IMG/VR virus record: IMGVR_UViG_3300045974_000563
Direction: 5' to 3' (one strand)
Length of the DNA: 37,520 nucleotides
From: a virus
Position numbers and translations under genes: made by a program
Shown: positions 1-37,520 of the stretch, piece by piece
Layout of the letters: each line of letters begins with the position of its first letter
Numbering within the stretch: the first letter of the stretch is position 1
Notes under the pieces: generated by a model
Told to the model about the DNA's origin: nothing
The model's input: the letters and a program-made list of their open reading frames with translations, nothing else
Database searches by the model: none

Positions 1-127
1 CATTCGCCACATCAGCCGGATGCCCCATCTCGATCAACGTCGTTGCCAGGTGCAGGACGATGTTCCAGGCGTTCGCTGCAGTCGGTTCACTCGACAGGTA
101 GCGCACTACGGCAAAGCCCAGCGGATT
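1..127. repeat. Terminal direct repeat, identical to 37394..37520; most likely the overlap of a circular contig
   Basis: Read base by base: the first 127 nt (cattcgccacatcagccgg...cccagcggatt) recur exactly as the last 127 nt. The same ORF runs through both copies. Confidence 0.95.
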
Positions 128-244
128 GCGCTGACCGGCAATCCCGAGGGCCGTGGCACAGTCGTGGGTCCAATGCTCCCAGGTCAGATCACCGCTGGCG
201 GTCGCCGTCACGGCCGACTCTACCCGATTCAGTTCCTTGGTCAT
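1..244 (-). CDS. 5' part of the Q-like late antiterminator gene. It continues across the circular junction into 37167..37520
   Basis: ATG at 244 (minus) overlaps the stop of the upstream ORF as ATGA. The frame stays open to the window edge and matches the frame of ORF 37167..37499 through the 127-bp repeat. Confidence 0.6.
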   Translation of the reverse strand, partial: MTKELNRVESAVTATASGDLTWEHWTHDCATALGIAGQRNPLGFAVVRYLSSEPTAANAWNIVLHLATTLIEMGHPADVAN

Positions 245-429
245 GCCTTCCCCCTCAACTTTCCGGCCTTGGCCAGCTTGGTCAGCTGCCGAATCCGCTG
301 TGCCTTGCGGCGGCGAGTCTGCTCCTTCAGGCGCTGCTCTTCGGCAGCCATCCGTCCGCGCATGTCGCGCAGCCGATCAATGATCAAGACCGGATCCTGA
401 TACATCCAGCCAAACGGCACCGCGCTCAT
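241..429 (-). CDS. Hypothetical small basic coiled-coil protein (62 aa)
   Basis: ORF track. Start/stop overlaps with both neighbours, in a co-directional gene string. Confidence 0.5.
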   Translation of the reverse strand: MSAVPFGWMYQDPVLIIDRLRDMRGRMAAEEQRLKEQTRRRKAQRIRQLTKLAKAGKLRGKA

Positions 430-662
430 TTCTTCCCCTTGTTATCCAGAATTGATTGCCGAATCCGGGCCGTGACGCCGCGCCGGACATCATCACGAAT
501 CGCGACCGCCAGCGCCGCCATCACCACTTCAAACGCCCGGCCATCTGCCTGCGCTGCCCAGCTGAACAGGTGTCGATTCCATTCAAGATCGATGCCGAAA
601 AACTGTGCGATCTCGGCGACCTCGCCGGCCGTCTTCTGCGAGACCACGGCCCGCCCGTTCAC
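426..662 (-). CDS. Hypothetical protein (78 aa)
   Basis: ORF track. Start/stop overlaps with both neighbours. Confidence 0.5.
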   Translation of the reverse strand: MNGRAVVSQKTAGEVAEIAQFFGIDLEWNRHLFSWAAQADGRAFEVVMAALAVAIRDDVRRGVTARIRQSILDNKGKK

Positions 663-865
663 AGCATCACCATGCCGTTATCGTCATCGTTGAACGAATC
701 GTCGCCGGCCGCCCGATCCCGGCTATCCGGCCGACGCGCCGGCTTCATGGGCTTGGCGAATTTCTCGCCGAGCGCCTCTTCAGCCATCTTGCGAACATGC
801 AGCGGCACGCCCTCACCGGCTTCATAGCGCGCCTTGATTCGCAGCCAGGGCGTCAAATCGGGCAT
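659..865 (-). CDS. Hypothetical protein (68 aa)
   Basis: ORF track. Overlaps the end of the replication gene and the next ORF. Confidence 0.45.
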   Translation of the reverse strand: MPDLTPWLRIKARYEAGEGVPLHVRKMAEEALGEKFAKPMKPARRPDSRDRAAGDDSFNDDDNGMVML

Positions 866-1899
866 GGTTGCCCACTTTTCCCATTGCTACGGCGAGTCTT
901 TCGGGTTTGTCGATCGGCATCCTCAGCCAGCATCAGCGCCAGCTCAACCCGACTGCGCAGCCGATCAATCGCCTCACCGGCTACGCCCTCGATGCCCAGC
1001 GCCTTGGCCTTGGCGATAATCCCCGCCTCGCTGCTCCACCAGACGGGCGATGTCGGACTCTTCTCGCCCTTCCCCTTGCTGACCCGCCGTCGGCAAACCA
1101 CGCGCTGCACGAAAATATCCAGGAACGGGAGGTTGATCGGGGATCGGTTTTGCGTTCCCTCTCGATCGCTTTTGGCGAGGCTGTAGGCCTCGTGCAGTTC
1201 CTCGCCGGTCACGGCGAGCTCCAACCATCCGGCGATTTGCGCCGCTCGAGTGGACACCCTGCCCCGGCAGCCGCGCGTCAGTTCCTGCAGACGTATCCAC
1301 TCGGCAACGCGGTCCGCCTGTAGCGGCAGCACCAGCAAAGAAGAATTATCCACAGGTGATTTATCCACAGCTGTCACTGCTGCTGGTGCTGCTTGTTTAG
1401 AAGGATGGTTTACCCTTGTTCTTGAGGTGTGCCCCTCATCGCGGTTTTGGGTATTCCCTTCATCGTGCCCCTCATAAAGCGTATTTCCTTGCCCCGACTG
1501 GGTTTGTCCATGCCAATCATCGTGCCCTTCCTGTGTGCCCCTCATGTGCCCCTCATCTTTTGAACGAGCGGAAGCTCGACGGGCCCTGGGCAGAAAAAAA
1601 ACCAGTACTTCGCCGTTTCCGCGGGGCTGAATCAACCCCGCTTTATCCAGCGCATCCAGGGCGCTGCGGATGGCCTTCTTCGAGGGCGAACCGCACTCGG
1701 CCGCATGGCGGCCACGCACAGGCTCGACGTAGAGCTCTTCAGCCAGCGACTGCAGGCTGATGCCACGCACTGTGCCGACGACCCCCGAATATCTATCCAT
1801 GTACCAGCGCAGCACCAAGTAGAGGCAGCGCTGCAGAAACGGCAAGCCGGCCAGGGCCTCCCATTCCGGTGCGCTGAACGCGATGGCCTTCTCGATCAC
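853..1899 (-). CDS. Replication initiator (lambda O-like) with N-terminal winged-helix region and internal (D/Q/Y)EGH repeats
   Basis: 348-aa ORF in the position of the replication gene, downstream of cro/cII. N-terminus LQRCLYLVLRWYMD...ISLQSLAEEL...AIRSALDALDKAGLI looks like a DNA-binding wHTH. The central repeats are encoded by iteron-like DNA repeats. Confidence 0.55.
   Translation of the reverse strand: MIEKAIAFSAPEWEALAGLPFLQRCLYLVLRWYMDRYSGVVGTVRGISLQSLAEELYVEPVRGRHAAECGSPSKKAIRSALDALDKAGLIQPRGNGEVLVFFLPRARRASARSKDEGHMRGTQEGHDDWHGQTQSGQGNTLYEGHDEGNTQNRDEGHTSRTRVNHPSKQAAPAAVTAVDKSPVDNSSLLVLPLQADRVAEWIRLQELTRGCRGRVSTRAAQIAGWLELAVTGEELHEAYSLAKSDREGTQNRSPINLPFLDIFVQRVVCRRRVSKGKGEKSPTSPVWWSSEAGIIAKAKALGIEGVAGEAIDRLRSRVELALMLAEDADRQTRKTRRSNGKSGQPCPI
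1346..1369 (+). promoter_or_regulatory. Two perfect DnaA boxes TTATCCACA (1346..1354 and 1361..1369)
   Basis: Exact matches to the 9-mer DnaA-box consensus, in direct orientation, 15 bp start to start, inside the replication gene and next to the iterons. Confidence 0.6.
1429..1556. repeat. Iteron-like 11-mer GTGCCCCTCAT x4 perfect (1429, 1465, 1535, 1546) plus degenerate copies (about 1453 and 1522); candidate ori
   Basis: Repeats read directly. The last two copies are directly tandem. They lie inside the O-like gene, as in lambda ori. Confidence 0.55.
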
Positions 1900-1942
1900 G
1901 CGAAAGCCCCTCCCTGGTTGTTGTTATGAACTCTCAAGGAGA

Positions 1943-2401
1943 CTATTCCGCCATGTCTTCCAGGCGCGACAGCATCGCGGCCATGGTCTGCTGGACCCGA
2001 TAGATCGCAGCCTTGACGACCGCCAGCTCGTGCCGCTCGACGCGGCCATCGGCCAGCGTGTCATCCACCGCCCGTCCCACGTCACCATTCGCCCGCCAGA
2101 CCTGCGTGACCAGTTCCAGAACGGCCAGATCTCCGGCCACCGCACCATCTTCCGGCAACTTGACGAACACCCCGCCGCGCTGCCGTGCCGCGGCATGCGC
2201 CAGTTCGTCGGAGTTACACAGATCGACGATCTCTTCCGACCGATCCAGGCTCAGAAAATGCCGCTCGTTGCCGACCAGCTGATTGCGAAGAATCTGCGGC
2301 TTGACGCCATGATCCAGCATAGACAAGGCCGCAGCCAGCGCCTCGATACCCCCATTGAAACTGCGGGCAGCACGGTGCACCGCAATGCGTAAATCGCTCA
2401 T
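1943..2401 (-). CDS. CII-like phage regulatory protein (CP76-type)
   Basis: 152-aa ORF immediately downstream of cro and a terminator. The sequence style (HRAARSFNGGIEALAAALSM...LRNQL) resembles the phage regulatory protein CII family. Assigned by recollection only. Confidence 0.45.
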   Translation of the reverse strand: MSDLRIAVHRAARSFNGGIEALAAALSMLDHGVKPQILRNQLVGNERHFLSLDRSEEIVDLCNSDELAHAAARQRGGVFVKLPEDGAVAGDLAVLELVTQVWRANGDVGRAVDDTLADGRVERHELAVVKAAIYRVQQTMAAMLSRLEDMAE

Positions 2402-2472
2402 GTGTGTACACCCTCAATTAATACGTTTGTCATAGCCATGGCGCGGCCTACAGTGCGCTCAACGGACCGGGA

Positions 2473-2500
2473 ATAAAAAACCGGCGCCCGAAGGCACCGG
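2473..2500 (-). terminator. Rho-independent terminator between cro-like and CII-like genes (tR1-like position)
   Basis: Minus strand reads ccggtgcc-ttcg-ggcgccgg followed by ttttttatt. Confidence 0.6.
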
Positions 2501-2578
2501 AAAAACGATCCACCAGGGAGACGACTTATGGACCGCAGAGAGAGACAGGATTCGAATCGGATTGCCAGGATGGTCATG

Positions 2579-2977
2579 TCAAGACTTCCCGCGCCGATCA
2601 CCACCCTGACGCTGGTAGTAATCGGGGTCCGGCTTTTCCGGGGAGCGCCGTTCGTTAGACCGTTTTTCCGGAGATCCCGTGGCGACAGGCGGCACAATGC
2701 AGATAAAAGGACCGTTTTCGTCGCCGATGGGTTGGAGCGGAATCGCCGTCCTACCTGCAGCAAATCCAATCGGCAAACCATCCTGCACGTTTGGGTATAT
2801 ATCGGGCCTTATCTGATGCGGGGTTACCACCCAGCCAGTCTTTTCAGCAGCATCCAGAACGCGCTCAGCCGGCACGCCATCGCGCACCCATTTGCGAAAT
2901 GCTTCTCCGGAAACACCATTCGCACGGGCCGCCGCAGCCTTAGTCTTATAAAAAAGGAGTAGTGACATGGCGCACAT
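2579..2977 (-). CDS. Cro/YdaS-like HTH regulator. The probable start is the ATG at 2968
   Basis: N-terminus KTKAAAARANGVSGEAFRKWVRDGVPAERVLDAAEKTGWVVTPHQIRPDIYP resembles Cro/YdaS-type HTH proteins. It is divergent from the repressor gene. The long C-terminal tail is unverified. Confidence 0.55.
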   Translation of the reverse strand: MCAMSLLLFYKTKAAAARANGVSGEAFRKWVRDGVPAERVLDAAEKTGWVVTPHQIRPDIYPNVQDGLPIGFAAGRTAIPLQPIGDENGPFICIVPPVATGSPEKRSNERRSPEKPDPDYYQRQGGDRRGKS

Positions 2978-3521
2978 TATTGCAACCGATAGTTGCCATA
3001 GTCAACAACTGATTCGTGCAGCGATTATGAATATTGTGCAACCCATGGTTGCAAATACTAAAAAAGACTTCGCGGACCGCCTGAATTTATCCTGCGATAA
3101 CGCGAAACCGCCCGTCATTTCCGGCCGGGGTAGGCGTGCAGAACTAAAACGTCGGGTGTATGCGTGCGGATTGACCGTATCCGGAGAATCCGTTCGTAAA
3201 TGGCTCAGCGACGAATCAATACCATCGATGGATAACGTGCGATTTATCGCTATCGCATTGGGCGTGGAAGCAGACTGGCTACTTACGGGCCGGGCGGTAC
3301 CGGATCACCGCCAGGCGGATTACGATGTAAAATCTGCAGCGCAAGTCCTAGAACTCAATGAGCCAGCAGCATCACCATTCTTAAGCGCCCGTCAAAGACA
3401 TATCCAGGAGATCGTTGAACTTCTAAGCACTATCAACGATTATGGTGTGGTAATCGTGCGCGATAAAGCGAAGGACATGTCCCTTGAATTTCCCGTTGAT
3501 CTATCGCAAACGGGATCGTGA
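2967..3521 (+). CDS. CI-like XRE-family repressor without an S24 peptidase domain. The true start is probably ATG 3027 or 3045
   Basis: HTH segment LTVSGESVRKWLSDESIPSMDNVRFIAIALGVEADWLLTG. Divergent from the cro-like gene. The first 60-80 nt of the track ORF overlap the cro start and the operators. I see no Ser/Lys autocleavage motif. Confidence 0.6.
   Translation: MAHIIATDSCHSQQLIRAAIMNIVQPMVANTKKDFADRLNLSCDNAKPPVISGRGRRAELKRRVYACGLTVSGESVRKWLSDESIPSMDNVRFIAIALGVEADWLLTGRAVPDHRQADYDVKSAAQVLELNEPAASPFLSARQRHIQEIVELLSTINDYGVVIVRDKAKDMSLEFPVDLSQTGS
2976..3005 (-). promoter_or_regulatory. Leftward early promoter: TTGACT (3005..3000) - N18 - TGcAATAAT (-10 at 2981..2976)
   Basis: Hexamers read on the minus strand. 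The same GTTGTTGACT -35 context is duplicated at 4394..4403. The predicted start site falls near the ATG at 2968. Confidence 0.45.
2981..3054. promoter_or_regulatory. Operator repeats TGCAACC-N3-RGTTGCM at 2981..2997 and 3037..3053 (perfect palindrome tgcaacc-cat-ggttgca), with a degenerate copy at 3004..3020
   Basis: 17-bp inverted repeats seen directly. Related copies occur at 4383..4399 and 4427..4443. Confidence 0.6.
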
Positions 3522-3612
3522 TCAATATTCGGGATTGGCGCAGACCAAATCTATAACCAATAGCCGATATCACTAAGGTAAAAAGTCACAGACGGCTTAT
3601 TCCGGCCGCCTA

Positions 3613-4329
3613 TCAAGGAAGCTGCCGAATCGCTTCAACTGCACTTTGCGCCATCATCGCCGCCATTTTAGGAATGACCTCCTGAATGGTCTTGTCGAGA
3701 TCTTCGACGCGAAGATAAACATCATCCGAATCTGCCCAGCGTTGGTCCGGCGTAGCAGCAATGGTCGTTTCCGAATCCTCATAATTGTCGCCAAAAACGA
3801 TGCGATCTGACGCGGTACAGTCGTTTTTCACGGCCGGCGTAACGATGCAATAAACAGCGTACACAGAAGGCTGGTAATACGATTTATTGTGATGCGAACG
3901 GACGCCAATACTCTCAAAATAGGTATAGATGACGGTCTTTCCATCCGGATTGATGGTCGACGATTGAATCGTTTCCGGTTTTGTCGGATCAACCCTGGCT
4001 CTCCGCTGATCGCCAAGCGCCACCCCAAGCGCTGATAATTCGGCGCGAAATTCAGCATGCAATTTTTGACTGTACTTTTGATCGCGCCGATACATCATCC
4101 CCGTCAGTCGGTCGCTCATTCCACTATTTCTAGACCTCGTGACGAATAGCGACAATGGCGCAGTCAGCACCGTGCCAATGACGTTGAAATCACTGCGCAT
4201 GGTGTAGGCAATTGGCTCAGGTCCATAGAGCGTATCGATCGGCGCATCGTTCTGCCTCTCTGCGAACGCCGCCGACGAGAGACATTCCGCAGCAATTAGT
4301 GCGAATGGCGCCGCAATCTTGAGTTTCAT
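3613..4329 (-). CDS. Secreted protein of unknown function (moron-like), with a signal peptide
   Basis: N-terminus MKLKIAAPFALIAAECLSSAAFA|ERQ has an AXA cleavage site. RBS aggggg precedes the ATG. The region is visibly more AT-rich than the rest and sits between the repressor gene and the rightward promoter. Confidence 0.6.
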   Translation of the reverse strand: MKLKIAAPFALIAAECLSSAAFAERQNDAPIDTLYGPEPIAYTMRSDFNVIGTVLTAPLSLFVTRSRNSGMSDRLTGMMYRRDQKYSQKLHAEFRAELSALGVALGDQRRARVDPTKPETIQSSTINPDGKTVIYTYFESIGVRSHHNKSYYQPSVYAVYCIVTPAVKNDCTASDRIVFGDNYEDSETTIAATPDQRWADSDDVYLRVEDLDKTIQEVIPKMAAMMAQSAVEAIRQLP

Positions 4330-4382
4330 TTAACCCCCTAAGTGATTCGATAAATTTTAATCGATTTACATACGTCTAAAAT

Positions 4383-4444
4383 AGCAACTATTGGTTGTTG
4401 ACTCCATGGAATTTCAGGTGATACAGTGCAACCATTAGTTGCCA
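4383..4444 (+). promoter_or_regulatory. Rightward early promoter: TTGACT (4398..4403) - N18 - TGaTACAGT (-10 at 4422..4427), flanked by operators at 4383..4399 and 4427..4443
   Basis: Hexamers and operator repeats read directly. Same architecture as the leftward promoter. Confidence 0.5.
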
Positions 4445-4601
4445 TTAACCAACCAGGAGCACCAAATTACCCTCACCCTCGCCGGCCTCAAAGTCCACCT
4501 CGCCCACTGCGCTTTGGACCACCGCCACGGCCGTAGCATCGGCCTGACCTTCACGGCCAGCGGCATCCCCGCCGTCCCGGTCCGCCACTGAGGCGAATGC
4601 C

Positions 4602-4874
4602 ATGCCCATTCGCCACTACCTAAAACTCAACGAATTGCAGCAGGACGAACTTAAAGGCCTGTTCAACCGCCTGCGTAAAACGCCCGGCGGCGAGCTGATG
4701 GCCCAGGTCTGGAAAGACGGGGCGGTCGTCAGCCTGATCGACGCGCGAATGGTCGACGCCATTCAGGCGGTGACCGGCCAAACAGGGACCAGCCGATCTG
4801 CCCTGGAAAACTTTAACCATCCCGCCGCACCGAATATCGCCAAGGCCTTTGCCGAAGAGGATCACACCCAATGA
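4602..4874 (+). CDS. Hypothetical protein (90 aa), first gene of the rightward operon
   Basis: ORF track. Its stop overlaps the start of the next gene. Confidence 0.5.
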   Translation: MPIRHYLKLNELQQDELKGLFNRLRKTPGGELMAQVWKDGAVVSLIDARMVDAIQAVTGQTGTSRSALENFNHPAAPNIAKAFAEEDHTQ

Positions 4875-5503
4875 CCACCGACAACACCCTAGCCAGCCTC
4901 AAACGCCGTCTCGAAAAAGCCGAACTGGTGCATCTGCGCAACCATGCCGGAGAACTGGCATCTCGCCTGGAACGCGCCGAAGAAGAATCAACATCTGCCT
5001 GGGCCGCCGCCGAAATGTGGCGTGAAGATCACCTGCAGCTCATGCAGGAATTGGCTGCTGATGGCCACGCTATCGGCCTGACCAAGGAAGGTACCGTCGG
5101 CCTGATGGCCGAAATAAAATCATCCGCCTGCGCCATCGGCGAACAATGGCCAGGCACCGACGCCATCTATGCCGGAATCTCGCTGTCAAGCGACAACGCC
5201 CGTGCCGTGCATCTGATCCTGTGGCCGGAAACCAATACCAAGCAACTCGATCACGCCGCCGCCATCGCAGTAGCGGAAGCCGTCAATCCGGAGCACGGAA
5301 GCCATATTCCAACCCGGATTCAGTCCGTGACCCTGTACGGCAATTTGAAGGATTGCTTCGACAAGTCGCCCTGGTACTGGACATCCACAAAACACGAGAA
5401 CGGCGAGTGGGCGTTCATCCAGTTCTTCAACAACGGCTACCCGGACCTCCACGACCTCTCTGCCGAGTGTCGGGTCCGTGCCGTCAGCGAGATTCCACTT
5501 TAG
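4871..5503 (+). CDS. DGR target protein 1 (type A): N-terminal coiled coil plus DUF1566/C-type-lectin-like C-terminus carrying VR1
   Basis: C-terminus WYWTSTKHENGEWAFIQFFNNGYPDLHDLSAECRVRAVSEIPL. The last ~80 nt match the TR except at TR adenines. Confidence 0.85.
   Translation: MTTDNTLASLKRRLEKAELVHLRNHAGELASRLERAEEESTSAWAAAEMWREDHLQLMQELAADGHAIGLTKEGTVGLMAEIKSSACAIGEQWPGTDAIYAGISLSSDNARAVHLILWPETNTKQLDHAAAIAVAEAVNPEHGSHIPTRIQSVTLYGNLKDCFDKSPWYWTSTKHENGEWAFIQFFNNGYPDLHDLSAECRVRAVSEIPL
5410..5488 (+). repeat. DGR variable repeat VR1
   Basis: Aligns without gaps to TR 10808..10886. There are 8 differences, all at TR adenines (aac->ttc, tac, gac, ctc, cac; cag->ccg). Confidence 0.9.
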
Positions 5504-5537
5504 TCCTTCAACCCTTCAATACTTAAGCCCTTTCGCC

Positions 5538-5744
5538 ATGCTCAATCCTTCTGCAACGACGCGAGCTGTAGTGCACGATTTTGAAGTCACCATGCATCGT
5601 AAGGCCTGCCTGAATGCCAATGAAGCCGCCCGAAAATGCATCGTGTTCGTGCGCGCCACCGACGTCGGAGAAGCCAAGAAAGCTGCAGATCGTCTGCCTC
5701 ATAAACGCGCTTTCATGGCCATGTCGGCAAGGCAAGTCAAATGA
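5538..5744 (+). CDS. Hypothetical protein (68 aa from ATG 5538)
   Basis: ORF track frame. The track start at 5478 is a GTG inside VR1, so the ATG at 5538 is preferred. Confidence 0.4.
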   Translation: MLNPSATTRAVVHDFEVTMHRKACLNANEAARKCIVFVRATDVGEAKKAADRLPHKRAFMAMSARQVK

Positions 5745-5908
5745 TCGCCGCCATTTTCTTTCCAGCCGATCCGGAAGCCTGTGTTTTCGATCTGGTCGAG
5801 CAGGCGCACCAGGCGCAGCGCGCCGGCCTGCGCCTCTATACCAACGGCATCCGCTTCGCCCTGCTGCCGCACCCGATCGCTGGATGGGCACTGTGGGGAA
5901 CGCGCTGA
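5741..5908 (+). CDS. Hypothetical small protein (55 aa; below the track cutoff)
   Basis: The ATG at 5741 overlaps the upstream stop as ATGA. The stop at 5906..5908 lies 2 nt before the next ATG. Confidence 0.35.
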   Translation: MIAAIFFPADPEACVFDLVEQAHQAQRAGLRLYTNGIRFALLPHPIAGWALWGTR

Positions 5909-5910
5909 TC

Positions 5911-6243
5911 ATGGCCCGCCATAGCAACCCTTTCGGCGCATTTGAGATCGATTCATTGCCCGGCCAAAGCCAGGTCGCTGTCTGCCATGCCTTCTTTGTT
6001 CCCGAAGACCTGCGCGGCCGGGGCTATGGCCATTGCCTGAAAGAACTGCAAGAGATCGAGCTGGATATCCAGCATTACGACCTGGCTATTTGCACGGTGG
6101 CCGCCGGCAACAGGCGTCAAAAGCGCGTACTCAAGCAGGCCGGCTGGCGCTATCTGATCGGCTTTCGTAATCGCCGCTCAGCGGAGACCACCGAACTGTG
6201 GTGCCGAGGTGGGCAGGCCGCGGAATCCTCATGCGACGCCTGA
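5911..6243 (+). CDS. Small GNAT-like acetyltransferase (110 aa)
   Basis: The motif VPEDLRGRGYGHCLKEL fits the R/Q-x-x-G-x-G/A acetyl-CoA loop, and KRVLKQAGWRYL is GNAT-like. The start is taken at ATG 5911 inside track ORF 5614..6243. Confidence 0.5.
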   Translation: MARHSNPFGAFEIDSLPGQSQVAVCHAFFVPEDLRGRGYGHCLKELQEIELDIQHYDLAICTVAAGNRRQKRVLKQAGWRYLIGFRNRRSAETTELWCRGGQAAESSCDA

Positions 6244-6329
6244 TCGAAACCGTCCTCATCTCGATAGCCATCATCGTCTGCGGCGACGTGGCCAGCGGCG
6301 GAAACCAGATTGAGGGCTACGGCGAATGA
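6231..6329 (+). CDS. Possible 32-aa membrane peptide
   Basis: Translates as MRRLIETVLISIAIIVCGDVASGGNQIEGYGE, with ATGA overlap to the next ORF. Very short, so uncertain. Confidence 0.25.
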   Translation: MRRLIETVLISIAIIVCGDVASGGNQIEGYGE

Positions 6330-8470
6330 TTACCGGACCCACCGTCATTACCGGACCCACCGTCTTACTCGAAGGAACCATCTCAATGAATGACCTGACC
6401 GACCTCAAGCACATCGAAGCGACTCAGCTCTGCCACAGCCAGGCGCTGCTGATTGCCGAGATCCACCCCAGCCCAACCAACCCGCGCAAGACCTTCCCCG
6501 AAGCCGATATGGCGGAGATGGTCGACAGTGTCAAGCGCCACGGTGTCATGCAAGCCATCCTAGTCCGCCCGTGGCCAGAGGCCTATGCCTTCGAGGGCGA
6601 GCGCCCGAAGTATGAACTGATTGCCGGCGAGCGCCGCTATCGCGCTGCTAAAACCGCCGGCCTGACCTACATCAGCGCCACCGTTCGCGATCTGGATGAT
6701 CATGAAACCCTCGAGCTGCAGATCGTCGAGAACCTGCACCGCAAAGACCTTAACGAGCTCGAAGAAGCCGAAGGCTACGAGATGATGGTCAAGCGCTATG
6801 GCTACACCGCCGAGCAGCTGGCTGAGAAGATCGACAAGAGCAAGGCCTACATCTACGCGCGCCTCAAGCTGACCGCCGCCGGCGAAGCAGCCCGTACTGC
6901 ATTTCGCGAAGGCCACCTTGATGCTTCTCGCCTTCTGTTGATCGCCCGGATTCCGACTGAAAGGCTACAAGAAGAAGCGTTGGCAGAAATCAACGACGAA
7001 GGCTATCGCGGGCCCATGAATTACCGCCAGGCGGCGAAATACATCCAGGAAAACTATATGCTGGATCTGGCCAAGGCACCTTTCTTGTCGTCCGACCCCG
7101 AGCTTATTCCCATGGCCGGCCAATGCGGAACCTGCCCCAAGCGAACCGGCAACAATCCAGATCTTTACCCAGAGGTGAAAAGTGCAGACATCTGCACCGA
7201 CACAGCCTGTTTTGCGGCCAAGAAAACCGCCCACTTCGTCCGCATCAAGGATGCTGCCAAGACGCAAGGTAGAACCGTAGTTGATGGTGAAGCCGCCGTA
7301 AAACTGCTACGCAACGGCGATTGGGATATCAAGGGCTTCGTCAAACTTGACGATAAATGCTACCAGGCAGGTTTCCGATCAGAAGGTGGATATCCCACCT
7401 ATCGCGAATTATTGGCTGATAAAGGCGTACCGGTCACGCTGATCGAGAAGCTGGACGGCACGCTGATCGAGACGGTCGAGGAGAAAGCCTTCACCGCTAT
7501 CGCCGCCGAAGTCGGCGCCAAGCCCAAGACAACGAGCAACAGCGGCGATAAGGAGCGCACCGCTAAGGAAAAAGCCGAAAACGAATTCCGCCAGCGCCTG
7601 TTTGATCAGGTCAGCCGCGCCTATCAGGAATCATTTGACGGGCAAGACCACCTGGATATCTTCAGCCTGCGTTTGATCGCTCGCCAGTTCTTTTCCTGTA
7701 CCTGGAACGAATACCAGAAAAAGCTGGCCACCCGCTGGCTACCCAGCGAAGAGAAAATCGACTCGCACGAGCGCATCCAGCAACTCACTCGGCTGATCGA
7801 TACCATGCCGTTGGCGCAGCTTAATCTGTTCATGATCGAACTGGCCCTGATCGGCATGTCGCACGTCGGTAGCTATGGCGCTACGGAAACTCCAGCCCCC
7901 TTCCTCGCTGCCGCTCAGCATATGCTCATCTCGCCAGACACGATTCGGCGCGAGATCAAGGCCGAACAGGATGCCAAGGCGGCTGGCAAGGGCAAGAAGG
8001 CGGCGAAGACCGCAAGCCCGGAGTTTGCCGAAGGCAGCTATGTCGAGATCATCGCCTACGATACCCAGAAGGATCTGATTGGTTCCTTTGGCCAGGTCAA
8101 AGCCGTCGGCCGCGCCATCGCTTCCGGAAAACCGATCTACACGCTGCTGCTCGCCGATGGCCTTTCCCTAGTTGCCGATTCAACCGAGCTAGCCAGCGCC
8201 ACACAGGCCGCTTTCGAGACCCAACAGGACGAACGCAATCCGGCGAATGCCGCCGCACAGGCCGGCGACGAACCCGCCGTGGTCCACAGCAAACGTGTTG
8301 TCACCCCCATCGCTTATCGCCACCCCGACAACGTCGGTCTGGCATGGACAGGCCGCGGCCGTCAGCCCAAATGGGTTGAGCACTGGCTGGCGCAGGACGG
8401 TAACACCCTGGAACAGCTTGCTGTTGGCCAGCCGCGCTGTGACAAGACGATTGACATCCCCGGGCTGTAA
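6326..8470 (+). CDS. ParB/Srx N-terminal domain protein with a Cys-rich ribbon and an H-NS-like C-terminal DNA-binding domain
   Basis: YELIAGERRYRAAKTAGL...IVENLHRKDLNELEEAEGY is the ParB box. Cys cluster: CGTCPKRTG...ICTDTAC. C-terminus AYRHPDNVGLAWTGRGRQPKWVEHWLAQDGNTLEQL carries the H-NS TWTGRGRxPxW motif. An alternative start is ATG 6386. Confidence 0.7.
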   Translation: MITGPTVITGPTVLLEGTISMNDLTDLKHIEATQLCHSQALLIAEIHPSPTNPRKTFPEADMAEMVDSVKRHGVMQAILVRPWPEAYAFEGERPKYELIAGERRYRAAKTAGLTYISATVRDLDDHETLELQIVENLHRKDLNELEEAEGYEMMVKRYGYTAEQLAEKIDKSKAYIYARLKLTAAGEAARTAFREGHLDASRLLLIARIPTERLQEEALAEINDEGYRGPMNYRQAAKYIQENYMLDLAKAPFLSSDPELIPMAGQCGTCPKRTGNNPDLYPEVKSADICTDTACFAAKKTAHFVRIKDAAKTQGRTVVDGEAAVKLLRNGDWDIKGFVKLDDKCYQAGFRSEGGYPTYRELLADKGVPVTLIEKLDGTLIETVEEKAFTAIAAEVGAKPKTTSNSGDKERTAKEKAENEFRQRLFDQVSRAYQESFDGQDHLDIFSLRLIARQFFSCTWNEYQKKLATRWLPSEEKIDSHERIQQLTRLIDTMPLAQLNLFMIELALIGMSHVGSYGATETPAPFLAAAQHMLISPDTIRREIKAEQDAKAAGKGKKAAKTASPEFAEGSYVEIIAYDTQKDLIGSFGQVKAVGRAIASGKPIYTLLLADGLSLVADSTELASATQAAFETQQDERNPANAAAQAGDEPAVVHSKRVVTPIAYRHPDNVGLAWTGRGRQPKWVEHWLAQDGNTLEQLAVGQPRCDKTIDIPGL
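6329..6364 (+). repeat. Perfect 18-bp tandem duplication attaccggacccaccgtc x2
   Basis: Read directly. It encodes ITGPTV ITGPTV if the ParB-like ORF starts at 6326. Confidence 0.9.
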
Positions 8471-8495
8471 TTCATCCACAACGAAAGGAAGATTC

Positions 8496-9092
8496 ATGCA
8501 ACAAACGCAAACCCCGCAAATCGGCACTGCCTTCGAAGGCGGTTTCTTTGGCGGCGTCATCAACGTCAATGGCCATCACAAGGGCGTCATCTGGGCCCCG
8601 AAAAAACCCGGCAGCTTTCCTGCCGTTCTGTTGGATGAAGACAAAATCGTCACCGATGCCGGCAGCCCGTTCGACTGCCTTAACAATACTCTGGCGCTGC
8701 TCTCCGCCGGCAGCCATGCCGCCAAGTATGTAACGGGTCTGAAGATCAACGGCTTCCAGGACTGGCTGATTCCATCGCGCGACGTGCTCGAGCTCGGTTA
8801 TCGCCACTTCAAGCCGACCACGGACACGAACTGGTGTAGCTGGCGCGACGGCGAGAACCACAACAGCGTTCCACCAGGCTGGCTCTACACCCGTCAACTG
8901 CCTAGCCAGACATCACTCGAAGCCTTCAAGGCCGGCGGCGATGAGGCCTTCGATGTCGTCTGGCATTGGTCATCAACCGTACATCCCGATGGCGACTCGG
9001 CGTTCATCCAGCACTTCTTCCTCGGCAGCCAGTGCGACAGCGCCCTCTCTGCCGAGTGTCGGGTCCGTGCCGTCAGGCTGATTCAACTTTGA
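8496..9092 (+). CDS. DGR target protein 2 (type B): DUF1566/C-type-lectin-like, carrying VR2
   Basis: ATG 8496 follows RBS aaaggaag. Motifs GGFFGG...DWLIPSRDVLEL...WHWSST...AFIQHFFLGSQCDSALSAECRVRAVRLIQL. The 3' end matches the TR. Confidence 0.85.
   Translation: MQQTQTPQIGTAFEGGFFGGVINVNGHHKGVIWAPKKPGSFPAVLLDEDKIVTDAGSPFDCLNNTLALLSAGSHAAKYVTGLKINGFQDWLIPSRDVLELGYRHFKPTTDTNWCSWRDGENHNSVPPGWLYTRQLPSQTSLEAFKAGGDEAFDVVWHWSSTVHPDGDSAFIQHFFLGSQCDSALSAECRVRAVRLIQL
8996..9076 (+). repeat. DGR variable repeat VR2
   Basis: Ungapped alignment to TR 10805..10885. There are 11-13 differences, all at TR adenines. Confidence 0.9.
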
Positions 9093-9127
9093 TCCTTGAA
9101 TCCTTCAATACTTATCAGGAACTCATC

Positions 9128-9721
9128 ATGCAGCCCACCAATTTCACTATCGGCGCCGCCCTTGAGGGCGGATTTTTCGGCGGAATTATCAACGTCTCCG
9201 GTCAACAAAAAGGCGTCATCTGGGCGCCGAAGCAGGAAGGCCAGATCAAGGCTCGCCTGATGCCGCAAGGTCGCCGCATCCTGTCGGCCCATAGCCCGAA
9301 TGACTGCCTGACCAATACGCAGCAATTGCTTGGTGTCGGCAGCCCAGCCGCTCAGCGCATCGCCGAAATGAACATCAATGGCTTCGCCGACTGGCTCATT
9401 CCGTCCCGCGACGTGCTCGAACTCGGCTATCGCCATTTCAAGCCGACCACCTACAAAAACTATTGCAGCTGGCGCGATGGCGAGAACCTCAACAGCGTTC
9501 CACCAGGCTGGCTCTACACCCCGGAACATCCGGCGCAGACGGCACTGGTTGATTTCCAGATAGATGGCACCGAAGCCTTCGACGATTACTACTACTGGAC
9601 CTCGACCGTCCTGCCGACTGGCGAAACGGCGTTCTTCCAGACCTTCCTCAACGGCGTCCAGGGCGACAGCGTCCTCTCTGCCGAGTGTCGGGTCCGTGCC
9701 GTCAGGCTGATTCAACTTTAA
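9128..9721 (+). CDS. DGR target protein 3 (type B, tandem paralog of target 2), carrying VR3
   Basis: MQPTNFTIGAALEGGFFGGIINV...DWLIPSRDVLELGYRHFKPT...YYWTST...AFFQTFLNGVQGDSVLSAECRVRAVRLIQL. Confidence 0.85.
   Translation: MQPTNFTIGAALEGGFFGGIINVSGQQKGVIWAPKQEGQIKARLMPQGRRILSAHSPNDCLTNTQQLLGVGSPAAQRIAEMNINGFADWLIPSRDVLELGYRHFKPTTYKNYCSWRDGENLNSVPPGWLYTPEHPAQTALVDFQIDGTEAFDDYYYWTSTVLPTGETAFFQTFLNGVQGDSVLSAECRVRAVRLIQL
9625..9705 (+). repeat. DGR variable repeat VR3
   Basis: Ungapped alignment to TR 10805..10885. There are 11 differences, all at TR adenines, including atc->ttc. Confidence 0.9.
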
Positions 9722-9757
9722 CCCTTGAATCCTTCAATCCTTCATCGGAAAACCACC

Positions 9758-10240
9758 ATGAAACTGCATATCGAGAATCTCAATATCACCGTGTCTCACC
9801 CTCAGCAGCCTGCAGGGCTGCTCGCGACGCTGGCCTTTGCCAACGCCGTATCCAGCACGCCAGCACCAGCGATCGGCGAGAAATGGCCGGGCACCGAAGC
9901 CACCTATGCCGGCATCGCGCTTTCCAGCGCCGGCGACAGCCTCGTCCATCTGCTGCTCTGGGATGAGTCGAACGATATCGCCCTGCCCTACGCCAAAGCT
10001 GTTGCCTACGCCGAAACGGTAAATCGCGACATGAACAGCCACCTCCCGACGCGCCATCAAAGCATCACGCTCTTCGAGAACCTGCAGGCCAGCTTCAACC
10101 AGGACTACTACCACTGGACGCTGACCAAAACCAAGAGCGGTAAATCGGCGTTCATCCAGTTCTTCACCTACGGCTACCAGTACACCTGCGACCTCTCTGC
10201 CGAGTGTCGGGTCCGTGCCGTCAGCGAGATTCCACTTTAA
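9758..10240 (+). CDS. DGR target protein 4 (type A paralog of target 1), carrying VR4
   Basis: ATG at 9758 (the track start 9725 is a TTG). IGEKWPGTEATYAGIALSS... parallels target 1. C-terminus AFIQFFTYGYQYTCDLSAECRVRAVSEIPL. Confidence 0.85.
   Translation: MKLHIENLNITVSHPQQPAGLLATLAFANAVSSTPAPAIGEKWPGTEATYAGIALSSAGDSLVHLLLWDESNDIALPYAKAVAYAETVNRDMNSHLPTRHQSITLFENLQASFNQDYYHWTLTKTKSGKSAFIQFFTYGYQYTCDLSAECRVRAVSEIPL
10144..10225 (+). repeat. DGR variable repeat VR4
   Basis: Ungapped alignment to TR 10805..10886. There are 9-10 differences, all at TR adenines. Confidence 0.9.
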
Positions 10241-10280
10241 TCCTTTAACCCTTTAGTCCTTTAGTCCTTTAGTCCTTCAA
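10241..10280 (+). repeat. Five tandem octamers (tcctttaa ccctttag tcctttag tcctttag tccttcaa), starting at the first base after the target-4 stop
   Basis: Read directly. Shorter arrays of the same octamer follow the stops of targets 1-3 (5504..5519, 9093..9108, 9722..9745). Confidence 0.9.
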
Positions 10281-10282
10281 CC

Positions 10283-10660
10283 ATGCTTCATACCAACCTG
10301 CCGATTTACAAGAAGGGTTACGACTTGTTAACCCTTGCCGCCGATGTTCAGCTGAACATGCCCCGCACGTTCAAGCAAAGCCTCGGCAAGCGCGTTTCAG
10401 ACGAATGCGTCGATCTGCTCCTCGAAATCGGCTACGCCAATGCCAGCCGAGGCGAAGCACGCTGCGAGCACATCCGCAGCGTGCTTCGCGGGCTGGAAGT
10501 GGTCTCACTGATGATGCGAGTCAGTTTCGACAAGGGCTTTATCTCGCGAAAGATATGGGCCTGCAGCATCGAAATGACCAGCACCATTGGCGGCCAGGCA
10601 GGCGGATGGCTGAAGAAGTCAGCACCCGCGTCTGATTCACAGGGGTCAAGGCTCCTATGA
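10283..10660 (+). CDS. avd: DGR accessory variability determinant (Avd-like four-helix-bundle protein)
   Basis: 125-aa basic helical ORF directly upstream of the TR and RT. N-terminus LPIYKKGYDLLTLAADVQLNMPRTFKQSLGKRV is typical of Avd. Its stop overlaps the RT ORF ATG (ATGA). Confidence 0.8.
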   Translation: MLHTNLPIYKKGYDLLTLAADVQLNMPRTFKQSLGKRVSDECVDLLLEIGYANASRGEARCEHIRSVLRGLEVVSLMMRVSFDKGFISRKIWACSIEMTSTIGGQAGGWLKKSAPASDSQGSRLL

Positions 10661-11988
10661 CCGTGCGCTTTATGAATCTGGTCGCACCCCTGCCCCACAA
10701 GGGCACGGACATGCACACCACGGATACCGCAGATCTCTTCTCTGGCTGGTCCGGTGCAGTTTCCCCGCTGAACAGTCAGCAGGGCGACGTCGATAGTGCG
10801 AACGAACGGCGTTCATCCAGAACTTCAACAACGGCAACCAGAACAACAACGACCTCTCTGCCGAGTGTCGGGTCCGTGCCGTCAGCAGATTCATCCCACT
10901 ACACCTTCGAGTTGTTGCTGCGTGCGTATCTGGATTGTCGCAAGCACAAGCGCAACTCGAAGAGTGCCCTGGCCTTCGAGCAGGATCTCGAACGCAACCT
11001 GTGGCAGCTGCACCTGGAACTGAGCGACGGTTCCTACTCCCCCGGAAAATCGATCTGCTTCGTCATCACGCGCCCGAAACCGCGCGAAGTATGGGCTGCC
11101 GATTTCCGCGATCGCATCGTGCATCACCTGTTGCACAACCAGGTTGGCCCCCGCTTCTACGCCCGCTTCATTGCCGACTCCTGCGCTTGCATTGCCGGCC
11201 GTGGCACACTGTACGCAGCTGAACGACTCGAGGCCAAAGTCCGCAGCATTACGCAAAACTGGCGGCGCCCGGCCTACTACCTCAAGTGTGACCTGGCCAA
11301 TTTCTTTGTCGCGATCGACAAGCACATTGTGCAGGCACTGTTCGCCAAGCACATCAACGAACCATGGTGGCTGGCGCTGGCAGAAACCATCCTGTTTCAC
11401 GATCCGCGCCAGAACTTTGAATACCAGGGCAACCCGGCTTTACTGGAACGCGTTCCGCCGCATAAGCGCCTGAGCAGCCAACCGGCCCACCTTGGGCTGC
11501 CGATCGGCAATCTGTGGTCGCAGTTCTCCGCCAACGTTCTGCTCAATGTGCTTGACCAGTTCGTCAAGCACGAGCTGCATTGCCGGCACTACATCCGCTA
11601 CGTCGATGATTTCATCCTTCTACACGAGTCGGCACAGTGGCTCAATGCCGCCAAGGCCCGGATCGAGCAGCTGCTTGCCAAACAACTGGCAATGCATCTC
11701 AACCCCAGCAAAACCATCCTGCAGCCCATCAAGCGCGGCATTGATTTCGTCGGCCAGGTCACTAAGCCCCATCGCCGCACTCTGCGCCGCAAAACCTTCA
11801 AAGACGCCATCCGGCGACTCGAATCCATCGACGCCACCGATGTTTTTCAGACGGCCAACAGCTATTTTGGCCTTCTTCGTCAGACCACCCACAGCCATCA
11901 AGACCGGGCCATTCTCAGCAACACCCTTCGCCATCGCGGCCACAGCATCAAGGCCGATCTCACCAAGACCTATCGGAGAACCGCATGA
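10657..11988 (+). CDS. DGR reverse transcriptase (true start uncertain; the TR lies within the 5' part of the long ORF)
   Basis: RT motifs FRDRIVHHLL, GLPIGNLWSQFSANVLLNVLD (DGR-type IGNLTSQ-like) and YVDDFILL. Follows avd and the TR. Confidence 0.9.
   Translation: MTVRFMNLVAPLPHKGTDMHTTDTADLFSGWSGAVSPLNSQQGDVDSANERRSSRTSTTATRTTTTSLPSVGSVPSADSSHYTFELLLRAYLDCRKHKRNSKSALAFEQDLERNLWQLHLELSDGSYSPGKSICFVITRPKPREVWAADFRDRIVHHLLHNQVGPRFYARFIADSCACIAGRGTLYAAERLEAKVRSITQNWRRPAYYLKCDLANFFVAIDKHIVQALFAKHINEPWWLALAETILFHDPRQNFEYQGNPALLERVPPHKRLSSQPAHLGLPIGNLWSQFSANVLLNVLDQFVKHELHCRHYIRYVDDFILLHESAQWLNAAKARIEQLLAKQLAMHLNPSKTILQPIKRGIDFVGQVTKPHRRTLRRKTFKDAIRRLESIDATDVFQTANSYFGLLRQTTHSHQDRAILSNTLRHRGHSIKADLTKTYRRTA
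10805..10886 (+). repeat. DGR template repeat (TR), rich in AAC codons in the VR reading frame
   Basis: aacggcgttcatccag AAC ttc AAC AAC ggc AAC cag AAC AAC AAC gac ctctctgccgagtgtcgggtccgtgccgtcagc. It carries A wherever the four VRs differ. Confidence 0.9.
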
Positions 11989-12827
11989 CCATTCCGCTTT
12001 GCATTTACCACCACGCCTGCGCAGATGGCGTTGCCGCTGCCTGGGCGGTGCGCGAGCACTATCGCCTCAAAGGCAGCGATGTTGAATTCTTTCCCGGCAT
12101 CTACGACGAGGCGCCGCCCGACGTCACTGGACGCGATGTGATCATGGTCGATTTCAGTTACAAGCGCCCAGTCTTGCTGCAGATGGCCGAGCAAGCCAAT
12201 AGTCTGCTCGTCATCGACCATCATAAAACCGCTATGCAAGATATTATCGATCTTCCTTTTTCGATCGATCTGGAATTTTCCCTTAACCATTCGGGCGCAA
12301 TGCTTGCATGGAACCGCTTTCACCCAGGCCAAGATGCACCGCTGCTCTTCGATCATATCCAGGACCATGACCTCTGGCGCTTCGCGCTTAGCCATACCCG
12401 TGAGATCACCGCCGCCGTCTATTCCCACCCGATCACACCAACGAACTTCGGCGACCTAATCAACGCCGGTATCCGGTCGCTGATCGCCGAAGGGATTTCC
12501 CTGTTGCGCAAGCAGCGTCATGACATCGATGCCATTATCCGCGATGCAGTTCGCCAGATGCGCTTTGGCGAGACGCTGGTCCCCGCCGCCAACGTACCCT
12601 GGATGTACGCCAGCGACGTCGCCGGGATCCTGGCCGAAGGCCAACCCTTTGCCGTCACCTATTACGACGATGCCAAGGGCCGGCGCTTTTCCTTGCGTTC
12701 CACCCCGGACGGTGCAGACGTCTCCACGATCGCCGAGGCCTTCGGCGGCGGCGGTCATGAACATGCGGCCGGATTTCGCATGACGCGGGAAGAAGCGATC
12801 GATTTCGAAGTGGCGGGAGGGGTGTGA
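11985..12827 (+). CDS. DHH/DHHA1 family phosphoesterase
   Basis: Motifs HHACADG, IMVDFS, VIDHHKT, QDHDLW and GGGGHEHAAGF. The ATG overlaps the RT stop (ATGA), with ggagaa as the RBS. Confidence 0.75.
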   Translation: MTIPLCIYHHACADGVAAAWAVREHYRLKGSDVEFFPGIYDEAPPDVTGRDVIMVDFSYKRPVLLQMAEQANSLLVIDHHKTAMQDIIDLPFSIDLEFSLNHSGAMLAWNRFHPGQDAPLLFDHIQDHDLWRFALSHTREITAAVYSHPITPTNFGDLINAGIRSLIAEGISLLRKQRHDIDAIIRDAVRQMRFGETLVPAANVPWMYASDVAGILAEGQPFAVTYYDDAKGRRFSLRSTPDGADVSTIAEAFGGGGHEHAAGFRMTREEAIDFEVAGGV

Positions 12828-13327
12828 TCGTGAGCCACACAAATATACCCTGGTCAACCAGAACCGGGCGCCATCTCGGTGAAACGCTCATCGTTGGGGA
12901 TAATGGCCGTCAGGTCATCGGATATTTTCAGCAGCCCAATATCGGGGGGTCACACGAAGACAATGCGCTACGAACCATCTCCTGCGTCAATGCCTGTGCT
13001 GGAATTCCCAACGACTATATCTCTAATGTTGTTTCCTTTGGCCTTCAAGGTCACAACAAAGTTTCAGACGATCTAATGGCAGCTCGAGATGCTTTGCTGC
13101 ACGAAGGCATGCAGCGCGATGACCTTCTGGCTGCACTTCACGCGATTGTTGCAGAACTTAACCAAGGATTGAACTGCTCGCAAACGACCATTCGTAAAAT
13201 AACTCAGGAAGCCATCGCCAGCGTGGAAGAATCGGCAGTTGTCAAGGATTCCTTGACAACTGAAATATCAATCCCCGCCCTCGTCTTCTACCCTGCCGGC
13301 AGCCTGGGCGAAGAGGTGCAGCCTTGA
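12824..13327 (+). CDS. Hypothetical protein (about 165 aa), more AT-rich than its neighbours
   Basis: ORF track. GTG start at 12824 or 12830 after gggagggg. Overlaps both neighbours. Confidence 0.5.
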   Translation: MIVSHTNIPWSTRTGRHLGETLIVGDNGRQVIGYFQQPNIGGSHEDNALRTISCVNACAGIPNDYISNVVSFGLQGHNKVSDDLMAARDALLHEGMQRDDLLAALHAIVAELNQGLNCSQTTIRKITQEAIASVEESAVVKDSLTTEISIPALVFYPAGSLGEEVQP

Positions 13328-13845
13328 CCTGGCTACTCACCGCCTCCGGCAAGCAGTTCGATCCCGTCGACCCGCAACCCGACATGATTGACTTGGTCGA
13401 TATCGCCAATGGCCTATCGAACGAATGCCGCTTTGCCGGCCAGTGTCGATACTTCTACAGCGTCGCCCAACACTCGGTACTGGTCAGCCAGAACGTACCC
13501 CGCGAAAACGCCTGGGAAGCTCTGCTGCATGATGCCGCGGAAGCCTATATCAAGGATATCCCGGCGCCGATCAAGCGACTGCTCCCAGACTACCGCGCCC
13601 TCGAGCACAAGATCGAGGCCGCGATCCGCGCCCGCTTTGGCCTGCCGGATAGCCAGACACCCATTGTCAAGCATGCCGATCTCGTTTTGCTCGCCACCGA
13701 GCGCCGTGACCTGATGCCGCAAGATGGCAGTTCCTGGCAGATGCTCAAGGGGATCACTCCGCTCGATAAGCGCATTCGGGCCGTGCATTCATCAGCCGCC
13801 AAATCCCTGTTCATGCAGCATGCTCTGGAGGTACTGCAGGCATGA
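13324..13845 (+). CDS. HD-domain phosphohydrolase (YfbR-like 5'-nucleotidase type)
   Basis: SVAQHSV...LLHDAAEAYIKDIPAPIK...HADLVLLATE match the HD metal-binding motifs. TTG start overlaps the upstream stop. Confidence 0.65.
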   Translation: MTWLLTASGKQFDPVDPQPDMIDLVDIANGLSNECRFAGQCRYFYSVAQHSVLVSQNVPRENAWEALLHDAAEAYIKDIPAPIKRLLPDYRALEHKIEAAIRARFGLPDSQTPIVKHADLVLLATERRDLMPQDGSSWQMLKGITPLDKRIRAVHSSAAKSLFMQHALEVLQA

Positions 13846-14507
13846 AGAATCGCCGCGTTCACTGGTCTGAGCCTTTGACCGAACTGCTCATCGAGACGTA
13901 TCCGCACATCCCGACCCAGTGGCTGGCCAGCGTTCTTAAAATCAGCATCCAGGCCGTTTACAACAAAGCCTTGTCACTGGGCCTGACCAAGACAGCCGAA
14001 TTTATGGCCAGCGAATTTGGCACTCGCCTTCGCCGGGGCGACCAGATTTGCGCTGCTACACGTTTTCGAAAAGGGCAGACCCCCTGGAACAAGGGGAAAC
14101 ATTACGTCGCCGGAGGCCGGTCAGCTGATACCCGATTTACGAAAGGTAATCAATCCGGCCGGGCCCGACAGCTTTATCAGCCGATCGGCAGCGAGCGCCT
14201 GAGCAAGGATGGCTATCTGCAGCGCAAGATCAATGACGACATGCCCCTGCAGAGACGCTGGCGCGGTGTCCACATCATCAACTGGGAAGCCATCAATGGC
14301 CCCCTCCCACATGGCCACGCTCTCATCTTCAAGGATGGCAACAAACAGAACACCGATCCGGAAAATCTGGAACTCGTCACTCGTGCCGAACTGATGCGCC
14401 GAAATTCATGCCATCGCTACGGCAAGGAAATCGCCCAACTCGTTCAGCTTCGCGGCGCCCTCACTCGTAAGATCAACAGCATCGAAAGGAAACAACATGG
14501 CCAATGA
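13842..14507 (+). CDS. HNH (HNH_3-type) homing-like endonuclease with N-terminal HTH
   Basis: VHIINWEAINGPLPHGHALIFKDGNKQNTDPENLELVTRAELMRRN. The ATG overlaps the HD gene stop. Confidence 0.65.
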   Translation: MKNRRVHWSEPLTELLIETYPHIPTQWLASVLKISIQAVYNKALSLGLTKTAEFMASEFGTRLRRGDQICAATRFRKGQTPWNKGKHYVAGGRSADTRFTKGNQSGRARQLYQPIGSERLSKDGYLQRKINDDMPLQRRWRGVHIINWEAINGPLPHGHALIFKDGNKQNTDPENLELVTRAELMRRNSCHRYGKEIAQLVQLRGALTRKINSIERKQHGQ

Positions 14508-14811
14508 CACCATCGAACTGCGCAACATCCTATTCGACACCCTGCGCGATCTCCGCGACAAGAAAGACCCGATGGATATCGAGCGCGCCAGGACGATTAG
14601 TCAGGTAGCGCAGACCGCAATCAGTTTGGCCAAAGTCGAGGTCGACCACATGAAGGTTACGGGAGCGCCATCGTCATCCGGCTTTCTGCCAGCACCGGCT
14701 ACGCCGACGGCAACCGGATCAAGCACTCAACAGGTTCCCGCATTGCCGAAAACACCCGGCGTTGCTGAACAGATCATGGCGGCCAATGTCACCCGCCATG
14801 AGTGCAAGTAA
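14497..14811 (+). CDS. Hypothetical protein (104 aa)
   Basis: ORF track. RBS aaaggaaac. Confidence 0.5.
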   Translation: MANDTIELRNILFDTLRDLRDKKDPMDIERARTISQVAQTAISLAKVEVDHMKVTGAPSSSGFLPAPATPTATGSSTQQVPALPKTPGVAEQIMAANVTRHECK

Positions 14812-14838
14812 CGCCATAGTTTAAAACCGGAACATTCC

Positions 14839-15123
14839 ATGGCACGCTACGTCCTCATCGCCAAATTCTGTGAGCTGACAGGCTACACAGACACGGCCGT
14901 GCGTGCCAAGATTAGAGATGAAGTATGGCTGGAAGATCAGGAATACAAAAAAGCACCTGACGGCCACATCGTTATCGACATGGATGGATACGAATTATGG
15001 GTGGAGAAAGGTCTTACGAAGGGGTTCGCTCCCGTAGCGCAAAAAGCATCGAGATCGATTTCATCTACCGGGAAGAACGTTGCCGGGAAACATTCAGGAT
15101 CGCCCCAACCCCTGCAAATCTGA
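14839..15123 (+). CDS. xis: Excisionase-like protein
   Basis: Small ORF just upstream of and overlapping int. FCELTGYTDTAVRAKIRDEVWLEDQEYKKAPDGHIVIDMDGYELW resembles excisionase-type winged-helix proteins. Confidence 0.55.
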   Translation: MARYVLIAKFCELTGYTDTAVRAKIRDEVWLEDQEYKKAPDGHIVIDMDGYELWVEKGLTKGFAPVAQKASRSISSTGKNVAGKHSGSPQPLQI

Positions 15124-16205
15124 AGAAGGTGTCCCGGCATCGAGCTTCGATCCTCGATGCGATCGCGCACAATATTTTCGACTATGCTGTCACCTTCCCG
15201 GAATCCAAAAACCGCTTCAAATTTGCCGACCGGCCACAGAGCGCCGGTACTTGCCTAGAGGACTATCTCGAAATATGGATCACGGGCAAGCAGAAGCAGC
15301 TGAAGGCCAGCACCTGGGCTGGATATAACAAAATTGTCATCATGCTCAACCAGACCGACCTGGGGCGCATCCTGCTGCCCGATCTTCGCCGAGTTCACGT
15401 GCGCGACTGGTGCAAGAAGCAGGTGAGTAGTAACAAATGGCTGGCCAACGTGCAAAGTGTGCTGCGCTCGGCTCTGCAGGATGCCCTGGATGATGACCTG
15501 ATCGAAACTAATCCGCTCTATGGCTGGAAGTATGAAAATGCCGACACCATCAAGGTCAAGGATGACGTCGATCCGTTCGAATCAAACGAGCGCGAGGCGA
15601 TACTGGCCGCCATGATAGAGCCTCAGCACAAAAACATGTTCGAGTTTCTGTTCTGGACCGGCCTGCGCACATCAGAGCTGGTCGCGCTGACCTGGGACGA
15701 TATCGACTGGATACGCGATGAGGCCAGAATCAACAAGGCCAAGACGCAGTTTGCCGACGAGCCGGAGACAACCAAGACACGCAAGGGAATCCGCGATGTC
15801 AAACTGCTCGCGCCGGCCCTGGCCGCACTCAAGCGCCAAAAGGAACAGACATTTTTACAAGGGGGAGTTATTTTCCGCGATCCGCGCACTGGCGAACCGT
15901 GGGAGGGCGACGAGGCGATCCGCCAAGGCCCCTGGAAGACGGCGATCAGGAAATCTGGGGCCAGATATCGACGCCCCTACCAAACACGTCATACCTACGC
16001 ATCCATGATGCTCACTGCGGGCGAGCCGCTTGGATGGGTTGCCAATCAAATGGGGCACAGCGATCTGAGCATGCTGGCCCGGGTGTACGCCCGGTGGATC
16101 AAGTCGGCGACACCCGATGTGGGCAACAAAGCCGTGGCCATGTTTTCCGCCAATAAAACCTGTGACTCAAATTGTGACTCAGCGAAGTCAAATGACGATA
16201 TATAA
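14997..16205 (+). CDS. int: Tyrosine integrase (lambda-type, with arm-binding N-terminal domain)
   Basis: GVRSRSAKSIEIDFIYREERCRETF is the N-terminal domain. The catalytic region includes TGLRTSELVALTWDDI and TRHTYASMMLTAGEPLGWVANQMGHSDLSMLARVYARW. Confidence 0.9.
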   Translation: MGGERSYEGVRSRSAKSIEIDFIYREERCRETFRIAPTPANLKKVSRHRASILDAIAHNIFDYAVTFPESKNRFKFADRPQSAGTCLEDYLEIWITGKQKQLKASTWAGYNKIVIMLNQTDLGRILLPDLRRVHVRDWCKKQVSSNKWLANVQSVLRSALQDALDDDLIETNPLYGWKYENADTIKVKDDVDPFESNEREAILAAMIEPQHKNMFEFLFWTGLRTSELVALTWDDIDWIRDEARINKAKTQFADEPETTKTRKGIRDVKLLAPALAALKRQKEQTFLQGGVIFRDPRTGEPWEGDEAIRQGPWKTAIRKSGARYRRPYQTRHTYASMMLTAGEPLGWVANQMGHSDLSMLARVYARWIKSATPDVGNKAVAMFSANKTCDSNCDSAKSNDDI

Positions 16206-16330
16206 GCGTCACAAACAAGTCACAACAACAAGCTAAGCGATTGATTTATATGTATTTTATTGGTGTGCCCGGAGGGACTCGAACCCGCCAATATGCACGA
16301 TTTTACGAAGTTTCAAAGGCGCTGTGACTT
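16161..16330. promoter_or_regulatory. attP region with TGTGACT-type repeats (16161..16169, 16173..16181, inverted 16208..16213 and 16218..16224, 16323..16330); candidate integrase arm sites
   Basis: Repeats read directly on both sides of the tRNA-like core. AT-rich surroundings, immediately downstream of int. Confidence 0.45.
16261..16289 (-). tRNA. tRNA 3' end fragment (T-arm + acceptor + CCA), the attP core; not a complete tRNA gene
   Basis: Minus strand reads ggcgggttcgagtccctccgggcacacca (GTTCGAGTC T-loop, 7-nt acceptor, discriminator A, CCA). No matching 5' acceptor strand lies upstream. The isotype cannot be assigned; the end resembles Arg-type tRNAs. Confidence 0.7.
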
Positions 16331-16582
16331 ATTTGCGACATCGTCCGATATAAACGAGTATTTAGCCCAGCACCACCGTAGCCAATCCCGGCGCCAGCTG
16401 CTCGACGTGGCGATCATGCCGAGATGGAGCAGCGAATTGTCAGTATGGCCCATAGATCACCTTGATCAATAATTTCTGCCAAGCAATCCACGCTTGCAGG
16501 CTATGCTGCCAGAATACCAGCGTCGGCGGGTGAGCCGCTTTCCATTGATTAAGATCAGTCACAGGTGCCAGCATGATTGCTC

Positions 16583-16780
16583 CTAGTAGTAACCATTGAC
16601 GATAACAATTTTCAGATCGTCATCATGGGTATCGCCTTCCGGCGCAGCTGTCAGAAAGTGCGACCGCACCTCGGGAAAATAATGGCCTCGACCGGCCTTG
16701 CAGTGCGCATCAAAATAATCCCGCATCTGCTCGCAGGTAGCCGCTTTGGGGAAATTCACCTGGCGTTCGGTTTCGGTCAT
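16583..16780 (-). CDS. Hypothetical protein (65 aa from ATG 16780), last gene of the late operon
   Basis: The ATG overlaps the Rz stop as ATGA. The track ORF extends to 16822. Confidence 0.4.
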   Translation of the reverse strand: MTETERQVNFPKAATCEQMRDYFDAHCKAGRGHYFPEVRSHFLTAAPEGDTHDDDLKIVIVNGYY

Positions 16781-17259
16781 TTCGGCCACGCATCGATCAA
16801 GGTTTGTCGTTCGGAAAGGCATTCGTCAGCTGCTCCTGCCACTTTTGAATATTCAGCCGTGCACTCGCTGAATACGGTAATGGCGGCGTCGGCGACGTGA
16901 CGGGCGGCATCGACGGTAAGGGTAGCGATTCGACTGCGCAGTTGGGTGGCGGCGAGGCGCACCCGGTCAAGCTCAGACTGCAGGCCAGCAATAGTCTGCT
17001 CAAGCTCAATTTGGCGTTTGGCGGCTTCATTTTCGGCGATTTCCTTTTGATGGATTTGGGCGAGATGCTGTTCAAGCGCGAGCTTGTCGGCCCTGGATTT
17101 TTCAATGGCATATTGATTGGCAGCGCGCTGAAAGCCGATGTTTTCGTGATACGACACGAACCGGTAGTAACCGGCCATCAGCGCAATGCCCAGCAGGACG
17201 ATGCCGATGATTTGCGTGGCAAAGCGATACGGCGCCGGGATCAGATCGAGGATGCTCAT
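16777..17259 (-). CDS. i-spanin (Rz-like, DUF2514-type)
   Basis: N-terminal TM segment (IIGIVLLGIALMAGYY) followed by a long coiled coil. Lies immediately downstream of the endolysin. Confidence 0.75.
   Translation of the reverse strand: MSILDLIPAPYRFATQIIGIVLLGIALMAGYYRFVSYHENIGFQRAANQYAIEKSRADKLALEQHLAQIHQKEIAENEAAKRQIELEQTIAGLQSELDRVRLAATQLRSRIATLTVDAARHVADAAITVFSECTAEYSKVAGAADECLSERQTLIDAWPK
16797..17030 (-). CDS. o-spanin (Rz1-like lipoprotein) fully embedded in the Rz gene in another frame
   Basis: MKPPNAKLSLSRLLLACSLSLTGC|ASPPPNC... has a lipobox LTGC followed by a Pro-rich mature part. ATG at 17030. Confidence 0.7.
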   Translation of the reverse strand: MKPPNAKLSLSRLLLACSLSLTGCASPPPNCAVESLPLPSMPPVTSPTPPLPYSASARLNIQKWQEQLTNAFPNDKP

Positions 17260-17780
17260 GCCAGCACCTCTTTGGCGATCTGGTAAAACGCCAGGCGTTC
17301 GGCCTGGCCATTCAGCCCGCCATTGATGCAGCGTGTGATGCGCTCGAAGCGGCCGGCATCGGCGAGATCGTTCAGGCTGTGCGAGGACCAGAACCAGCCG
17401 GCCGAGTCGCTAGCACAGGTAACCGTTTCAAGCATTTCCGGATGGGCGATCAGAATGTCCGGATCGCCGAAAAGCGCGATCGAGCAGGATTCATAATTCG
17501 AACGGCCCGTAATTTGAATCAGACCGCGGCCCTTGAAGCGAACACCATCGCCCGGCTCAGTATTGCCCAGATCGGCGCGGCCTTCGTAGGCAGCACCGCT
17601 GGCAATCTCTTTGACGTACAGAAACGATTGGGATTCGTGGGCAATCTGCGCCAAAAAAGCTGCTTGTCGTGCTGGGGTGTTGATCTCGTAGCGATTCATT
17701 GCTTCGTTCAACGGACCCAAAAAAATGCCGGCTTTCTGGCCGGCATGAGGGATGATCTTTTTGAGTTGATCGAGAGTCAT
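17256..17780 (-). CDS. Endolysin, glycoside hydrolase family 19 type
   Basis: AAFLAQIAHESQSFLYVKEI...YEGRADLGNTEPGDGVRFKGRGLIQITGRSNY. ATG 17780 follows ggagga. The track's upstream extension was rejected. Confidence 0.85.
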   Translation of the reverse strand: MTLDQLKKIIPHAGQKAGIFLGPLNEAMNRYEINTPARQAAFLAQIAHESQSFLYVKEIASGAAYEGRADLGNTEPGDGVRFKGRGLIQITGRSNYESCSIALFGDPDILIAHPEMLETVTCASDSAGWFWSSHSLNDLADAGRFERITRCINGGLNGQAERLAFYQIAKEVLA

Positions 17781-17890
17781 TGGATATCCTCCGGCAAGCG
17801 GCCGGGTGGCTGTTTGTGTTTCGAGACTTCCCAGGCGCCGGCGATGGCCGCGATGAGACAGCACAATACGATGCAGGCGGTTTCCATCAT
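17777..17890 (-). CDS. 37-aa single-TM peptide between holin and endolysin (possible lysis regulator)
   Basis: MMETACIVLCCLIAAIAGAWEVSKHKQPPGRLPEDIQ. Start and stop overlap the holin stop and the endolysin start. Confidence 0.4.
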   Translation of the reverse strand: MMETACIVLCCLIAAIAGAWEVSKHKQPPGRLPEDIQ

Positions 17891-18186
17891 GGCGCCCTCC
17901 CCTGGATGACGCGCTGGAACAGGCGCTCAAGACCGGAGGTGCCGAGACTGGCCAGGCCAGCCGCCACGCCAATCTGCCCGAGCAGCGGCAAGTCGGGCAC
18001 CCAGACCAACACGGCACCGGCGGCCATGGCAATACCCCCCGTCGACAAGGATCGGCCGATGATGATGCGCAGGTTCAAGACTTCGGCGCTGGCCAGCAAT
18101 TGGCCCACCCCGATGCTGATGCCGACCAGCGCGAACATGAAGGCATTGGCCAGCTGCTCAAACAGTGAAACGACTTTTTCAGGCAT
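17887..18186 (-). CDS. Holin (99 aa, multi-TM)
   Basis: Starts MPEKVVSLFEQLANAFMFALVGISIGVG.... Hydrophobic segments are present. RBS ggaggg. Positioned upstream of the endolysin. Confidence 0.65.
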   Translation of the reverse strand: MPEKVVSLFEQLANAFMFALVGISIGVGQLLASAEVLNLRIIIGRSLSTGGIAMAAGAVLVWVPDLPLLGQIGVAAGLASLGTSGLERLFQRVIQGRAP

Positions 18187-18460
18187 TGCCCCCTCCGATT
18201 TTTGACGGCGCTGCGCCATCCGGCCATTGCCGGTATTCCGGCGATGATTGCAGACGTTTCCACTCGGCTTCGTAGGCCGCCTGGCAATGATTTGGCTGCC
18301 AGAAGAACAGGCCATCGATGAGCTGACGCGCCCGGGCCCAGGAAGCCGAACGCTCGCGCAGGCGCCAGGCGTGCGCCGACAGCGTTTCATCGGCCCAGCC
18401 ATCGCTGGTCAGCGTGTTGAAGACCTGGTCGACAGCAATCAGAAACTGATGGATTCTCAT
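18179..18460 (-). CDS. Hypothetical protein (93 aa)
   Basis: ORF track. Overlaps both neighbours. Confidence 0.45.
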   Translation of the reverse strand: MRIHQFLIAVDQVFNTLTSDGWADETLSAHAWRLRERSASWARARQLIDGLFFWQPNHCQAAYEAEWKRLQSSPEYRQWPDGAAPSKIGGGNA

Positions 18461-18897
18461 CGCCAGGCCGCCGGCACGATCTCATCCATCCGTGCGGCCG
18501 TGATCAGACCGGCAGCGACAAGCGCCTGCAGACCGCCGAGCGTGCGCGGATCCTTGTAGACAATCTCGGTGGCGGCGATCATGCGGTCGTACCAGAGCTT
18601 GACCTGCGGACTGGCCAGCGTCGCCGTGACGATGGCCAGTTGCTCGGCATCGGTGAAGCGGTCCATGAACTGGAGGGATGTCGACGATCGGGGAATGAGA
18701 CTAGTTGGACTGACATAGGCCGCGATCGCGCCGAATTCGCCGGCCTCAGCCCGTATGAATAATTCGCGACCGTGAGATTCGGTATCGCTCGCGCTGGCTG
18801 AGAAGGAAACTTCATCGCCTATCCACGGAAAATTCACGATCAGATCAATCGCCGTATGCTCGTCGTCAGACCATTTAGGTGTATGCGCAGTAATCAT
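18457..18897 (-). CDS. Tail fibre assembly/chaperone-like protein
   Basis: Position directly after the fibre gene. The segment ESHGRELFIRAEAGEFGAIAAY resembles tail fibre assembly proteins. Weak call. Confidence 0.4.
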   Translation of the reverse strand: MITAHTPKWSDDEHTAIDLIVNFPWIGDEVSFSASASDTESHGRELFIRAEAGEFGAIAAYVSPTSLIPRSSTSLQFMDRFTDAEQLAIVTATLASPQVKLWYDRMIAATEIVYKDPRTLGGLQALVAAGLITAARMDEIVPAAWR

Positions 18898-20015
18898 TAT
18901 GCAATCCTCTGCCAGATGCCGCCGACGTCACCGCCGTATTGAGAAAATGTTGAAGCCCCCGTAATGTTTCTCCACGTTCCAGAGAGCGTTACATAGGCGA
19001 GACCCGTTCCAGGATTTCCTGTATAGATACCCAAACTGCTACCCGACACAGTTGCCAGATTGGCTGTACCAGTATTCATGACAAGCACCGGGTTAGTGAT
19101 AATCGTCCCTACTGGAAGCGTGGCATTAACGTCCTTTGACAGAAAGTTCGCTGGATTTGCCGGGGTGTAAGCCAGAGCGGAAATGACTGATGCAGTCAAT
19201 TGTGCATTTGTCACGACTCCGGCATTTCCACCCACTGATGTCACATCGCTAGCCACCGCGTTCAGAACACCACTAACCAGCGTCAGACGAGAGCCGAGTG
19301 ATATTTCCTCGGGACTACCGCCGCCAGCCGTCGAGCGGCCAATCAGCTTGCCGGTGCTCATGGCGGCCATCTTGGCCCAGGTGATGATGCTATTGGCGAT
19401 CTTGGCGGCGGAGCTGACCGCGCCATCCATGATGGATATTGCCGAGTCCGCCGAATCGGCCGATGAGGCGTGGGTTGCGTTGGCGACATAGGTCGTGCCG
19501 ATCGCTGCAACGATTTGTGCAGCCGTTGCGGCGCTGATCGATCCATCACCCGCGCTGCGCAGGATTCCGGATATTGCGCCGATGGCAGCCTGGAAAGCAG
19601 TCGAAGGCTGATAGGCTGCCGAGCCTAGTCCGCTGGCTGGCGTGACATTCAACCACACCGAGGCGACGCCCGGCGTCACGGTTGTCACGTTAGCCACATT
19701 CTGGGTCAGCATCCAGATTGAGCCGCTGTGATAGACGCTGGCTGGCACGTTCAGCGCGCCGGTCAGCGTGCTCCATGGACCTTTGTAATTGACGGCGGCC
19801 ATGGCGATATCACGCGCTGCAGCGGCATCTGAAGCCTTGGTCGTTGCCGTTGCGGCTGCCGACGTTGCAGCAACCTGGTTGCTGTTGACATCGGCCTGCA
19901 GCGCGTTGGCTTCAGTGATGAAGGTTGGCAACGCCGCCATGAAGGTATCGCCCCGCGCCGAGAAATTGGCGGGATCCTGGCGCGATGGCGGCGTCGGTAA
20001 AGCGGTAATGGTCAT
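18897..20015 (-). CDS. Tail fibre / receptor-binding protein (no VR)
   Basis: N-terminus LPTPPSRQDPANFSARGDTFMAALPTFITEANALQADV, Ala/Ser/Thr-rich shaft, located in the tail-tip module. It has no similarity to the TR. Confidence 0.65.
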   Translation of the reverse strand: MTITALPTPPSRQDPANFSARGDTFMAALPTFITEANALQADVNSNQVAATSAAATATTKASDAAAARDIAMAAVNYKGPWSTLTGALNVPASVYHSGSIWMLTQNVANVTTVTPGVASVWLNVTPASGLGSAAYQPSTAFQAAIGAISGILRSAGDGSISAATAAQIVAAIGTTYVANATHASSADSADSAISIMDGAVSSAAKIANSIITWAKMAAMSTGKLIGRSTAGGGSPEEISLGSRLTLVSGVLNAVASDVTSVGGNAGVVTNAQLTASVISALAYTPANPANFLSKDVNATLPVGTIITNPVLVMNTGTANLATVSGSSLGIYTGNPGTGLAYVTLSGTWRNITGASTFSQYGGDVGGIWQRIA

Positions 20016-20900
20016 TTAGATCATCCCTTCGATGTTGATCGTGCAATACGATTTGGTGGCATAAGCGATGTCGATTTCGAAATCCCGGAAGAACCCGTAA
20101 ATCAGCATCGATGAATAGATTTCTGAACCGACCCAGACGACCGGCATGGCGCGCACGGACGACAGCATGGCGTGCACTCGATCGAGGTCGCTGTTGTCGA
20201 GAATGACTTTGACCCCCATGCGCTTGGCGAAACTGCGCGGGACGATGGACGCATTGCCGAAACTGTCGGTCGTTTTTTGCGAGTAATCATTGATGCCCAG
20301 AGTAGGACTGCGCAGCGCGCCGCCGATCTCCGACTTGAGGCCGGCGATGCACAGGCCGCAAGACACTGTGCCGGATGGCTTGCTCAGCGCGACGGTGATG
20401 GACGCTTCGCCGAAGACGGGAAGATCGGTAAGCACCAGGTAATCGCGTGTCAGGATCGGATCGAAGAAGTAAGAAAACCAGTCAATGACCGAGCTGCTGT
20501 CCGTCATCGCCTGTATTTTTGTATAAACGACATCCGGCCCCCGGGTCATGGTGACCGTGACGCTGGCCGCGTCGACCTGCAACAGCGCGACCGAATCGGC
20601 CCGGCCGGGCAACAGGGTGGCGATGAGACTGGCTTCCGCGGATGACAGCGTACCGACAACGCCGTCGAACATGGCCCAGCGGTTGGTTGGCCCGATATCG
20701 ACCCACCATTCGATACCGGCTGTTTGCGGATCGTGCGCGACATTGCTGGCCTGGACGGATTCCCAGATACGATGCGCCTGGATGGCATGTGAGCCAACGG
20801 TATAGACCGTGGCGATATCCCATGCGGCGTAGTCGGTTTCAGGAATGCTGCTCGATAGCAACTGAGCATCGCCAATAGTGGCCTGACGAATCAGTTTCAT
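20016..20900 (-). CDS. Distal tail / tail-tip protein of unknown type
   Basis: 294-aa ORF immediately downstream of the tape measure (stop/start overlap). No domain recognised with confidence. Confidence 0.45.
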   Translation of the reverse strand: MKLIRQATIGDAQLLSSSIPETDYAAWDIATVYTVGSHAIQAHRIWESVQASNVAHDPQTAGIEWWVDIGPTNRWAMFDGVVGTLSSAEASLIATLLPGRADSVALLQVDAASVTVTMTRGPDVVYTKIQAMTDSSSVIDWFSYFFDPILTRDYLVLTDLPVFGEASITVALSKPSGTVSCGLCIAGLKSEIGGALRSPTLGINDYSQKTTDSFGNASIVPRSFAKRMGVKVILDNSDLDRVHAMLSSVRAMPVVWVGSEIYSSMLIYGFFRDFEIDIAYATKSYCTINIEGMI

Positions 20901-23900
20901 GCTGCCCTCACTGCCGGCAGGCCATCGATATCGAATTTCTCGACCAGTCGGGCGGAACGGCTGGTGTTGCTGGCGATGGTGGCATTGCCGGCCTTCTGCT
21001 CATCGCGCAGCAGGGCGACTTCGCTGCGCAAGGCCTTGAGCTCGTCGAGCATGCCGGACCAGTTGTCCATCATCGAGCGCGTATCGCCGGCATTGACGAT
21101 GTTGGATTGCCCGGTGATTTCCATTTCCGGGCCGTTTTCGCCGACCAGGCGCAGGCCGCCGGCGTGATAGCCGCCACTGGCGAAGGTCGGCACGGTGTAG
21201 GTGCCATATTTCGCCAACAGGTATTGCCGATAGGCGTCCGACGATCCGGCCAGCGTGTAGGGGTTGTCCTGCGAGCTGAAGGTGAAGCCGGTACCGGCCT
21301 TGTCGATGAAGATGCCCATCGAGTCGGAGATGCGCTGCATGGCGCCGGCCGCCGTCTGCACAACGTCGCCGATGGATGTCGTGGTGAAGAATGAGGCCCA
21401 GTCCGTCGCCGCCTGCTGATAATTGCCCACGACAATCGGCGTCTGGTTACCGCTCATTTTATCGAGCATGGCATTCAGGGCCGTCAGTTGATCCTGAGCG
21501 ACTTTGAGCTGGCTTTCGGCGATCGGGATCTGACGATCCGCGACGCTCATCACCGAATCGACATTGGCCAGTACCCGACCGAGATCAAGGGAATAGGTCT
21601 TGGCGGAGCCGGTGGCCATCGAGGCTTTGAGGAAGTCATTGGAGGCTCCCTGCAGCTGCCCGGCGGCCGTGCTGTCGCCGAGCTTGGCCTTGCTGGCGAT
21701 ATCGTCATAGGTCTTCTTGGCCGCTGCATATTTGGCCTCGGGCGAGAGCGTCGAGGTATCGCCGAGCAGCAGGCTGTTTTTGTAATCCTTCATGCTGGCG
21801 AGAATCGACGTGAAGGTATCGGCCATGCTCTGAGCCGCATCGGCGGCTGTTTGGGCGGCCGTGATGTTGCCCTTGATGATGTCTTGCTGCGCCGTGCGCT
21901 GGGCTTCGAGATACTTGGCGATCTGCTGGGCCTGTGCCTCGCGGTTGGCGCTGACGATGGCCGCCGCCGAGGCCGCGACATCATCGAGTGTCGGTGTCAG
22001 GGCAGCGAAGCCGGCCTGCAGGGACATCAGCGCGGCAAACGTGCCCTGACCGGCGGTGGTCGACAGATCGAGCGAATTGACCAGATCCTTGAAGCCCTGC
22101 CGCGTAGTCGGCATGATCTGACCAATGTTGTCGAACTGGACTTTCATATCGGCCCAGAGCTGCTTGGTTTGATCGGCCTGCGTGTAGAAGTTAGAGTAAT
22201 AGCCAGCGAAAGCCGTATTGAATGCATCGATCGTGCCAAAGAAGCCGACCAGGGCGTCCGATCCTCTCAGGATTCCATCAAGATTGTTTTTGCCGAACGT
22301 ACCGACAATGGTTTTACCCATTAGCTCAAAGGCCCGGCCGACAGCATTTGTTTCATTGAGAATGCGCTCAAACGATGCCGTCCAGCTTTCACCACTTTTG
22401 GCCAGCTGCGATACGGATGGAATCAGCACATTGCCCATCGCCTGCATAAGACCATTGGAAGCGACGTCTGCCGCGGCCGATAGATCGTTGGTGGCCACGC
22501 TGAAGCTGTAGGAGAACCCCTTGAGTTTGTCAGCCAGGGAGGTATCGTCAAAGACCTCGCCGAGCATGATGAACGAGTTTCGAACACCTTTATAGAGCGT
22601 CCCCATGATTGAGGTGAAATCAGCCGGCAAGGCATACCAGTCGGTCCATTCACGCGAGCTGCTGAAGAGGCCACCGCTTTTCTTCATGTTGACGCCGTAC
22701 TGGCCGGAAAAGCCCTGGGTATCTTCGCTGAATGTTCCGGTCGTCTGGTAGCCCGTCACCCGCTTGGCGCCGAACAACGCCGACTGGATAGCGTAGTGGA
22801 TCTGGGCCGACAGCGAGCCGCCGCCGAGAATCGCGTAAAGCTGGGAATTGACGAACTTGTCGCCAAAGATGGCGCGCATCGGTTCGTCTTTCATGGCGCG
22901 GATAGCCACCTCGGCATCCCATGACTTGGTGTCGCCCTGGGCAGCGTAATTTTCCCACCGCACCCCCTTACGCCAGGCCTCGGACGACATGTACATACCG
23001 GCGACGATGGCGGCGACCCAGGCGATGCTGGAAACGCCGAGCGAGGCGCCCGTGCCACTCGCTGCCGTACCCGTTCCGGCTGCGCCGGTGCCGGCCGCTG
23101 TCCCTTCACCCGCAACGCTGACGCCGGCCCAACCGCCATTCGCCGTGTAGAGCGCGCCGATGGAATCGCCACCCAGTGCCCCGACGCCGTTGGCGTAAGC
23201 CAGCGAATAGCCGCTGGCACCGACAGCGGAGCCCGTCAAATATTGCGACGCGGCGCCGTACAGGTTATATGCCGAATTGGCATTGCTGGCCAGGCCGAGA
23301 TAATTGACACCATTACCGCCATTGGCGCTCGACGTACCGGCGATGGCATTGATGCCGTCCGAGATCAGACTGCCAGCCGAATCGACGGTGTAGTTGATGG
23401 CCAGCTTGAGGACCATGGATTTGAAGGTGTTTTTCAGCGACTGGGCAAAGGCGTGGCCGAAGGACTCACCGGACTCGAAAGCGCGAAACAGGCTATCGGT
23501 CAGGCTGCGATTGATCTCGTCGCCGAATTTCTGCCAGGCCTTGGACGAATCTTCCGCCGCCTTGACGGCGACTTCCTTGCCGGCCTTTTGGCGATCCAGC
23601 TCGGCCTGTACGGAGAGCTGCTCAGCTGAAGCGCGCTTGGCGGCGGCGAGCTGCTCGTAGCCGGCGATGATATCGGGCATGACGCCGTTGATGCGCATTT
23701 CCTCGAGGTTGTTTTCGATGGCCGCAGCCGTGGCCAGATCATCAGCGGCAGCGACATCGTTCTTCGCGGCCTTGTACAGCGCCTGTTGATCCTTGCTCAT
23801 GCCGAGCATGGCGATTTCATCGCGCAGCGCATCATTGGACTTCTGCAGGCCGGTGAGGCGCTTTACTTCTTCGTCGACCATCTTGGCCATCAGATCGGAG

Positions 23901-25639
23901 CGTTCCTTGACGCCGTCCAGGGTGGCCTTGTCGGCATCCTTGGCGAATTTCTGTTCCTTGGTCAGGTTGCCGACCGCCGTGGCGTACTGGTCGAGCGTCA
24001 GCTTGCCTTTCTGGTAAGCCTTGTGTAGGGTTTCCAGATCGCTCCAGTAATTAGCATCGAGGCCGGTTTTCTTGCCGCTGATCTTGTCGAGCAGTGAATT
24101 CAGCTCCTCGGCATCCTTGACCTCCTGCGATTTTCCGCTTTTCTTGTCGGTGTATTTTTCGCGGATGGCGGCAATGCGGGATTCGATATCAACCTGTTTG
24201 ACGCCAGCGGCATTGCCTTGCTCGCGCGCCTTGTTGATCTCCTGACGCATCTGTTGCTCTTTGGTCAGGTAGGCAGTACCGCCCTTCTCCCATTCGATAC
24301 CGGCCTTGGCCAAGGCATTGCCCTCGGCCAGGGCGATATTCTTCTTTTTCTCCGCTTCGATCTGAGCTTCGATGACGGCGATCTGGGCGCGGTCGTTCGT
24401 CGCGCCGCCAAACAGCGATCCGCCATTAGCCAGCGCCTGACGAGCAGCCGCCAATTGCTGTTCGAGCGATCCTTCTCGCCCGACGTTGAGCATCTTGTCC
24501 CAGGCGTTCTTGGCGACATCGCCAACGCCTTGCCAGGCCTTTTCCAGCGTGCCCATGCTGGCCGTCACCTTGGCCGCCGTTTCGATCTGGGCATCGGCAA
24601 AGGTTTTTTGGGCGAGCGCTGCCGCCTCAGCAGTCTTTCCCTGGTCTTCCAGCGCCTTGATTTGCTTGTAAACCGTTGCAGTCAAATAGTTGTATTGTTC
24701 ATTGAGCTTGGCCGAGGCTTCGACCGGCGACTTACCCAGGCTTTCGAATTCCGTGACCGTATCGCTGATGGCCTTGCCGGTGGCGCGGTTCATGGCGACG
24801 GCTGCCGTCGCAGCACCGCCTAGGGCGCTTTCAGCCACCTTTCCGGACTTGACCATCTGGTCAAGGGCATCGACCGCAGCGCCCTTGGTAGCCCCCGTAG
24901 CCGCAGCGACTGATTGCGACAGATTCTTGAGATTATTGACCGAGGTGCCGGCCGCATTACCGCTCAGGATGATGTTTTTTGCCATTTCATTGGCTTCGGC
25001 CGCTCCTGAGATATAGGCATAGGCCAGACCACCAACGGCAGCGGCGGCGATGGTATAGGGATTTACCAGGCCGAGCACGTAACCACCCAGCGCCTTGGCG
25101 GCCGCACCGACACCACCGAACATATCCTTGAGCTGGCCACCCTGCTGGAGAAGGACGGTCAATGGTTTTTGGCCGCCCTGCAGGGAGACGACGATATCGG
25201 TGAACTGTGCCGGGACACTGCGCAGGGCTTGCGCTGTCTGACCCGCCGTGATGCCCATGTTTTGCAGACTGCCTTGGGCGAGTTTCTGCTTGGCAATGGC
25301 TTCGTCGAGCTGTACCAGGTAGGGCTTGAGGGCGTCGACATTGGCGCCGCGCTGGTTGGCGATGGCTTCGTAATACTGCGAGGTGCCCCGGCTGCCGGCC
25401 TCCATGGCCGCCGTGGTGCGCTGGATAGAGGCAATGATGCCTTTGGTGCTGCGATCGAGCACTTCGGCCGCACCGCTGCCCTGGCTGCCGATCTTGCCGA
25501 TGCCTTCGCTAGCCTTGCGGCCGGCCTCTTCGCCGGCATCGCCGATTTCCGCAAGTTTAGCCTTGGTCTTGTTGACGCCGACGTCGACGCCGGACCCGGC
25601 ATCGACTACCGTCTCAATTCGAAAGACACCGTCCGTCAT
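20897..25639 (-). CDS. Tail tape measure protein (1580 aa)
   Basis: N-terminal lambda-type TMP region (VPAQFTDIVVSLQGGQKPLTVLLQQGGQLKDMFGG), long coiled coils and Gly/Ala hydrophobic segments. Follows the G/G-T chaperones. Confidence 0.9.
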   Translation of the reverse strand: MTDGVFRIETVVDAGSGVDVGVNKTKAKLAEIGDAGEEAGRKASEGIGKIGSQGSGAAEVLDRSTKGIIASIQRTTAAMEAGSRGTSQYYEAIANQRGANVDALKPYLVQLDEAIAKQKLAQGSLQNMGITAGQTAQALRSVPAQFTDIVVSLQGGQKPLTVLLQQGGQLKDMFGGVGAAAKALGGYVLGLVNPYTIAAAAVGGLAYAYISGAAEANEMAKNIILSGNAAGTSVNNLKNLSQSVAAATGATKGAAVDALDQMVKSGKVAESALGGAATAAVAMNRATGKAISDTVTEFESLGKSPVEASAKLNEQYNYLTATVYKQIKALEDQGKTAEAAALAQKTFADAQIETAAKVTASMGTLEKAWQGVGDVAKNAWDKMLNVGREGSLEQQLAAARQALANGGSLFGGATNDRAQIAVIEAQIEAEKKKNIALAEGNALAKAGIEWEKGGTAYLTKEQQMRQEINKAREQGNAAGVKQVDIESRIAAIREKYTDKKSGKSQEVKDAEELNSLLDKISGKKTGLDANYWSDLETLHKAYQKGKLTLDQYATAVGNLTKEQKFAKDADKATLDGVKERSDLMAKMVDEEVKRLTGLQKSNDALRDEIAMLGMSKDQQALYKAAKNDVAAADDLATAAAIENNLEEMRINGVMPDIIAGYEQLAAAKRASAEQLSVQAELDRQKAGKEVAVKAAEDSSKAWQKFGDEINRSLTDSLFRAFESGESFGHAFAQSLKNTFKSMVLKLAINYTVDSAGSLISDGINAIAGTSSANGGNGVNYLGLASNANSAYNLYGAASQYLTGSAVGASGYSLAYANGVGALGGDSIGALYTANGGWAGVSVAGEGTAAGTGAAGTGTAASGTGASLGVSSIAWVAAIVAGMYMSSEAWRKGVRWENYAAQGDTKSWDAEVAIRAMKDEPMRAIFGDKFVNSQLYAILGGGSLSAQIHYAIQSALFGAKRVTGYQTTGTFSEDTQGFSGQYGVNMKKSGGLFSSSREWTDWYALPADFTSIMGTLYKGVRNSFIMLGEVFDDTSLADKLKGFSYSFSVATNDLSAAADVASNGLMQAMGNVLIPSVSQLAKSGESWTASFERILNETNAVGRAFELMGKTIVGTFGKNNLDGILRGSDALVGFFGTIDAFNTAFAGYYSNFYTQADQTKQLWADMKVQFDNIGQIMPTTRQGFKDLVNSLDLSTTAGQGTFAALMSLQAGFAALTPTLDDVAASAAAIVSANREAQAQQIAKYLEAQRTAQQDIIKGNITAAQTAADAAQSMADTFTSILASMKDYKNSLLLGDTSTLSPEAKYAAAKKTYDDIASKAKLGDSTAAGQLQGASNDFLKASMATGSAKTYSLDLGRVLANVDSVMSVADRQIPIAESQLKVAQDQLTALNAMLDKMSGNQTPIVVGNYQQAATDWASFFTTTSIGDVVQTAAGAMQRISDSMGIFIDKAGTGFTFSSQDNPYTLAGSSDAYRQYLLAKYGTYTVPTFASGGYHAGGLRLVGENGPEMEITGQSNIVNAGDTRSMMDNWSGMLDELKALRSEVALLRDEQKAGNATIASNTSRSARLVEKFDIDGLPAVRAA

Positions 25640-25657
25640 GATTGTCCTGAAAAAGGC

Positions 25658-26373
25658 TTATTGCTGATTGAAGAAGGTGAGCGCTTCACCTTCGATGAAT
25701 TGCACGTCGCGGAACAGCTGTTGCCATTCAGGGCGCTCGAGCTGGCGATCGTCGAGCAGACGGAAGAGGACGTTGTAGTCCAGTCCCGTCCGACCGCCGA
25801 CGCCGGTTCGCCACTGCGTCGACAGTGAGCAGAAGAGTTCGAAGGCTGGCCAGTTTTCCGGCCAGAGCTCGAAGGGTTCCTGCGCATAGTCGGCGGGGAC
25901 GAAACCACTGCCTTCCAACTCTTTTGCAGTCGGAATGTGGTGGTAGAACGCCTGAACGGCCCCGGTCAGTTTCCCAGGCGGCCTTCGGTGATGGCGAGTC
26001 GGTAGGTTTCGAAAATGGCATTGGCGGCACCGGGCAGTTCGTTGGCCAATTGTTCGAAGGCTTCGCGGCTGGGGTCGACATCGAGATTCCAGCTTTCGAC
26101 GCAGGCGATCAGATGATCGGCATTGGCTTCGATGCCGAGGCTGTGCACTTCTTCCCAAGAACCTTCGGCCTGGTCAGGGCTCGATGCGTCTTCTTTGGTC
26201 TTGAGACGCAGTTTGGCTGATTCGCGGGCTTCGTCGACAAATTTACCGAACTCGGTGCGCGTGCGATAGACGAAGACGACATCGATGCTGCCTTCGGTGC
26301 CATCGAGCATCGGGAAGGTGACGGTCTTCTTGAAGTTCTTCGGGCGATTGCCCAGGATTACCTTGTTGGCCAT
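25658..26373 (-). CDS. Tail assembly chaperone G-T fusion made by -1 programmed frameshift at GGGAAAC (25969..25975)
   Basis: The -1 frame is open from the slip site to 25658 and encodes a DUF1799-like T part (FELWPENWPAFELFCSLSTQW...GLDYNVLFRLL). Confidence 0.7.
25966..26373 (-). CDS. Tail assembly chaperone (gpG-like)
   Basis: ATG at 26373. 135 aa. Lies between the major tail and TMP genes. Ends at a slippery heptamer. Confidence 0.75.
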   Translation of the reverse strand: MANKVILGNRPKNFKKTVTFPMLDGTEGSIDVVFVYRTRTEFGKFVDEARESAKLRLKTKEDASSPDQAEGSWEEVHSLGIEANADHLIACVESWNLDVDPSREAFEQLANELPGAANAIFETYRLAITEGRLGN

Positions 26374-26391
26374 GATTTTTGCTCTCAATAA

Positions 26392-26452
26392 TAAAAAGGC
26401 CCGATGCGCTGGAGCGACCAGCCGGGCGTAAAAAGGCCCGCCGAAGCGGGCC
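26392..26452 (-). terminator. Tandem rho-independent terminators downstream of the major tail gene
   Basis: Minus strand reads ggcccgc-ttcg-gcgggcc-ttttt (26429..26452), then an imperfect hairpin followed by ctttttatt (26392..26427). Confidence 0.6.
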
Positions 26453-26470
26453 CGGGCACAACGATGATGT

Positions 26471-27118
26471 TTAGGAAGCGTAACGCACGGCGCGGTTGTT
26501 GCCGTTGAAGCTGGCCTTGACCTTGTTGATCTGGCCATCCTGCAGCGAGACGGCTTCGTTCAAGGCCACCGTGCAGGGCACGAGCAGGATGGAACCGGAA
26601 CGGGTCACCATCTTGAGGATGGTGTCGGTCTGCACATCGGTCAGGCCCTTGAGTGCGGTATAGCCGGCGCTGCCGATGGAGTCGGCATCGAGTTCGAGGG
26701 TGTAGCTGGTCGCCGCGAAGCCGTCGTTGATCGAGTATTCGACGTCCGACTCGACAAACTTGTAAGTGACGTTCTTGGGATCGCCACCGCTCGACTGTGG
26801 CGACATGACGGTCGTGATCTGGGTAAAAGAAGTGACCTTGATGACGGTGCCGATGCCGGTGCCGGCCGGGAAGAAGGTTCCATTGGTGGTGTCGGCACCT
26901 TCGAGCACGAAGCTGTCGGTCGTCACGGTCTTGATCCGGAAGGCGCGCTTGTTGAGACGACCCCAGCCGGAGTACATGAGGACGATATCGCCGACCGAGA
27001 AGCCATGGGCAGTTGAGGAAACAACGGCCTCGGACGCATTGGAAACGGCGGAAACCGTCTTTACCGTGCCGAGCGCAGAAGCGATGTAAAACGTAGAACC
27101 AGTGGGCACTTGGGCCAT
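26471..27118 (-). CDS. Major tail (tube) protein
   Basis: ATG 27118 follows aaggaa. 215-aa beta-rich ORF in the canonical position, bracketed by terminators. Confidence 0.7.
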   Translation of the reverse strand: MAQVPTGSTFYIASALGTVKTVSAVSNASEAVVSSTAHGFSVGDIVLMYSGWGRLNKRAFRIKTVTTDSFVLEGADTTNGTFFPAGTGIGTVIKVTSFTQITTVMSPQSSGGDPKNVTYKFVESDVEYSINDGFAATSYTLELDADSIGSAGYTALKGLTDVQTDTILKMVTRSGSILLVPCTVALNEAVSLQDGQINKVKASFNGNNRAVRYAS

Positions 27119-27138
27119 GGCTATTCCTTTCAAGGACG

Positions 27139-27202
27139 AAAAAAAACCGCCTTTCAGCGGTCGAATGCGCCCTTACGGGCAAGAAAAACCGCTCGGAGGC
27201 GG
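27139..27202 (-). terminator. Two hairpin + T-run elements upstream of the major tail gene
   Basis: Minus strand reads ccgc-ctccga-gcgg-ttttt (27184..27202) and accgc-tgaaag-gcggt-tttttttt (27139..27161). Confidence 0.5.
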
Positions 27203-27224
27203 CTGGTCAGGAGCCAACCAGTTG

Positions 27225-27578
27225 TTAACGGCCAGCGGAAATCATGAAATCCTGCAGCGTGCCGCGCAGGGCCAGGTCTTCATCGAATGTCGTGCTGAAG
27301 GCGCCGAGCGGGCGGGCCTGAAAGACAGAGGCCGTGATCATGGACGCCTCGACCTGCAGGGCCAGGGCGCTGGCTGCAAGCCGCGTATCGGCCCAGACGC
27401 TGAGCTGTAGCCGGGCCATGCGATTGCTCGGCACGGTGTTGTCGACATAGCTTTCAGACGGGCCGCCAACTTGTTGCCAGACGAGATAGGGCCGCACGGT
27501 TTCGGCCGGCGCGAAATCCGGGAAAACCCGCGGGCAGAGGCCTTGCAACAGGGCAGTCAGATCAGTTTCAAGGCTCAT
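27225..27578 (-). CDS. Tail completion/terminator-like protein (DUF3168-type)
   Basis: 117 aa. LTALLQGLCPRVFPDFAPAETVRPYLVWQQVGG is typical of DUF3168 proteins. Canonical gene order. Confidence 0.6.
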   Translation of the reverse strand: MSLETDLTALLQGLCPRVFPDFAPAETVRPYLVWQQVGGPSESYVDNTVPSNRMARLQLSVWADTRLAASALALQVEASMITASVFQARPLGAFSTTFDEDLALRGTLQDFMISAGR

Positions 27579-28024
27579 TTGCGAGCGGCCAGATAGTCAG
27601 TCATCGATTGTTTCGCAGCGCGCAGGGCATCGGGCTTTCCGGTATCGAAGGCGCGGCGCATGAAGGCGACGCCGGGCTGGTGTTTTGTCCCGTATTCGAC
27701 CATGAAACCGTAGGGACATTTTTTATGGTTCCAGGCGATGTGATAGGTCGCCCGACCGTTTCCGCTGTTGTCCGTCGATTTGACCTGGTAGATCGAATCC
27801 TGCAGCGTACCGGCTTCAAACCAGTATTTCGTGCCGTTGACCTTGAACGAGGTGCCATGGAACCAATGGCCTTTGTCGGAGCGCGGCGCCAGCAATTTGG
27901 CTTCGCGGTAGAACACTTCGGCGGCGGCCTGAGCACCGATGTACACGCCATGCTCCCGGATATCGTCAACATAGGCATCGAGGCCGGCGAAGATTTCCGC
28001 CAGATTGTTTTTGCTGTAGCTCAT
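27575..28024 (-). CDS. HK97 gp10-family head-tail joining protein
   Basis: ATG at 28024. EVFYREAKLLAPRSDKGHW...GTLQDSIY. The track's N-terminal extension was rejected. Confidence 0.65.
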   Translation of the reverse strand: MSYSKNNLAEIFAGLDAYVDDIREHGVYIGAQAAAEVFYREAKLLAPRSDKGHWFHGTSFKVNGTKYWFEAGTLQDSIYQVKSTDNSGNGRATYHIAWNHKKCPYGFMVEYGTKHQPGVAFMRRAFDTGKPDALRAAKQSMTDYLAARK

Positions 28025-28347
28025 TTCGTAACCTGGCAGACGAGATCGAGCCAACCCCCGGACCGATTGGGCAGTAGGGCATTGATGGCGTAAAGAGTGC
28101 TGCCGTGCAGGACGCGCATGGTTTCGTCGATATCCGTGCGGTAGCGCAGGCGGATCGAGACTTTGACGATGGAGACGTCTGCACCGCCCTTGATCGTCTG
28201 CAGGCCGGATACATGCAGAATCTCGGCGGCACACCCGGGCAGCACTGTCGTCCAGGATTCTATCGGCTGACCCGTGGCATCCTGCGTGGTCGTGCGCTGC
28301 TGAATATCGATGCGGTCCTTCAATCGGCCAGAGGAGATGGAAAACAT
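28021..28347 (-). CDS. Head-tail adaptor / head closure protein
   Basis: LKDRIDIQQRTTTQDATGQPIESWTTV...VSIRLRY pattern. Canonical gene order. Confidence 0.65.
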   Translation of the reverse strand: MFSISSGRLKDRIDIQQRTTTQDATGQPIESWTTVLPGCAAEILHVSGLQTIKGGADVSIVKVSIRLRYRTDIDETMRVLHGSTLYAINALLPNRSGGWLDLVCQVTK

Positions 28348-29003
28348 CAGAGTGTCTCGTTGTAGATGCGATAGGCATCAAGCAGGCGATCCCAGAGGCG
28401 CTCCGGCACGGCGGCGATGCGACCCTCCAGAATGATGCCGCGCTGATCGAAGAGCGTCGAAATCACCAGTTTCATCCATTGCTTGATGGCTTGCGGCACC
28501 GCCGAGGCCGCACCATAGCCGCAGGTGTAACGAATGCGCACCGCATTCGGGACGGGATAGGTGGCTGGCCAGGTCTTGCCATACGCCGGCAGGACGCGCC
28601 CGGGTTCGGAATCGATATCGGCGATGTACTCGGTCGGCGCTAAGGTTTGTTGCTGGCCGGCGGCATCGAGATAAGTGATCGCGTCGACCGACGCGATGGG
28701 TGACCCTCGGAGCGTAATGCTACCGGATGCCGCGCAATATCGCCCCGGGTTGATGGCCATCGTATCGATACGGCCTTGCTGAACGGGATCCCGTTTGTAT
28801 AGCAAGAAGCCATCGAGCACCCGCTCGCGAACCTGCGTGCACAAGGCCCGGCCTGTCTCATGCTCGGCCTGCTGCCGCGCTGAGCTGATGAGCCCATTCA
28901 GCAATTCGTCATAGACTGCCGTATTGTCCACGGAACATTGCACTTTCGCTTCATCGAGCGAAACAGGCTCTTCCGTGGGCGCAGTGATGATCTTGATGGT
29001 CAT
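28347..29003 (-). CDS. gp6-like head-tail connector protein
   Basis: N-terminus EEPVSLDEAKVQCSVDNTAVYDELLNGLISSARQQAEHETGRAL. Confidence 0.65.
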   Translation of the reverse strand: MTIKIITAPTEEPVSLDEAKVQCSVDNTAVYDELLNGLISSARQQAEHETGRALCTQVRERVLDGFLLYKRDPVQQGRIDTMAINPGRYCAASGSITLRGSPIASVDAITYLDAAGQQQTLAPTEYIADIDSEPGRVLPAYGKTWPATYPVPNAVRIRYTCGYGAASAVPQAIKQWMKLVISTLFDQRGIILEGRIAAVPERLWDRLLDAYRIYNETL

Positions 29004-29023
29004 GGGTTCGCTTGTTCAGATAT

Positions 29024-29046
29024 GAAAAAACCGCCCGGAGGCGGTT
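29024..29046 (-). terminator. Rho-independent terminator following the LamG/SGNH gene
   Basis: Minus strand reads aaccgcc-tccg-ggcggtt-tttt. Confidence 0.65.
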
Positions 29047-29111
29047 GGTTTTGAATCACGGTGCAGAGATGATGTGAATTTGTGATGGGGAGAGGTACGG
29101 GGGATTAGAAA

Positions 29112-30731
29112 TTACATCGCTAATGTCATCGGTACTGCGAGCGATGCGGCTAAATCACTTCCCACATCAGTGAGATGGATTTTGTCGGTGTAAAAGTACG
29201 TCGTGTTGTTGATGTCTTGGAATCTCGGGTCATCAGAAATTGGCAGAAAACCATCACAAAATTTCGACCAATTTGACTTTAGCCATGCGTTTGAATACAC
29301 GCGATCCTTTTCAAATCCCGCATACACAGGGGCTAGGTCACGGGGTAGCGTATCCAGAACGCCGACCTTGTACCCCGCATTTCGGTACATTAGGCATACG
29401 CGCTGCAGTTTTTGTATTGCATTCTGAGACGATCTATAAATCGCGAGCTCATTTGAGATGCCCCAAAGCACAACTACTGGCTGCCCGGACGATTGCCCGA
29501 CAATATTGACGGGAATTGATTCCTCGGTCAGCAAGGCACTTAATGAGCGGCCGGAATATGCGTCAATACGCACAGACCACGTAGCCCCCAGTCGGGCCGC
29601 CAAGCGATTTGCGAAATTTGTTCCTGAAACAGAAACAACTTGATGGTCTCCACCAGTTGTACCAAATCCAGATACAACTGAGTGACCAACAGCAACGGCC
29701 AAACGTCGGCTATCACCCCATTTTGTATATAGCCTTTTCAGGATTTCCTGTTCCAGTGCCGGGCTAACTGCACCAGCCGCGATGGCTATCTCAGAAATCC
29801 AACCTTCGAGGTTATACGTTCCGTCTGATGCAGCGCCTATGCCGAGATCTGTTCCTGCCATACCCAGACTTCCGGTCGCTGCTTCCGTCACATTTGAAGT
29901 GGTCGACGAGGTTGCTTGAGGAGCGAAGAATTTATTAAAACTTTCCTTGACCTTAGCCCCATCAAAAACAAATACACCTATTCCCCATCCATCGTCATTA
30001 CAAAGGAATACGTGCGATTTTCCGGCTAAGCCACCTACGCGACAGTCCATTTTATTATTGACCGTATCGATGGCCATCCACCACGTAGCCCCACCAACAG
30101 CGCCAAGAGCCATGCCAACAGCACTTGCTGTTGGTTTTTTACAGACGACAAATGCAGTCATTGCCGCATCTGATGCAGCGGTGAAAAACGCGGGTATCTT
30201 GAAAAATGCCGAATTAGCACCGGAACCGGAAAAGTGAATGGCTGGTTTCCCATTCATTGCGCTCGGATCGTAGGTTGGATACTTTCCCGCGTTGCCGAGC
30301 GCAATCTCCGTTGGAGAACGGCCTGATTTCTCTGGCCAAATAGCGACGTTATCGCCAAGCGTAGTAGCCGCGTTTGCATACGCCGTATCTTTGTACACAG
30401 GATCGGAAGCATCGAGCCATAGCATCAGCCCCGGCAGTCTAGCAATAGGGTCAAGAACATCGCTCTTGTAACTCGTCAGACCATTTGAAGCCAAAACATT
30501 GGGCGAAATTTCAATCACCCCGGTGACAGGATTGAATTCCCCTTGCAGCGGAGAAGTTTTTTTCGTGTTATCCGAATTGACCCAAGACGTACCTCCGGTC
30601 AAGTTGGTATCCGCCTGCTTGGTCGTACACAGCGCAGTTTCCGTTGCTGCATCGGTCGTCAGCAGGTTGTTGGGCAAATAGCGGCGACCGTTGCTGGGAT
30701 CGGTCCATTGAGTGAGCAGGCGGACAGTCAT
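29112..30731 (-). CDS. LamG/concanavalin-like lectin domain + C-terminal SGNH/GDSL-type esterase
   Basis: LMLWLDASD...NGKPAIHFSGSG is LamG-like. VAVGHSVVSGFG (block I), WGISNEL (block III) and DKIHLTDVG (block V, DxxH) are SGNH-like. The gene is more AT-rich than the flanking head genes. Confidence 0.6.
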   Translation of the reverse strand: MTVRLLTQWTDPSNGRRYLPNNLLTTDAATETALCTTKQADTNLTGGTSWVNSDNTKKTSPLQGEFNPVTGVIEISPNVLASNGLTSYKSDVLDPIARLPGLMLWLDASDPVYKDTAYANAATTLGDNVAIWPEKSGRSPTEIALGNAGKYPTYDPSAMNGKPAIHFSGSGANSAFFKIPAFFTAASDAAMTAFVVCKKPTASAVGMALGAVGGATWWMAIDTVNNKMDCRVGGLAGKSHVFLCNDDGWGIGVFVFDGAKVKESFNKFFAPQATSSTTSNVTEAATGSLGMAGTDLGIGAASDGTYNLEGWISEIAIAAGAVSPALEQEILKRLYTKWGDSRRLAVAVGHSVVSGFGTTGGDHQVVSVSGTNFANRLAARLGATWSVRIDAYSGRSLSALLTEESIPVNIVGQSSGQPVVVLWGISNELAIYRSSQNAIQKLQRVCLMYRNAGYKVGVLDTLPRDLAPVYAGFEKDRVYSNAWLKSNWSKFCDGFLPISDDPRFQDINNTTYFYTDKIHLTDVGSDLAASLAVPMTLAM

Positions 30732-30740
30732 GATGTTTCC

Positions 30741-31052
30741 TTACGGGGTTACTGGGGCTTCATCGGCGACCGGAGTCGCTGTTTGATCGTCGGCAGCGGG
30801 CGTTATTTCGACCACTGCGCCTTCCGGCTTCGGCTCGACGAGTGCCGGCTCTTCCACTACCGATTCATGCTCGATAACTGTTTTTCCAAGCTCTGCCAGG
30901 CAGTAATCAATGCCGCCCTGGTCATCATCAGCCAGGCCATCTTTCAGGAAGGGCCGGGCGATGGATGCATCAATATTGATAATATCGTTGCACTGGCAGA
31001 ACCCCTGACCGATGGGCACTGCGACCAGGATGCGAATTTTCTTTTTAGCCAT
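30741..31052 (-). CDS. Hypothetical protein with an acidic Pro/Ala-rich tail (possible head accessory)
   Basis: ORF track. Directly downstream of the capsid gene. Confidence 0.45.
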   Translation of the reverse strand: MAKKKIRILVAVPIGQGFCQCNDIINIDASIARPFLKDGLADDDQGGIDYCLAELGKTVIEHESVVEEPALVEPKPEGAVVEITPAADDQTATPVADEAPVTP

Positions 31053-31103
31053 GTCTTTTCCTTTCGGATGCCGGCAACGGCAATACGTTGCCGGCGTTCG
31101 GGT

Positions 31104-32315
31104 TTAGGTCGCGGAGTGCTGATAGGTCTTGACGGCACCGGTATCGAGCAGATTTCCGCCAGCGCGGGCCCAGGCCAGGAAGCCAACCTGACCCTTGCTC
31201 ATATAGGCTGAATCTTCGAAACGGAAGATGGTGACATCGAGCGTGTCGCGGATCATGTATTGACCGATCTGGCCATAGGCGATGGACTTGGCGTTGGCGG
31301 CCGGGGTCGGCATATGGTTGTTGAGACAGACATCGGCCCCGAGCAGCTGGTCGCATTTGCCGCCGGCGATACTGGCGTCGTAGCTGGGAATCCAGATTGG
31401 GCGACCCGAGGTATCCTTGATCTTACGGGCGACTTTGCGAGCCGATTGCGACATCATGAAACACTGCGTGCCGTCATCGTAGGCCGCATCGATGGACTCC
31501 TGCAGATCGATGAGGTCATCGTAGATGAAGGTGACGGTCTGGCCCGTGGTACCCACTTTACCCACAGAGGCGCTTACCGTGACACCGAAGGGTTCCGTCG
31601 TGCCGGCACCGATGGTGAATTTCTTGTTCTGGATGCGGCCAACTCGATCGCGGATCCGCTTGTTGATGAGGGCGATGATGTCGATGCTGGTGTCTTGCAG
31701 CAACTCGATCGGCACGGTGATGATTTTCGAACCGAATTTGAAGGTGTTCAGCGGCGCCGTACCGAAGGTGATATCGCTCGATGCCGACGAGGCGTTTTCG
31801 GCAACGATTTCGCCTTCTTCCGAGCTGCCATCGCTGGTCGGATAGGACAGCGGTCCACCGGATGCGGTAACGATGCGGCTGGCTTCGTCGCGCATGCCGC
31901 GATAGGTGGCAATAGTTTCAACCAGGTCGGAGGCGACATCGCTTTGTACGGTGTAGCCGCCCTGGTTGCCGGTACCGACTGACATGGTATTGCGGATCTG
32001 GGCCATTTCTTCTTTGCTCATGGCGCTGAGGCCATTGCGCAAGAGCTTGTCGAGCACCTTGCGGCGACTGTTCTTTTCGGTGTCTTGTGGATTGACGATC
32101 GGAGCATCTTCGAAACGCTGCTCGGCGTTGAGATTGAGCAGGCGCTGGGTGGCTTCGATCTGGCTGTCAACGGCATCGATTTGGTTGGCGATTTCGTCGA
32201 AGGCGGTTTTGTCAGCCGGCGACCAGATGGCATCGCCCTTGTTGGCGAGCTGGTTGTTGGCTTGCTTGGCGAGGTCGTTGCGGCGCTCGCGCAGGGCTTG
32301 GATGCTGAGTGGCAT
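31104..32315 (-). CDS. Major capsid protein, HK97 family
   Basis: ATG 32315 follows aaggaa. The N-terminal delta-like coiled coil and the core sequence are typical of HK97-fold capsids. Follows the protease gene. Confidence 0.85.
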   Translation of the reverse strand: MPLSIQALRERRNDLAKQANNQLANKGDAIWSPADKTAFDEIANQIDAVDSQIEATQRLLNLNAEQRFEDAPIVNPQDTEKNSRRKVLDKLLRNGLSAMSKEEMAQIRNTMSVGTGNQGGYTVQSDVASDLVETIATYRGMRDEASRIVTASGGPLSYPTSDGSSEEGEIVAENASSASSDITFGTAPLNTFKFGSKIITVPIELLQDTSIDIIALINKRIRDRVGRIQNKKFTIGAGTTEPFGVTVSASVGKVGTTGQTVTFIYDDLIDLQESIDAAYDDGTQCFMMSQSARKVARKIKDTSGRPIWIPSYDASIAGGKCDQLLGADVCLNNHMPTPAANAKSIAYGQIGQYMIRDTLDVTIFRFEDSAYMSKGQVGFLAWARAGGNLLDTGAVKTYQHSAT

Positions 32316-32344
32316 TGGGTTTCCTTTCAAGAAACTCGGGACGT

Positions 32345-32366
32345 AAAAAAACCCGCTCGAGGCGGG
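32345..32366 (-). terminator. Hairpin + T7 between the protease and capsid genes
   Basis: Minus strand reads cccgc-ctcga-gcggg-ttttttt. Confidence 0.55.
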
Positions 32367-32389
32367 CTGGGTTCGCTGCGCGGAGCGCG

Positions 32390-33109
32390 TCAGGAATTGG
32401 GGATCAACAGGCGAAGTCGGCGGGCGCAGGCGTCGCGGTGCGGATTGTGGTCAGGGGCTTGGGGCGGTTGTTTTGGTTTGGGCGCATTGGCAAAAGCGCT
32501 GAGATTCCAGCGGGCGGCATTGTTAGCGCTGGCGCTATCGTTGCCGGTCACCAATTGGTCAACGAAACCGCTATCCAGGGCTTCTTGTGCCGAGAACCAG
32601 GTTTCGGCGTCCATCCAGGCCGTGACTTGCTCGACGGACTGCTTGGTCTTGCGGCAGTAGTCGGCAATGATGGCCTGGTCGATTTTTTCGAGCAGCGTGA
32701 TGGTTTCGGCCAGATCCGATTTGTTGCCATAGGCCAACGTCCAGGCGTTGTGGATCATGAACATGGCGCCATCGGCAATGTTGATTTGCTTGGCGGCGAT
32801 GGCGACCGTCGTGGCAGCACTGGCGGCGATGCCGTCAATCCAGGCGGTGACGTTGCCGTGCTGGGCGATGGCGGTGGCGATGGCGCGGCCGTCAAAGACA
32901 TCGCCGCCTGGAGAGTTGATGCGCAGATTGATGGCCATCCCTTGCAGATCGGCGATCTGTTTGCAGACGTCTGCAGCGGCGATGCCCCAGTAGGGATCGA
33001 TGACGTCGTAGAGATAGAGCGTGGCGCTATCGGCGCTTTGCTCCAGGCGTAGGCCCGTGGCCTCGCGCTGGGCATTGTCACGCAGCAGCTGCAGCAGACG
33101 CTTGTGCAT
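32390..33109 (-). CDS. ClpP-like prohead (head maturation) protease
   Basis: INSPGGDVFDGRAIATAI...IDGIAASAATTVAIAA...MIHNAW. ATG 33109 follows aaggaa. Confidence 0.8.
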   Translation of the reverse strand: MHKRLLQLLRDNAQREATGLRLEQSADSATLYLYDVIDPYWGIAAADVCKQIADLQGMAINLRINSPGGDVFDGRAIATAIAQHGNVTAWIDGIAASAATTVAIAAKQINIADGAMFMIHNAWTLAYGNKSDLAETITLLEKIDQAIIADYCRKTKQSVEQVTAWMDAETWFSAQEALDSGFVDQLVTGNDSASANNAARWNLSAFANAPKPKQPPQAPDHNPHRDACARRLRLLIPNS

Positions 33110-34385
33110 TGTTCGTTCCTTTATTTGGGTTGTAGAGCGTGTCGCCACCCTCGACCGGCGGCAGGTTTTTGACTTTTCGGACTTCGTTGGGCGTCATCCA
33201 GCCCGGTCCCTGGCTGCCGCCGATGCCCTGGCGCAGGGTTTCGGATTCGGACTTTGCATCGCCGCGCAGCAGGCCTTCGAGGGAGAATTCAATGAAGTAC
33301 TTGGCGGTGCGGAAAATCTTGCGGTTGAGCTCCTGCTCGATGCGGTTGAGGTAGGGCTGGATGGTGAATTTGACGAAGCCGATGGTCATTTGCTCGATGC
33401 CAGTGCCCCAGCTTGAGGTTGTTTCCGTGGCGCCGATCATGTGGGGCGGTACGCCGAAGGCGCGGGCGATATCAATGACCTGGTATTTGCGCGATTCGAG
33501 CAGCTCGGCATCGGCTGCCGACATCGAGAGTTCCTTGATAGTCAGGCCTTCAGTGAGGACCATGGGTTTGCCAACTTGGTTGGCACCGGTGTAACGGTCG
33601 GCGTAGGCTTTGCGCAGTTGCTCGATCTGGTCGTCTTTGAGCTTTCCCGGGGCTTCGATGAGATGCTTGGGCATGGCACCGTTGGCGTAGAGCTTGCCGC
33701 TGAAATCGTCGGCGGCCAGGGCAATGCTGATGCCGTGCTGAGCACCGAGTCGGATGGTGCTCGGGCTGCGCTGGCCATCGAACATCAGGTTGGGGATGTG
33801 GATTACGTCGTCCTGGTGCAGGCCGTAGGGCTTGCTGCCATCCTTTAGCTGAATGTAGTAGTGCAGATAGTCGCCGACGATTTCGGTTTGAACCGTGTCG
33901 GGATGGTGCGGCGTGAAACCGGTGATGATGCCGGCACGATTGCGCTTGATTTCGCTGATGGCATCGCCACGCAGGCCGTTGCAGGCGACGACGAATTCAT
34001 ACCAGCTGGCGGCTGTCCAGCGCGGGTGCGGTTGTTCATTGAGCAGGTACCAGAGCGGAGAATTGCCGACGCGTTTGCGACCACCGTCTTCGGTTCGTTC
34101 GTAAACGTGAGCCGGCAGGCTGGCGATGGCGCCGGCAATGCGGTTGATACAGGCGTAGACGGCCGAAGTGCGCAGGGCAGTTCGTTCATTGACGGGATAG
34201 CCGGAGGAGGATTGCTGGCCACCGAGGAATTCGATGATGCGCGGATCGCTGCTGGTCATGTATTGCACGCCATTGCCAAAATTCTGGATAGCGGGCAATT
34301 TTGCAGCGGCGGCGGCACGCTCAGCTTCGCGTTCTGCCTTGAAGCGAGTGAGGATGGTGCTTCCAGAGGCTGAATTCATGGTCAC
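33078..34385 (-). CDS. Portal protein, HK97 family
   Basis: 435 aa. TSAVYACINRIAGAIASLP...LLNEQP pattern. Lies between terL and the protease. Confidence 0.85.
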   Translation of the reverse strand: MTMNSASGSTILTRFKAEREAERAAAAAKLPAIQNFGNGVQYMTSSDPRIIEFLGGQQSSSGYPVNERTALRTSAVYACINRIAGAIASLPAHVYERTEDGGRKRVGNSPLWYLLNEQPHPRWTAASWYEFVVACNGLRGDAISEIKRNRAGIITGFTPHHPDTVQTEIVGDYLHYYIQLKDGSKPYGLHQDDVIHIPNLMFDGQRSPSTIRLGAQHGISIALAADDFSGKLYANGAMPKHLIEAPGKLKDDQIEQLRKAYADRYTGANQVGKPMVLTEGLTIKELSMSAADAELLESRKYQVIDIARAFGVPPHMIGATETTSSWGTGIEQMTIGFVKFTIQPYLNRIEQELNRKIFRTAKYFIEFSLEGLLRGDAKSESETLRQGIGGSQGPGWMTPNEVRKVKNLPPVEGGDTLYNPNKGTNNAQASAAAAA

Positions 34386-36205
34386 AGTTCGACAAATCCT
34401 TGATCAATTGTTTCGTCATCGACGTAGGCGACGGCACGGCTCAGGGCCATTACCGCGGCTACGATGGGATCGATACGGCCATTTTTCTTGCTGCGCTTTT
34501 TGTCCGGCCTGAAATTTTCGTTGCTGTCCGTGAGCAGGGCGACGTTTCCGGCAGCCCACCGTAATAGCGGGTTTCCGTTGTGGCGCAGGCGTTTCGAATA
34601 GATCAGTTCTTCCAGTTTTTTCGAGCCCGGGTACATGCCGCCGGTGTTTTGCGGCACCTCGACCAAGGGTAGGTCTTCATCAATCAGGTCATTGCAGAGC
34701 TGCAGGGCGTTCCATTTATCAAAACCGATCTGTCTGACGTCGTATTCGCGGCAGACGCTGCGCACTTTGTTCATGACGGGCTTGTAATCGGTGACATCAC
34801 CTTCGGTGACCGTCAGCCAGCCTTCTTTTTCCCAGCGGTCGTAGGGCGCCGCATCGTCTTCTTGCGTATCGACCTTGGCGCGTGGGCACCAAACCCAGAC
34901 CAAGACGTGCCATTCACTGCCGGACTCGGCTGGCGGGAATACCAAAGCCAGGGCAGTAAGGTCTCGCGTGCTGGCCAGGTCGAGGCCGCCGTAGCATTCA
35001 CGACCGGCGAGGATGGCCGGATTAAATTTTTTCTTGCCTTTGTCCCAGATATCCAGATCGAACCAGCCCTCGGCATCGTTACACCAGATGTTGAGATCCT
35101 TGGTCTTGAAATTGGCCAGGGCACTGGGCAGCGCCTTGGCCTTGCGCGCCATGGTGCGCAGGTAGTCGAGCGTCTTCGATCTGCCTAGACCGGGATTTGC
35201 TTTCTGCCAGTTTTCCTCGTCAAACGGGTCATCGCCGGCATCGAGCGTGTAGATATAGCCGAATACGTCATCGTCTTGCCGTTTTCCTTCCAAAACTGAT
35301 ATCAGGTAGGTCCGAACCTCGACGCAAATGCCATCAATGATGAAACCCGCCGTCGTGATGGCCGAGAGCAGTGGCTGCGCCCGGGCACCGAAGCCGGATT
35401 CGAGAACATCCCACTGTTCCCGTGACTTTTGCGCGTGCAGTTCATCGAACAACACTGCAGACGGATTGAAACCGTCCTGGGCGTCCGCGTTACTGGCAAT
35501 CGGCCGGAATACCGAGGCGCCGGCTTCGACGCGCTCTTGATTCATGCCCTCGAAAATCCTGAAACTGCGGCTGATGCCGGCTGATTTTCGGCGCCAGCGC
35601 TTCATGTTTTCGAAGGCCGGCTTGAAGACGGTCATTGCCTGCTCGCGGGTGCTGGCCACGGCATAGACTTCGGCGCCGGCTTCGCCGTCCATCATGAATA
35701 GGTAGGCGCCCTGAGGCGCTTTCCAGGTACTTTTCCCGTTTTTTCGGGCTACCTCTTCATAGCCTCGGGTGAAACGCCGGCGTCCATCGAGGCGGCGCCA
35801 GCCGTAAAGCACAGCCGTCCAGAATTTCTGCCACGGATCGAGCAGGATTGGCTGGCCAGCCAGAGCGCCCTTGATATGGCAGAAGAAGCGCTCGATATAG
35901 TTGATGACATGCCACCCATGCGCCGGGCTGAACACCAGGCCGCGTTTGTGGCCTTCCTGCAGATCACGGTAATGGCGCTCGACGGCGAGAAGAACATAGT
36001 TTCCAACAAGGATCTCGCCACGCAGAACGGGAATCCCGTAGGTGACATCCCATTCTTCCCATGACGATTCGGGAGGAATCAGGCGCTCGCGCTTGGCCTT
36101 CCCCTTCCGAACTCGACCATTTCGGCGAACAGGTCGTCTTGCCCCTGGGCGCTGGTCTTGCTCTCCCTCAGCTTTGCTTCGATTGTCGACATGACCGTCA
36201 AGCAT
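34382..36205 (-). CDS. terL: Terminase large subunit
   Basis: 607 aa. ATPase region (VARKNGKST) and nuclease region. Canonical position. Confidence 0.85.
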   Translation of the reverse strand: MLDGHVDNRSKAEGEQDQRPGARRPVRRNGRVRKGKAKRERLIPPESSWEEWDVTYGIPVLRGEILVGNYVLLAVERHYRDLQEGHKRGLVFSPAHGWHVINYIERFFCHIKGALAGQPILLDPWQKFWTAVLYGWRRLDGRRRFTRGYEEVARKNGKSTWKAPQGAYLFMMDGEAGAEVYAVASTREQAMTVFKPAFENMKRWRRKSAGISRSFRIFEGMNQERVEAGASVFRPIASNADAQDGFNPSAVLFDELHAQKSREQWDVLESGFGARAQPLLSAITTAGFIIDGICVEVRTYLISVLEGKRQDDDVFGYIYTLDAGDDPFDEENWQKANPGLGRSKTLDYLRTMARKAKALPSALANFKTKDLNIWCNDAEGWFDLDIWDKGKKKFNPAILAGRECYGGLDLASTRDLTALALVFPPAESGSEWHVLVWVWCPRAKVDTQEDDAAPYDRWEKEGWLTVTEGDVTDYKPVMNKVRSVCREYDVRQIGFDKWNALQLCNDLIDEDLPLVEVPQNTGGMYPGSKKLEELIYSKRLRHNGNPLLRWAAGNVALLTDSNENFRPDKKRSKKNGRIDPIVAAVMALSRAVAYVDDETIDQGFVEL

Positions 36206-36564
36206 GCTTCAGGGAGTTCCTTTTTTATTTCGGATCGACCATTTCGCTCGTTGAAGCTGTGCGGCAGCTCGTAACGGTTGCCCTTCTCGCTTTCGCCGTA
36301 GCGACCCAGCTTGATGCAGTCGGCCATATCGTCCGACCATGCTTTAATCGAGTGCGCCAACATCATGATCTGGATGCCTGCAGCTTTGATATTCCGACCA
36401 TCGCGGGCTAGCGCCTCGGCGATCCAGTCGTAAAGACGCAACCCTTGTCGGTCCAGATTGTGACCAGGTGGCGGGGCCGGAATCTCTATTCCGGCAACAA
36501 CCTTCCTGGTCCAACCCTCACCGCCGCCGTGAAGGGCGATCAGTTTCCCTTTTTCGTCGTCCAC
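36079..36564 (-). CDS. terS: Terminase small subunit (P27-like)
   Basis: 161-aa ORF with GTG start after ggag, just upstream of and overlapping terL. Confidence 0.6.
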   Translation of the reverse strand: MDDEKGKLIALHGGGEGWTRKVVAGIEIPAPPPGHNLDRQGLRLYDWIAEALARDGRNIKAAGIQIMMLAHSIKAWSDDMADCIKLGRYGESEKGNRYELPHSFNERNGRSEIKKELPEACLTVMSTIEAKLRESKTSAQGQDDLFAEMVEFGRGRPSASA

Positions 36565-36710
36565 AGCGGCTCCAAAAACACAAAAGCCCCGGAAAACGAT
36601 TCCGAGGCCTGATTCAATCGAAGGTAGAGCTAACTATCTCACCCCTCCCCCCTCTACGGAAACCTCCCCATAAAAACGGGGATAACCGCTCGGTCCGGCG
36701 AGGGGTTGGG

Positions 36711-37109
36711 TCAGGGTTTTGATACCCCCCCTCGCCTGCCTCGGTTCTTTTCCTGGTCAGTCTTTGCCGTGTGGCAACTGCGGCAAAGGGCCTGCAGGTT
36801 GTCGTCATCGTCGCTGCCGCCATCTTCCTTCGGAACGATGTGATCGCAGTAGTAGGAGAACTTCTTGACGCCTACTTCAGTCAGCCGTCCATTCCTTAGA
36901 CACTCCTGACATAGGCCTTGATCACGGATCAGAATGCGTTCGCGCTTCTTGTCCCACTGGCTGCCGTAGCCCCTGGCATGACGCGTGCCACGATCAGGAT
37001 CAGCGAAGGAGCCCGGATCGGGCCGGCGATGCTTATCGCAGTAGCTTCCTACCGCGACCAATTGACCACATCCAGGATATCGACAAGGCTTTCTGGCAGC
37101 GCTTGGCAT
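36711..37109 (-). CDS. HNH endonuclease associated with the terminase
   Basis: Cys pairs (CRYPGCG...YCDKH, CQEC) and HNH core CDHIVPKEDGGSDDDDNLQALCRSCHTAKT. Confidence 0.8.
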   Translation of the reverse strand: MPSAARKPCRYPGCGQLVAVGSYCDKHRRPDPGSFADPDRGTRHARGYGSQWDKKRERILIRDQGLCQECLRNGRLTEVGVKKFSYYCDHIVPKEDGGSDDDDNLQALCRSCHTAKTDQEKNRGRRGGVSKP

Positions 37110-37166
37110 GGCTATATTTTCACTCTACACCCTGTGTCAACCCCCCTTGCAGTGAAATGTTTCATC

Positions 37167-37520
37167 TCAGCGCTTCAGACGGGCCGACAACTGGCCTTCC
37201 ATCAAGCTGGCAGAGGCGACCAAGGCGTAGACGCCCTGGCGAACGACCTCCGTGTAATGCGATATATCCCGTTCTCCCGTCCCGTTACATCGCGGACAAG
37301 GAACAACCTTGTCCTCGACCATGACCATCGACCGCCCATCACATGTCATGCACCGACCGTTGTTCCACACATCGAGCGCCTTCCACGCTGCCCCATTCGC
37401 CACATCAGCCGGATGCCCCATCTCGATCAACGTCGTTGCCAGGTGCAGGACGATGTTCCAGGCGTTCGCTGCAGTCGGTTCACTCGACAGGTAGCGCACT
37501 ACGGCAAAGCCCAGCGGATT
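37167..37520 (-). CDS. Q-like late antiterminator, 3' part (joins 128..244 across the circular junction; about 156 aa in total)
   Basis: Two CxxCxGxG-type knuckles (CMTCDGRS, CPRCNGTG). Lies between the replication module and the late operon. Family assigned by recollection. Confidence 0.5.
   Translation of the reverse strand, partial: NPLGFAVVRYLSSEPTAANAWNIVLHLATTLIEMGHPADVANGAAWKALDVWNNGRCMTCDGRSMVMVEDKVVPCPRCNGTGERDISHYTEVVRQGVYALVASASLMEGQLSARLKR
37394..37520. repeat. Second copy of the 127-bp terminal repeat
   Basis: Identical to 1..127. Confidence 0.95.

Follow-up and report, generated by a model that had tools for sequence, protein, structure and literature searches.

A functional-looking DGR with a single TR and four target genes in a temperate phage genome

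Described DGRs and the locus analysed

The reference DGR, that of phage BPP-1, is organized as mtd-avd-TR-brt and has a single target, VR1 in mtd, which encodes a tail-fibre protein of the virion module. Its TR directly follows avd, between the TR and brt lies a spacer RNA (Rfam RF03022, about 140 nt), and a GC hairpin follows the VR. DGRs with several targets, and with non-adjacent ones, are known already from published surveys; a Treponema DGR has seven non-adjacent targets and a Stenotrophomonas DGR eight tandem ones (Wu et al., 2018; PMC5758913). According to the same survey, the targets of phage-associated DGRs lie within 50 kb, non-adjacent ones inside the same prophage, and phage-associated lineages tend to a single target. 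About half of the targets in its category 'd' (CLec2; DUF1566/DUF823/Fib_succ_major), which is exemplified by the Legionella LdtA DGR, are short DUF1566-only proteins. Concerning RNA motifs, RT-10 alone was assigned to a DGR, and other RT motifs were speculated to occur in DGRs as well (Weinberg et al., 2017; PMC5737381).

The DNA analysed here (IMG/VR record IMGVR_UViG_3300045974_000563, 37,520 nt, called the window) has a terminal overlap of 127 bp and 37,393 bp of unique sequence. It contains genes for TerL, portal, major head protein, tape measure, endolysin, holin and integrase, and is a complete temperate siphovirus-like phage genome of 37.4 kb. T2, T3, T4, avd, RT-15, TR and RT form an operon-like block on the + strand, and T1 is located on the same strand about 5.4 kb upstream of the TR:

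4871..5503, + strand: T1, 210 aa (ORF and translation; weak Lcl_C match; found as a homolog of T4)
8496..9092, + strand: T2, 198 aa, DUF1566/Lcl_C type (Pfam Lcl_C 7e-4, under threshold; homologs with PF07603)
9128..9721, + strand: T3, 197 aa, tandem paralog of T2
9758..10240, + strand: T4, 160 aa, C-type-lectin-like fold predicted by an AF2 model
10283..10660, + strand: avd (accessory variability determinant), 125 aa (Pfam bAvd 3.5e-8; PHROG; NCBIfam)
10626..10808, + strand: RT-15 RNA motif (Rfam RF03018; full-length match, 160.4 bits against a gathering score of 82, E 9e-39)
10657..11988, + strand: RT ORF, 443 aa from an ATG overlapping the avd stop (RVT_1 2.4e-10; PHROG RT 2.4e-109)

The Avd-like gene and the RT with the motifs IGNLWSQ and YVDDF named in the original prediction are present (avd 10283-10660, RT ORF 10657-11988, motifs at 11503-11523 and 11599-11613). 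Avd matches PHROG 'Avd protein of DGR' (7.6e-22) and NCBIfam DivGenRetAVD (4e-9) and was found in 115/115 relatives; Avd and Lcl_C matches fall under the curated Pfam and NCBIfam cut-offs. The RT length of 443 aa holds only if the ATG overlapping the avd stop is the start; the conserved part begins at about 10897, and start-codon analysis gave TTG 10912 and TTG 10915 as alternatives.

The window shares with BPP-1 an Avd combined with an RT (30% identity to Bordetella phage bRT, E 8e-39; IGxLxSQ and YxDD motifs), an AAC-rich TR, TR/VR differences at A only, VRs at the C-terminus of proteins with a C-type-lectin fold, and a shared GC-rich 3' segment after which IMH and IMH* diverge. In contrast to BPP-1, it has four small targets outside the virion module, RT-15 precedes the TR, the conserved RT starts about 10 nt after the TR, and tandem octamers instead of a GC hairpin follow the VRs. 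The TR lies within the open RT frame, in the +2 frame compared with the reading of the VRs, and the BPP-1 spacer RNA (Rfam Phage_DGR) is missing. By sequence, the locus is a canonical DGR: besides the repeats it has avd, an RT of the DGR type that is intact, and targets resembling C-type lectins.

Adenine-specific differences between the TR and four VRs

The gapless alignment of the TR to the 3' ends of four genes that had been proposed held for the following intervals:

10808-10885, + strand: TR, 78 nt (repeat alignment; some VRs are homologous out to 10805 and 10886)
5410-5487, + strand: VR1, ungapped against the TR; 8 mismatches, each at a TR adenine; 0/58 at non-A positions
8999-9076, + strand: VR2, ungapped against the TR; 11 mismatches, each at a TR adenine; 0/58 at non-A positions
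9628-9705, + strand: VR3, ungapped against the TR; 11 mismatches, each at a TR adenine; 0/58 at non-A positions
10147-10224, + strand: VR4, ungapped against the TR; 9 mismatches, each at a TR adenine; 0/58 at non-A positions

A 32-nt core, CTCTCTGCCGAGTGTCGGGTCCGTGCCGTCAG, is present in five exact copies, on the + strand only (ends 5487, 9076, 9705, 10224 and 10885), and exact-core scans of three collections gave no further copy. The TR contains 20 adenines and 58 non-A positions, and all core mismatches of the four VRs (39/39) fall on adenines, as predicted; the chance of this is 5e-8 to 1.5e-10 per VR. Non-A mismatches and indels were looked for and are absent from the 78-nt core. The predicted mismatch counts were reproduced as 8, 11, 11 and 9, their ranges of 11-13 and 9-10 stemming from adenines 10805-10806 at the ragged 5' edge, and the same variable adenines were recovered (seven AAC codons and the A of ATC, CAG and GAC). 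Adenines 10819, 10864 and 10884 are invariant across all four VRs. Non-A differences occur only outside the core, at 10807 (VR1) and 10886 (VR2, VR3), which are the homology boundaries of the repeats; the homology of VR3 to the TR reaches 5' as far as 9625. A repeat scan of the window, run all against all and without bias, returned these four TR/VR pairs as the only A-biased ones.

Repeats of this kind could also be C-termini of paralogs that recombination or gene conversion has made alike, with a coincidental or selected A-bias, and the four genes do form two pairs of paralogs. However, the restriction of all mismatches to adenines, the location of an A-rich fifth copy, non-functional as a target C-terminus, between avd and a DGR-type RT, and the same A-biased pattern in about 150 relatives leave this explanation next to no probability; the non-A mismatches or indels that it needs are missing, and it is effectively refuted.

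Compared with each other, the four VRs differ at 8-16 of the 20 adenine-templated positions and at 0/58 others. The 150-300 nt upstream of the VRs are only 51-72% identical between targets (about 70-72% for T2 and T3), whereas no non-A position differs among the VR cores, which suggests recent overwriting. Since the VRs differ from one another at adenine-templated positions only, the proposal that each was independently rewritten is supported.

Following the established DGR mechanism, the avd/RT-15/TR/RT transcript would be reverse-transcribed by an RT-Avd complex, random nucleotides would enter opposite the 17 variable adenines, allowing about 1e11 possible peptides per target, and the cDNA would then replace the homologous 78-nt VR in any of the four genes. 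All hallmarks of adenine-specific mutagenic retrohoming that sequence can show were found, and the four VRs qualify equally; the DGR is confirmed at the sequence level, and its interpretation as such a system is supported. We consider it very probable that a functional-looking DGR on a complete temperate phage serves four targets from a single TR, and we infer that it is presently active in this genome.

Target proteins and turnover in the RT lineage

T1-T4, all encoded in the early/lysogeny block, are small proteins that resemble C-type lectins (DUF1566/Lcl_C type) and carry the VR at their very C-terminus. T1 (P0121) is a T4 paralog lengthened at its N-terminus by about 85 aa. The AF2 model of T2 (pLDDT 95.4) has 8q4e, the Lcl C-terminal domain, as its top PDB match. 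T4 has no Pfam match; its model (pLDDT 84.6, residues 1-32 of low confidence) also matches 8q4e best (E 1.3e-4), with many CTLDs next. Both target types are thus modelled as a C-type-lectin-like fold with the VR at the C-terminus. Category 'd' DGRs likewise carry the VR in a DUF1566/Lcl_C-type C-lectin variant, and the target models match the C-terminal domain of Legionella Lcl; by target type, T1-T4 are candidate CLec2 members. LdtA is a surface lipoprotein, whereas T1-T4 are products of phage early-region genes with no obvious N-terminal signal peptide as judged by eye.

In IMG/VR more than 400 stretches match the RT lineage, in bacterial genomes 345; the lineage is large and prophage-borne, and occurs in Betaproteobacteria and Pseudomonas. 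Among 107 relatives with full flanks, 4 loci have one VR, 61 two, 39 three and 3 four. All VRs (255/255) precede the TR and share its strand, 47/255 (18%) being more than 2.5 kb and 16/255 more than 5 kb away from it, with the same hallmarks. One TR with two or three targets is the rule in this lineage, different from the single target towards which the phage-associated lineages of Wu et al. tend, and targets several kb upstream are common. The layout had been called unusual; four targets, one of them about 5.4 kb away, are indeed present, but the rarity was overstated, because two to three targets are usual, four occur in 3/107 relatives and distant targets are common, making a multi-target layout normal for a large phage lineage. 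In the multi-target DGRs of Wu et al., too, several VRs share a single TR, and the 5' homology boundary varies per target. The four targets may have arisen by duplication of the usual pair of the lineage, one T2/T3-type and one T4-type gene.

It is unlikely that only the three cassette-adjacent VRs are live and that rewriting of the remote VR1 has ended. VR1 has the fewest substitutions (8), differs from VR4 at just 8 adenine positions and is distant from the TR, but it shows no non-A mismatch, a VR4-like IMH-like flank and a four-unit octamer array. In addition, VRs of relatives lie equally far away, and in published work DGRs serve non-adjacent targets in trans (PMC5758913).

Pseudomonas phages SC_8_H2H8_2017 (MT121966) and LPPA56 (OR188718) are among the closest sequenced relatives, as are IMG/VR contigs L004-L012 and prophages of Propionivibrio, Sulfuriferula, Gallionella, Paraburkholderia, Janthinobacterium and others. 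They share the cassette order (targets, avd, RT-15, TR, RT), target families and octamer arrays with the window, and their RTs are 62-77% identical to its RT. Unlike the window, most have two to three VRs, and their TR measures 100-110 nt; about 80 nt is the TR length in the window and in L004, L005, L008 and L012, the relatives nearest to it. In the isolate records the DGRs appear unannotated, as 'hypothetical protein' or featureless sequence.

Between related non-identical phages, adenine-templated VR positions differ by 45%, flanks by 11.8%, non-A VR positions by 4.9% and TRs by about 1%; for L008 and L086, differences were found at 22/39 VR adenine positions, 75/2540 flank positions and 1/81 TR positions. 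This rapid VR turnover with ultra-conserved TRs speaks against a recently inactivated relic whose VRs were rewritten earlier. For such a relic one can cite that the same three contigs carry each of T1, T2, T4, RT and integrase as exact proteins, with no VR variation among them, that the 90% clusters of these proteins contain no variants, and that the Avd scores are under curated thresholds. However, the three contigs may be one population assembled three times, the catalytic and DGR-specific RT motifs are intact, RT-15 is full-length at 160 bits, and TR and VRs are identical at 58/58 non-A positions, which decay would erode; we regard inactivation as improbable.

Octamer arrays and a possible RNA pairing beside the repeats

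Each VR in the window is followed by an IMH-like element, with a flank common to VR1 and VR4, and by four to six tandem AT-rich octamers (NCCTTNAN):

5496..5527, + strand: octamer array 1, CACTTTAG TCCTTCAA CCCTTCAA TACTTAAG; overlaps the T1 stop codon
9085..9116, + strand: octamer array 2, AACTTTGA TCCTTGAA TCCTTCAA TACTTATC
9714..9745, + strand: octamer array 3, AACTTTAA CCCTTGAA TCCTTCAA TCCTTCAT
10233..10280, + strand: octamer array 4, six units, CACTTTAA TCCTTTAA CCCTTTAG TCCTTTAG TCCTTTAG TCCTTCAA; the longest of 299 unique VR ends

On both strands of the 37.5 kb the octamer pattern has 11 matches, none of them away from the four VR ends, against a background of 0.005 per 50 nt; in the lineage, where three to six octamers follow the VRs, the pattern is present at 233/255 VR ends versus 0/107 TR ends. 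No GC-rich inverted repeat was found after any VR. The VR (recipient) would be told apart from the TR (donor) by the bases that directly follow their common GC-rich core on the 3' side, and the IMH-like element together with the octamers may mark the VR. Alternatively, and with a lower though appreciable probability, the arrays are expression signals of the target or next gene, which could act in translational coupling, termination or RNA stability, or passive AT-rich unwinding elements. They overlap the stop codon of the target and stop just short of the next start codon, TAA or TAG occurs in many units, and they are 73% A+T compared with 37% in the preceding VR; a homing role is read from sequence. 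On the other hand, the octamers are confined to VR ends, the remote VR1 carries an array despite a different downstream gene, and the arrays take the place of the BPP-1 IMH 21-bp element and cruciform, both absent here.

RT-15 starts in the 3' end of avd and reaches the first TR bases, abutting the TR on its 5' side, and has the same position in 6/6 relatives tested. An unpaired segment of it is complementary to the TR 3' flank:

10672..10680, + strand: unpaired RT-15 segment, ATGAATCTG, complementary to 10886-10894
10886..10894, + strand: TR 3' flank, IMH*-like, CAGATTCAT, exact reverse complement of 10672-10680

Pairing of CAGATTCAT with this segment may position the start of cDNA synthesis. 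The proposed helix shows covariation among relatives, uncorrected for relatedness of the loci; it is reduced to a 4-bp core in 47/107 unique loci, and one slid register scores equally. These lineage-wide DNA and RNA signals beside the repeats are apparently undescribed, and no paper naming RT-15 or RF03018 was found in the literature searched. We consider three features seen across the lineage, the octamers, RT-15 beside the TR with its possible pairing, and the TR in the RT frame, more interesting than the number of targets. The match to RF03018 (Weinberg et al., 2017) is full-length and far above the gathering score, and it pins RT-15 between avd and TR, going beyond the published placement (PMC5737381).

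Repeats, avd and RT

The 32-nt core CTCTCTGCCGAGTGTCGGGTCCGTGCCGTCAG occurs in exactly five copies in the window, on the + strand only, and the copy at 10854-10885 belongs to the template repeat (TR). The TR was aligned without gaps to four variable repeats (VR1 to VR4) at the 3' ends of the target genes T1 to T4, confirming the arrangement of one TR and four gapless VRs, and the positions, given by the original prediction.

Template and variable repeats
10808-10885, + strand: TR, 78 nt, gapless alignment to the four VRs
5410-5487, + strand: VR1, 8 mismatches to the TR
8999-9076, + strand: VR2, 11 mismatches to the TR
9628-9705, + strand: VR3, 11 mismatches to the TR
10147-10224, + strand: VR4, 9 mismatches to the TR

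All mismatches fall among the 20 adenines of the TR and none at its 58 non-A positions in any VR, as had been predicted; the 78-nt alignments contain no indels. The probability that all mismatches lie on adenines by chance is P = 5e-8 to 1.5e-10 per VR. Mismatch counts of 8, 11-13, 11 and 9-10 had been given before; the 78-nt repeats give 8, 11, 11 and 9, and the upper ends of the ranges go back to adenines 10805-10806, where the homology frays differently for each target. The sole non-adenine differences are found at the boundaries of the homology, at 10807 (VR1) and 10886 (VR2 and VR3). In the frame of the targets the TR reads TAFIQNFNNGNQNNNDLSAECRVRAVS, and the variable adenines are located in the codons named before, seven AAC plus ATC, CAG and GAC. 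No possible adenine substitution generates a stop codon, about 1e11 peptides are reachable per target, and the VRs stop 16 nt short of the target stop codons. An all-against-all scan of the window for adenine-biased repeat pairs returned these four pairs and nothing else.

Compared with each other, the VRs differ at 8-16 of the 20 adenine positions, and all 58 non-adenine positions are identical, including in the TR. Identity in the 150-300 nt upstream of the VRs is 70-72% for T2/T3, 57-59% for T1/T4 and ~51-53% between the two types. Perfect identity that is broken solely at adenine positions, within genes this diverged, can only be explained by repeated overwriting from the TR; since the VRs are mutually different at so many of these positions, they were not copied from one another. 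The proposal that each VR was rewritten independently is thus supported.

An Avd-like gene and an RT with the motifs IGNLWSQ and YVDDF had been reported beside the TR, and both assignments were substantiated.

Protein-coding genes at the TR
10283-10660, + strand: avd, PHROG "Avd protein of DGR" (7.6e-22)
10657-11988, + strand: RT open reading frame, RVT_1 (2.4e-10)

Over its full length, Avd scores below threshold with Pfam bAvd (34.3 bits against a cut-off of 40) and with NCBIfam DivGenRetAVD (36.7 bits against 80), and the gene is kept in 115/115 relatives. The RT is 30% identical to the Bordetella phage bRT (E 8e-39), with IGNLWSQ aligned to IGSLTSQ and YVDD to YMDD, so that the combination of YxDD and (I/L)GxxxSQ beside a TR that characterizes DGR-clade RTs is present. 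NCBIfam, which has no DGR-specific model, gave weak group II, retron and Drt matches only. Compared to the bRT of BPP-1, the Bordetella phage reference DGR (mtd-avd-TR-brt), the RT carries an insertion of ~22 aa upstream of IGxLxSQ (WWLALAETILFHDPRQNFEYQGNP, window ~11340-11410). Taken together, the element was correctly identified as a DGR that has a single TR and four genuine VRs. A DHH/DHHA1 phosphoesterase gene (11985-12827) follows, its start overlapping the RT stop codon (ATGA); it was considered as a conserved DGR partner and rejected, being present in only 5/120 loci.

Target genes and phage genome

The four targets belong to two types, each represented by two paralogs.

Target genes
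4871-5503, + strand: T1, closed by VR1, paralog of T4 with ~85 extra N-terminal residues
8496-9092, + strand: T2, closed by VR2, tandem paralog of T3
9128-9721, + strand: T3, closed by VR3, tandem paralog of T2
9758-10240, + strand: T4, closed by VR4, second target type, paralog of T1

Pfam PF07603 (Lcl_C/DUF1566, gathering threshold 34.9 bits) is not reached by any of them (T1 16.8, T2 20.3 and T3 22.3 bits; T4 no match). Many homologs of T2 at 48-70% identity carry a precomputed PF07603 match, and the structure models of T2 (pLDDT 95.4) and T4 (pLDDT 84.6, residues 1-32 with low confidence) both have as their top PDB match 8q4e, the solved C-terminal domain of Legionella Lcl. The T proteins are therefore divergent Lcl_C members by fold and not by sequence threshold. 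For T4, 8q4e is followed by dozens of C-type lectin-like domains, and in a viral structure library its matches are phage DUF1566 proteins, including C-terminal domains of tail fibres and receptor-binding proteins. According to the models, the VRs are located in a C-type-lectin-fold domain at the C-terminus; DGR targets carry them in ligand-binding domains of this or the Ig fold, usually C-terminally. Inspection by eye revealed no obvious N-terminal signal peptide in T1-T4. The N-terminus of the T4 type, MKLHIENL...PAGL(L/I)A.LA (T4 residues 1-32, 9758-9853), is strongly conserved among homologs and modelled by AF2 with low confidence; it may serve in docking or localisation.

The window ends are identical over 127 bp (1-127 = 37394-37520), and the window is 100% identical to the JGI metagenome contig Ga0485829_0000610 (38,831 bp), showing that the genome is complete and was assembled as a circle, with 37,393 unique bp. 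Genes for the large terminase, portal, major head protein, a 1580-aa tape measure, holin and endolysin occupy the minus-strand half. On the plus strand, the block with the DGR also contains regulators, a ParB/H-NS fusion, the DHH phosphoesterase, a dNMP phosphatase, an HNH endonuclease and an integrase. The window is a temperate tailed phage. T1-T4 are placed among the early and lysogeny genes, away from the tail genes, which raises the question of what a temperate phage gains from hypervarying up to four lectin-like proteins. The fusion protein (714 aa, 6326-8470), encoded between T1 and T2-T4, has ParB N-terminal and HTH domains and a C-terminal H-NS DNA-binding domain; a homolog is found upstream of the TR in 22/115 relatives.

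Sequence elements at the repeat ends

The 3' ends of the repeats share the GC-rich GGGTCCGTGCCGTCAG, followed by CGAGATTCCACTTTA in VR1 and VR4, GCTGATTCAACTTT in VR2 and VR3 and CAGATTCATCCCACT in the TR, which is consistent with an IMH at the VRs and a non-identical IMH* at the TR, the elements found at these ends in DGRs. A GC-rich inverted repeat (cruciform) is present downstream of the IMH in 34% of DGRs and is not universal (Wu et al., 2018, PMC5758913). DNA folding detected no such GC-rich cruciform downstream of the VRs (z 0.48 for VR1, 0.34 for VR4); in the flanks of VR2 and VR3, an AT-rich hairpin of 7 bp is all that forms (z -1.2 and -2.8). At the position of the cruciform, ~3 nt beyond the end of the TR/VR homology, each VR is instead followed by a tandem array of AT-rich 8-nt units.

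Octamer arrays
5496-5527: after VR1, 4 units of the form NCCTTNAN
9085-9116: after VR2, 4 units of the form NCCTTNAN
9714-9745: after VR3, 4 units of the form NCCTTNAN
10233-10280: after VR4, 6 units of the form NCCTTNAN, the longest array seen

The pattern [AC]TT-N5-[AC]TT-N5-[AC]TT occurs 11 times on both strands of the window, always at the four VR ends. Among loci of relatives sharing the RT lineage, it is present at 233 of 255 VR ends and at none of 107 TR ends, against a background of ~0.005 per 50 nt, and at least three in-register units are present at 272/299 unique VR ends. Relatives mostly show the form NNATTNAN with 3-6 units. The arrays have an A+T content of 73%, compared to 37% in the preceding VR, and the target stop codon usually lies within the second unit. 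BPP-1 has a GC hairpin without octamer periodicity, whereas the window has octamers without a GC hairpin; in some relatives a GC hairpin comes after the octamer array. Promoter and terminator scans of window 2500-17000 gave nothing above shuffled expectation.

A second element was identified at the 5' side of the TR.

RNA motif at the TR
10626-10808, + strand: RT-15 (Rfam RF03018), 160.4 bits (gathering score 82), model positions 1-192 of 192

RT-15 reaches from the 3' end of avd just into the TR and has the same placement in 6/6 relatives tested. RT-10 was the only motif attributed to a DGR by Weinberg et al. (2017, PMC5737381), who speculated about a DGR link of other RT motifs; RT-15, an orphan "RT-associated" motif, is now placed inside a DGR at the 5' edge of the TR. 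In BPP-1, the spacer RF03022 lies 3' of the TR, recruits RT-Avd and primes cDNA, whereas in the window RF03022 is absent and RT-15 lies 5' of the TR. An unpaired segment of RT-15, ATGAATCTG (10672-10680), is the exact reverse complement, over 9 nt, of CAGATTCAT (10886-10894), which directly follows the TR. Across loci, mean helix length is 5.08 for matched and 4.45 for permuted segments (0/2000 permutations reach the observed value; kinship uncontrolled). When the 4-nt core is used to fix the register, 90% of unique loci have a pair at the second extension position, with the Watson-Crick types TA 31, GC 12, CG 7 and AT 3 (again with kinship uncontrolled), and compensatory changes are found across the lineage, for example TTGATCT/AGATCAA and TTTCAATCT/AGATTGGAA. 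Other observations speak against the helix: A.C is frequent at the first extension position, one slid register reaches an equal score, and 47/107 unique loci have the core helix of 4 bp only. Handa et al. (bioRxiv 10.1101/2023.10.23.563531) described two duplexes, one of template and primer at the 3' end of the BPP-1 TR and, in most DGRs, a "cPRT Stop" duplex that joins sequences on either side of the TR; the helix between RT-15 and the TR flank may correspond to one of the two. Complementarity between the octamers and the RT-15 hairpin loop (UCAAGG/CCTTGA) was also considered and dropped, since the loop is conserved where the octamers of relatives differ.

The TR itself sits within the open RT frame (window 10657-10926). 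The ATG at 10657, a candidate RT start beside TTG codons at 10912 and 10915, overlaps the avd stop, and conserved RT sequence begins ~10 nt past the TR end. In a set of 75 loci the RT frame is open across the entire TR in 73, an in-frame ATG upstream of the TR is present in 69, and 35 lack any start codon in the interval from the TR to the conserved N-terminus of the RT. Stops within 150 nt upstream of the TR were found in the RT frame of 6/75 loci, compared to 73/75 and 70/75 in the other frames. A conserved N-terminal peptide encoded by the RT-15 region was rejected: codon-position entropies are 0.66, 0.69 and 0.80 versus 0.55, 0.44 and 1.26 in the RT domain. The frame of this region stays open although its substitution pattern is not of the coding type. 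Judged from these patterns, ribosomes probably read through RT-15 and the TR, with the peptide sequence itself unconstrained.

The way in which the cDNA of a DGR locates and replaces the VR has been described as not yet fully understood (PLoS Genet 2026, PMC12875486). Our tentative proposal, to which as a whole we give somewhat less than even credence, is that recipient VRs are marked by a new kind of signal, the octamer arrays, and not by IMH plus cruciform as in BPP-1, and that a 5' RT-15 located in the RT frame pairs with the TR 3' flank. The recipient signal would consist of three to six tandem AT-rich octamers ~3 nt past the end of the TR/VR homology; on the donor RNA, the single-stranded RT-15 segment would pair with the TR 3' flank and thereby define the start or stop of cDNA synthesis. 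If this is true, number and placement of the arrays would let one TR serve two to four genes, and an array added to any gene with a TR-homologous end would recruit a new target. With ~270 independent octamer-marked VR ends, no marked TR, and the placement of RT-15, the lineage offers mutable elements for testing target discrimination and cDNA initiation beyond BPP-1.

Turnover and distribution in the lineage

VR turnover was determined in related, non-identical pairs whose RTs share 88-98% nucleotide identity; with a cut-off of 97% the comparison was uninformative, all 29 pairs being exact duplicates across two collections.

Difference rates in related pairs
VR positions templated by TR adenines: 45%
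Flanking DNA: 11.8%
VR non-adenine positions: 4.9%
TR: about 1%

The closest pair (L008/L086) differs at 22/39 VR adenine positions, 75/2540 flank positions and 1/81 TR positions. These rates are what would be expected as the footprint of ongoing mutagenic homing with a protected template. Exact T1, T2, T4, RT and integrase proteins were found on the same three contigs, where the consensus VRs are identical; the 90% clusters of these proteins contain no variants, VR variants of T1, T2 and T4 included, and the exact core had no match elsewhere in three public collections (viral, genome and metagenome). The DGR of the window's phage is probably active at present.

In IMG/VR, 421 stretches matched the RT, and 345 relatives were confirmed among species-representative genomes, mostly of Rhodocyclaceae, Gallionellaceae, Burkholderiales and Pseudomonas. 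Isolated relatives include the Pseudomonas phages SC_8_H2H8_2017 and LPPA56, with two, apparently unannotated, VRs each. VRs were counted at the 107 loci whose upstream flank is complete over 10 kb.

VRs per TR (n = 107)
1 VR: 4 loci
2 VRs: 61 loci
3 VRs: 39 loci
4 VRs: 3 loci (L027, L123, L160)

The usual set is one T2/T3-type and one T4-type gene, both of which are duplicated in the window. Wu et al. (2018, PMC5758913) reported several targets in ~15% of DGRs, up to eight, as well as non-adjacent targets inside prophages and short DUF1566-only targets. Given this range and the lineage counts, four targets represent the upper tail of a known distribution and no new kind. Of the two features originally called unusual, four targets per TR is mildly so (3/107 loci) within a multi-target layout already known, and a target ~5.3 kb from the cassette is not, with 47 of the 255 VRs at >2.5 kb and 16 at >5 kb. 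Without exception, the 255 VRs lie upstream of the TR and share its strand. In a reconstituted system, the efficiency of editing was found to vary with how the target is oriented with respect to replication (2026, PMC12875486), and the strict co-orientation may be related to this effect. With the window, a prophage DGR lineage of Betaproteobacteria and Pseudomonas that is very common and for the most part unannotated gains one complete genome; the more novel material is lineage-wide, namely the octamer arrays, the placement of RT-15 with its pairing to the TR flank, and the TR within the RT frame. A literature library, incomplete and hence no proof of novelty, contained no description of RT-15 or RF03018 and none of tandem or direct repeats at VR ends.

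Single relatives showed further features. Locus L044 contains a second biased repeat pair (13526-13629 / 14047-14150) ~6 kb downstream of its DGR, with 11/11 mismatches at T of one copy, which may be an oppositely oriented second TR/VR pair. In one Burkholderiaceae MAG, a single contig (CBIHRA010000002.1) carries two DGR-element copies (L118 and L119; 107-128 kb and 169-190 kb) that are identical over >17 kb and ~60 kb apart. The closest relative in the genome collection (L085, NZ_JBOFQE010000083.1, 38,072 bp, RT 77%) was binned into a "Pseudomonas sp." MAG; a contig of this length points to a complete phage genome, and the assignment to this host may therefore reflect a binning artefact. Propionivibrio, other Rhodocyclaceae and Sulfuriferula also contain close relatives.

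Follow-up and report, generated by a model that had tools for sequence, protein, structure and literature searches.

A DGR with four lectin-fold target genes in the predicted early operon of a temperate siphophage

Organization of the DGR locus

The window, i.e., the whole 37,520-nucleotide stretch of viral DNA that was analyzed, comes from a temperate siphophage whose circular genome is complete at 37,393 bp. We confirmed that it carries a DGR with canonical Avd, template repeat (TR) and reverse transcriptase (RT) anatomy. The Avd accessory protein (10283..10660, + strand) matched the PHROG "Avd protein of DGR" (E 7.6e-22) and bAvd (E 3.5e-8); its scores were below curated cut-offs elsewhere (34.3 bits versus 40 for Pfam bAvd, 36.7 versus 80 for NCBIfam DivGenRetAVD). 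The RT gene was placed at about 10912..11988 (+), where its homologs begin. A start at 10657, given by the mechanical ORF, was rejected because that ORF swallows the TR. The RT translation contains YVDD and IGNLWSQ motifs and matched PF00078 (E 2.4e-10, above cut-off) and the RT PHROG (E 2.4e-111). It is 61 to 77% identical to annotated phage DGR RTs, including those of Magia and LPPA56.

The 78-nt TR core (10808..10885, +) lies in the spacer between Avd and RT, has 20 adenines and codes for TAFIQNFNNGNQNNNDLSAECRVRAV, with seven AAC codons. Its GC-rich 32-nt 3′ core, CTCTCTGCCGAGTGTCGGGTCCGTGCCGTCAG, is present in five exact copies in the window, in the TR and in four VRs, where none is expected by chance; beyond this segment the sequence is VR-specific in the one case and TR-specific in the other. 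No copy was found in any tail gene of the window. Each VR forms the 3′ end of a small target gene on the + strand. Target 1 (T1, 210 aa, 4871..5503, VR1 at 5410-5487) is remote from the cassette, which comprises T2 (198 aa, 8496..9092, VR2 at 8999-9076), T3 (197 aa, 9128..9721, VR3 at 9628-9705) and T4 (160 aa, 9758..10240, VR4 at 10147-10224). The starts of the last three genes, 8496, 9128 and 9758, are revised ones.

Over the 78-nt core, VR1 to VR4 differ from the TR at 8, 11, 11 and 9 positions, and all 39 mismatches (39/39) fall on TR adenines (P ≤ 5e-6 for each VR). At the non-A sites the VRs are 98 to 100% identical among themselves, as against just 34 to 62% in the 120 nt upstream; this homogenization argues for recent DGR activity. 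Metagenome and viral contigs were scanned with exact patterns for near-identical genomes in which to compare the VRs, and none was found. Immediately 3′ of the T4 stop are 8-nt tandem repeats, CTTTAGTC/CCTTCAAT (10235..10282, +), and shorter arrays follow T2 (9092-9113) and T3 (9723-9744). The repeats are conserved in loci L003, L008, L016 and L021. A motif resembling them also occurs 3′ of T1.

Two families of lectin-fold targets

The sequence-only reading had sorted the targets into two paralog classes with a C-type-lectin-like fold, and both points held. The type-A proteins T1 and T4 are 54% identical over 141 aa and the type-B proteins T2 and T3 64% over 190 aa; between the classes just the C-terminal ~60 residues can be aligned. 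T2, like its paralog T3, is a bare Lcl_C/DUF1566 domain. T4, the canonical type A, consists of a conserved N-terminal peptide (MKLHIENLNIT followed by a hydrophobic helix), a variable linker and a lectin domain of ~120 aa. In T1, the type-A lectin domain is preceded by a heptad-like region of ~85 aa, which we infer to be a coiled coil. PF07603 scored below its gathering cut-off of 34.9 for T1, T2 and T3 (16.8, 20.3 and 22.3 bits), and T4 gave no match to it in the Pfam search; many type-B homologs have a precomputed PF07603 match. AF2 models had a pLDDT of 96 for T2 and of >90 for the T4 domain. The best match of both was the Legionella Lcl C-terminal domain 8q4e_A (probability 1.00, TM 0.64 by target length), followed by C-type lectin-like domains. 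The targets are free-standing proteins of the C-type-lectin (Lcl_C/DUF1566) fold, in two subfamilies.

The targets had also been described as devoid of any signal peptide, lipobox or transmembrane segment. By hydropathy this stands for T1 to T3. In T4 and throughout the type-A family, the short conserved hydrophobic helix follows MKLHIENLNIT (KD11 ~2.0, KD19 1.26); it has AxA-like ends and may be an export or anchor signal of an atypical kind. The conserved 35-aa N-terminal peptide of type A was modelled at low confidence. Kyte-Doolittle 19-residue maxima are 0.83 to 1.26 for the targets, compared with 1.71 to 1.99 for secreted or membrane controls of the same phage. Neither a lipobox nor a twin-arginine motif was found in the four targets, and there was no lipobox in 179 relatives, seven of which (7/179) reach a KD19 of at least 1.6. 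A missing signal peptide cannot, by itself, tell virion proteins from cytoplasmic ones.

These data bear on the idea that the targets are soluble extracellular lectins, freed at lysis or exported via the type-A hydrophobic segment, that would coat receptors on debris or neighboring cells and thereby mask them, exclude competitors or prevent wasteful re-adsorption. Members of the fold family for the most part bind ligands on cell surfaces, as in the Lcl adhesin (8q4e) and fiber tips, the type-A helix with its AxA-like ends could serve export, and such a role would be compatible with independence from tail type. However, about 180 family members examined show no classical signal peptide or lipobox, whereas the known maskers of receptors, T5 Llp and Cor among them, are lipoproteins. 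The proposal leaves the immediate-early gene placement without a reason and is entirely speculative; we consider it unlikely.

The targets lie in a predicted early-left operon

All virion and lysis genes are on the - strand, opposite to the four targets, as had been noted. The + strand codes for the DGR together with an HNH protein, excisionase (xis), integrase (int), a DHH phosphoesterase, an HD dNMP phosphatase and a ParB_N/HTH/H-NS fusion. A divergent switch is formed by a YdaS/Cro-like ORF (2579-2977, -) and a repressor-like ORF (2967-3521, +). It has a promoter-like site detected by sequence scan (3005-2976, -) and two operator-like palindromes, CAAC-N5-GTTG (2983-2995 and 3039-3051). The same palindrome flanks, at 4385-4397 and 4429-4441, a predicted PL-like early promoter, TTGACT-18-TACAGT (4398-4427, +). 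These four copies, two at each site, compare with 0.39 expected in the window. The operators common to promoter and switch support the prediction that the targets are placed behind a repressor-controlled early-left promoter, in agreement with the initial proposal.

The first gene of the operon is a 90-aa ORF (4602..4874, +) whose stop overlaps the T1 start (ATGA) and for which family searches returned no match. The 714-aa fusion protein with ParB_N, HTH_ParB and H-NS C-terminal regions (6326..8470, +) neighbors the cassette, and gaps of 26 to 43 nt separate ParB, T2, T3, T4 and Avd, a tight operon packing. The remainder (11985..16205, +) contains the DHH phosphoesterase, a 167-aa ORF, the HD dNMP phosphatase, HNH, a 104-aa ORF, excisionase and integrase, so that the targets are indeed upstream of xis/int. 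Of the interleaved genes named in the sequence-only reading, the ParB-like and nucleotide-metabolism ones were borne out; the GNAT label for the ORF at 5911-6243 was dropped, with neither Pfam nor PDB support.

The tail-fiber candidates, a 146-aa protein with a fiber-like N terminus and a 372-aa protein with a DUF5907 repeat (18457..20015, -), served as a negative control: neither a VR nor any resemblance to the targets was found in them. An Mtd-like fiber-tip target was thus rejected, the targets being on the opposite strand, unlike the fiber candidates, and the tail genes having no VR; that the targets are not the tail fiber is upheld. At least 48 related loci gave the same picture.

The operon structure also bears on the hypothesis that prophages express the targets as hypervariable sensors or decoys guarding the lysogen from superinfecting phages. 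The genes do belong to the accessory region of a temperate phage, DGRs with non-membrane targets are known from cells (PMC8144416; PMC7517822), and Medea1 and locus L020 keep orphan B+A pairs without an RT. Nevertheless, the operon is predicted to be off in lysogens because its promoter carries the operators of the switch, and the intergenic gaps of 26 to 43 nt leave no room for internal promoters. The targets also have no effector domain and no PADLOC match. Such a function appears very improbable.

The module recurs in unrelated phages

A survey of related phages for the same gene context revealed a module with the canonical order type-B target, type-A target, Avd, TR, RT. The present phage departs from it by a duplicated B and one additional, remote A. 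The arrangement B-A-Avd-RT was found in 48/83 fetched loci and A-Avd-RT in 57/83. By sequence, the RT clade that carries B-A-Avd-TR-RT is phage-only, and it was absent from the 72,556 plasmids in which it was sought. No fewer than 48 loci and about 10 phage isolates, among them both siphophages and myophages, share the early-left operon position but no virion genes. The isolates with the cassette include Magia, LPPA56, Haboob, Cruim01, vB_E192a, vB_PL1, vB_Sb_QDWS, phPA-G and SC_8_H2H8_2017, and the hosts of prophages with it include Propionivibrio and Rhodocyclaceae.

In prophages and in Magia, LPPA56, Haboob and vB_Sb_QDWS, the cassette is 3′ of a CI/S24 repressor and 5′ of xis/int. Its neighbors are YqaJ/PDDEXK/RecT/Bet recombination genes, DNA methylases and a Gam-like "host nuclease inhibitor"; among 147 representatives of the neighbor ORFs, integrase, methylase, DUF2303, VapE and SRAP families prevail, with a single GpJ match. 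ParB-like genes were found repeatedly near the cassette. In this phage as in Magia, a remote target follows the early promoter as its first or second gene. The module is self-contained and portable, and here it is embedded in the predicted early operon of a temperate phage.

The type-B domain also caps tail fibers

In other phages, many proteins with tail-fiber-like N termini have the type-B domain as their C-terminal tip. Among the BFVD matches of this domain are Peptidase_S74, collagen-repeat and "tail fiber" proteins. Long or tandem proteins account for 71 of the top 150 representatives, and half of the long ones sampled (5/10) have tail-fiber PHROG N termini. Free and fused copies conserve the scaffold residues equally, and we found no conserved surface peculiar to the free type-B form. 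Free homologs also occur in virulent phage PMBT3, within its tail/lysis cluster and beside fiber-like genes; one of them overlaps the stop codon of a gene whose 495-aa product has virion-structural and tail-fiber PHROG matches. Homologs fused or adjacent to fibers, which would count against an intracellular role, thus exist in the wider family but not in this DGR clade.

These observations lend support to another explanation, that the targets are detachable receptor-binding adhesins. Made in the cytoplasm, they would join the virion non-covalently at the tail tip, fiber or capsid, or act as accessories to the fiber in the way of T2-type gp38, and the DGR would diversify adsorption as in BPP-1. 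The type-A "anchor" peptide with its variable linker and the heptad-like region of T1 resemble tethering or oligomerizing devices, and characterized phage DGRs all target a receptor-binding protein (PMC5758913, PMC8144416). Against this, the cassette adjoins tail genes in none of the ~60 non-redundant loci of the clade (0/~60), in which it is always early-left, with the late genes on the other strand. Among its bearers are a myophage and two siphophages, one lambda-J-type and the other, the present phage, HK97-like; they have no virion protein in common that might act as a dock. Type B has neither an N-terminal extension nor a surface specific to the free form, and the targets of this phage do not resemble its own fiber candidates. 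We regard this explanation, the main alternative to an intracellular role, as possible, albeit tentative.

Proposed role of the targets

On the basis of gene context, we predict that the targets are soluble, early-made hypervariable binders at work within the infected cell, with a probability of roughly 0.4. This role is supported by the operator-flanked promoter, the tight packing of the operon and an early-left position kept across unrelated tails. It is also supported by the targets having no detectable similarity to the virion proteins of the window, and by the cassette being all that this phage, Magia and LPPA56 have in common, with no structural protein shared. The intracellular binders first suggested from the sequence are sustained only in part, as regards non-fiber genes in an early operon; the frequent use of the type-B domain as a fiber tip, the PMBT3 copies beside fiber-like genes and the hydrophobic helix of type A count against them.

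Infection or induction would derepress the operon, and the VRs of phage genomes undergoing replication would be rewritten by RT, Avd and TR RNA. Progeny genomes would then each express a small repertoire of their own, two to five soluble hypervariable binders among the first proteins made. Possibly tethered or oligomerized by the type-A N-terminal peptide or the putative coiled coil of T1, the binders would act intracellularly on variable host or competitor molecules, in anti-defense or host takeover, and post-entry host range would be diversified instead of adsorption. More specifically, though this is doubtful, the phage-restricted DGR clade might provide temperate phages with a small set of cytoplasmic "antibody-like" lectin-fold binders, continually re-randomized, that inhibit polymorphic host defense or competitor proteins. 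If so, targeted hypermutation would serve post-entry host range rather than adsorption. Searches of PADLOC (defense systems), NCBIfam and PHROGs gave no functional match. The absence of the RT clade from plasmids counts against an anti-defense role, anti-defense genes often having spread to other mobile elements. Alternatively, the early position could stem from a dependence of the DGR machinery on phage replication and recombinases; in one engineered setting, DGR cDNA can be integrated by an SSAP (bioRxiv 10.1101/2025.03.24.644984).

Comparison with known systems

As in the mtd-avd-TR-brt system of BPP-1, Avd, TR and RT are associated with adenine-specific rewriting of the C-terminal VR of a C-type-lectin-fold protein, and TR and VR have a conserved GC-rich 3′ end in common. 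In contrast, Mtd is a fiber-tip protein of the late tail operon, whereas here there are four free-standing early-left targets. The RT is only ~30 to 36% identical to those of other phage DGRs outside its clade. Furthermore, 8-nt tandem repeats follow the VR in place of a GC-rich hairpin, for which a folding scan downstream of the VRs detected nothing significant (z -1.8 to +1.0).

Lcl_C/DUF1566-tipped tail fibers share scaffold motifs with the type-B domain (GGFY.G, DW.IPA.D.LEL, YR.LKPT and YWSST), but the proteins of the window have no fiber N terminus or shaft and are encoded neither beside fiber genes nor in the late operon. T2-type gp38 is a small separate adhesin able to decide host range; its fold is unrelated to that of our targets, and it is encoded beside gp37.

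The category "d"/CLec2 DGRs (Wu et al. 2018; DUF1566, LdtA, SKA14) similarly have the VR within a DUF1566-type lectin domain. About half of the category "d" targets are short DUF1566-only proteins, and multiple tandem targets are on record, e.g., in the Stenotrophomonas SKA14 DGR; an early-operon position and a phage-only clade are not reported in these surveys (PMC5758913, PMC6642488). Legionella LdtA differs in being a surface lipoprotein, while our targets have no lipobox or, by hydropathy, signal.

Precedents for non-surface targets come from cells. Putatively cytoplasmic DGR targets include cyanobacterial regulatory proteins and CPR/DPANN targets that have no transmembrane segment (PMC8144416, PMC7517822). 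Those targets are cellular, multi-domain signaling proteins, whereas ours are phage-encoded single lectin domains. Close to the present system are Burkholderia phage Magia and the other isolates listed above, with the same RT clade (61 to 65% identity), small lectin targets and place between repressor and integrase, but with other target numbers and other virion modules, Magia being a myophage. In the Magia announcement, just "relatively short reading frames" are noted and a change of host range is suggested (PMC7883833). The system described here is thus a variant within the known DGR class in which the diversified proteins are lectin-fold proteins of the predicted early operon, not the tail fiber.

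Results

The sequence-only reading had called a DGR with four target genes, and this call holds. A 32-nt GC-rich segment occurs in exactly five copies, one in TR and one at the 3′ end of each of the four genes, with no further copy elsewhere in the window at up to 3 mismatches. By corrected coordinates the targets, all on the + strand, are T1 (4871-5503), T2 (8496-9092), T3 (9128-9721) and T4 (9758-10240), each ending in a variable repeat (VR) templated by TR. Over a 78-nt core (TR 10808-10885) the four VRs differ from TR at 8, 11, 11 and 9 sites, all of them TR adenines (P between 2e-8 and 5e-6). TR translates as TAFIQNFNNGNQNNNDLSAECRVRAV and contains seven AAC codons. Compared with each other, the VRs are 98-100% identical at non-A sites, as against 34-62% in the 120 nt upstream. 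Adenine-only changes combined with homogenised non-A sites are the mark left by repeated retrohoming of a single template into paralogs that have diverged. Exact-pattern scans of metagenome and viral contigs for near-identical genomes, as a test of ongoing diversification, gave no match; in three contigs carrying T2, all four targets are apparently identical, judged from equal contig counts.

Avd (10283-10660, +) and RT (from about 10912 onward, +) were identified with Pfam, PHROGs and NCBIfam. The longest RT ORF begins at 10657, at the very end of Avd, and runs on through TR, with homology starting near 10912; automatic annotation of the window would give a 443-aa RT with the template repeat inside. 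Unlike BPP-1, which has a GC-rich type of hairpin, the window contains no significant BPP-1-like hairpin and no GC-rich hairpin 3′ of the VRs. Instead, an 8-nt repeat (CCTTCAAT / CTTTAGTC) is found in 2.8-5.4 copies directly 3′ of the stop codon of each target (about 5504-5525, 9092-9113, 9723-9744 and 10235-10282). The motif is kept after the VRs in four related loci (L003, L008, L016 and L021) and may act in cis for the DGRs of this clade.

Bases 1-127 are an exact copy of 37394-37520. As this terminal repeat represents an assembly overlap, the window is a complete circular genome with 37,393 bp of unique sequence. PHROG and Pfam scans identify an HK97-like temperate siphophage whose − strand encodes HNH, large terminase, portal, protease, major capsid, adaptor and neck proteins, a 1580-aa tape measure, three small distal-tail/fibre candidates (294, 372 and 146 aa), holin, endolysin and Rz. 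No tRNA gene was found in the window. Within the head-tail gene block, a 539-aa ORF (29112-30731, −) has a G+C content of 0.49 versus about 0.58, no PHROG match and a weak GDSL/SGNH esterase match at its C terminus; it is possibly a moron, or an esterase that modifies a receptor.

YdaS/Cro-like and CII (CP76) genes lie left of 2977 on the − strand, and a repressor-like gene is at 2967-3521 (+). The tightly packed early operon (about 4400-16205, +) ends with excisionase and integrase. Between the repressor gene and the early promoter, on the opposite strand, lies a moron-like 238-aa ORF (3613-4329, −) of low G+C with a signal-peptide-like N terminus and no family match. The promoter-like sequence TTGACT-18-TACAGT (4398-4427) has a CAAC-N5-GTTG palindrome on either side (4385-4441). 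This palindrome occurs four times in the genome versus 0.39 expected, and the other two copies are at the divergent cro/repressor switch (2983-3051). The palindromes are probably operators, and their restriction to the switch and the early promoter supports control of both promoters by one repressor, as at lambda PL/PR. Because the putative operators flank the operon promoter, expression of the targets from the prophage as a defence appears very improbable.

T1 overlaps the stop codon of the first ORF of the operon, and gaps of 26-43 nt separate ParB, T2, T3, T4 and Avd. Confirmed in this operon are DHH and HD enzymes, a ParB-like protein, excisionase and integrase. Pfam and PDB searches gave no support to the GNAT label of the sequence-only reading for 5911-6243. 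The ParB-like protein (6326-8470, +; 714 aa) is an unusual fusion of ParB_N, a ParB HTH and an H-NS C-terminal DNA-binding domain. ParB-like genes account for 10 neighbour ORFs of the DGR cassette over the 32 IMG/VR loci examined.

Of 83 fetched loci, 48 have the order type-B target, type-A target, Avd, TR, RT, and 57 have A-Avd-RT; as in the window, a further type A lies upstream and remote from the cassette in seven. In all annotated contexts the cassette is downstream of a CI/S24-type repressor and upstream of xis/int. Its neighbours are recombination genes, DNA methylases, PAPS-reductase/DUF5131 genes or a Gam-like inhibitor. The only tail match among 147 neighbour-ORF representatives was one GpJ at a module boundary. 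The RT clade (at least 60% identity) comprises 11 phage records, representing about 9 distinct isolates, and was absent from 72,556 plasmids; RTs of other phage DGRs have at most 36% identity to it. It spans temperate phages of Beta- and Gammaproteobacteria, among them phages of Pseudomonas, Burkholderia and Shewanella that are in culture. The target proteins have their relatives mostly in Betaproteobacteria (Sulfuriferula, Rhodocyclaceae, Propionivibrio and Comamonadaceae).

The myophage Magia has the same arrangement as the window, with a target likewise immediately behind the early promoter; of this DGR, its genome announcement notes only the "relatively short reading frames" and a suggested change in host range (PMC7883833). 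The window phage, Magia and LPPA56 have the cassette alone in common, bar an HD gene and weak matches of CII and head protease in LPPA56. A search for relatives of the window's tail module without the cassette returned two loci, both too short to judge. Type-B and type-A genes without Avd or RT are present in the early regions of Pseudomonas phage Medea1 (locus L002, 7142-8961) and of locus L020 (8269-11900), in the latter directly upstream of xis/int; these are presumably frozen orphan targets. Three IMG/VR loci (L064, L054 and L056) lack type B and carry arrays of three to four type-A targets before Avd-RT, indicating that the target repertoire grows by duplication.

The two type-B proteins, T2 and T3, are 64% identical and consist of the bare domain of about 198 residues without extension; all of the more than 150 relatives have a similar length (about 195-205 aa). 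Type-A proteins, represented by T4 and its family of 160-167 aa, have a strongly conserved N terminus (MKLHIENLNITL..QPPAGLIAALAIAGAA), joined by a linker of varying length and sequence to a lectin domain roughly 120 aa long. In T1, also of type A, and a few relatives, about 85 residues of heptad-like sequence, from which we infer a coiled coil, replace that N terminus. AlphaFold models were confident for T2 (pLDDT 96) and the T4 domain (>90), with the T4 N terminus predicted at low confidence as one helix. Both models best matched the solved C-terminal domain of Legionella Lcl, then C-type lectin-like domains. As the Pfam Lcl_C scores of the targets are below the gathering cut-off, their membership rests on fold and homologs. 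In T2, predicted secondary structure places variable residues 173-183 on a beta-hairpin (residues 168-183).

The targets had been described as devoid of export signals. Simple hydropathy agrees, with no signal peptide, lipobox, twin-arginine motif or transmembrane helix in any of the four, with the caveat that type A carries, behind a long, conserved, uncharged N-region, a short hydrophobic helix similar to the h-region of a signal peptide. Among 179 relatives none has a lipobox, and 7 are at or above the threshold for transmembrane-like hydropathy. Conserved cysteine pairs were uninformative as to whether the proteins act at an oxidising, extracellular site, since pairing is frequent but not obligatory in type B (Cys58/59/61 and Cys114 co-occur in 87/116) and type A has no such pair. 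The N termini of the targets resemble none of the window's virion proteins.

The type-B domain also occurs at the tips of tail fibres. In BFVD, the T2 fold is matched by small free proteins and by the C termini of Peptidase_S74, collagen-repeat and "tail fiber" proteins. A type-B profile search of 1.84 billion representatives yielded 9,853 relatives. The best 150 comprise 59 free-standing proteins, 39 long single-domain proteins (30 with the domain at the C terminus), 32 with tandem copies and 20 partial matches; five of 10 sampled long proteins match a tail-fibre PHROG at their N terminus. Residues conserved in free type-B proteins are equally conserved in fibre-fused copies, showing that they belong to the scaffold and are no docking face peculiar to the free form. 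The idea that the targets serve as a "spare RBD cassette" to be recombined into the fibre gene was rejected, as they have no similarity to the fibre candidates. The virulent siphophage PMBT3 carries two free homologs within its tail/lysis cluster, one of them overlapping a 495-aa protein with structural and fibre matches; the literature reports no virion proteomics for PMBT3, Magia or Haboob. This fibre-tip pedigree, the anchor-like N terminus of type A and the PMBT3 context keep alive the notion that the targets are adhesins, although detachable ones seem somewhat unlikely and extracellular ones improbable.

Discussion

We favor, with a probability of about 0.4, the targets being soluble, early-made binders that act inside the infected cell. 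The position of their genes, the persistence of that position in phages with different tail types and the absence of any attachment domain from type B argue that they act independently of the virion. The early-operon position might partly reflect the needs of the DGR machinery itself, given that an SSAP can integrate DGR cDNA in an engineered system (bioRxiv 10.1101/2025.03.24.644984); however, this would account for the place of the targets, not for their function.

Surveys record short DUF1566-only targets and multi-target DGRs (PMC5758913, PMC6642488), and class viral DGR targets as "structural" or "unknown" (PMC8144416). In the literature searched we found no description of this phage-only clade, of its fixed early-operon position or of a non-structural role. 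As several members are in culture (Magia, LPPA56 and Haboob), the functional question is directly testable, and the minimal 120-200-aa scaffolds are attractive for engineered binders. Intracellular action would mean that programmed hypermutation serves the phage inside the cell, for example in anti-defence or host takeover, whereas adhesins would mean small, early-encoded proteins on virions of very different architecture; either would be new. Knowledge of phage DGRs comes almost wholly from a single paradigm, in which the receptor-binding tail protein is diversified. The clade described here diversifies free-standing lectin domains with no part for virion attachment; coherent and widespread, it has its fixed place in the early-left operon instead.

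Follow-up and report, generated by a model that had tools for sequence, protein, structure and literature searches.

How does a diversity-generating retroelement (DGR) tell the variable regions (VRs) of its targets from its own template repeat (TR)? [quoted passage not shown] We consider this question for a DGR in a 37,520-nt stretch of viral DNA (IMG/VR record IMGVR_UViG_3300045974_000563; the window), which comprises four VRs, avd, an RT-15 RNA, a TR and a reverse transcriptase (RT) gene (Table 1). In the clade of this element a GC-rich block is identical between VR and TR, and discrimination must therefore come from the sequence downstream of it, a source that Wu et al. (2018) raised in general terms. 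Each of the four VRs in the window is followed by 4–6 tandem octamers (YMCTTNAR), and the TR is followed by none.

The DGR locus and its octamer arrays

The differences between VRs and TR bear out the reading of the locus as a DGR: VR1, VR2, VR3 and VR4 differ from the TR at 8, 12, 12 and 9 of its adenines, respectively (41 in the window), and at no other position. Over the related loci, 4190 differences fall at TR adenines and 122 elsewhere; judged by this adenine specificity, the elements are active. The ATG of the RT ORF overlaps the stop codon of avd, and the TR lies within the 5' part of this ORF, whose likeness to other RTs begins at about position 10900. A ParB fused to an H-NS C-terminal domain is encoded between targets 1 and 2.

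Table 1. Features of the DGR locus in the window
Feature	Position	Strand	Remarks
Target gene 1	4871..5503	+	210 aa (ORF list); weak C-terminal Lcl_C/DUF1566 match (Pfam PF07603, E = 0.0088, below gathering cut-off)
VR1	5410..5495	+	blastn against TR; TR-identical GC-rich block 5453–5487
Array 1	5496..5535	+	5 units: CACTTTAG TCCTTCAA CCCTTCAA TACTTAAG CCCTTTCG; stop codon TAG (5501–5503) within unit 1; full-match units after stop, TCCTTCAA CCCTTCAA, at 5504–5519; the two degenerate units TACTTAAG CCCTTTCG reach to CC ATG of the 68-aa ORF
68-aa ORF	5538–5744	+	Downstream of target 1; starts at CC ATG, without Shine-Dalgarno sequence
Target gene 2	8496..9092	+	198 aa; weak Lcl_C match, E = 7e-4
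VR2	8998..9085	+	blastn against TR; GC-rich block common with TR 9042–9076
Array 2	9085..9116	+	4 units: AACTTTGA TCCTTGAA TCCTTCAA TACTTATC; stop codon TGA (9090–9092) within unit 1; after stop, TCCTTGAA TCCTTCAA at 9093–9108; next gene from 9128
Target gene 3	9128..9721	+	197 aa; weak Lcl_C match, E = 1.7e-4
VR3	9625..9714	+	blastn against TR; GC-rich block common with TR 9671–9705
Array 3	9714..9745	+	4 units: AACTTTAA CCCTTGAA TCCTTCAA TCCTTCAT; stop codon TAA (9719–9721); after stop, CCCTTGAA TCCTTCAA TCCTTCAT at 9722–9745; next gene from 9758
Target gene 4	9758..10240	+	160 aa; C-terminal VR resembles that of target 1
VR4	10146..10232	+	blastn against TR; GC-rich block common with TR 10190–10224
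Array 4	10233..10280	+	6 units: CACTTTAA TCCTTTAA CCCTTTAG TCCTTTAG TCCTTTAG TCCTTCAA; five after stop, 10241–10280; then CC ATG of avd
avd (accessory variability determinant)	10283..10660	+	125 aa; Pfam bAvd (PF22296), E = 3.5e-8; no Shine-Dalgarno sequence upstream (sequence inspected)
RT-15 RNA motif (Rfam RF03018)	10626..10808	+	Between avd and TR; cmscan, 160.4 bits (gathering score 82)
TR	10805..10893	+	blastn; GC-rich block 10851–10885; then CAGATTCATCCCACTACACC, array absent
RT ORF	10657..11988	+	Pfam RVT_1, E = 2.4e-10

A preliminary description of this DNA had reported four arrays of variable copy number and a different sequence after the TR. All of this holds: the four arrays are present in the sequence at the coordinates reported, they have 5, 4, 4 and 6 units with an [AC]TT core, and the TR runs into CAGATTCATCCCACTACACC. 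The same description let the arrays start at the stop codon, and this needs refinement: the register begins 8 nt before the stop-adjacent units, in the last codons of the genes (CACTTTAG, AACTTTGA, AACTTTAA and CACTTTAA). In the short stretch that it placed after the end of the TR homology and called conserved (gattcMacttt), the 'gattc' part is still TR-homologous (CAGC-AGATTCAT in the TR, CAGCGAGATTCC in the VRs).

A chance origin of these arrays is excluded. Against an expectation of 1.4, the window has 14 tandem pairs of the octamer (with two mismatches at most), 13 of them at the four VR ends; single YCCTTNAR octamers number 26 against 12.5 expected (11 of them inside the four arrays), and Tandem Repeats Finder called three of the four arrays, with a period of 8. 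The VR flanks are 68–85% identical between target paralogs, the N-terminal parts of which share only 17–34% amino-acid identity (61% for targets 2 and 3). Gene conversion among VR paralogs could add to flank similarity within one genome.

Arrays in related and distant DGRs

We searched 2.2 Mb of related loci (RTs 61–77% identical; 1.04 Mb of it viral) with a minimal rule: at least three [AC]TT units at an exact 8-nt spacing. Arrays are found at 155 of the 174 VRs in viral contigs and, in an independent replication on 80 loci of bacterial genomes, at 149 of 166 VRs. They do not commonly follow unrelated genes, a pattern by which the preliminary description would have been refuted: 155 out of 166 plus-strand chains with period 8 (at least three units) in the viral loci and 149 out of 173 in the bacterial ones are located at VR ends, and the 11 non-VR chains in 1 Mb of viral loci are at background level. 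Under the same [AC]TT rule, periods of 5–7 and 9–12 are seen at only 0–1 VRs, and 222 of 228 TR ends have no [AC]TT chain. Autocorrelation, which uses no motif, gives 0.49 at lag 8 for VR flanks, 0.21 for TR flanks and 0.25 for random sequence.

The clade-wide unit is YMATTYAR: position 1 is a pyrimidine in 93% of units, position 3 is A or C (A in 79%) and position 7 is A in 75%, G is nearly absent from positions 1–5, and positions 2 and 8 are free to vary (T4 and T5 are part of the search rule itself). The common core is thus ATT, and the CCTT core is restricted to the small subclade of the window. Orientation is constant across the clade, and 140 of 156 distinct flanks have three or four units. 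By the conservation of its positions, each unit is under constraint, whereas the identity of whole units is not. The arrays of most relatives form AT-rich islands in GC-rich genomes; those of the window are not AT-rich.

Units of this kind might act as a stop-codon trap, in which TAA, TAG or TGA units whose period is not divisible by three halt VRs frameshifted by error-prone reverse transcription. TAR is present in many units and TGA in the period-7 clades described below, periods 7 and 8 both rotate the frame, and 30 out of 142 arrays stop all three frames (4.5% of shuffles do so). But 79% of arrays fail to cover all three frames, a third of the units lack a stop at this place because position 6 is C (TTCAR), stops require neither the conserved A3-T4-T5 nor an exact period, and selection on targets that are already frameshifted would be weak. 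We regard such a trap as very improbable.

The arrays might also have no function at all, being products of replication slippage that are carried with the VR cassette and kept uniform by duplication and gene conversion among paralogs. Array 4 looks like such a product: it is the longest among the 156 flanks, with six units where its closest relatives have three or four, and three of its units are identical or nearly so (TCCTTTAG), which points to recent slippage; the four flanks of the window are also evidently homologous. However, period, orientation and anchoring have been kept over more than 300 VRs in elements with RTs 61–77% identical, while positions 2 and 8 drifted, and, with no array at the TR, homing by the DGR is unable to make the flanks uniform. 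Distant clades weigh against an idle array as well: unrelated units with periods of 7–8 are found at the same place in clades with about 30% RT identity. An array without function is accordingly hard to credit.

These distant clades have analogous VR-specific arrays built from other unit sequences, although some of these clades are sampled by few distinct flanks (4 and 8). In the VHML/ACA1-like clade the period is 7, with 15 out of 16 strict chains at VR ends and an autocorrelation at lag 7 of 0.43 vs 0.26; Lagaffe-like DGRs have AATCTG four times with period 8, Bacuni_F1-like DGRs have TTAR units with period 7, and BalMu-1 has an analogous array. That the unit changes from clade to clade speaks for an element-encoded reader over a universal host factor. 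By these criteria the BPP-1 clade is without an array and has only a hairpin; it is the sole clade with experimental tests, and its lack of arrays counts against a role of the arrays in homing.

Anchoring, folding and pairing

Across relatives the stop codon lies anywhere from unit 0 to unit 3, and in 93 of 135 arrays the first core begins exactly 7 nt past the ..CCGCAG of the GC-rich block common with the TR. The arrays are thus anchored on the GC-rich block and not on the stop codon, and are tied neither to coding nor to the kind of downstream gene. The preliminary description had seen the array as standing in place of a GC hairpin. There is indeed no GC hairpin in the window or in 85% of related flanks, but in about 22 of 156 flanks (∼15%) one lies directly 3' of the array, commonly with a GCA loop; array and hairpin are therefore adjacent modules rather than alternatives. 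Folding of the array RNA is weaker than that of shuffled controls (z = +0.7 to +2.0): the arrays are unstructured.

The arrays occupy intergenic spacers, as a rule to within ∼11 nt of the following start codon, which leaves room for a role at the RNA level. They could serve as an intercistronic element of the polycistronic mRNA, either an unstructured, G-poor and A/U- or C/U-rich spacer that aids termination-reinitiation or S1-dependent, Shine-Dalgarno-independent translation, or a means of sequestering ribosome-binding sites (RBSs). Consistent with this, the array takes up the entire spacer (in flanks without a hairpin the median distance from its end to the next start codon is 11 nt), avd and the 68-aa ORF begin at CC ATG with no Shine-Dalgarno sequence, folding is below that of shuffled sequence, and the window's units are complementary to AAGGA. 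The last point, on which the preliminary description had based RBS sequestration, does not carry over to the clade, as the CCTT core is confined to one subclade and YMATTYAR is not complementary to AAGGA. Moreover, the array tracks VRs and not a class of downstream genes, which are diverse; it is retained where a hairpin and a ∼38-nt spacer with its own RBS (GGAG) precede the next gene; its fixed distance is to the GC-rich block and not to the start codon; short spacers elsewhere in these phages have no array; and an unstructured spacer needs no exact periodicity. An intercistronic role is therefore unlikely.

Pairing with the DGR RNA is the sole published mechanism for the IMH, with which an RNA primer pairs (Naorem 2017). 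It does not carry over to the arrays: we found no complementarity between array and DGR RNA, and duplex energies in two clades are equal for cognate, non-cognate and shuffled pairs. In the window's subclade the RT-15 segment finds a better pairing partner in the TR than in the VRs. Both results weigh against the target-site reading proposed below.

A candidate element of the DGR target site

On balance, though with little to spare, we favour the reading that the arrays act in cis within the DGR target site, as the VR-specific part of its 3' boundary, and are read by a multimeric protein. The preliminary description had likewise noted a VR-specific 3' flank where Bordetella has its target-recognition determinants, and the comparison supports it. 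Like the IMH and GC-rich hairpin/cruciform of Bordetella phage BPP-1 (Doulatov 2004; Guo 2011; Naorem 2017), the array lies directly 3' of the GC-rich block, is present at VRs and absent from the TR, and has a fixed orientation. It fits inside the published 4–34-bp gap between VR and hairpin, in the place of the IMH-to-hairpin spacer of other DGRs, and the ∼15% of relatives with a hairpin right after the array match the published architecture. In the papers searched, this spacer is described only as flexible in length. In function the array would then be the counterpart of that half of the Bordetella IMH which is specific to the VR. It differs from the unique 21-bp sequence of the BPP-1 IMH in being a set of 3–6 tandem direct repeats with an exact period, in usually having no hairpin beside it, and in not showing the proposed pairing with an RNA primer.

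The repeat layout itself has parallels among the tandem operators of ribbon-helix-helix repressors, such as the 8-bp metboxes of MetJ (two to five copies) and the 7-bp heptads of the omega protein. Contiguous, individually conserved units of 7–8 bp in variable copy number are a signature of cooperative binding, with one subunit or dimer per unit. The arrays share these features (2–6 units), but they lie at gene 3' ends and not in promoters, run in one direction, have a G-poor sense strand and are linked to a retroelement. They might still be dsDNA operator-like sites for a phage or host protein, bound by one dimer per unit (MetJ/omega type) or by H-NS-type nucleation, that control transcription of the target genes and not homing; besides the unit size and number, the AT-richness of the arrays in most GC-rich relatives and the ParB/H-NS fusion in the window would suit such sites. 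Against them, no promoter-like site was found at or near the arrays, arrays occur at VRs only, the window's arrays lack this AT-richness, the DGR is accompanied by no conserved small DNA-binding gene and no cognate ribbon-helix-helix gene was identified. Phage backbones vary too: Burkholderia phage Magia keeps arrays, with RecT, ATPase and regulator genes between its VRs, and has no annotated ParB in the region examined. Transcriptional control is a poor candidate.

Two other comparisons are useful. Simple-sequence contingency loci also consist of short tandem units, and the copy number near avd does vary (6 in the window, 3 or 4 in close relatives); the array units, however, are non-identical with only core positions conserved, lie outside ORF and promoter spacer, and are few and stable in number. 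Mobile group II introns are retroelements with a related RT that recognise their DNA target by determinants beside the integration point, but no pairing of the array with the element's RNA was detected here; to our knowledge no repeat architecture is known for group II intron targets.

As part of the target site, the arrays would mark the recipient (VR) as opposed to the donor (TR) in mutagenic retrohoming. Each unit may be read by one subunit of the element's multimeric protein on the sense strand, exposed as ssDNA (on the lagging-strand template, or as the non-template strand of a transcription bubble) or in nascent target RNA. Such binding could dock the cDNA-RNA-protein complex beside the GC-rich block, to which the cDNA has to anneal by its 5' end, and would tolerate a copy number of 3–6 that drifts by slippage. 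The most obvious candidate reader is the pentameric Avd: in the Bordetella RNP, Avd protomers each bind a flipped-out base in equivalent crevices, but the RNA-binding surface of Avd is already occupied there by the Sp stem-loop, which counts against it. We found no description of such arrays in the literature searched, and they are apparently undescribed. They are a strong candidate for how a DGR tells its target from its template.

The DGR of the window and its arrays

The diversity-generating retroelement (DGR) of the window is new but belongs to a known type and is ordinary in itself. Its reverse transcriptase (RT) and avd genes adjoin the template repeat (TR), all four variable regions (VRs) lie at the 3′ end of an ORF, and the differences between VRs and TR fall at adenines of the TR: 41 at adenines and 0 elsewhere in the window, and 4190 versus 122 in the whole clade of relatives (RT 61–77% identical). 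The RT is 60–65% identical to those of DGR-carrying phages (e.g. Burkholderia phage Magia and Pseudomonas phage Haboob), and three of the targets, candidate C-type-lectin-fold proteins, match Lcl_C/DUF1566 with E-values of 1.7e-4 to 8.8e-3, under the Pfam gathering score. The TR and all four VRs share an identical GC-rich block of 33–35 nt (..CCTCTCTGCCGAGTGTCGGGTCCGTGCCGTCAG).

Features of the DGR locus and of neighbouring sequence in the window
Feature	Coordinates	Strand	Remarks
Target gene 1	4871–5503		
68-aa ORF	5538–5744		
ParB/H-NS fusion gene	6326–8470	+	714 aa; ParB N-terminal and HTH domains joined to the C-terminal DNA-binding domain of H-NS; separates target 1 from targets 2–4
18-nt tandem repeat (ATTACCGGACCCACCGTC x2.3)	6329–6368		At the 5′ end of the ParB/H-NS fusion gene
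Target gene 2	8496–9092		
Target gene 3	9128–9721		
Target gene 4	9758–10240		
avd	10283–10660		bAvd, E = 3.5e-8; 34.3 bits (curated cut-off: 40)
RT-15 RNA (Rfam RF03018)	10626–10808	+	160 bits; between avd and TR; overlaps the avd stop and RT start codons
RT ORF	10657–11988		RVT_1, E = 2.4e-10
TR	10805–10893		

The start codon of the RT ORF overlaps the avd stop codon (ATGA) and the frame is open through RT-15 and the TR (10657–10900), so that, without an internal start, translation would turn the TR into a low-complexity extension at the N-terminus. Annotated RT genes also enclose the TR in ACA1, VP58.5 (start approximately at the avd stop codon) and phiARM81mr (start just after it). The conserved structured RNA of this clade sits upstream of the TR, similarity to other RTs starts 7–25 nt past the TR, and no room is left 3′ of the TR for a downstream spacer like Sp of BPP-1.

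The preliminary description had placed tandem octamers of the form YCCTTNAR directly after the stop codon of every target gene. Their coordinates proved exact, and the arrays are far above chance: the tandem-pair pattern is found 14 times in the window (1.4 expected), 13 of these at the four VR ends, and Tandem Repeats Finder reports a period of 8. The register opens one unit earlier than first noted, within the last codons, and the array of target 1 runs on for two further degenerate units. With the [AC]TT core as the mark of a unit, targets 1–4 have arrays of five, four, four and six. They occupy the spacers as far as the next gene, and the sequence after the TR is, as had been described, unrelated to them. 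Identity among the four targets is 68–85% in the 40 nt past the GC-rich block, 47–67% in the 150 nt upstream of the VRs, and only 17–34% in the N-terminal parts of the proteins (61% between targets 2 and 3). As for the genes that follow, the 68-aa ORF and avd, both directly after arrays of the 'CACTTT..' type, start with CC ATG CT without a Shine–Dalgarno sequence; AGGAA and GGAAAA precede the start codons of the genes that follow arrays 2 and 3.

Conservation of the arrays across the RT clade

We located the TR and VRs by blastn in 80 viral contigs with RTs 63–77% identical to that of the window, and compared the flanks after every VR and TR. A period-8 array follows almost every VR of these relatives, with YCCTTNAR units in the closest ones (the window's subclade) and units such as CCATTTAG TCATTCAG TAATTTAG in the remainder. 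By a chain rule requiring at least three [AC]TT cores at exact spacing, 1.04 Mb of viral loci contain 166 chains of spacing 8 on the plus strand, 155 of them at VR ends (155 out of 174 VRs), and 23 on the minus strand; at spacings of 5–7 and 9–12 the same rule matches 0–1 VRs. The result was replicated in 80 loci from bacterial genomes (Burkholderiales, Rhodocyclales, Gallionella, Pseudomonas and others), where 149 out of 166 VRs have a chain. TR ends carry a chain of one unit or none in 222 out of 228 cases. When no motif is assumed, self-identity at lag 8 is 0.49 for VR flanks, 0.21 for TR flanks and 0.25 for random 40-mers.

The RT clade is sharply delimited among sequenced phages (60–65% identity for members, at most 36% for all others). 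Genome relatives of the RT (L256–L335 in our collection of loci) are nearly all from Betaproteobacteria (Paraburkholderia, Cupriavidus, Janthinobacterium, Rhodocyclaceae, Gallionella) and Pseudomonas, mostly with 2–3 VRs per locus; two have four VRs, like the window. A phage or prophage of Betaproteobacteria or Pseudomonas is the probable source of the window.

Array length varies little: 100 out of 156 distinct flanks have three units and 40 have four. Array 4 of the window, with six units, is the longest of the 156, and its two additional TCCTTTAG units are a recent expansion, since the avd-proximal array of the nearest relatives has three or four units. Copy number thus differs between relatives. 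A phase-variable simple-sequence repeat was considered and rejected: the units are degenerate outside the core, and the arrays are intergenic or 3′-terminal, with no promoter. Our scan of metagenomes for microvariants of the window flank returned only three contigs; array loss in decayed VRs is not informative, because only two out of 340 VRs have five or more non-adenine mismatches.

In the relatives the stop codon is not the anchor of the array, as it is placed anywhere from unit 0 to unit 3. The array is instead phased on the GC-rich block, as the first core lies exactly 7 nt past ..CCGCAG in 93 out of 135 arrays. If the arrays were due to pure slippage or hitch-hiking, neither the conservation of period and phase across 61–77% RT identity nor the analogous arrays of distant clades would be explained.

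The clade consensus of the unit is Y-M-A-T-T-Y-A-R, with positions 2 and 8 near-free and G nearly missing at positions 1–5. Sequestration of ribosome-binding sites, raised earlier as a possibility from the complementarity of the units to AAGGA-type sites, is not borne out by this consensus: complementarity to AAGGA/GGAGG is not conserved, and the CCTT core is found only in the window's subclade. A role as a translation or spacer element is weakened more generally, as the arrays follow VRs rather than gene starts, are retained ahead of hairpins, and have an ATT core in most relatives. Three-frame stops are enriched in the arrays, as a stop trap would have it, but they occur in only 21% of them, and we reject this as the main function. 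The arrays also resemble an operator for a double-strand DNA binder of the RHH type in being built of tandem units of 7–8 bp; against such an operator, there is no promoter at the arrays and no conserved DNA-binding gene accompanies the DGR across phage backbones. Searches for promoter-like or terminator-like sites, including intrinsic terminators (GC-rich stem-loop plus T run), found none at the arrays.

[quoted passage not shown] These comparisons show the array as a directional, VR-specific and phase-locked putative cis element that appears constrained unit by unit. The main reading of the preliminary description, a putative VR-specific recognition flank, is supported by the comparative evidence.

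Hairpins, folds and pairing with the DGR RNA

The hairpin that follows the VR was defined by Guo et al. (2011), who termed its 4–34-bp gap to the VR 'quite flexible'; according to Wu et al. (2018), good hairpins are found in only 34% of the surveyed DGRs. None of this type (GC-rich stem of 7–10 bp, 4-nt GRNA loop, 4–34 bp past the VR) was found after the four VRs of the window. Among the related flanks about 22 out of 156 continue, within a few nt of the array end, into a GC-rich hairpin whose loop is commonly GCA: array and hairpin are adjacent modules. They do not compensate for each other, as unit-number distributions are alike with or without a hairpin.

A hidden hairpin or cruciform was rejected: the four window flanks fold no better than shuffled sequences as DNA (both strands) or RNA (z = −0.8 to +2.0 overall; −0.8 to +1.6 for the DNA folds). 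Targets 2 and 3 have an AT-rich stem of 7 bp (GATTCAA/TTGAATC), which relatives do not conserve. RT-15 is the only known RNA family (Rfam) found, and it is located away from the arrays. In many relatives (L005–L082; e.g. L010, at ∼7340 and ∼7995) the avd start region contains TCAGCATGG, the reverse complement of CCATGCTGA located 15–25 nt past the TR, and a long-range transcript stem around avd, RT-15 and the TR is possible; this pair is missing from the window's subclade.

Naorem et al. (2017) proposed that the RNA primer joined to the cDNA pairs with the IMH. An analogous pairing of the array with the element RNA was rejected. Exact-match searches of 260 nt upstream and 150 nt downstream of the TR gave only scattered matches, such as ATGACTGA at the avd stop codon of a few loci. 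RNAduplex energies of array against DGR RNA in the clade were −10.6 kcal/mol for cognate, −10.4 for non-cognate and −10.6 for shuffled pairs, and the three were likewise equal in the clade of VHML/ACA1-like phages.

The conserved AAUCUG of RT-15 pairs solely with CAGAUU, which closes both the TR and the VRs and in the latter immediately precedes the array; the duplex ends at the array start. This pairing is conserved across the clade. At most other loci the duplex reaches 6–8 bp into the VR flank but only 5 bp on the TR side, whereas the window's subclade has the opposite preference; in the window the RT-15 segment forms 9 bp with the TR, a better match than any VR offers. In the window ATGAATCTG of RT-15 (10672–10680) is perfectly complementary over 9 bp to CAGATTCAT at the TR 3′ end (10886–10894), a candidate primer–template duplex.

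Other DGR clades and a possible role in target recognition

Arrays of a different unit are found beside VRs in several distant clades. P2-type phages like VHML, VP58.5, ACA1 and phiARM81mr have period-7 repeats with a YTG core (e.g. CTCTGAA ATCTGAC ACCTGAA ATCTGAT) followed by a GRNA-loop hairpin; 15 out of 16 strict 4-unit chains in 744 kb are at VR ends, and self-identity at lag 7 is 0.43 versus 0.26. Faecalibacterium phage Lagaffe and its relatives have four copies of (N)NAATCTG at period 8, then a hairpin (lag 8 = 0.48 versus 0.37 in TR flanks; eight distinct flanks). In Bacteroides phage Bacuni_F1 and its relatives TTAR occurs each 7 nt, 5–6 times, ahead of a GAAA hairpin (lag 7 = 0.57; four distinct flanks), and Bacillus phage BalMu-1 has AATCTG at spacings of 7 and 8.

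In the BPP-1 clade (65 distinct flanks) the hairpin GGGCGC-GAAA-GCGCCC comes right after the stop codon, and neither the chain test nor autocorrelation detects an array. The TR of this clade (L088–L167) diverges from the VR immediately past CTGTG, and the VR-specific segment CTGTGAC CACCTGM NNCTTGA (then YTRAG) is nearly invariant, even at synonymous sites: Leu is always CTT and His always CAC, and the codon between them is free. This pattern indicates constraint at the nucleotide level on the Bordetella-type IMH. Three degenerate units, each with a TG, can be made out in the segment, and TGA recurs in it at spacings of 8 and 7; these are weak hints, the segment being coding.

We infer, partly by analogy with the IMH, that the array may be a target-site licensing element for retrohoming, as it adjoins the point where the cDNA 5′ end must pair, is missing at the TR, and follows a GC-rich block that, being common to both, is unable to tell VR from TR in this clade. 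Wu et al. (2018) noted that where IMH equals IMH* (its TR counterpart) recognition must reach downstream. The repetitive architecture, the clade-specific unit and the lack of structure of the array's own point to a protein reader with repeated equivalent sites, which would be encoded by, or co-evolve with, the element. Avd would be the obvious candidate, if a speculative one: in a cryo-EM preprint an RNA stem-loop is touched by all five Avd protomers, whose equivalent crevices take up flipped-out bases. The substrate read would be single-stranded sense DNA or nascent target RNA. In the model preferred by a 2026 study, the cDNA anneals to the lagging-strand template and the stem-loop makes the open state last longer.

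No description of direct-repeat (octamer or heptamer) arrays beside VRs was found in the open-access DGR literature searched, the studies cited here included, and the repeat-array flank is, to our knowledge, an undescribed variant of the DGR target-recognition element. There is a reasonable chance that arrays are general across DGRs. A fuller proposal, which we make tentatively and regard as rather doubtful, is that arrays of 3–6 clade-specific units, at a period of 7 or 8, belong to DGR target sites in general and have been overlooked so far, being a code that licenses the VR and not the TR. Each subunit of a multimeric reader would bind one unit of the sense strand, either on exposed single-stranded DNA or on nascent target RNA; the Avd pentamer within the cDNA–RNA–protein complex would be the most plausible reader.

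How the cDNA finds and integrates at the VR while sparing the TR is described in papers of 2017, 2018 and 2026 as the least understood step of retrohoming, and the known determinants, the IMH and the GC hairpin, come from one phage. The array offers an easily recognised, VR-specific and position-anchored handle on this problem, present at ∼300 VRs of a large Betaproteobacteria/Pseudomonas clade, with analogues in Vibrio, Aeromonas, Bacillus, Faecalibacterium and Bacteroides phages and with cultured carriers (Magia, Haboob and Shewanella phage vB_Sb_QDWS). It predicts a multimeric reader, and in standard homing assays arrays can be deleted, counted, phased and transplanted. Arrays could also help to annotate VR boundaries more accurately, as well as targets that are orphan or remote, and could serve as a portable 'target tag' in engineered DGR mutagenesis. 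If the general code were true, the AT-richer half of the Bordetella IMH (CTGTGAC CACCTGA TTCTTGA) would be a degenerate, coding-constrained version of it, and the code would explain how the roughly two-thirds of DGRs that have no hairpin find their targets.

Follow-up and report, generated by a model that had tools for sequence, protein, structure and literature searches.

Genes downstream of a phage DGR reverse transcriptase are very probably ordinary, exchangeable genes of the early operon

We analysed a stretch of viral DNA of 37,520 nucleotides (IMG/VR record IMGVR_UViG_3300045974_000563; hereafter the window), in which genes for a DHH/DHHA1 phosphoesterase (DHH), an uncharacterised 167-aa protein, an HD hydrolase (HD), an HNH endonuclease (HNH) and a 104-aa protein (p104) follow the reverse transcriptase (RT) of a DGR. 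Because the closest relatives of this phage keep such genes in place without a DGR, the five are very probably ordinary, individually exchangeable genes of the early operon, next to a DGR that forms a separate module, and their most likely role is nucleotide turnover. A preliminary description of the window had suggested that the genes may serve the DGR, with ordinary phage nucleotide-metabolism genes adjacent by chance as its fallback; it is the fallback that the DGR-less relatives and the neighbourhood counts given below support.

Results

Genome and layout of the early operon

The window represents the complete genome of about 37.4 kb, assembled as a circle, of a temperate tailed phage; its two ends carry an identical 127 bp, and terminase, portal, capsid, tape measure, lysis genes, xis and int are all encoded. 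The features of the early region are collected in Table 1. The promoter-like site listed first may head a long rightward operon ending at int; the number of such sites in the scan was not above the shuffled expectation, and we read this one as an early promoter because it adjoins a repressor-like gene (2967-3521). Between about 4400 and 16205, no promoter- or terminator-like signals that would separate genes were found above the shuffled expectation. The early operon would start at the immunity region and end with xis-int, a layout like that of lambda pL. As in a lambdoid early-left (pL) operon, the cluster lies between immunity/replication-type genes and xis-int, stops and starts are tightly packed, and close relatives differ in which single genes they carry; unlike that operon, it belongs to a phage whose host is probably an Azonexus-like betaproteobacterium, its gene content is not that of lambda, and its boundaries are putative. 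No match to the window integrase was obtained in four other records (G001, G002, G003 and G008), and the integration modules of the relatives therefore differ.

Table 1. Positions of the early-region features in the window, with strand and supporting matches
Feature	Position	Strand	Support
Promoter-like site, putative head of the rightward early operon	4398..4427	+	consensus scan
ParB-like protein, 714 aa	6326..8470	+	phrog_4715 4e-38
Three tandem DGR target genes, variable repeats at 3' ends	8471..10240	+	repeat family D1
Avd, canonical DGR accessory protein	10283..10660	+	phrog_3206 8e-22; Pfam bAvd 34 bits
DGR reverse transcriptase ORF, stop overlapping DHH start	10657..11988	+	phrog_1423 2e-111; Pfam RVT_1
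DGR template repeat, within 5' part of the long RT frame	10804..10922	+	repeat family D1
DHH/DHHA1 phosphoesterase, 280 aa	11985..12827	+	phrog_4771 3e-92, full length
Uncharacterised protein, 167 aa, likely start 12830	12824..13327	+	no Pfam/PHROG family
HD-domain phosphohydrolase, 173 aa	13324..13845	+	phrog_318 3.9e-78, residues 1-171
HNH_3 endonuclease, 221 aa	13842..14507	+	Pfam HNH_3 57 bits; phrog_1891 2.7e-48
104-aa protein (p104)	14497..14811	+	phrog_2044 5e-10
Excisionase	14839..15123	+	phrog_9668 2e-17
Tyrosine integrase, last gene of the early operon	14997..16205	+	Pfam Phage_integrase + Arm-DNA-bind_2; phrog_1

Junctions downstream of the RT

The gene calls of the preliminary description for the four ORFs from DHH to HNH agreed with the Pfam and PHROG results. 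The 4-nt overlaps that it had listed from the RT stop onward are present in the sequence: the RT stop TGA (11986-11988) overlaps the DHH ATG (11985-11987), the DHH stop (12825-12827) overlaps a GTG at 12824 of the uncharacterised ORF, the stop of that ORF (13325-13327) overlaps the HD TTG at 13324, and the HD stop (13843-13845) overlaps the HNH ATG at 13842; an 11-nt overlap follows between HNH and p104. One of these junctions was revised, however, as the uncharacterised gene more likely starts at GTG 12830, because its homologues begin MSHT; with this start, a spacer of 2 nt separates the gene from the DHH stop, GGAGG lies 9 nt upstream, and the junction is still tight. Such junctions support the single translational unit that had been proposed, in which the genes would be co-translated.

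The RT-DHH junction is common to five contigs (the window, L003, L012, L014 and L108), with unbroken DNA homology across it, so RT and DHH are often inherited together within one phage lineage, and in that lineage the two are likely co-expressed. Inheritance of the junction as a block, its 4-nt overlap and the GGAGA 6 nt upstream of the DHH ATG would all suit a lineage-specific helper of the DGR, in which DHH and HD, co-translated with the RT, clear template-RNA/cDNA fragments or shift local dNMP/dNTP pools and thereby tune mutagenic homing. We regard this as very improbable, and we give equally little credence to DHH and HD being a facultative DGR add-on in one phage lineage that alters homing efficiency or the adenine mutation spectrum. 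In the same operon, 4-nt overlaps were also observed at p90/p210 (4871) and avd/RT (10657), and the overlap at DHH reflects the compact packing of the whole operon, with no dedicated link between RT and DHH.

Relatives that lack the DGR

A DGR helper is contradicted by the closest DGR-less relatives, in which DHH and HD are intact, at the same position, and with all catalytic residues conserved; the preliminary description had itself named such an outcome as refuting its idea. The first of these (locus L004 of record G002, 94% complete, terminase 94% identical) carries a p209 homologue, DHH, a 94-aa ORF and HD, and an RT is lacking throughout its record; the second (L005 of G003, 92% complete, terminase 83% identical) carries ParB, DHH and HD, again with no RT. 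The arrangement ParB, DHH, HD was also found in an Azonexus MAG (L009) and in L013, and no RT was found in the record G008, which contains locus L015. A homologue of the ParB-like protein is the left neighbour of DHH in DGR-less relatives, and it directly abuts DHH in L005, L009 and L013.

DNA comparison gave the boundaries of the module. Homology between the window and L004 ends at 6327 and resumes at 11983, essentially at the DHH start codon, and with L005 it resumes at 11994; the target-gene segment is missing in both loci. In L004 the DHH ATG overlaps by 4 nt the stop of an unrelated preceding gene. The DGR, comprising the targets, avd, the template repeat and the RT, is accordingly a separate module that here stands immediately upstream of DHH. 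Its variable repeats (about 8995-9113, 9624-9742 and 10143-10261) share repeat family D1 with the template repeat. Two stretches further downstream, within the uncharacterised gene (12835-13261) and at HNH-p104, appeared in the DNA comparison with the relatives as separate indels.

Both clades of the DHH tree mix members with and without a DGR, and the sister of the window is L004, which has no DGR (support 84/92). Among other phages, Caulobacter phage CcrSwift carries HD (gp055) and DHH (gp058), Polaromonas phage Tiera has DHH beside its primase and PolA genes, and DHH is also present in Vibrio phage P2; no DGR gene is annotated within the surrounding few kb in any of the three.

Neighbourhood counts

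The gene-neighbourhood check that had been proposed showed no enrichment of DHH or HD beside DGR RTs. The counts were made by tblastn with the window's own proteins, and they would miss unrelated DHH/HD families near other DGRs. Within this scope, the 80 nearest RT relatives (57-77% identical) included 72 loci with at least 1.5 kb downstream, and DHH followed the RT in two of them, being missing in the other 70; neither DHH nor HD was found in any of 85 loci from two other RT clades. HD lay within about 4 kb of the RT in 9/72 loci, which might be taken to favour a DGR helper, but in seven of these it was upstream of the targets, on the other side of the cassette, and in only two was it downstream of the RT.

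The first gene after the RT fell into 57 sequence clusters across 73 loci, the commonest being C-5 DNA methylase, ParB-like and HNH genes. It overlapped the RT stop in 26 of these loci, in 20 by exactly 4 nt. Since the RT stop is overlapped by such varied genes, the coupling is generic operon packing.

Seen from the side of DHH, an RT was present in one of the 38 distant DHH loci that have at least 2 kb upstream. At the genome level, in statistics centred on the Azonexus MAG (G004), DHH occurred in 13 of the 401 genomes of its order, and a DGR RT in none of those 13. HD stood beside DHH in 2/49 distant DHH loci and in one of the 13 DHH-carrying genomes of the order. A general DHH-HD functional pair was therefore rejected: the pairing holds in the window lineage and in Caulobacter jumbo phages and fails in the wider family, so that a two-step nucleotide-turnover pathway is something we infer.

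The DHH/DHHA1 protein

The DHHA1 domain scored above its Pfam cut-off (28.6 bits vs 25.9) and DHH just below (24.7 vs 28.1). Residues D14, D56, D78-H79-H80, D127, D129 and the GGGH at 255-258 were invariant across 53 DHH homologues. The AF2 model (pLDDT 93.9) has the two-domain DHH + DHHA1 fold, and its best Foldseek matches were NrnA, Rv2837c, TM1595 and the catalytic domain of GdpP (probability 1.0; E about 1e-11 for the NrnA-type enzymes), with RecJ cores (likewise at probability 1.0), PggH and DhhP also among the matches. The protein shares this fold, the metal-binding Asp/His motifs and the GGGH motif with stand-alone enzymes of the NrnA/NrnB type (B. subtilis NrnA, M. tuberculosis Rv2837c/CnpB, T. 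maritima TM1595); unlike them, it is a member of a phage-borne family (phrog_4771), is only about 16% identical and is about 40 residues shorter. As modelled, it is NrnA-like in fold and motifs, yet it falls outside the NrnA orthologous group, scoring 19.8 bits against a cut-off of 350 for the NCBIfam equivalog NF053633. The name that JGI gives to some homologues is 'oligoribonuclease NrnB/cAMP/cGMP phosphodiesterase'. An enzyme of this kind would cut short oligonucleotides, pAp or linear dinucleotides down to mononucleotides.

Two other roles were weighed for this protein, and we consider each unlikely. Its structural matches include phosphodiesterases acting on pApA, pGpG and c-di-NMP (TM1595, Rv2837c, the GdpP catalytic domain, PggH and DhhP), which is in line with a counter-defence enzyme, unrelated to the DGR, that, possibly together with HD, breaks down the nucleotide second messengers of the host or their linear intermediates (pApA, pGpG, cyclic oligoadenylates). 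The gene is also surrounded by variable early genes, a setting in which counter-defence genes of phages often occur. However, the homologue in phage Tiera lies beside primase and DNA polymerase I and therefore indicates DNA metabolism, the literature searched yielded no experimental link, and no PADLOC model, from a library that covers defence and not anti-defence, matched any of the five proteins. The same Tiera neighbours would agree with a recombination or replication nuclease, that is, a RecJ-like single-strand DNA exonuclease comparable to exo and bet in the early-left operon of lambda, as would the RecJ cores among the structural matches and the annotation of some phage homologues as single-stranded-DNA-specific exonuclease. 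Against this, the protein of 280 aa consists of DHH and DHHA1 only, without the extra OB-fold and C-terminal domains of RecJ, and its top fold matches are stand-alone NrnA-type enzymes.

The HD protein

The family to which the HD protein belongs (phrog_318) is a phage family annotated as deoxyribonucleoside 5'-monophosphate phosphatase, an annotation of which we take T5 Dmp to be the namesake and origin. The full-length match to this family and the H...HD...D metal-binding motif (H50, H69-D70, D119) are what the protein has in common with E. coli YfbR and phage T5 Dmp. It differs from them in that its scores are under the cut-offs of Pfam YfbR-like PF12917 (21.8 vs 25.9) and NCBIfam PRK03826 (16.4 vs 122), and its nearest solved relative is the uncharacterised Atu1052 (2gz4; 1e-15), in which all four motif residues are aligned. 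Temperate phages of enterobacteria often carry a homologue in their early region, SfV (orf30) and Stx2c phages being examples. The protein would be a YfbR/T5-Dmp-like 5'-nucleotidase dephosphorylating (d)NMPs, and together with DHH it could plausibly complete the breakdown of nucleic acids or tune nucleotide pools at an early stage of infection or induction, whether or not a DGR is present.

The HNH, p104 and 167-aa genes

The HNH_3 domain of the HNH protein covers residues 142-186, far above its cut-off of 24.8 bits. The gene varies among relatives, being missing in L003, L004 and L005 and present in L012 and L108. In both of the latter p104 accompanies it, as in nine of the ten HNH-carrying loci among the 72 of the nearest RT clade. 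HNH-p104 follows the RT in 9/72 loci and was considered as a partner of it; this was rejected because an HNH homologue adjoins DHH without a DGR in L010 and in Vibrio phage P2. The HNH gene and its small partner behave as a mobile endonuclease cassette.

Neither the 167-aa protein nor its homologues gave a Pfam match, and no PHROG family was found for the protein itself. Its C-terminal tail is invariant in 22 homologues, and its AF2 model is weak (pLDDT 69.5, pTM 0.35). The gene is missing in L003 and L005, and the tail alone is kept in L004; it is an independent insertion between DHH and HD.

Discussion

A published survey recognises only Avd, HRDC, MSL and CH1 as DGR accessory genes and cautions that genes common to a few related phages are weak evidence (Wu et al., 2018; PMC5758913). 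The window DGR already has its own Avd. The genes downstream of its RT resemble accessory genes in that they directly follow the RT, lie on its strand and are probably co-transcribed with it; they differ in lacking conservation across related DGRs and in being kept in DGR-less relatives. No homology to Avd, HRDC, MSL or CH1 was found in them, the only matches being DHH/DHHA1, YfbR-like HD and HNH_3, with MSL and CH1 excluded by the domain assignments alone. Our literature search for a link between DHH and DGRs returned nothing relevant.

The result is mainly negative, and it removes a tempting set of candidates for new DGR accessory genes. In the widespread group of early-operon DGRs, the downstream neighbour of the RT is highly variable and often overlaps its stop, whatever it encodes; in phage operons, adjacency and 4-nt overlaps should therefore not be taken as signs of a functional link. 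The comparison also shows that the DGR module ends on its right side at the RT stop, and that closely related phages differ by the presence or absence of the whole module; both results are useful for studies of DGR movement between phages.

Operon organization and gene junctions

The two ends of the window (1-127 and 37394-37520) were identical over 127 bp, and the window is therefore a circularly assembled, complete genome of a temperate tailed phage of ~37.4 kb. A closely packed run of genes occupied the plus strand at ~4400-16205, and no promoter-like or terminator-like sites breaking this run were found above the shuffled expectation. In its layout, the plus-strand run resembled the lambdoid early-left operon, which terminates in xis-int.

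Coordinates of the main features of the phage genome
Feature	Position	Strand
Small proteins p90, p210 and p209	head of ~4400-16205 run	plus
ParB-like 714-aa protein	6326-8470	plus
DGR (mutator module) target genes, three in tandem	between ParB-like gene and avd	plus
Avd	10283-10660	plus
Template repeat (TR)	10804-10922	plus
Reverse transcriptase (RT) ORF	10657-11988	plus
DHH phosphoesterase	11985-12827	plus
167-aa gene	12824-13327	plus
HD phosphohydrolase	13324-13845	plus
HNH endonuclease	13842-14507	plus
104-aa gene (p104; phrog_2044)	14497-14811	plus
Excisionase and integrase	end of run, to 16205	plus
Structural/lysis genes: large terminase, portal, major capsid, 1580-aa tape measure, holin, endolysin, spanin	16777-36205	minus

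The RT frame began at the ATGA overlap with avd and read through the template repeat (window 10657-10922), and RT relatives found by tblastn at 55-77% identity could be aligned back to residues 1-6 of this ORF. GenBank annotation, for example that of phage vB_E192a, places the RT start downstream of the TR, unlike the long frame of the window.

The DHH-167 aa-HD-HNH cluster that the preliminary description had recognized was confirmed, and every one of its listed junctions was found in the sequence, as start/stop overlaps ATGA at 11985, GTGA at 12824, TTGA at 13324 and ATGA at 13842; the HNH and p104 genes overlapped by 11 nt. At 12824 the overlap itself was present, but the 167-aa gene more probably starts at GTG 12830, 2 nt past the DHH stop, because its homologues begin with MSHT. 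These overlaps suggest that the cluster may be co-translated. The 4-nt overlap also occurred at p90/p210 and avd/RT, which makes it a feature of the operon as a whole.

Close relatives with and without the DGR

The DHH protein, used as a query against IMG/VR, recovered three contigs of ~38 kb (L003, L004 and L005, with whole records G001, G002 and G003). L003 carried targets, avd, RT, DHH and HD; L004 carried a p209 homologue, DHH, a 94-aa ORF and HD; and L005 carried p209, ParB, DHH and HD. No target gene, avd or RT was found in the L004 or L005 loci, and the whole records of G002 and G003, which are 94% and 92% complete, yielded no RT; in G001 this query scored 775 bits. Judged by the large terminase, which was identical to that of the window at 94% in G002, 83% in G003 and 83% in G001, all three are true relatives of the window phage; the identity was highest in G002, and the closest relative is thus a DGR-less one.

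DNA homology between the window and L004 ended at 6327 and restarted at 11983, two bases ahead of the DHH ATG; with L005 it restarted at 11994. The 5.65-kb segment of ParB, targets, avd, TR and RT (window 6328-11982) was missing from L004, which had ~90 bp instead (9909-9998), and there the DHH ATG shared the same 4-nt overlap with the stop of an unrelated upstream gene. The absence of this segment from a relative with 94% terminase identity indicates that the DGR module was recently gained or lost between near-identical phage backbones.

Among further loci, RT lay immediately 5′ of DHH in L012, L014 and the metagenome contig L108, was absent from L009 (an Azonexus MAG), L013 and L015, and was found in L010 on a different contig only, at 38% identity. 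DGR-bearing and DGR-less members were intermixed in both main clades of the DHH tree, where the window paired with the DGR-less L004 (support 84/92). The 167-aa gene was an insertion between DHH and HD, missing from L003 and L005, and HNH-p104 was present in L012 and L108 and missing from L003, L004 and L005. On an 11.7-kb fragment (L011, 551-1357), two target-like ORFs (p210/tgtC-like) lay directly against DHH, without an intervening avd or RT, and could represent orphan targets or what is left of a DGR.

The preliminary description had raised the possibility that DHH and HD serve the DGR, and had named their presence at the same position in related DGR-less phages as refuting it; this is what was found. 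A facultative, lineage-specific helper role, with DHH-HD serving the DGR, would agree with the co-inheritance of the RT-DHH junction in five contigs, yet G002 and G003, the closest DGR-less relatives, have DHH-HD without RT, and we consider such a role highly improbable.

Neighbourhoods of related RT and DHH genes

Across the loci counted, DHH and HD were not enriched beside DGR RTs, the comparison that the preliminary description had proposed. From IMG/VR, the 80 RTs closest to that of the window (57-77% identical) were collected, 72 of them with at least 1.5 kb downstream. When neighbours were counted by tblastn with the window's own proteins, which covers relatives of these and misses unrelated DHH or HD families, over IMG/VR loci that are not phylogenetically independent, DHH lay downstream of RT in 2/72, both on contigs already known from the DHH search, and HD was present in 9/72, seven of them with HD 2.8-4.1 kb upstream, ahead of the target genes. 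HD (phrog_318) was likewise immediately upstream of the DGR targets in Pseudomonas phage LPPA56 (L001, 6011-6553), listed for this arrangement together with L044, L048, L052, L056, L057, L066, L071 and L074. Neither gene was detected among 85 loci of two other DGR RT clades (seeds Bacteroides phage F2 and Vibrio phage VP58.5).

HNH occurred in 10/72 RT loci, downstream of RT in 9/72 and abutting it in four (L027, L066, L076 and L093), and nine of the ten HNH-carrying loci paired HNH_3 with the 104-aa protein (phrog_2044). The first ORF 3′ of RT fell into 57 sequence clusters over 73 loci, the largest being C-5 cytosine methylases, ParB-like and HNH proteins. An overlap of this ORF with the RT stop was seen at 26 of these loci, 20 of which had an overlap of exactly 4 nt, and it extended over ~15 unrelated families. 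The commonest next gene in this RT clade was the C-5 cytosine DNA methylase, often with the 4-nt overlap (L030, L040, L042, L060, L062, L085 and L083 are listed for it), and a DNA methyltransferase followed RT in Burkholderia phage vB_E192a.

From the DHH side, 80 metagenome loci with DHH relatives at 27-51% identity were obtained; RT was present in one of the 38 with at least 2 kb upstream, namely L108, a close relative of the window phage. Of 401 genomes from the order to which the Azonexus MAG belongs, 13 had a DHH homologue, and none of these 13 carried a DGR RT. In the phage set from GenBank, 106 records contained DHH and 337 contained HD. No annotated reverse transcriptase was found near DHH in the three phages inspected: in Caulobacter phage CcrSwift, HD (gp055) is two genes ahead of DHH (gp058); in Polaromonas phage Tiera, DHH adjoins primase and DNA polymerase I; and DHH of Vibrio anguillarum phage P2 has an HNH homologue just upstream, with no DGR gene annotated nearby.

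Protein families and predicted roles

The DHH protein matched phrog_4771 over its full length (3e-92), exceeded the Pfam cut-off for DHHA1, and belonged to a family of 2684 proteins at E <= 1e-10. The metal ligands D14, D56, D78-H79-H80, D127 and D129 and the DHHA1 GGGH motif were invariant in 53 aligned homologues, and the AlphaFold model built from this alignment was confident (pLDDT 93.9). Its best solved structural matches were stand-alone NrnA-type enzymes, namely mycobacterial NrnA/Rv2837c, the T. maritima pApA phosphodiesterase TM1595, the GdpP catalytic domain, PggH and DhhP, and RecJ cores ranked below these. Assignment as an NrnA orthologue was ruled out by a score of only 19.8 bits, where the cut-off is 350. 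The HD protein matched phrog_318 (4e-78), annotated as deoxyribonucleoside 5′-monophosphate phosphatase, carried the metal motif H50/H69-D70/D119, and had Atu1052 as its nearest solved relative (1e-15). The HNH protein was a clear HNH_3 endonuclease.

No family for the 167-aa protein was found in the libraries searched. Its own family was small (22 hits), with HTPEPW at the N-terminus, a CVNACAG motif and, at the C-terminus, an invariant tail, PA(I/L)VFYPAGSLGEEV, which was without secondary structure in the model and is possibly a docking peptide. The 94-aa ORF of L004 (10933-11217) retained only this tail, and a 64% identical copy of the protein lay directly past the RT of L020 (about 7669-8229).

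On fold and family, the most likely biochemical roles are nucleotide trimming by DHH and (d)NMP dephosphorylation by HD. DHH would shorten small oligonucleotides, pAp or dinucleotides to mononucleotides and HD would dephosphorylate (d)NMPs, both acting early in infection or induction. Two other roles with no DGR link are considered unlikely, to the same degree: destruction of nucleotide signals as a counter-defence, and a RecJ-like contribution to recombination or replication.

The comparison supports the alternative that the preliminary description had held in reserve, ordinary phage nucleotide-metabolism genes adjacent by chance. A DGR survey recognized Avd, HRDC, MSL and CH1 as accessory genes and regarded genes common to a few related phages as weak evidence of an accessory role (PMC5758913), a warning with which the present case agrees. 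The DGR shares its operon with the DHH/HD/HNH genes and is a module independent of them. Every boundary between genes of the cluster is a mosaic joint. The cluster adds new members to known phage gene families, and its arrangement is ordinary.
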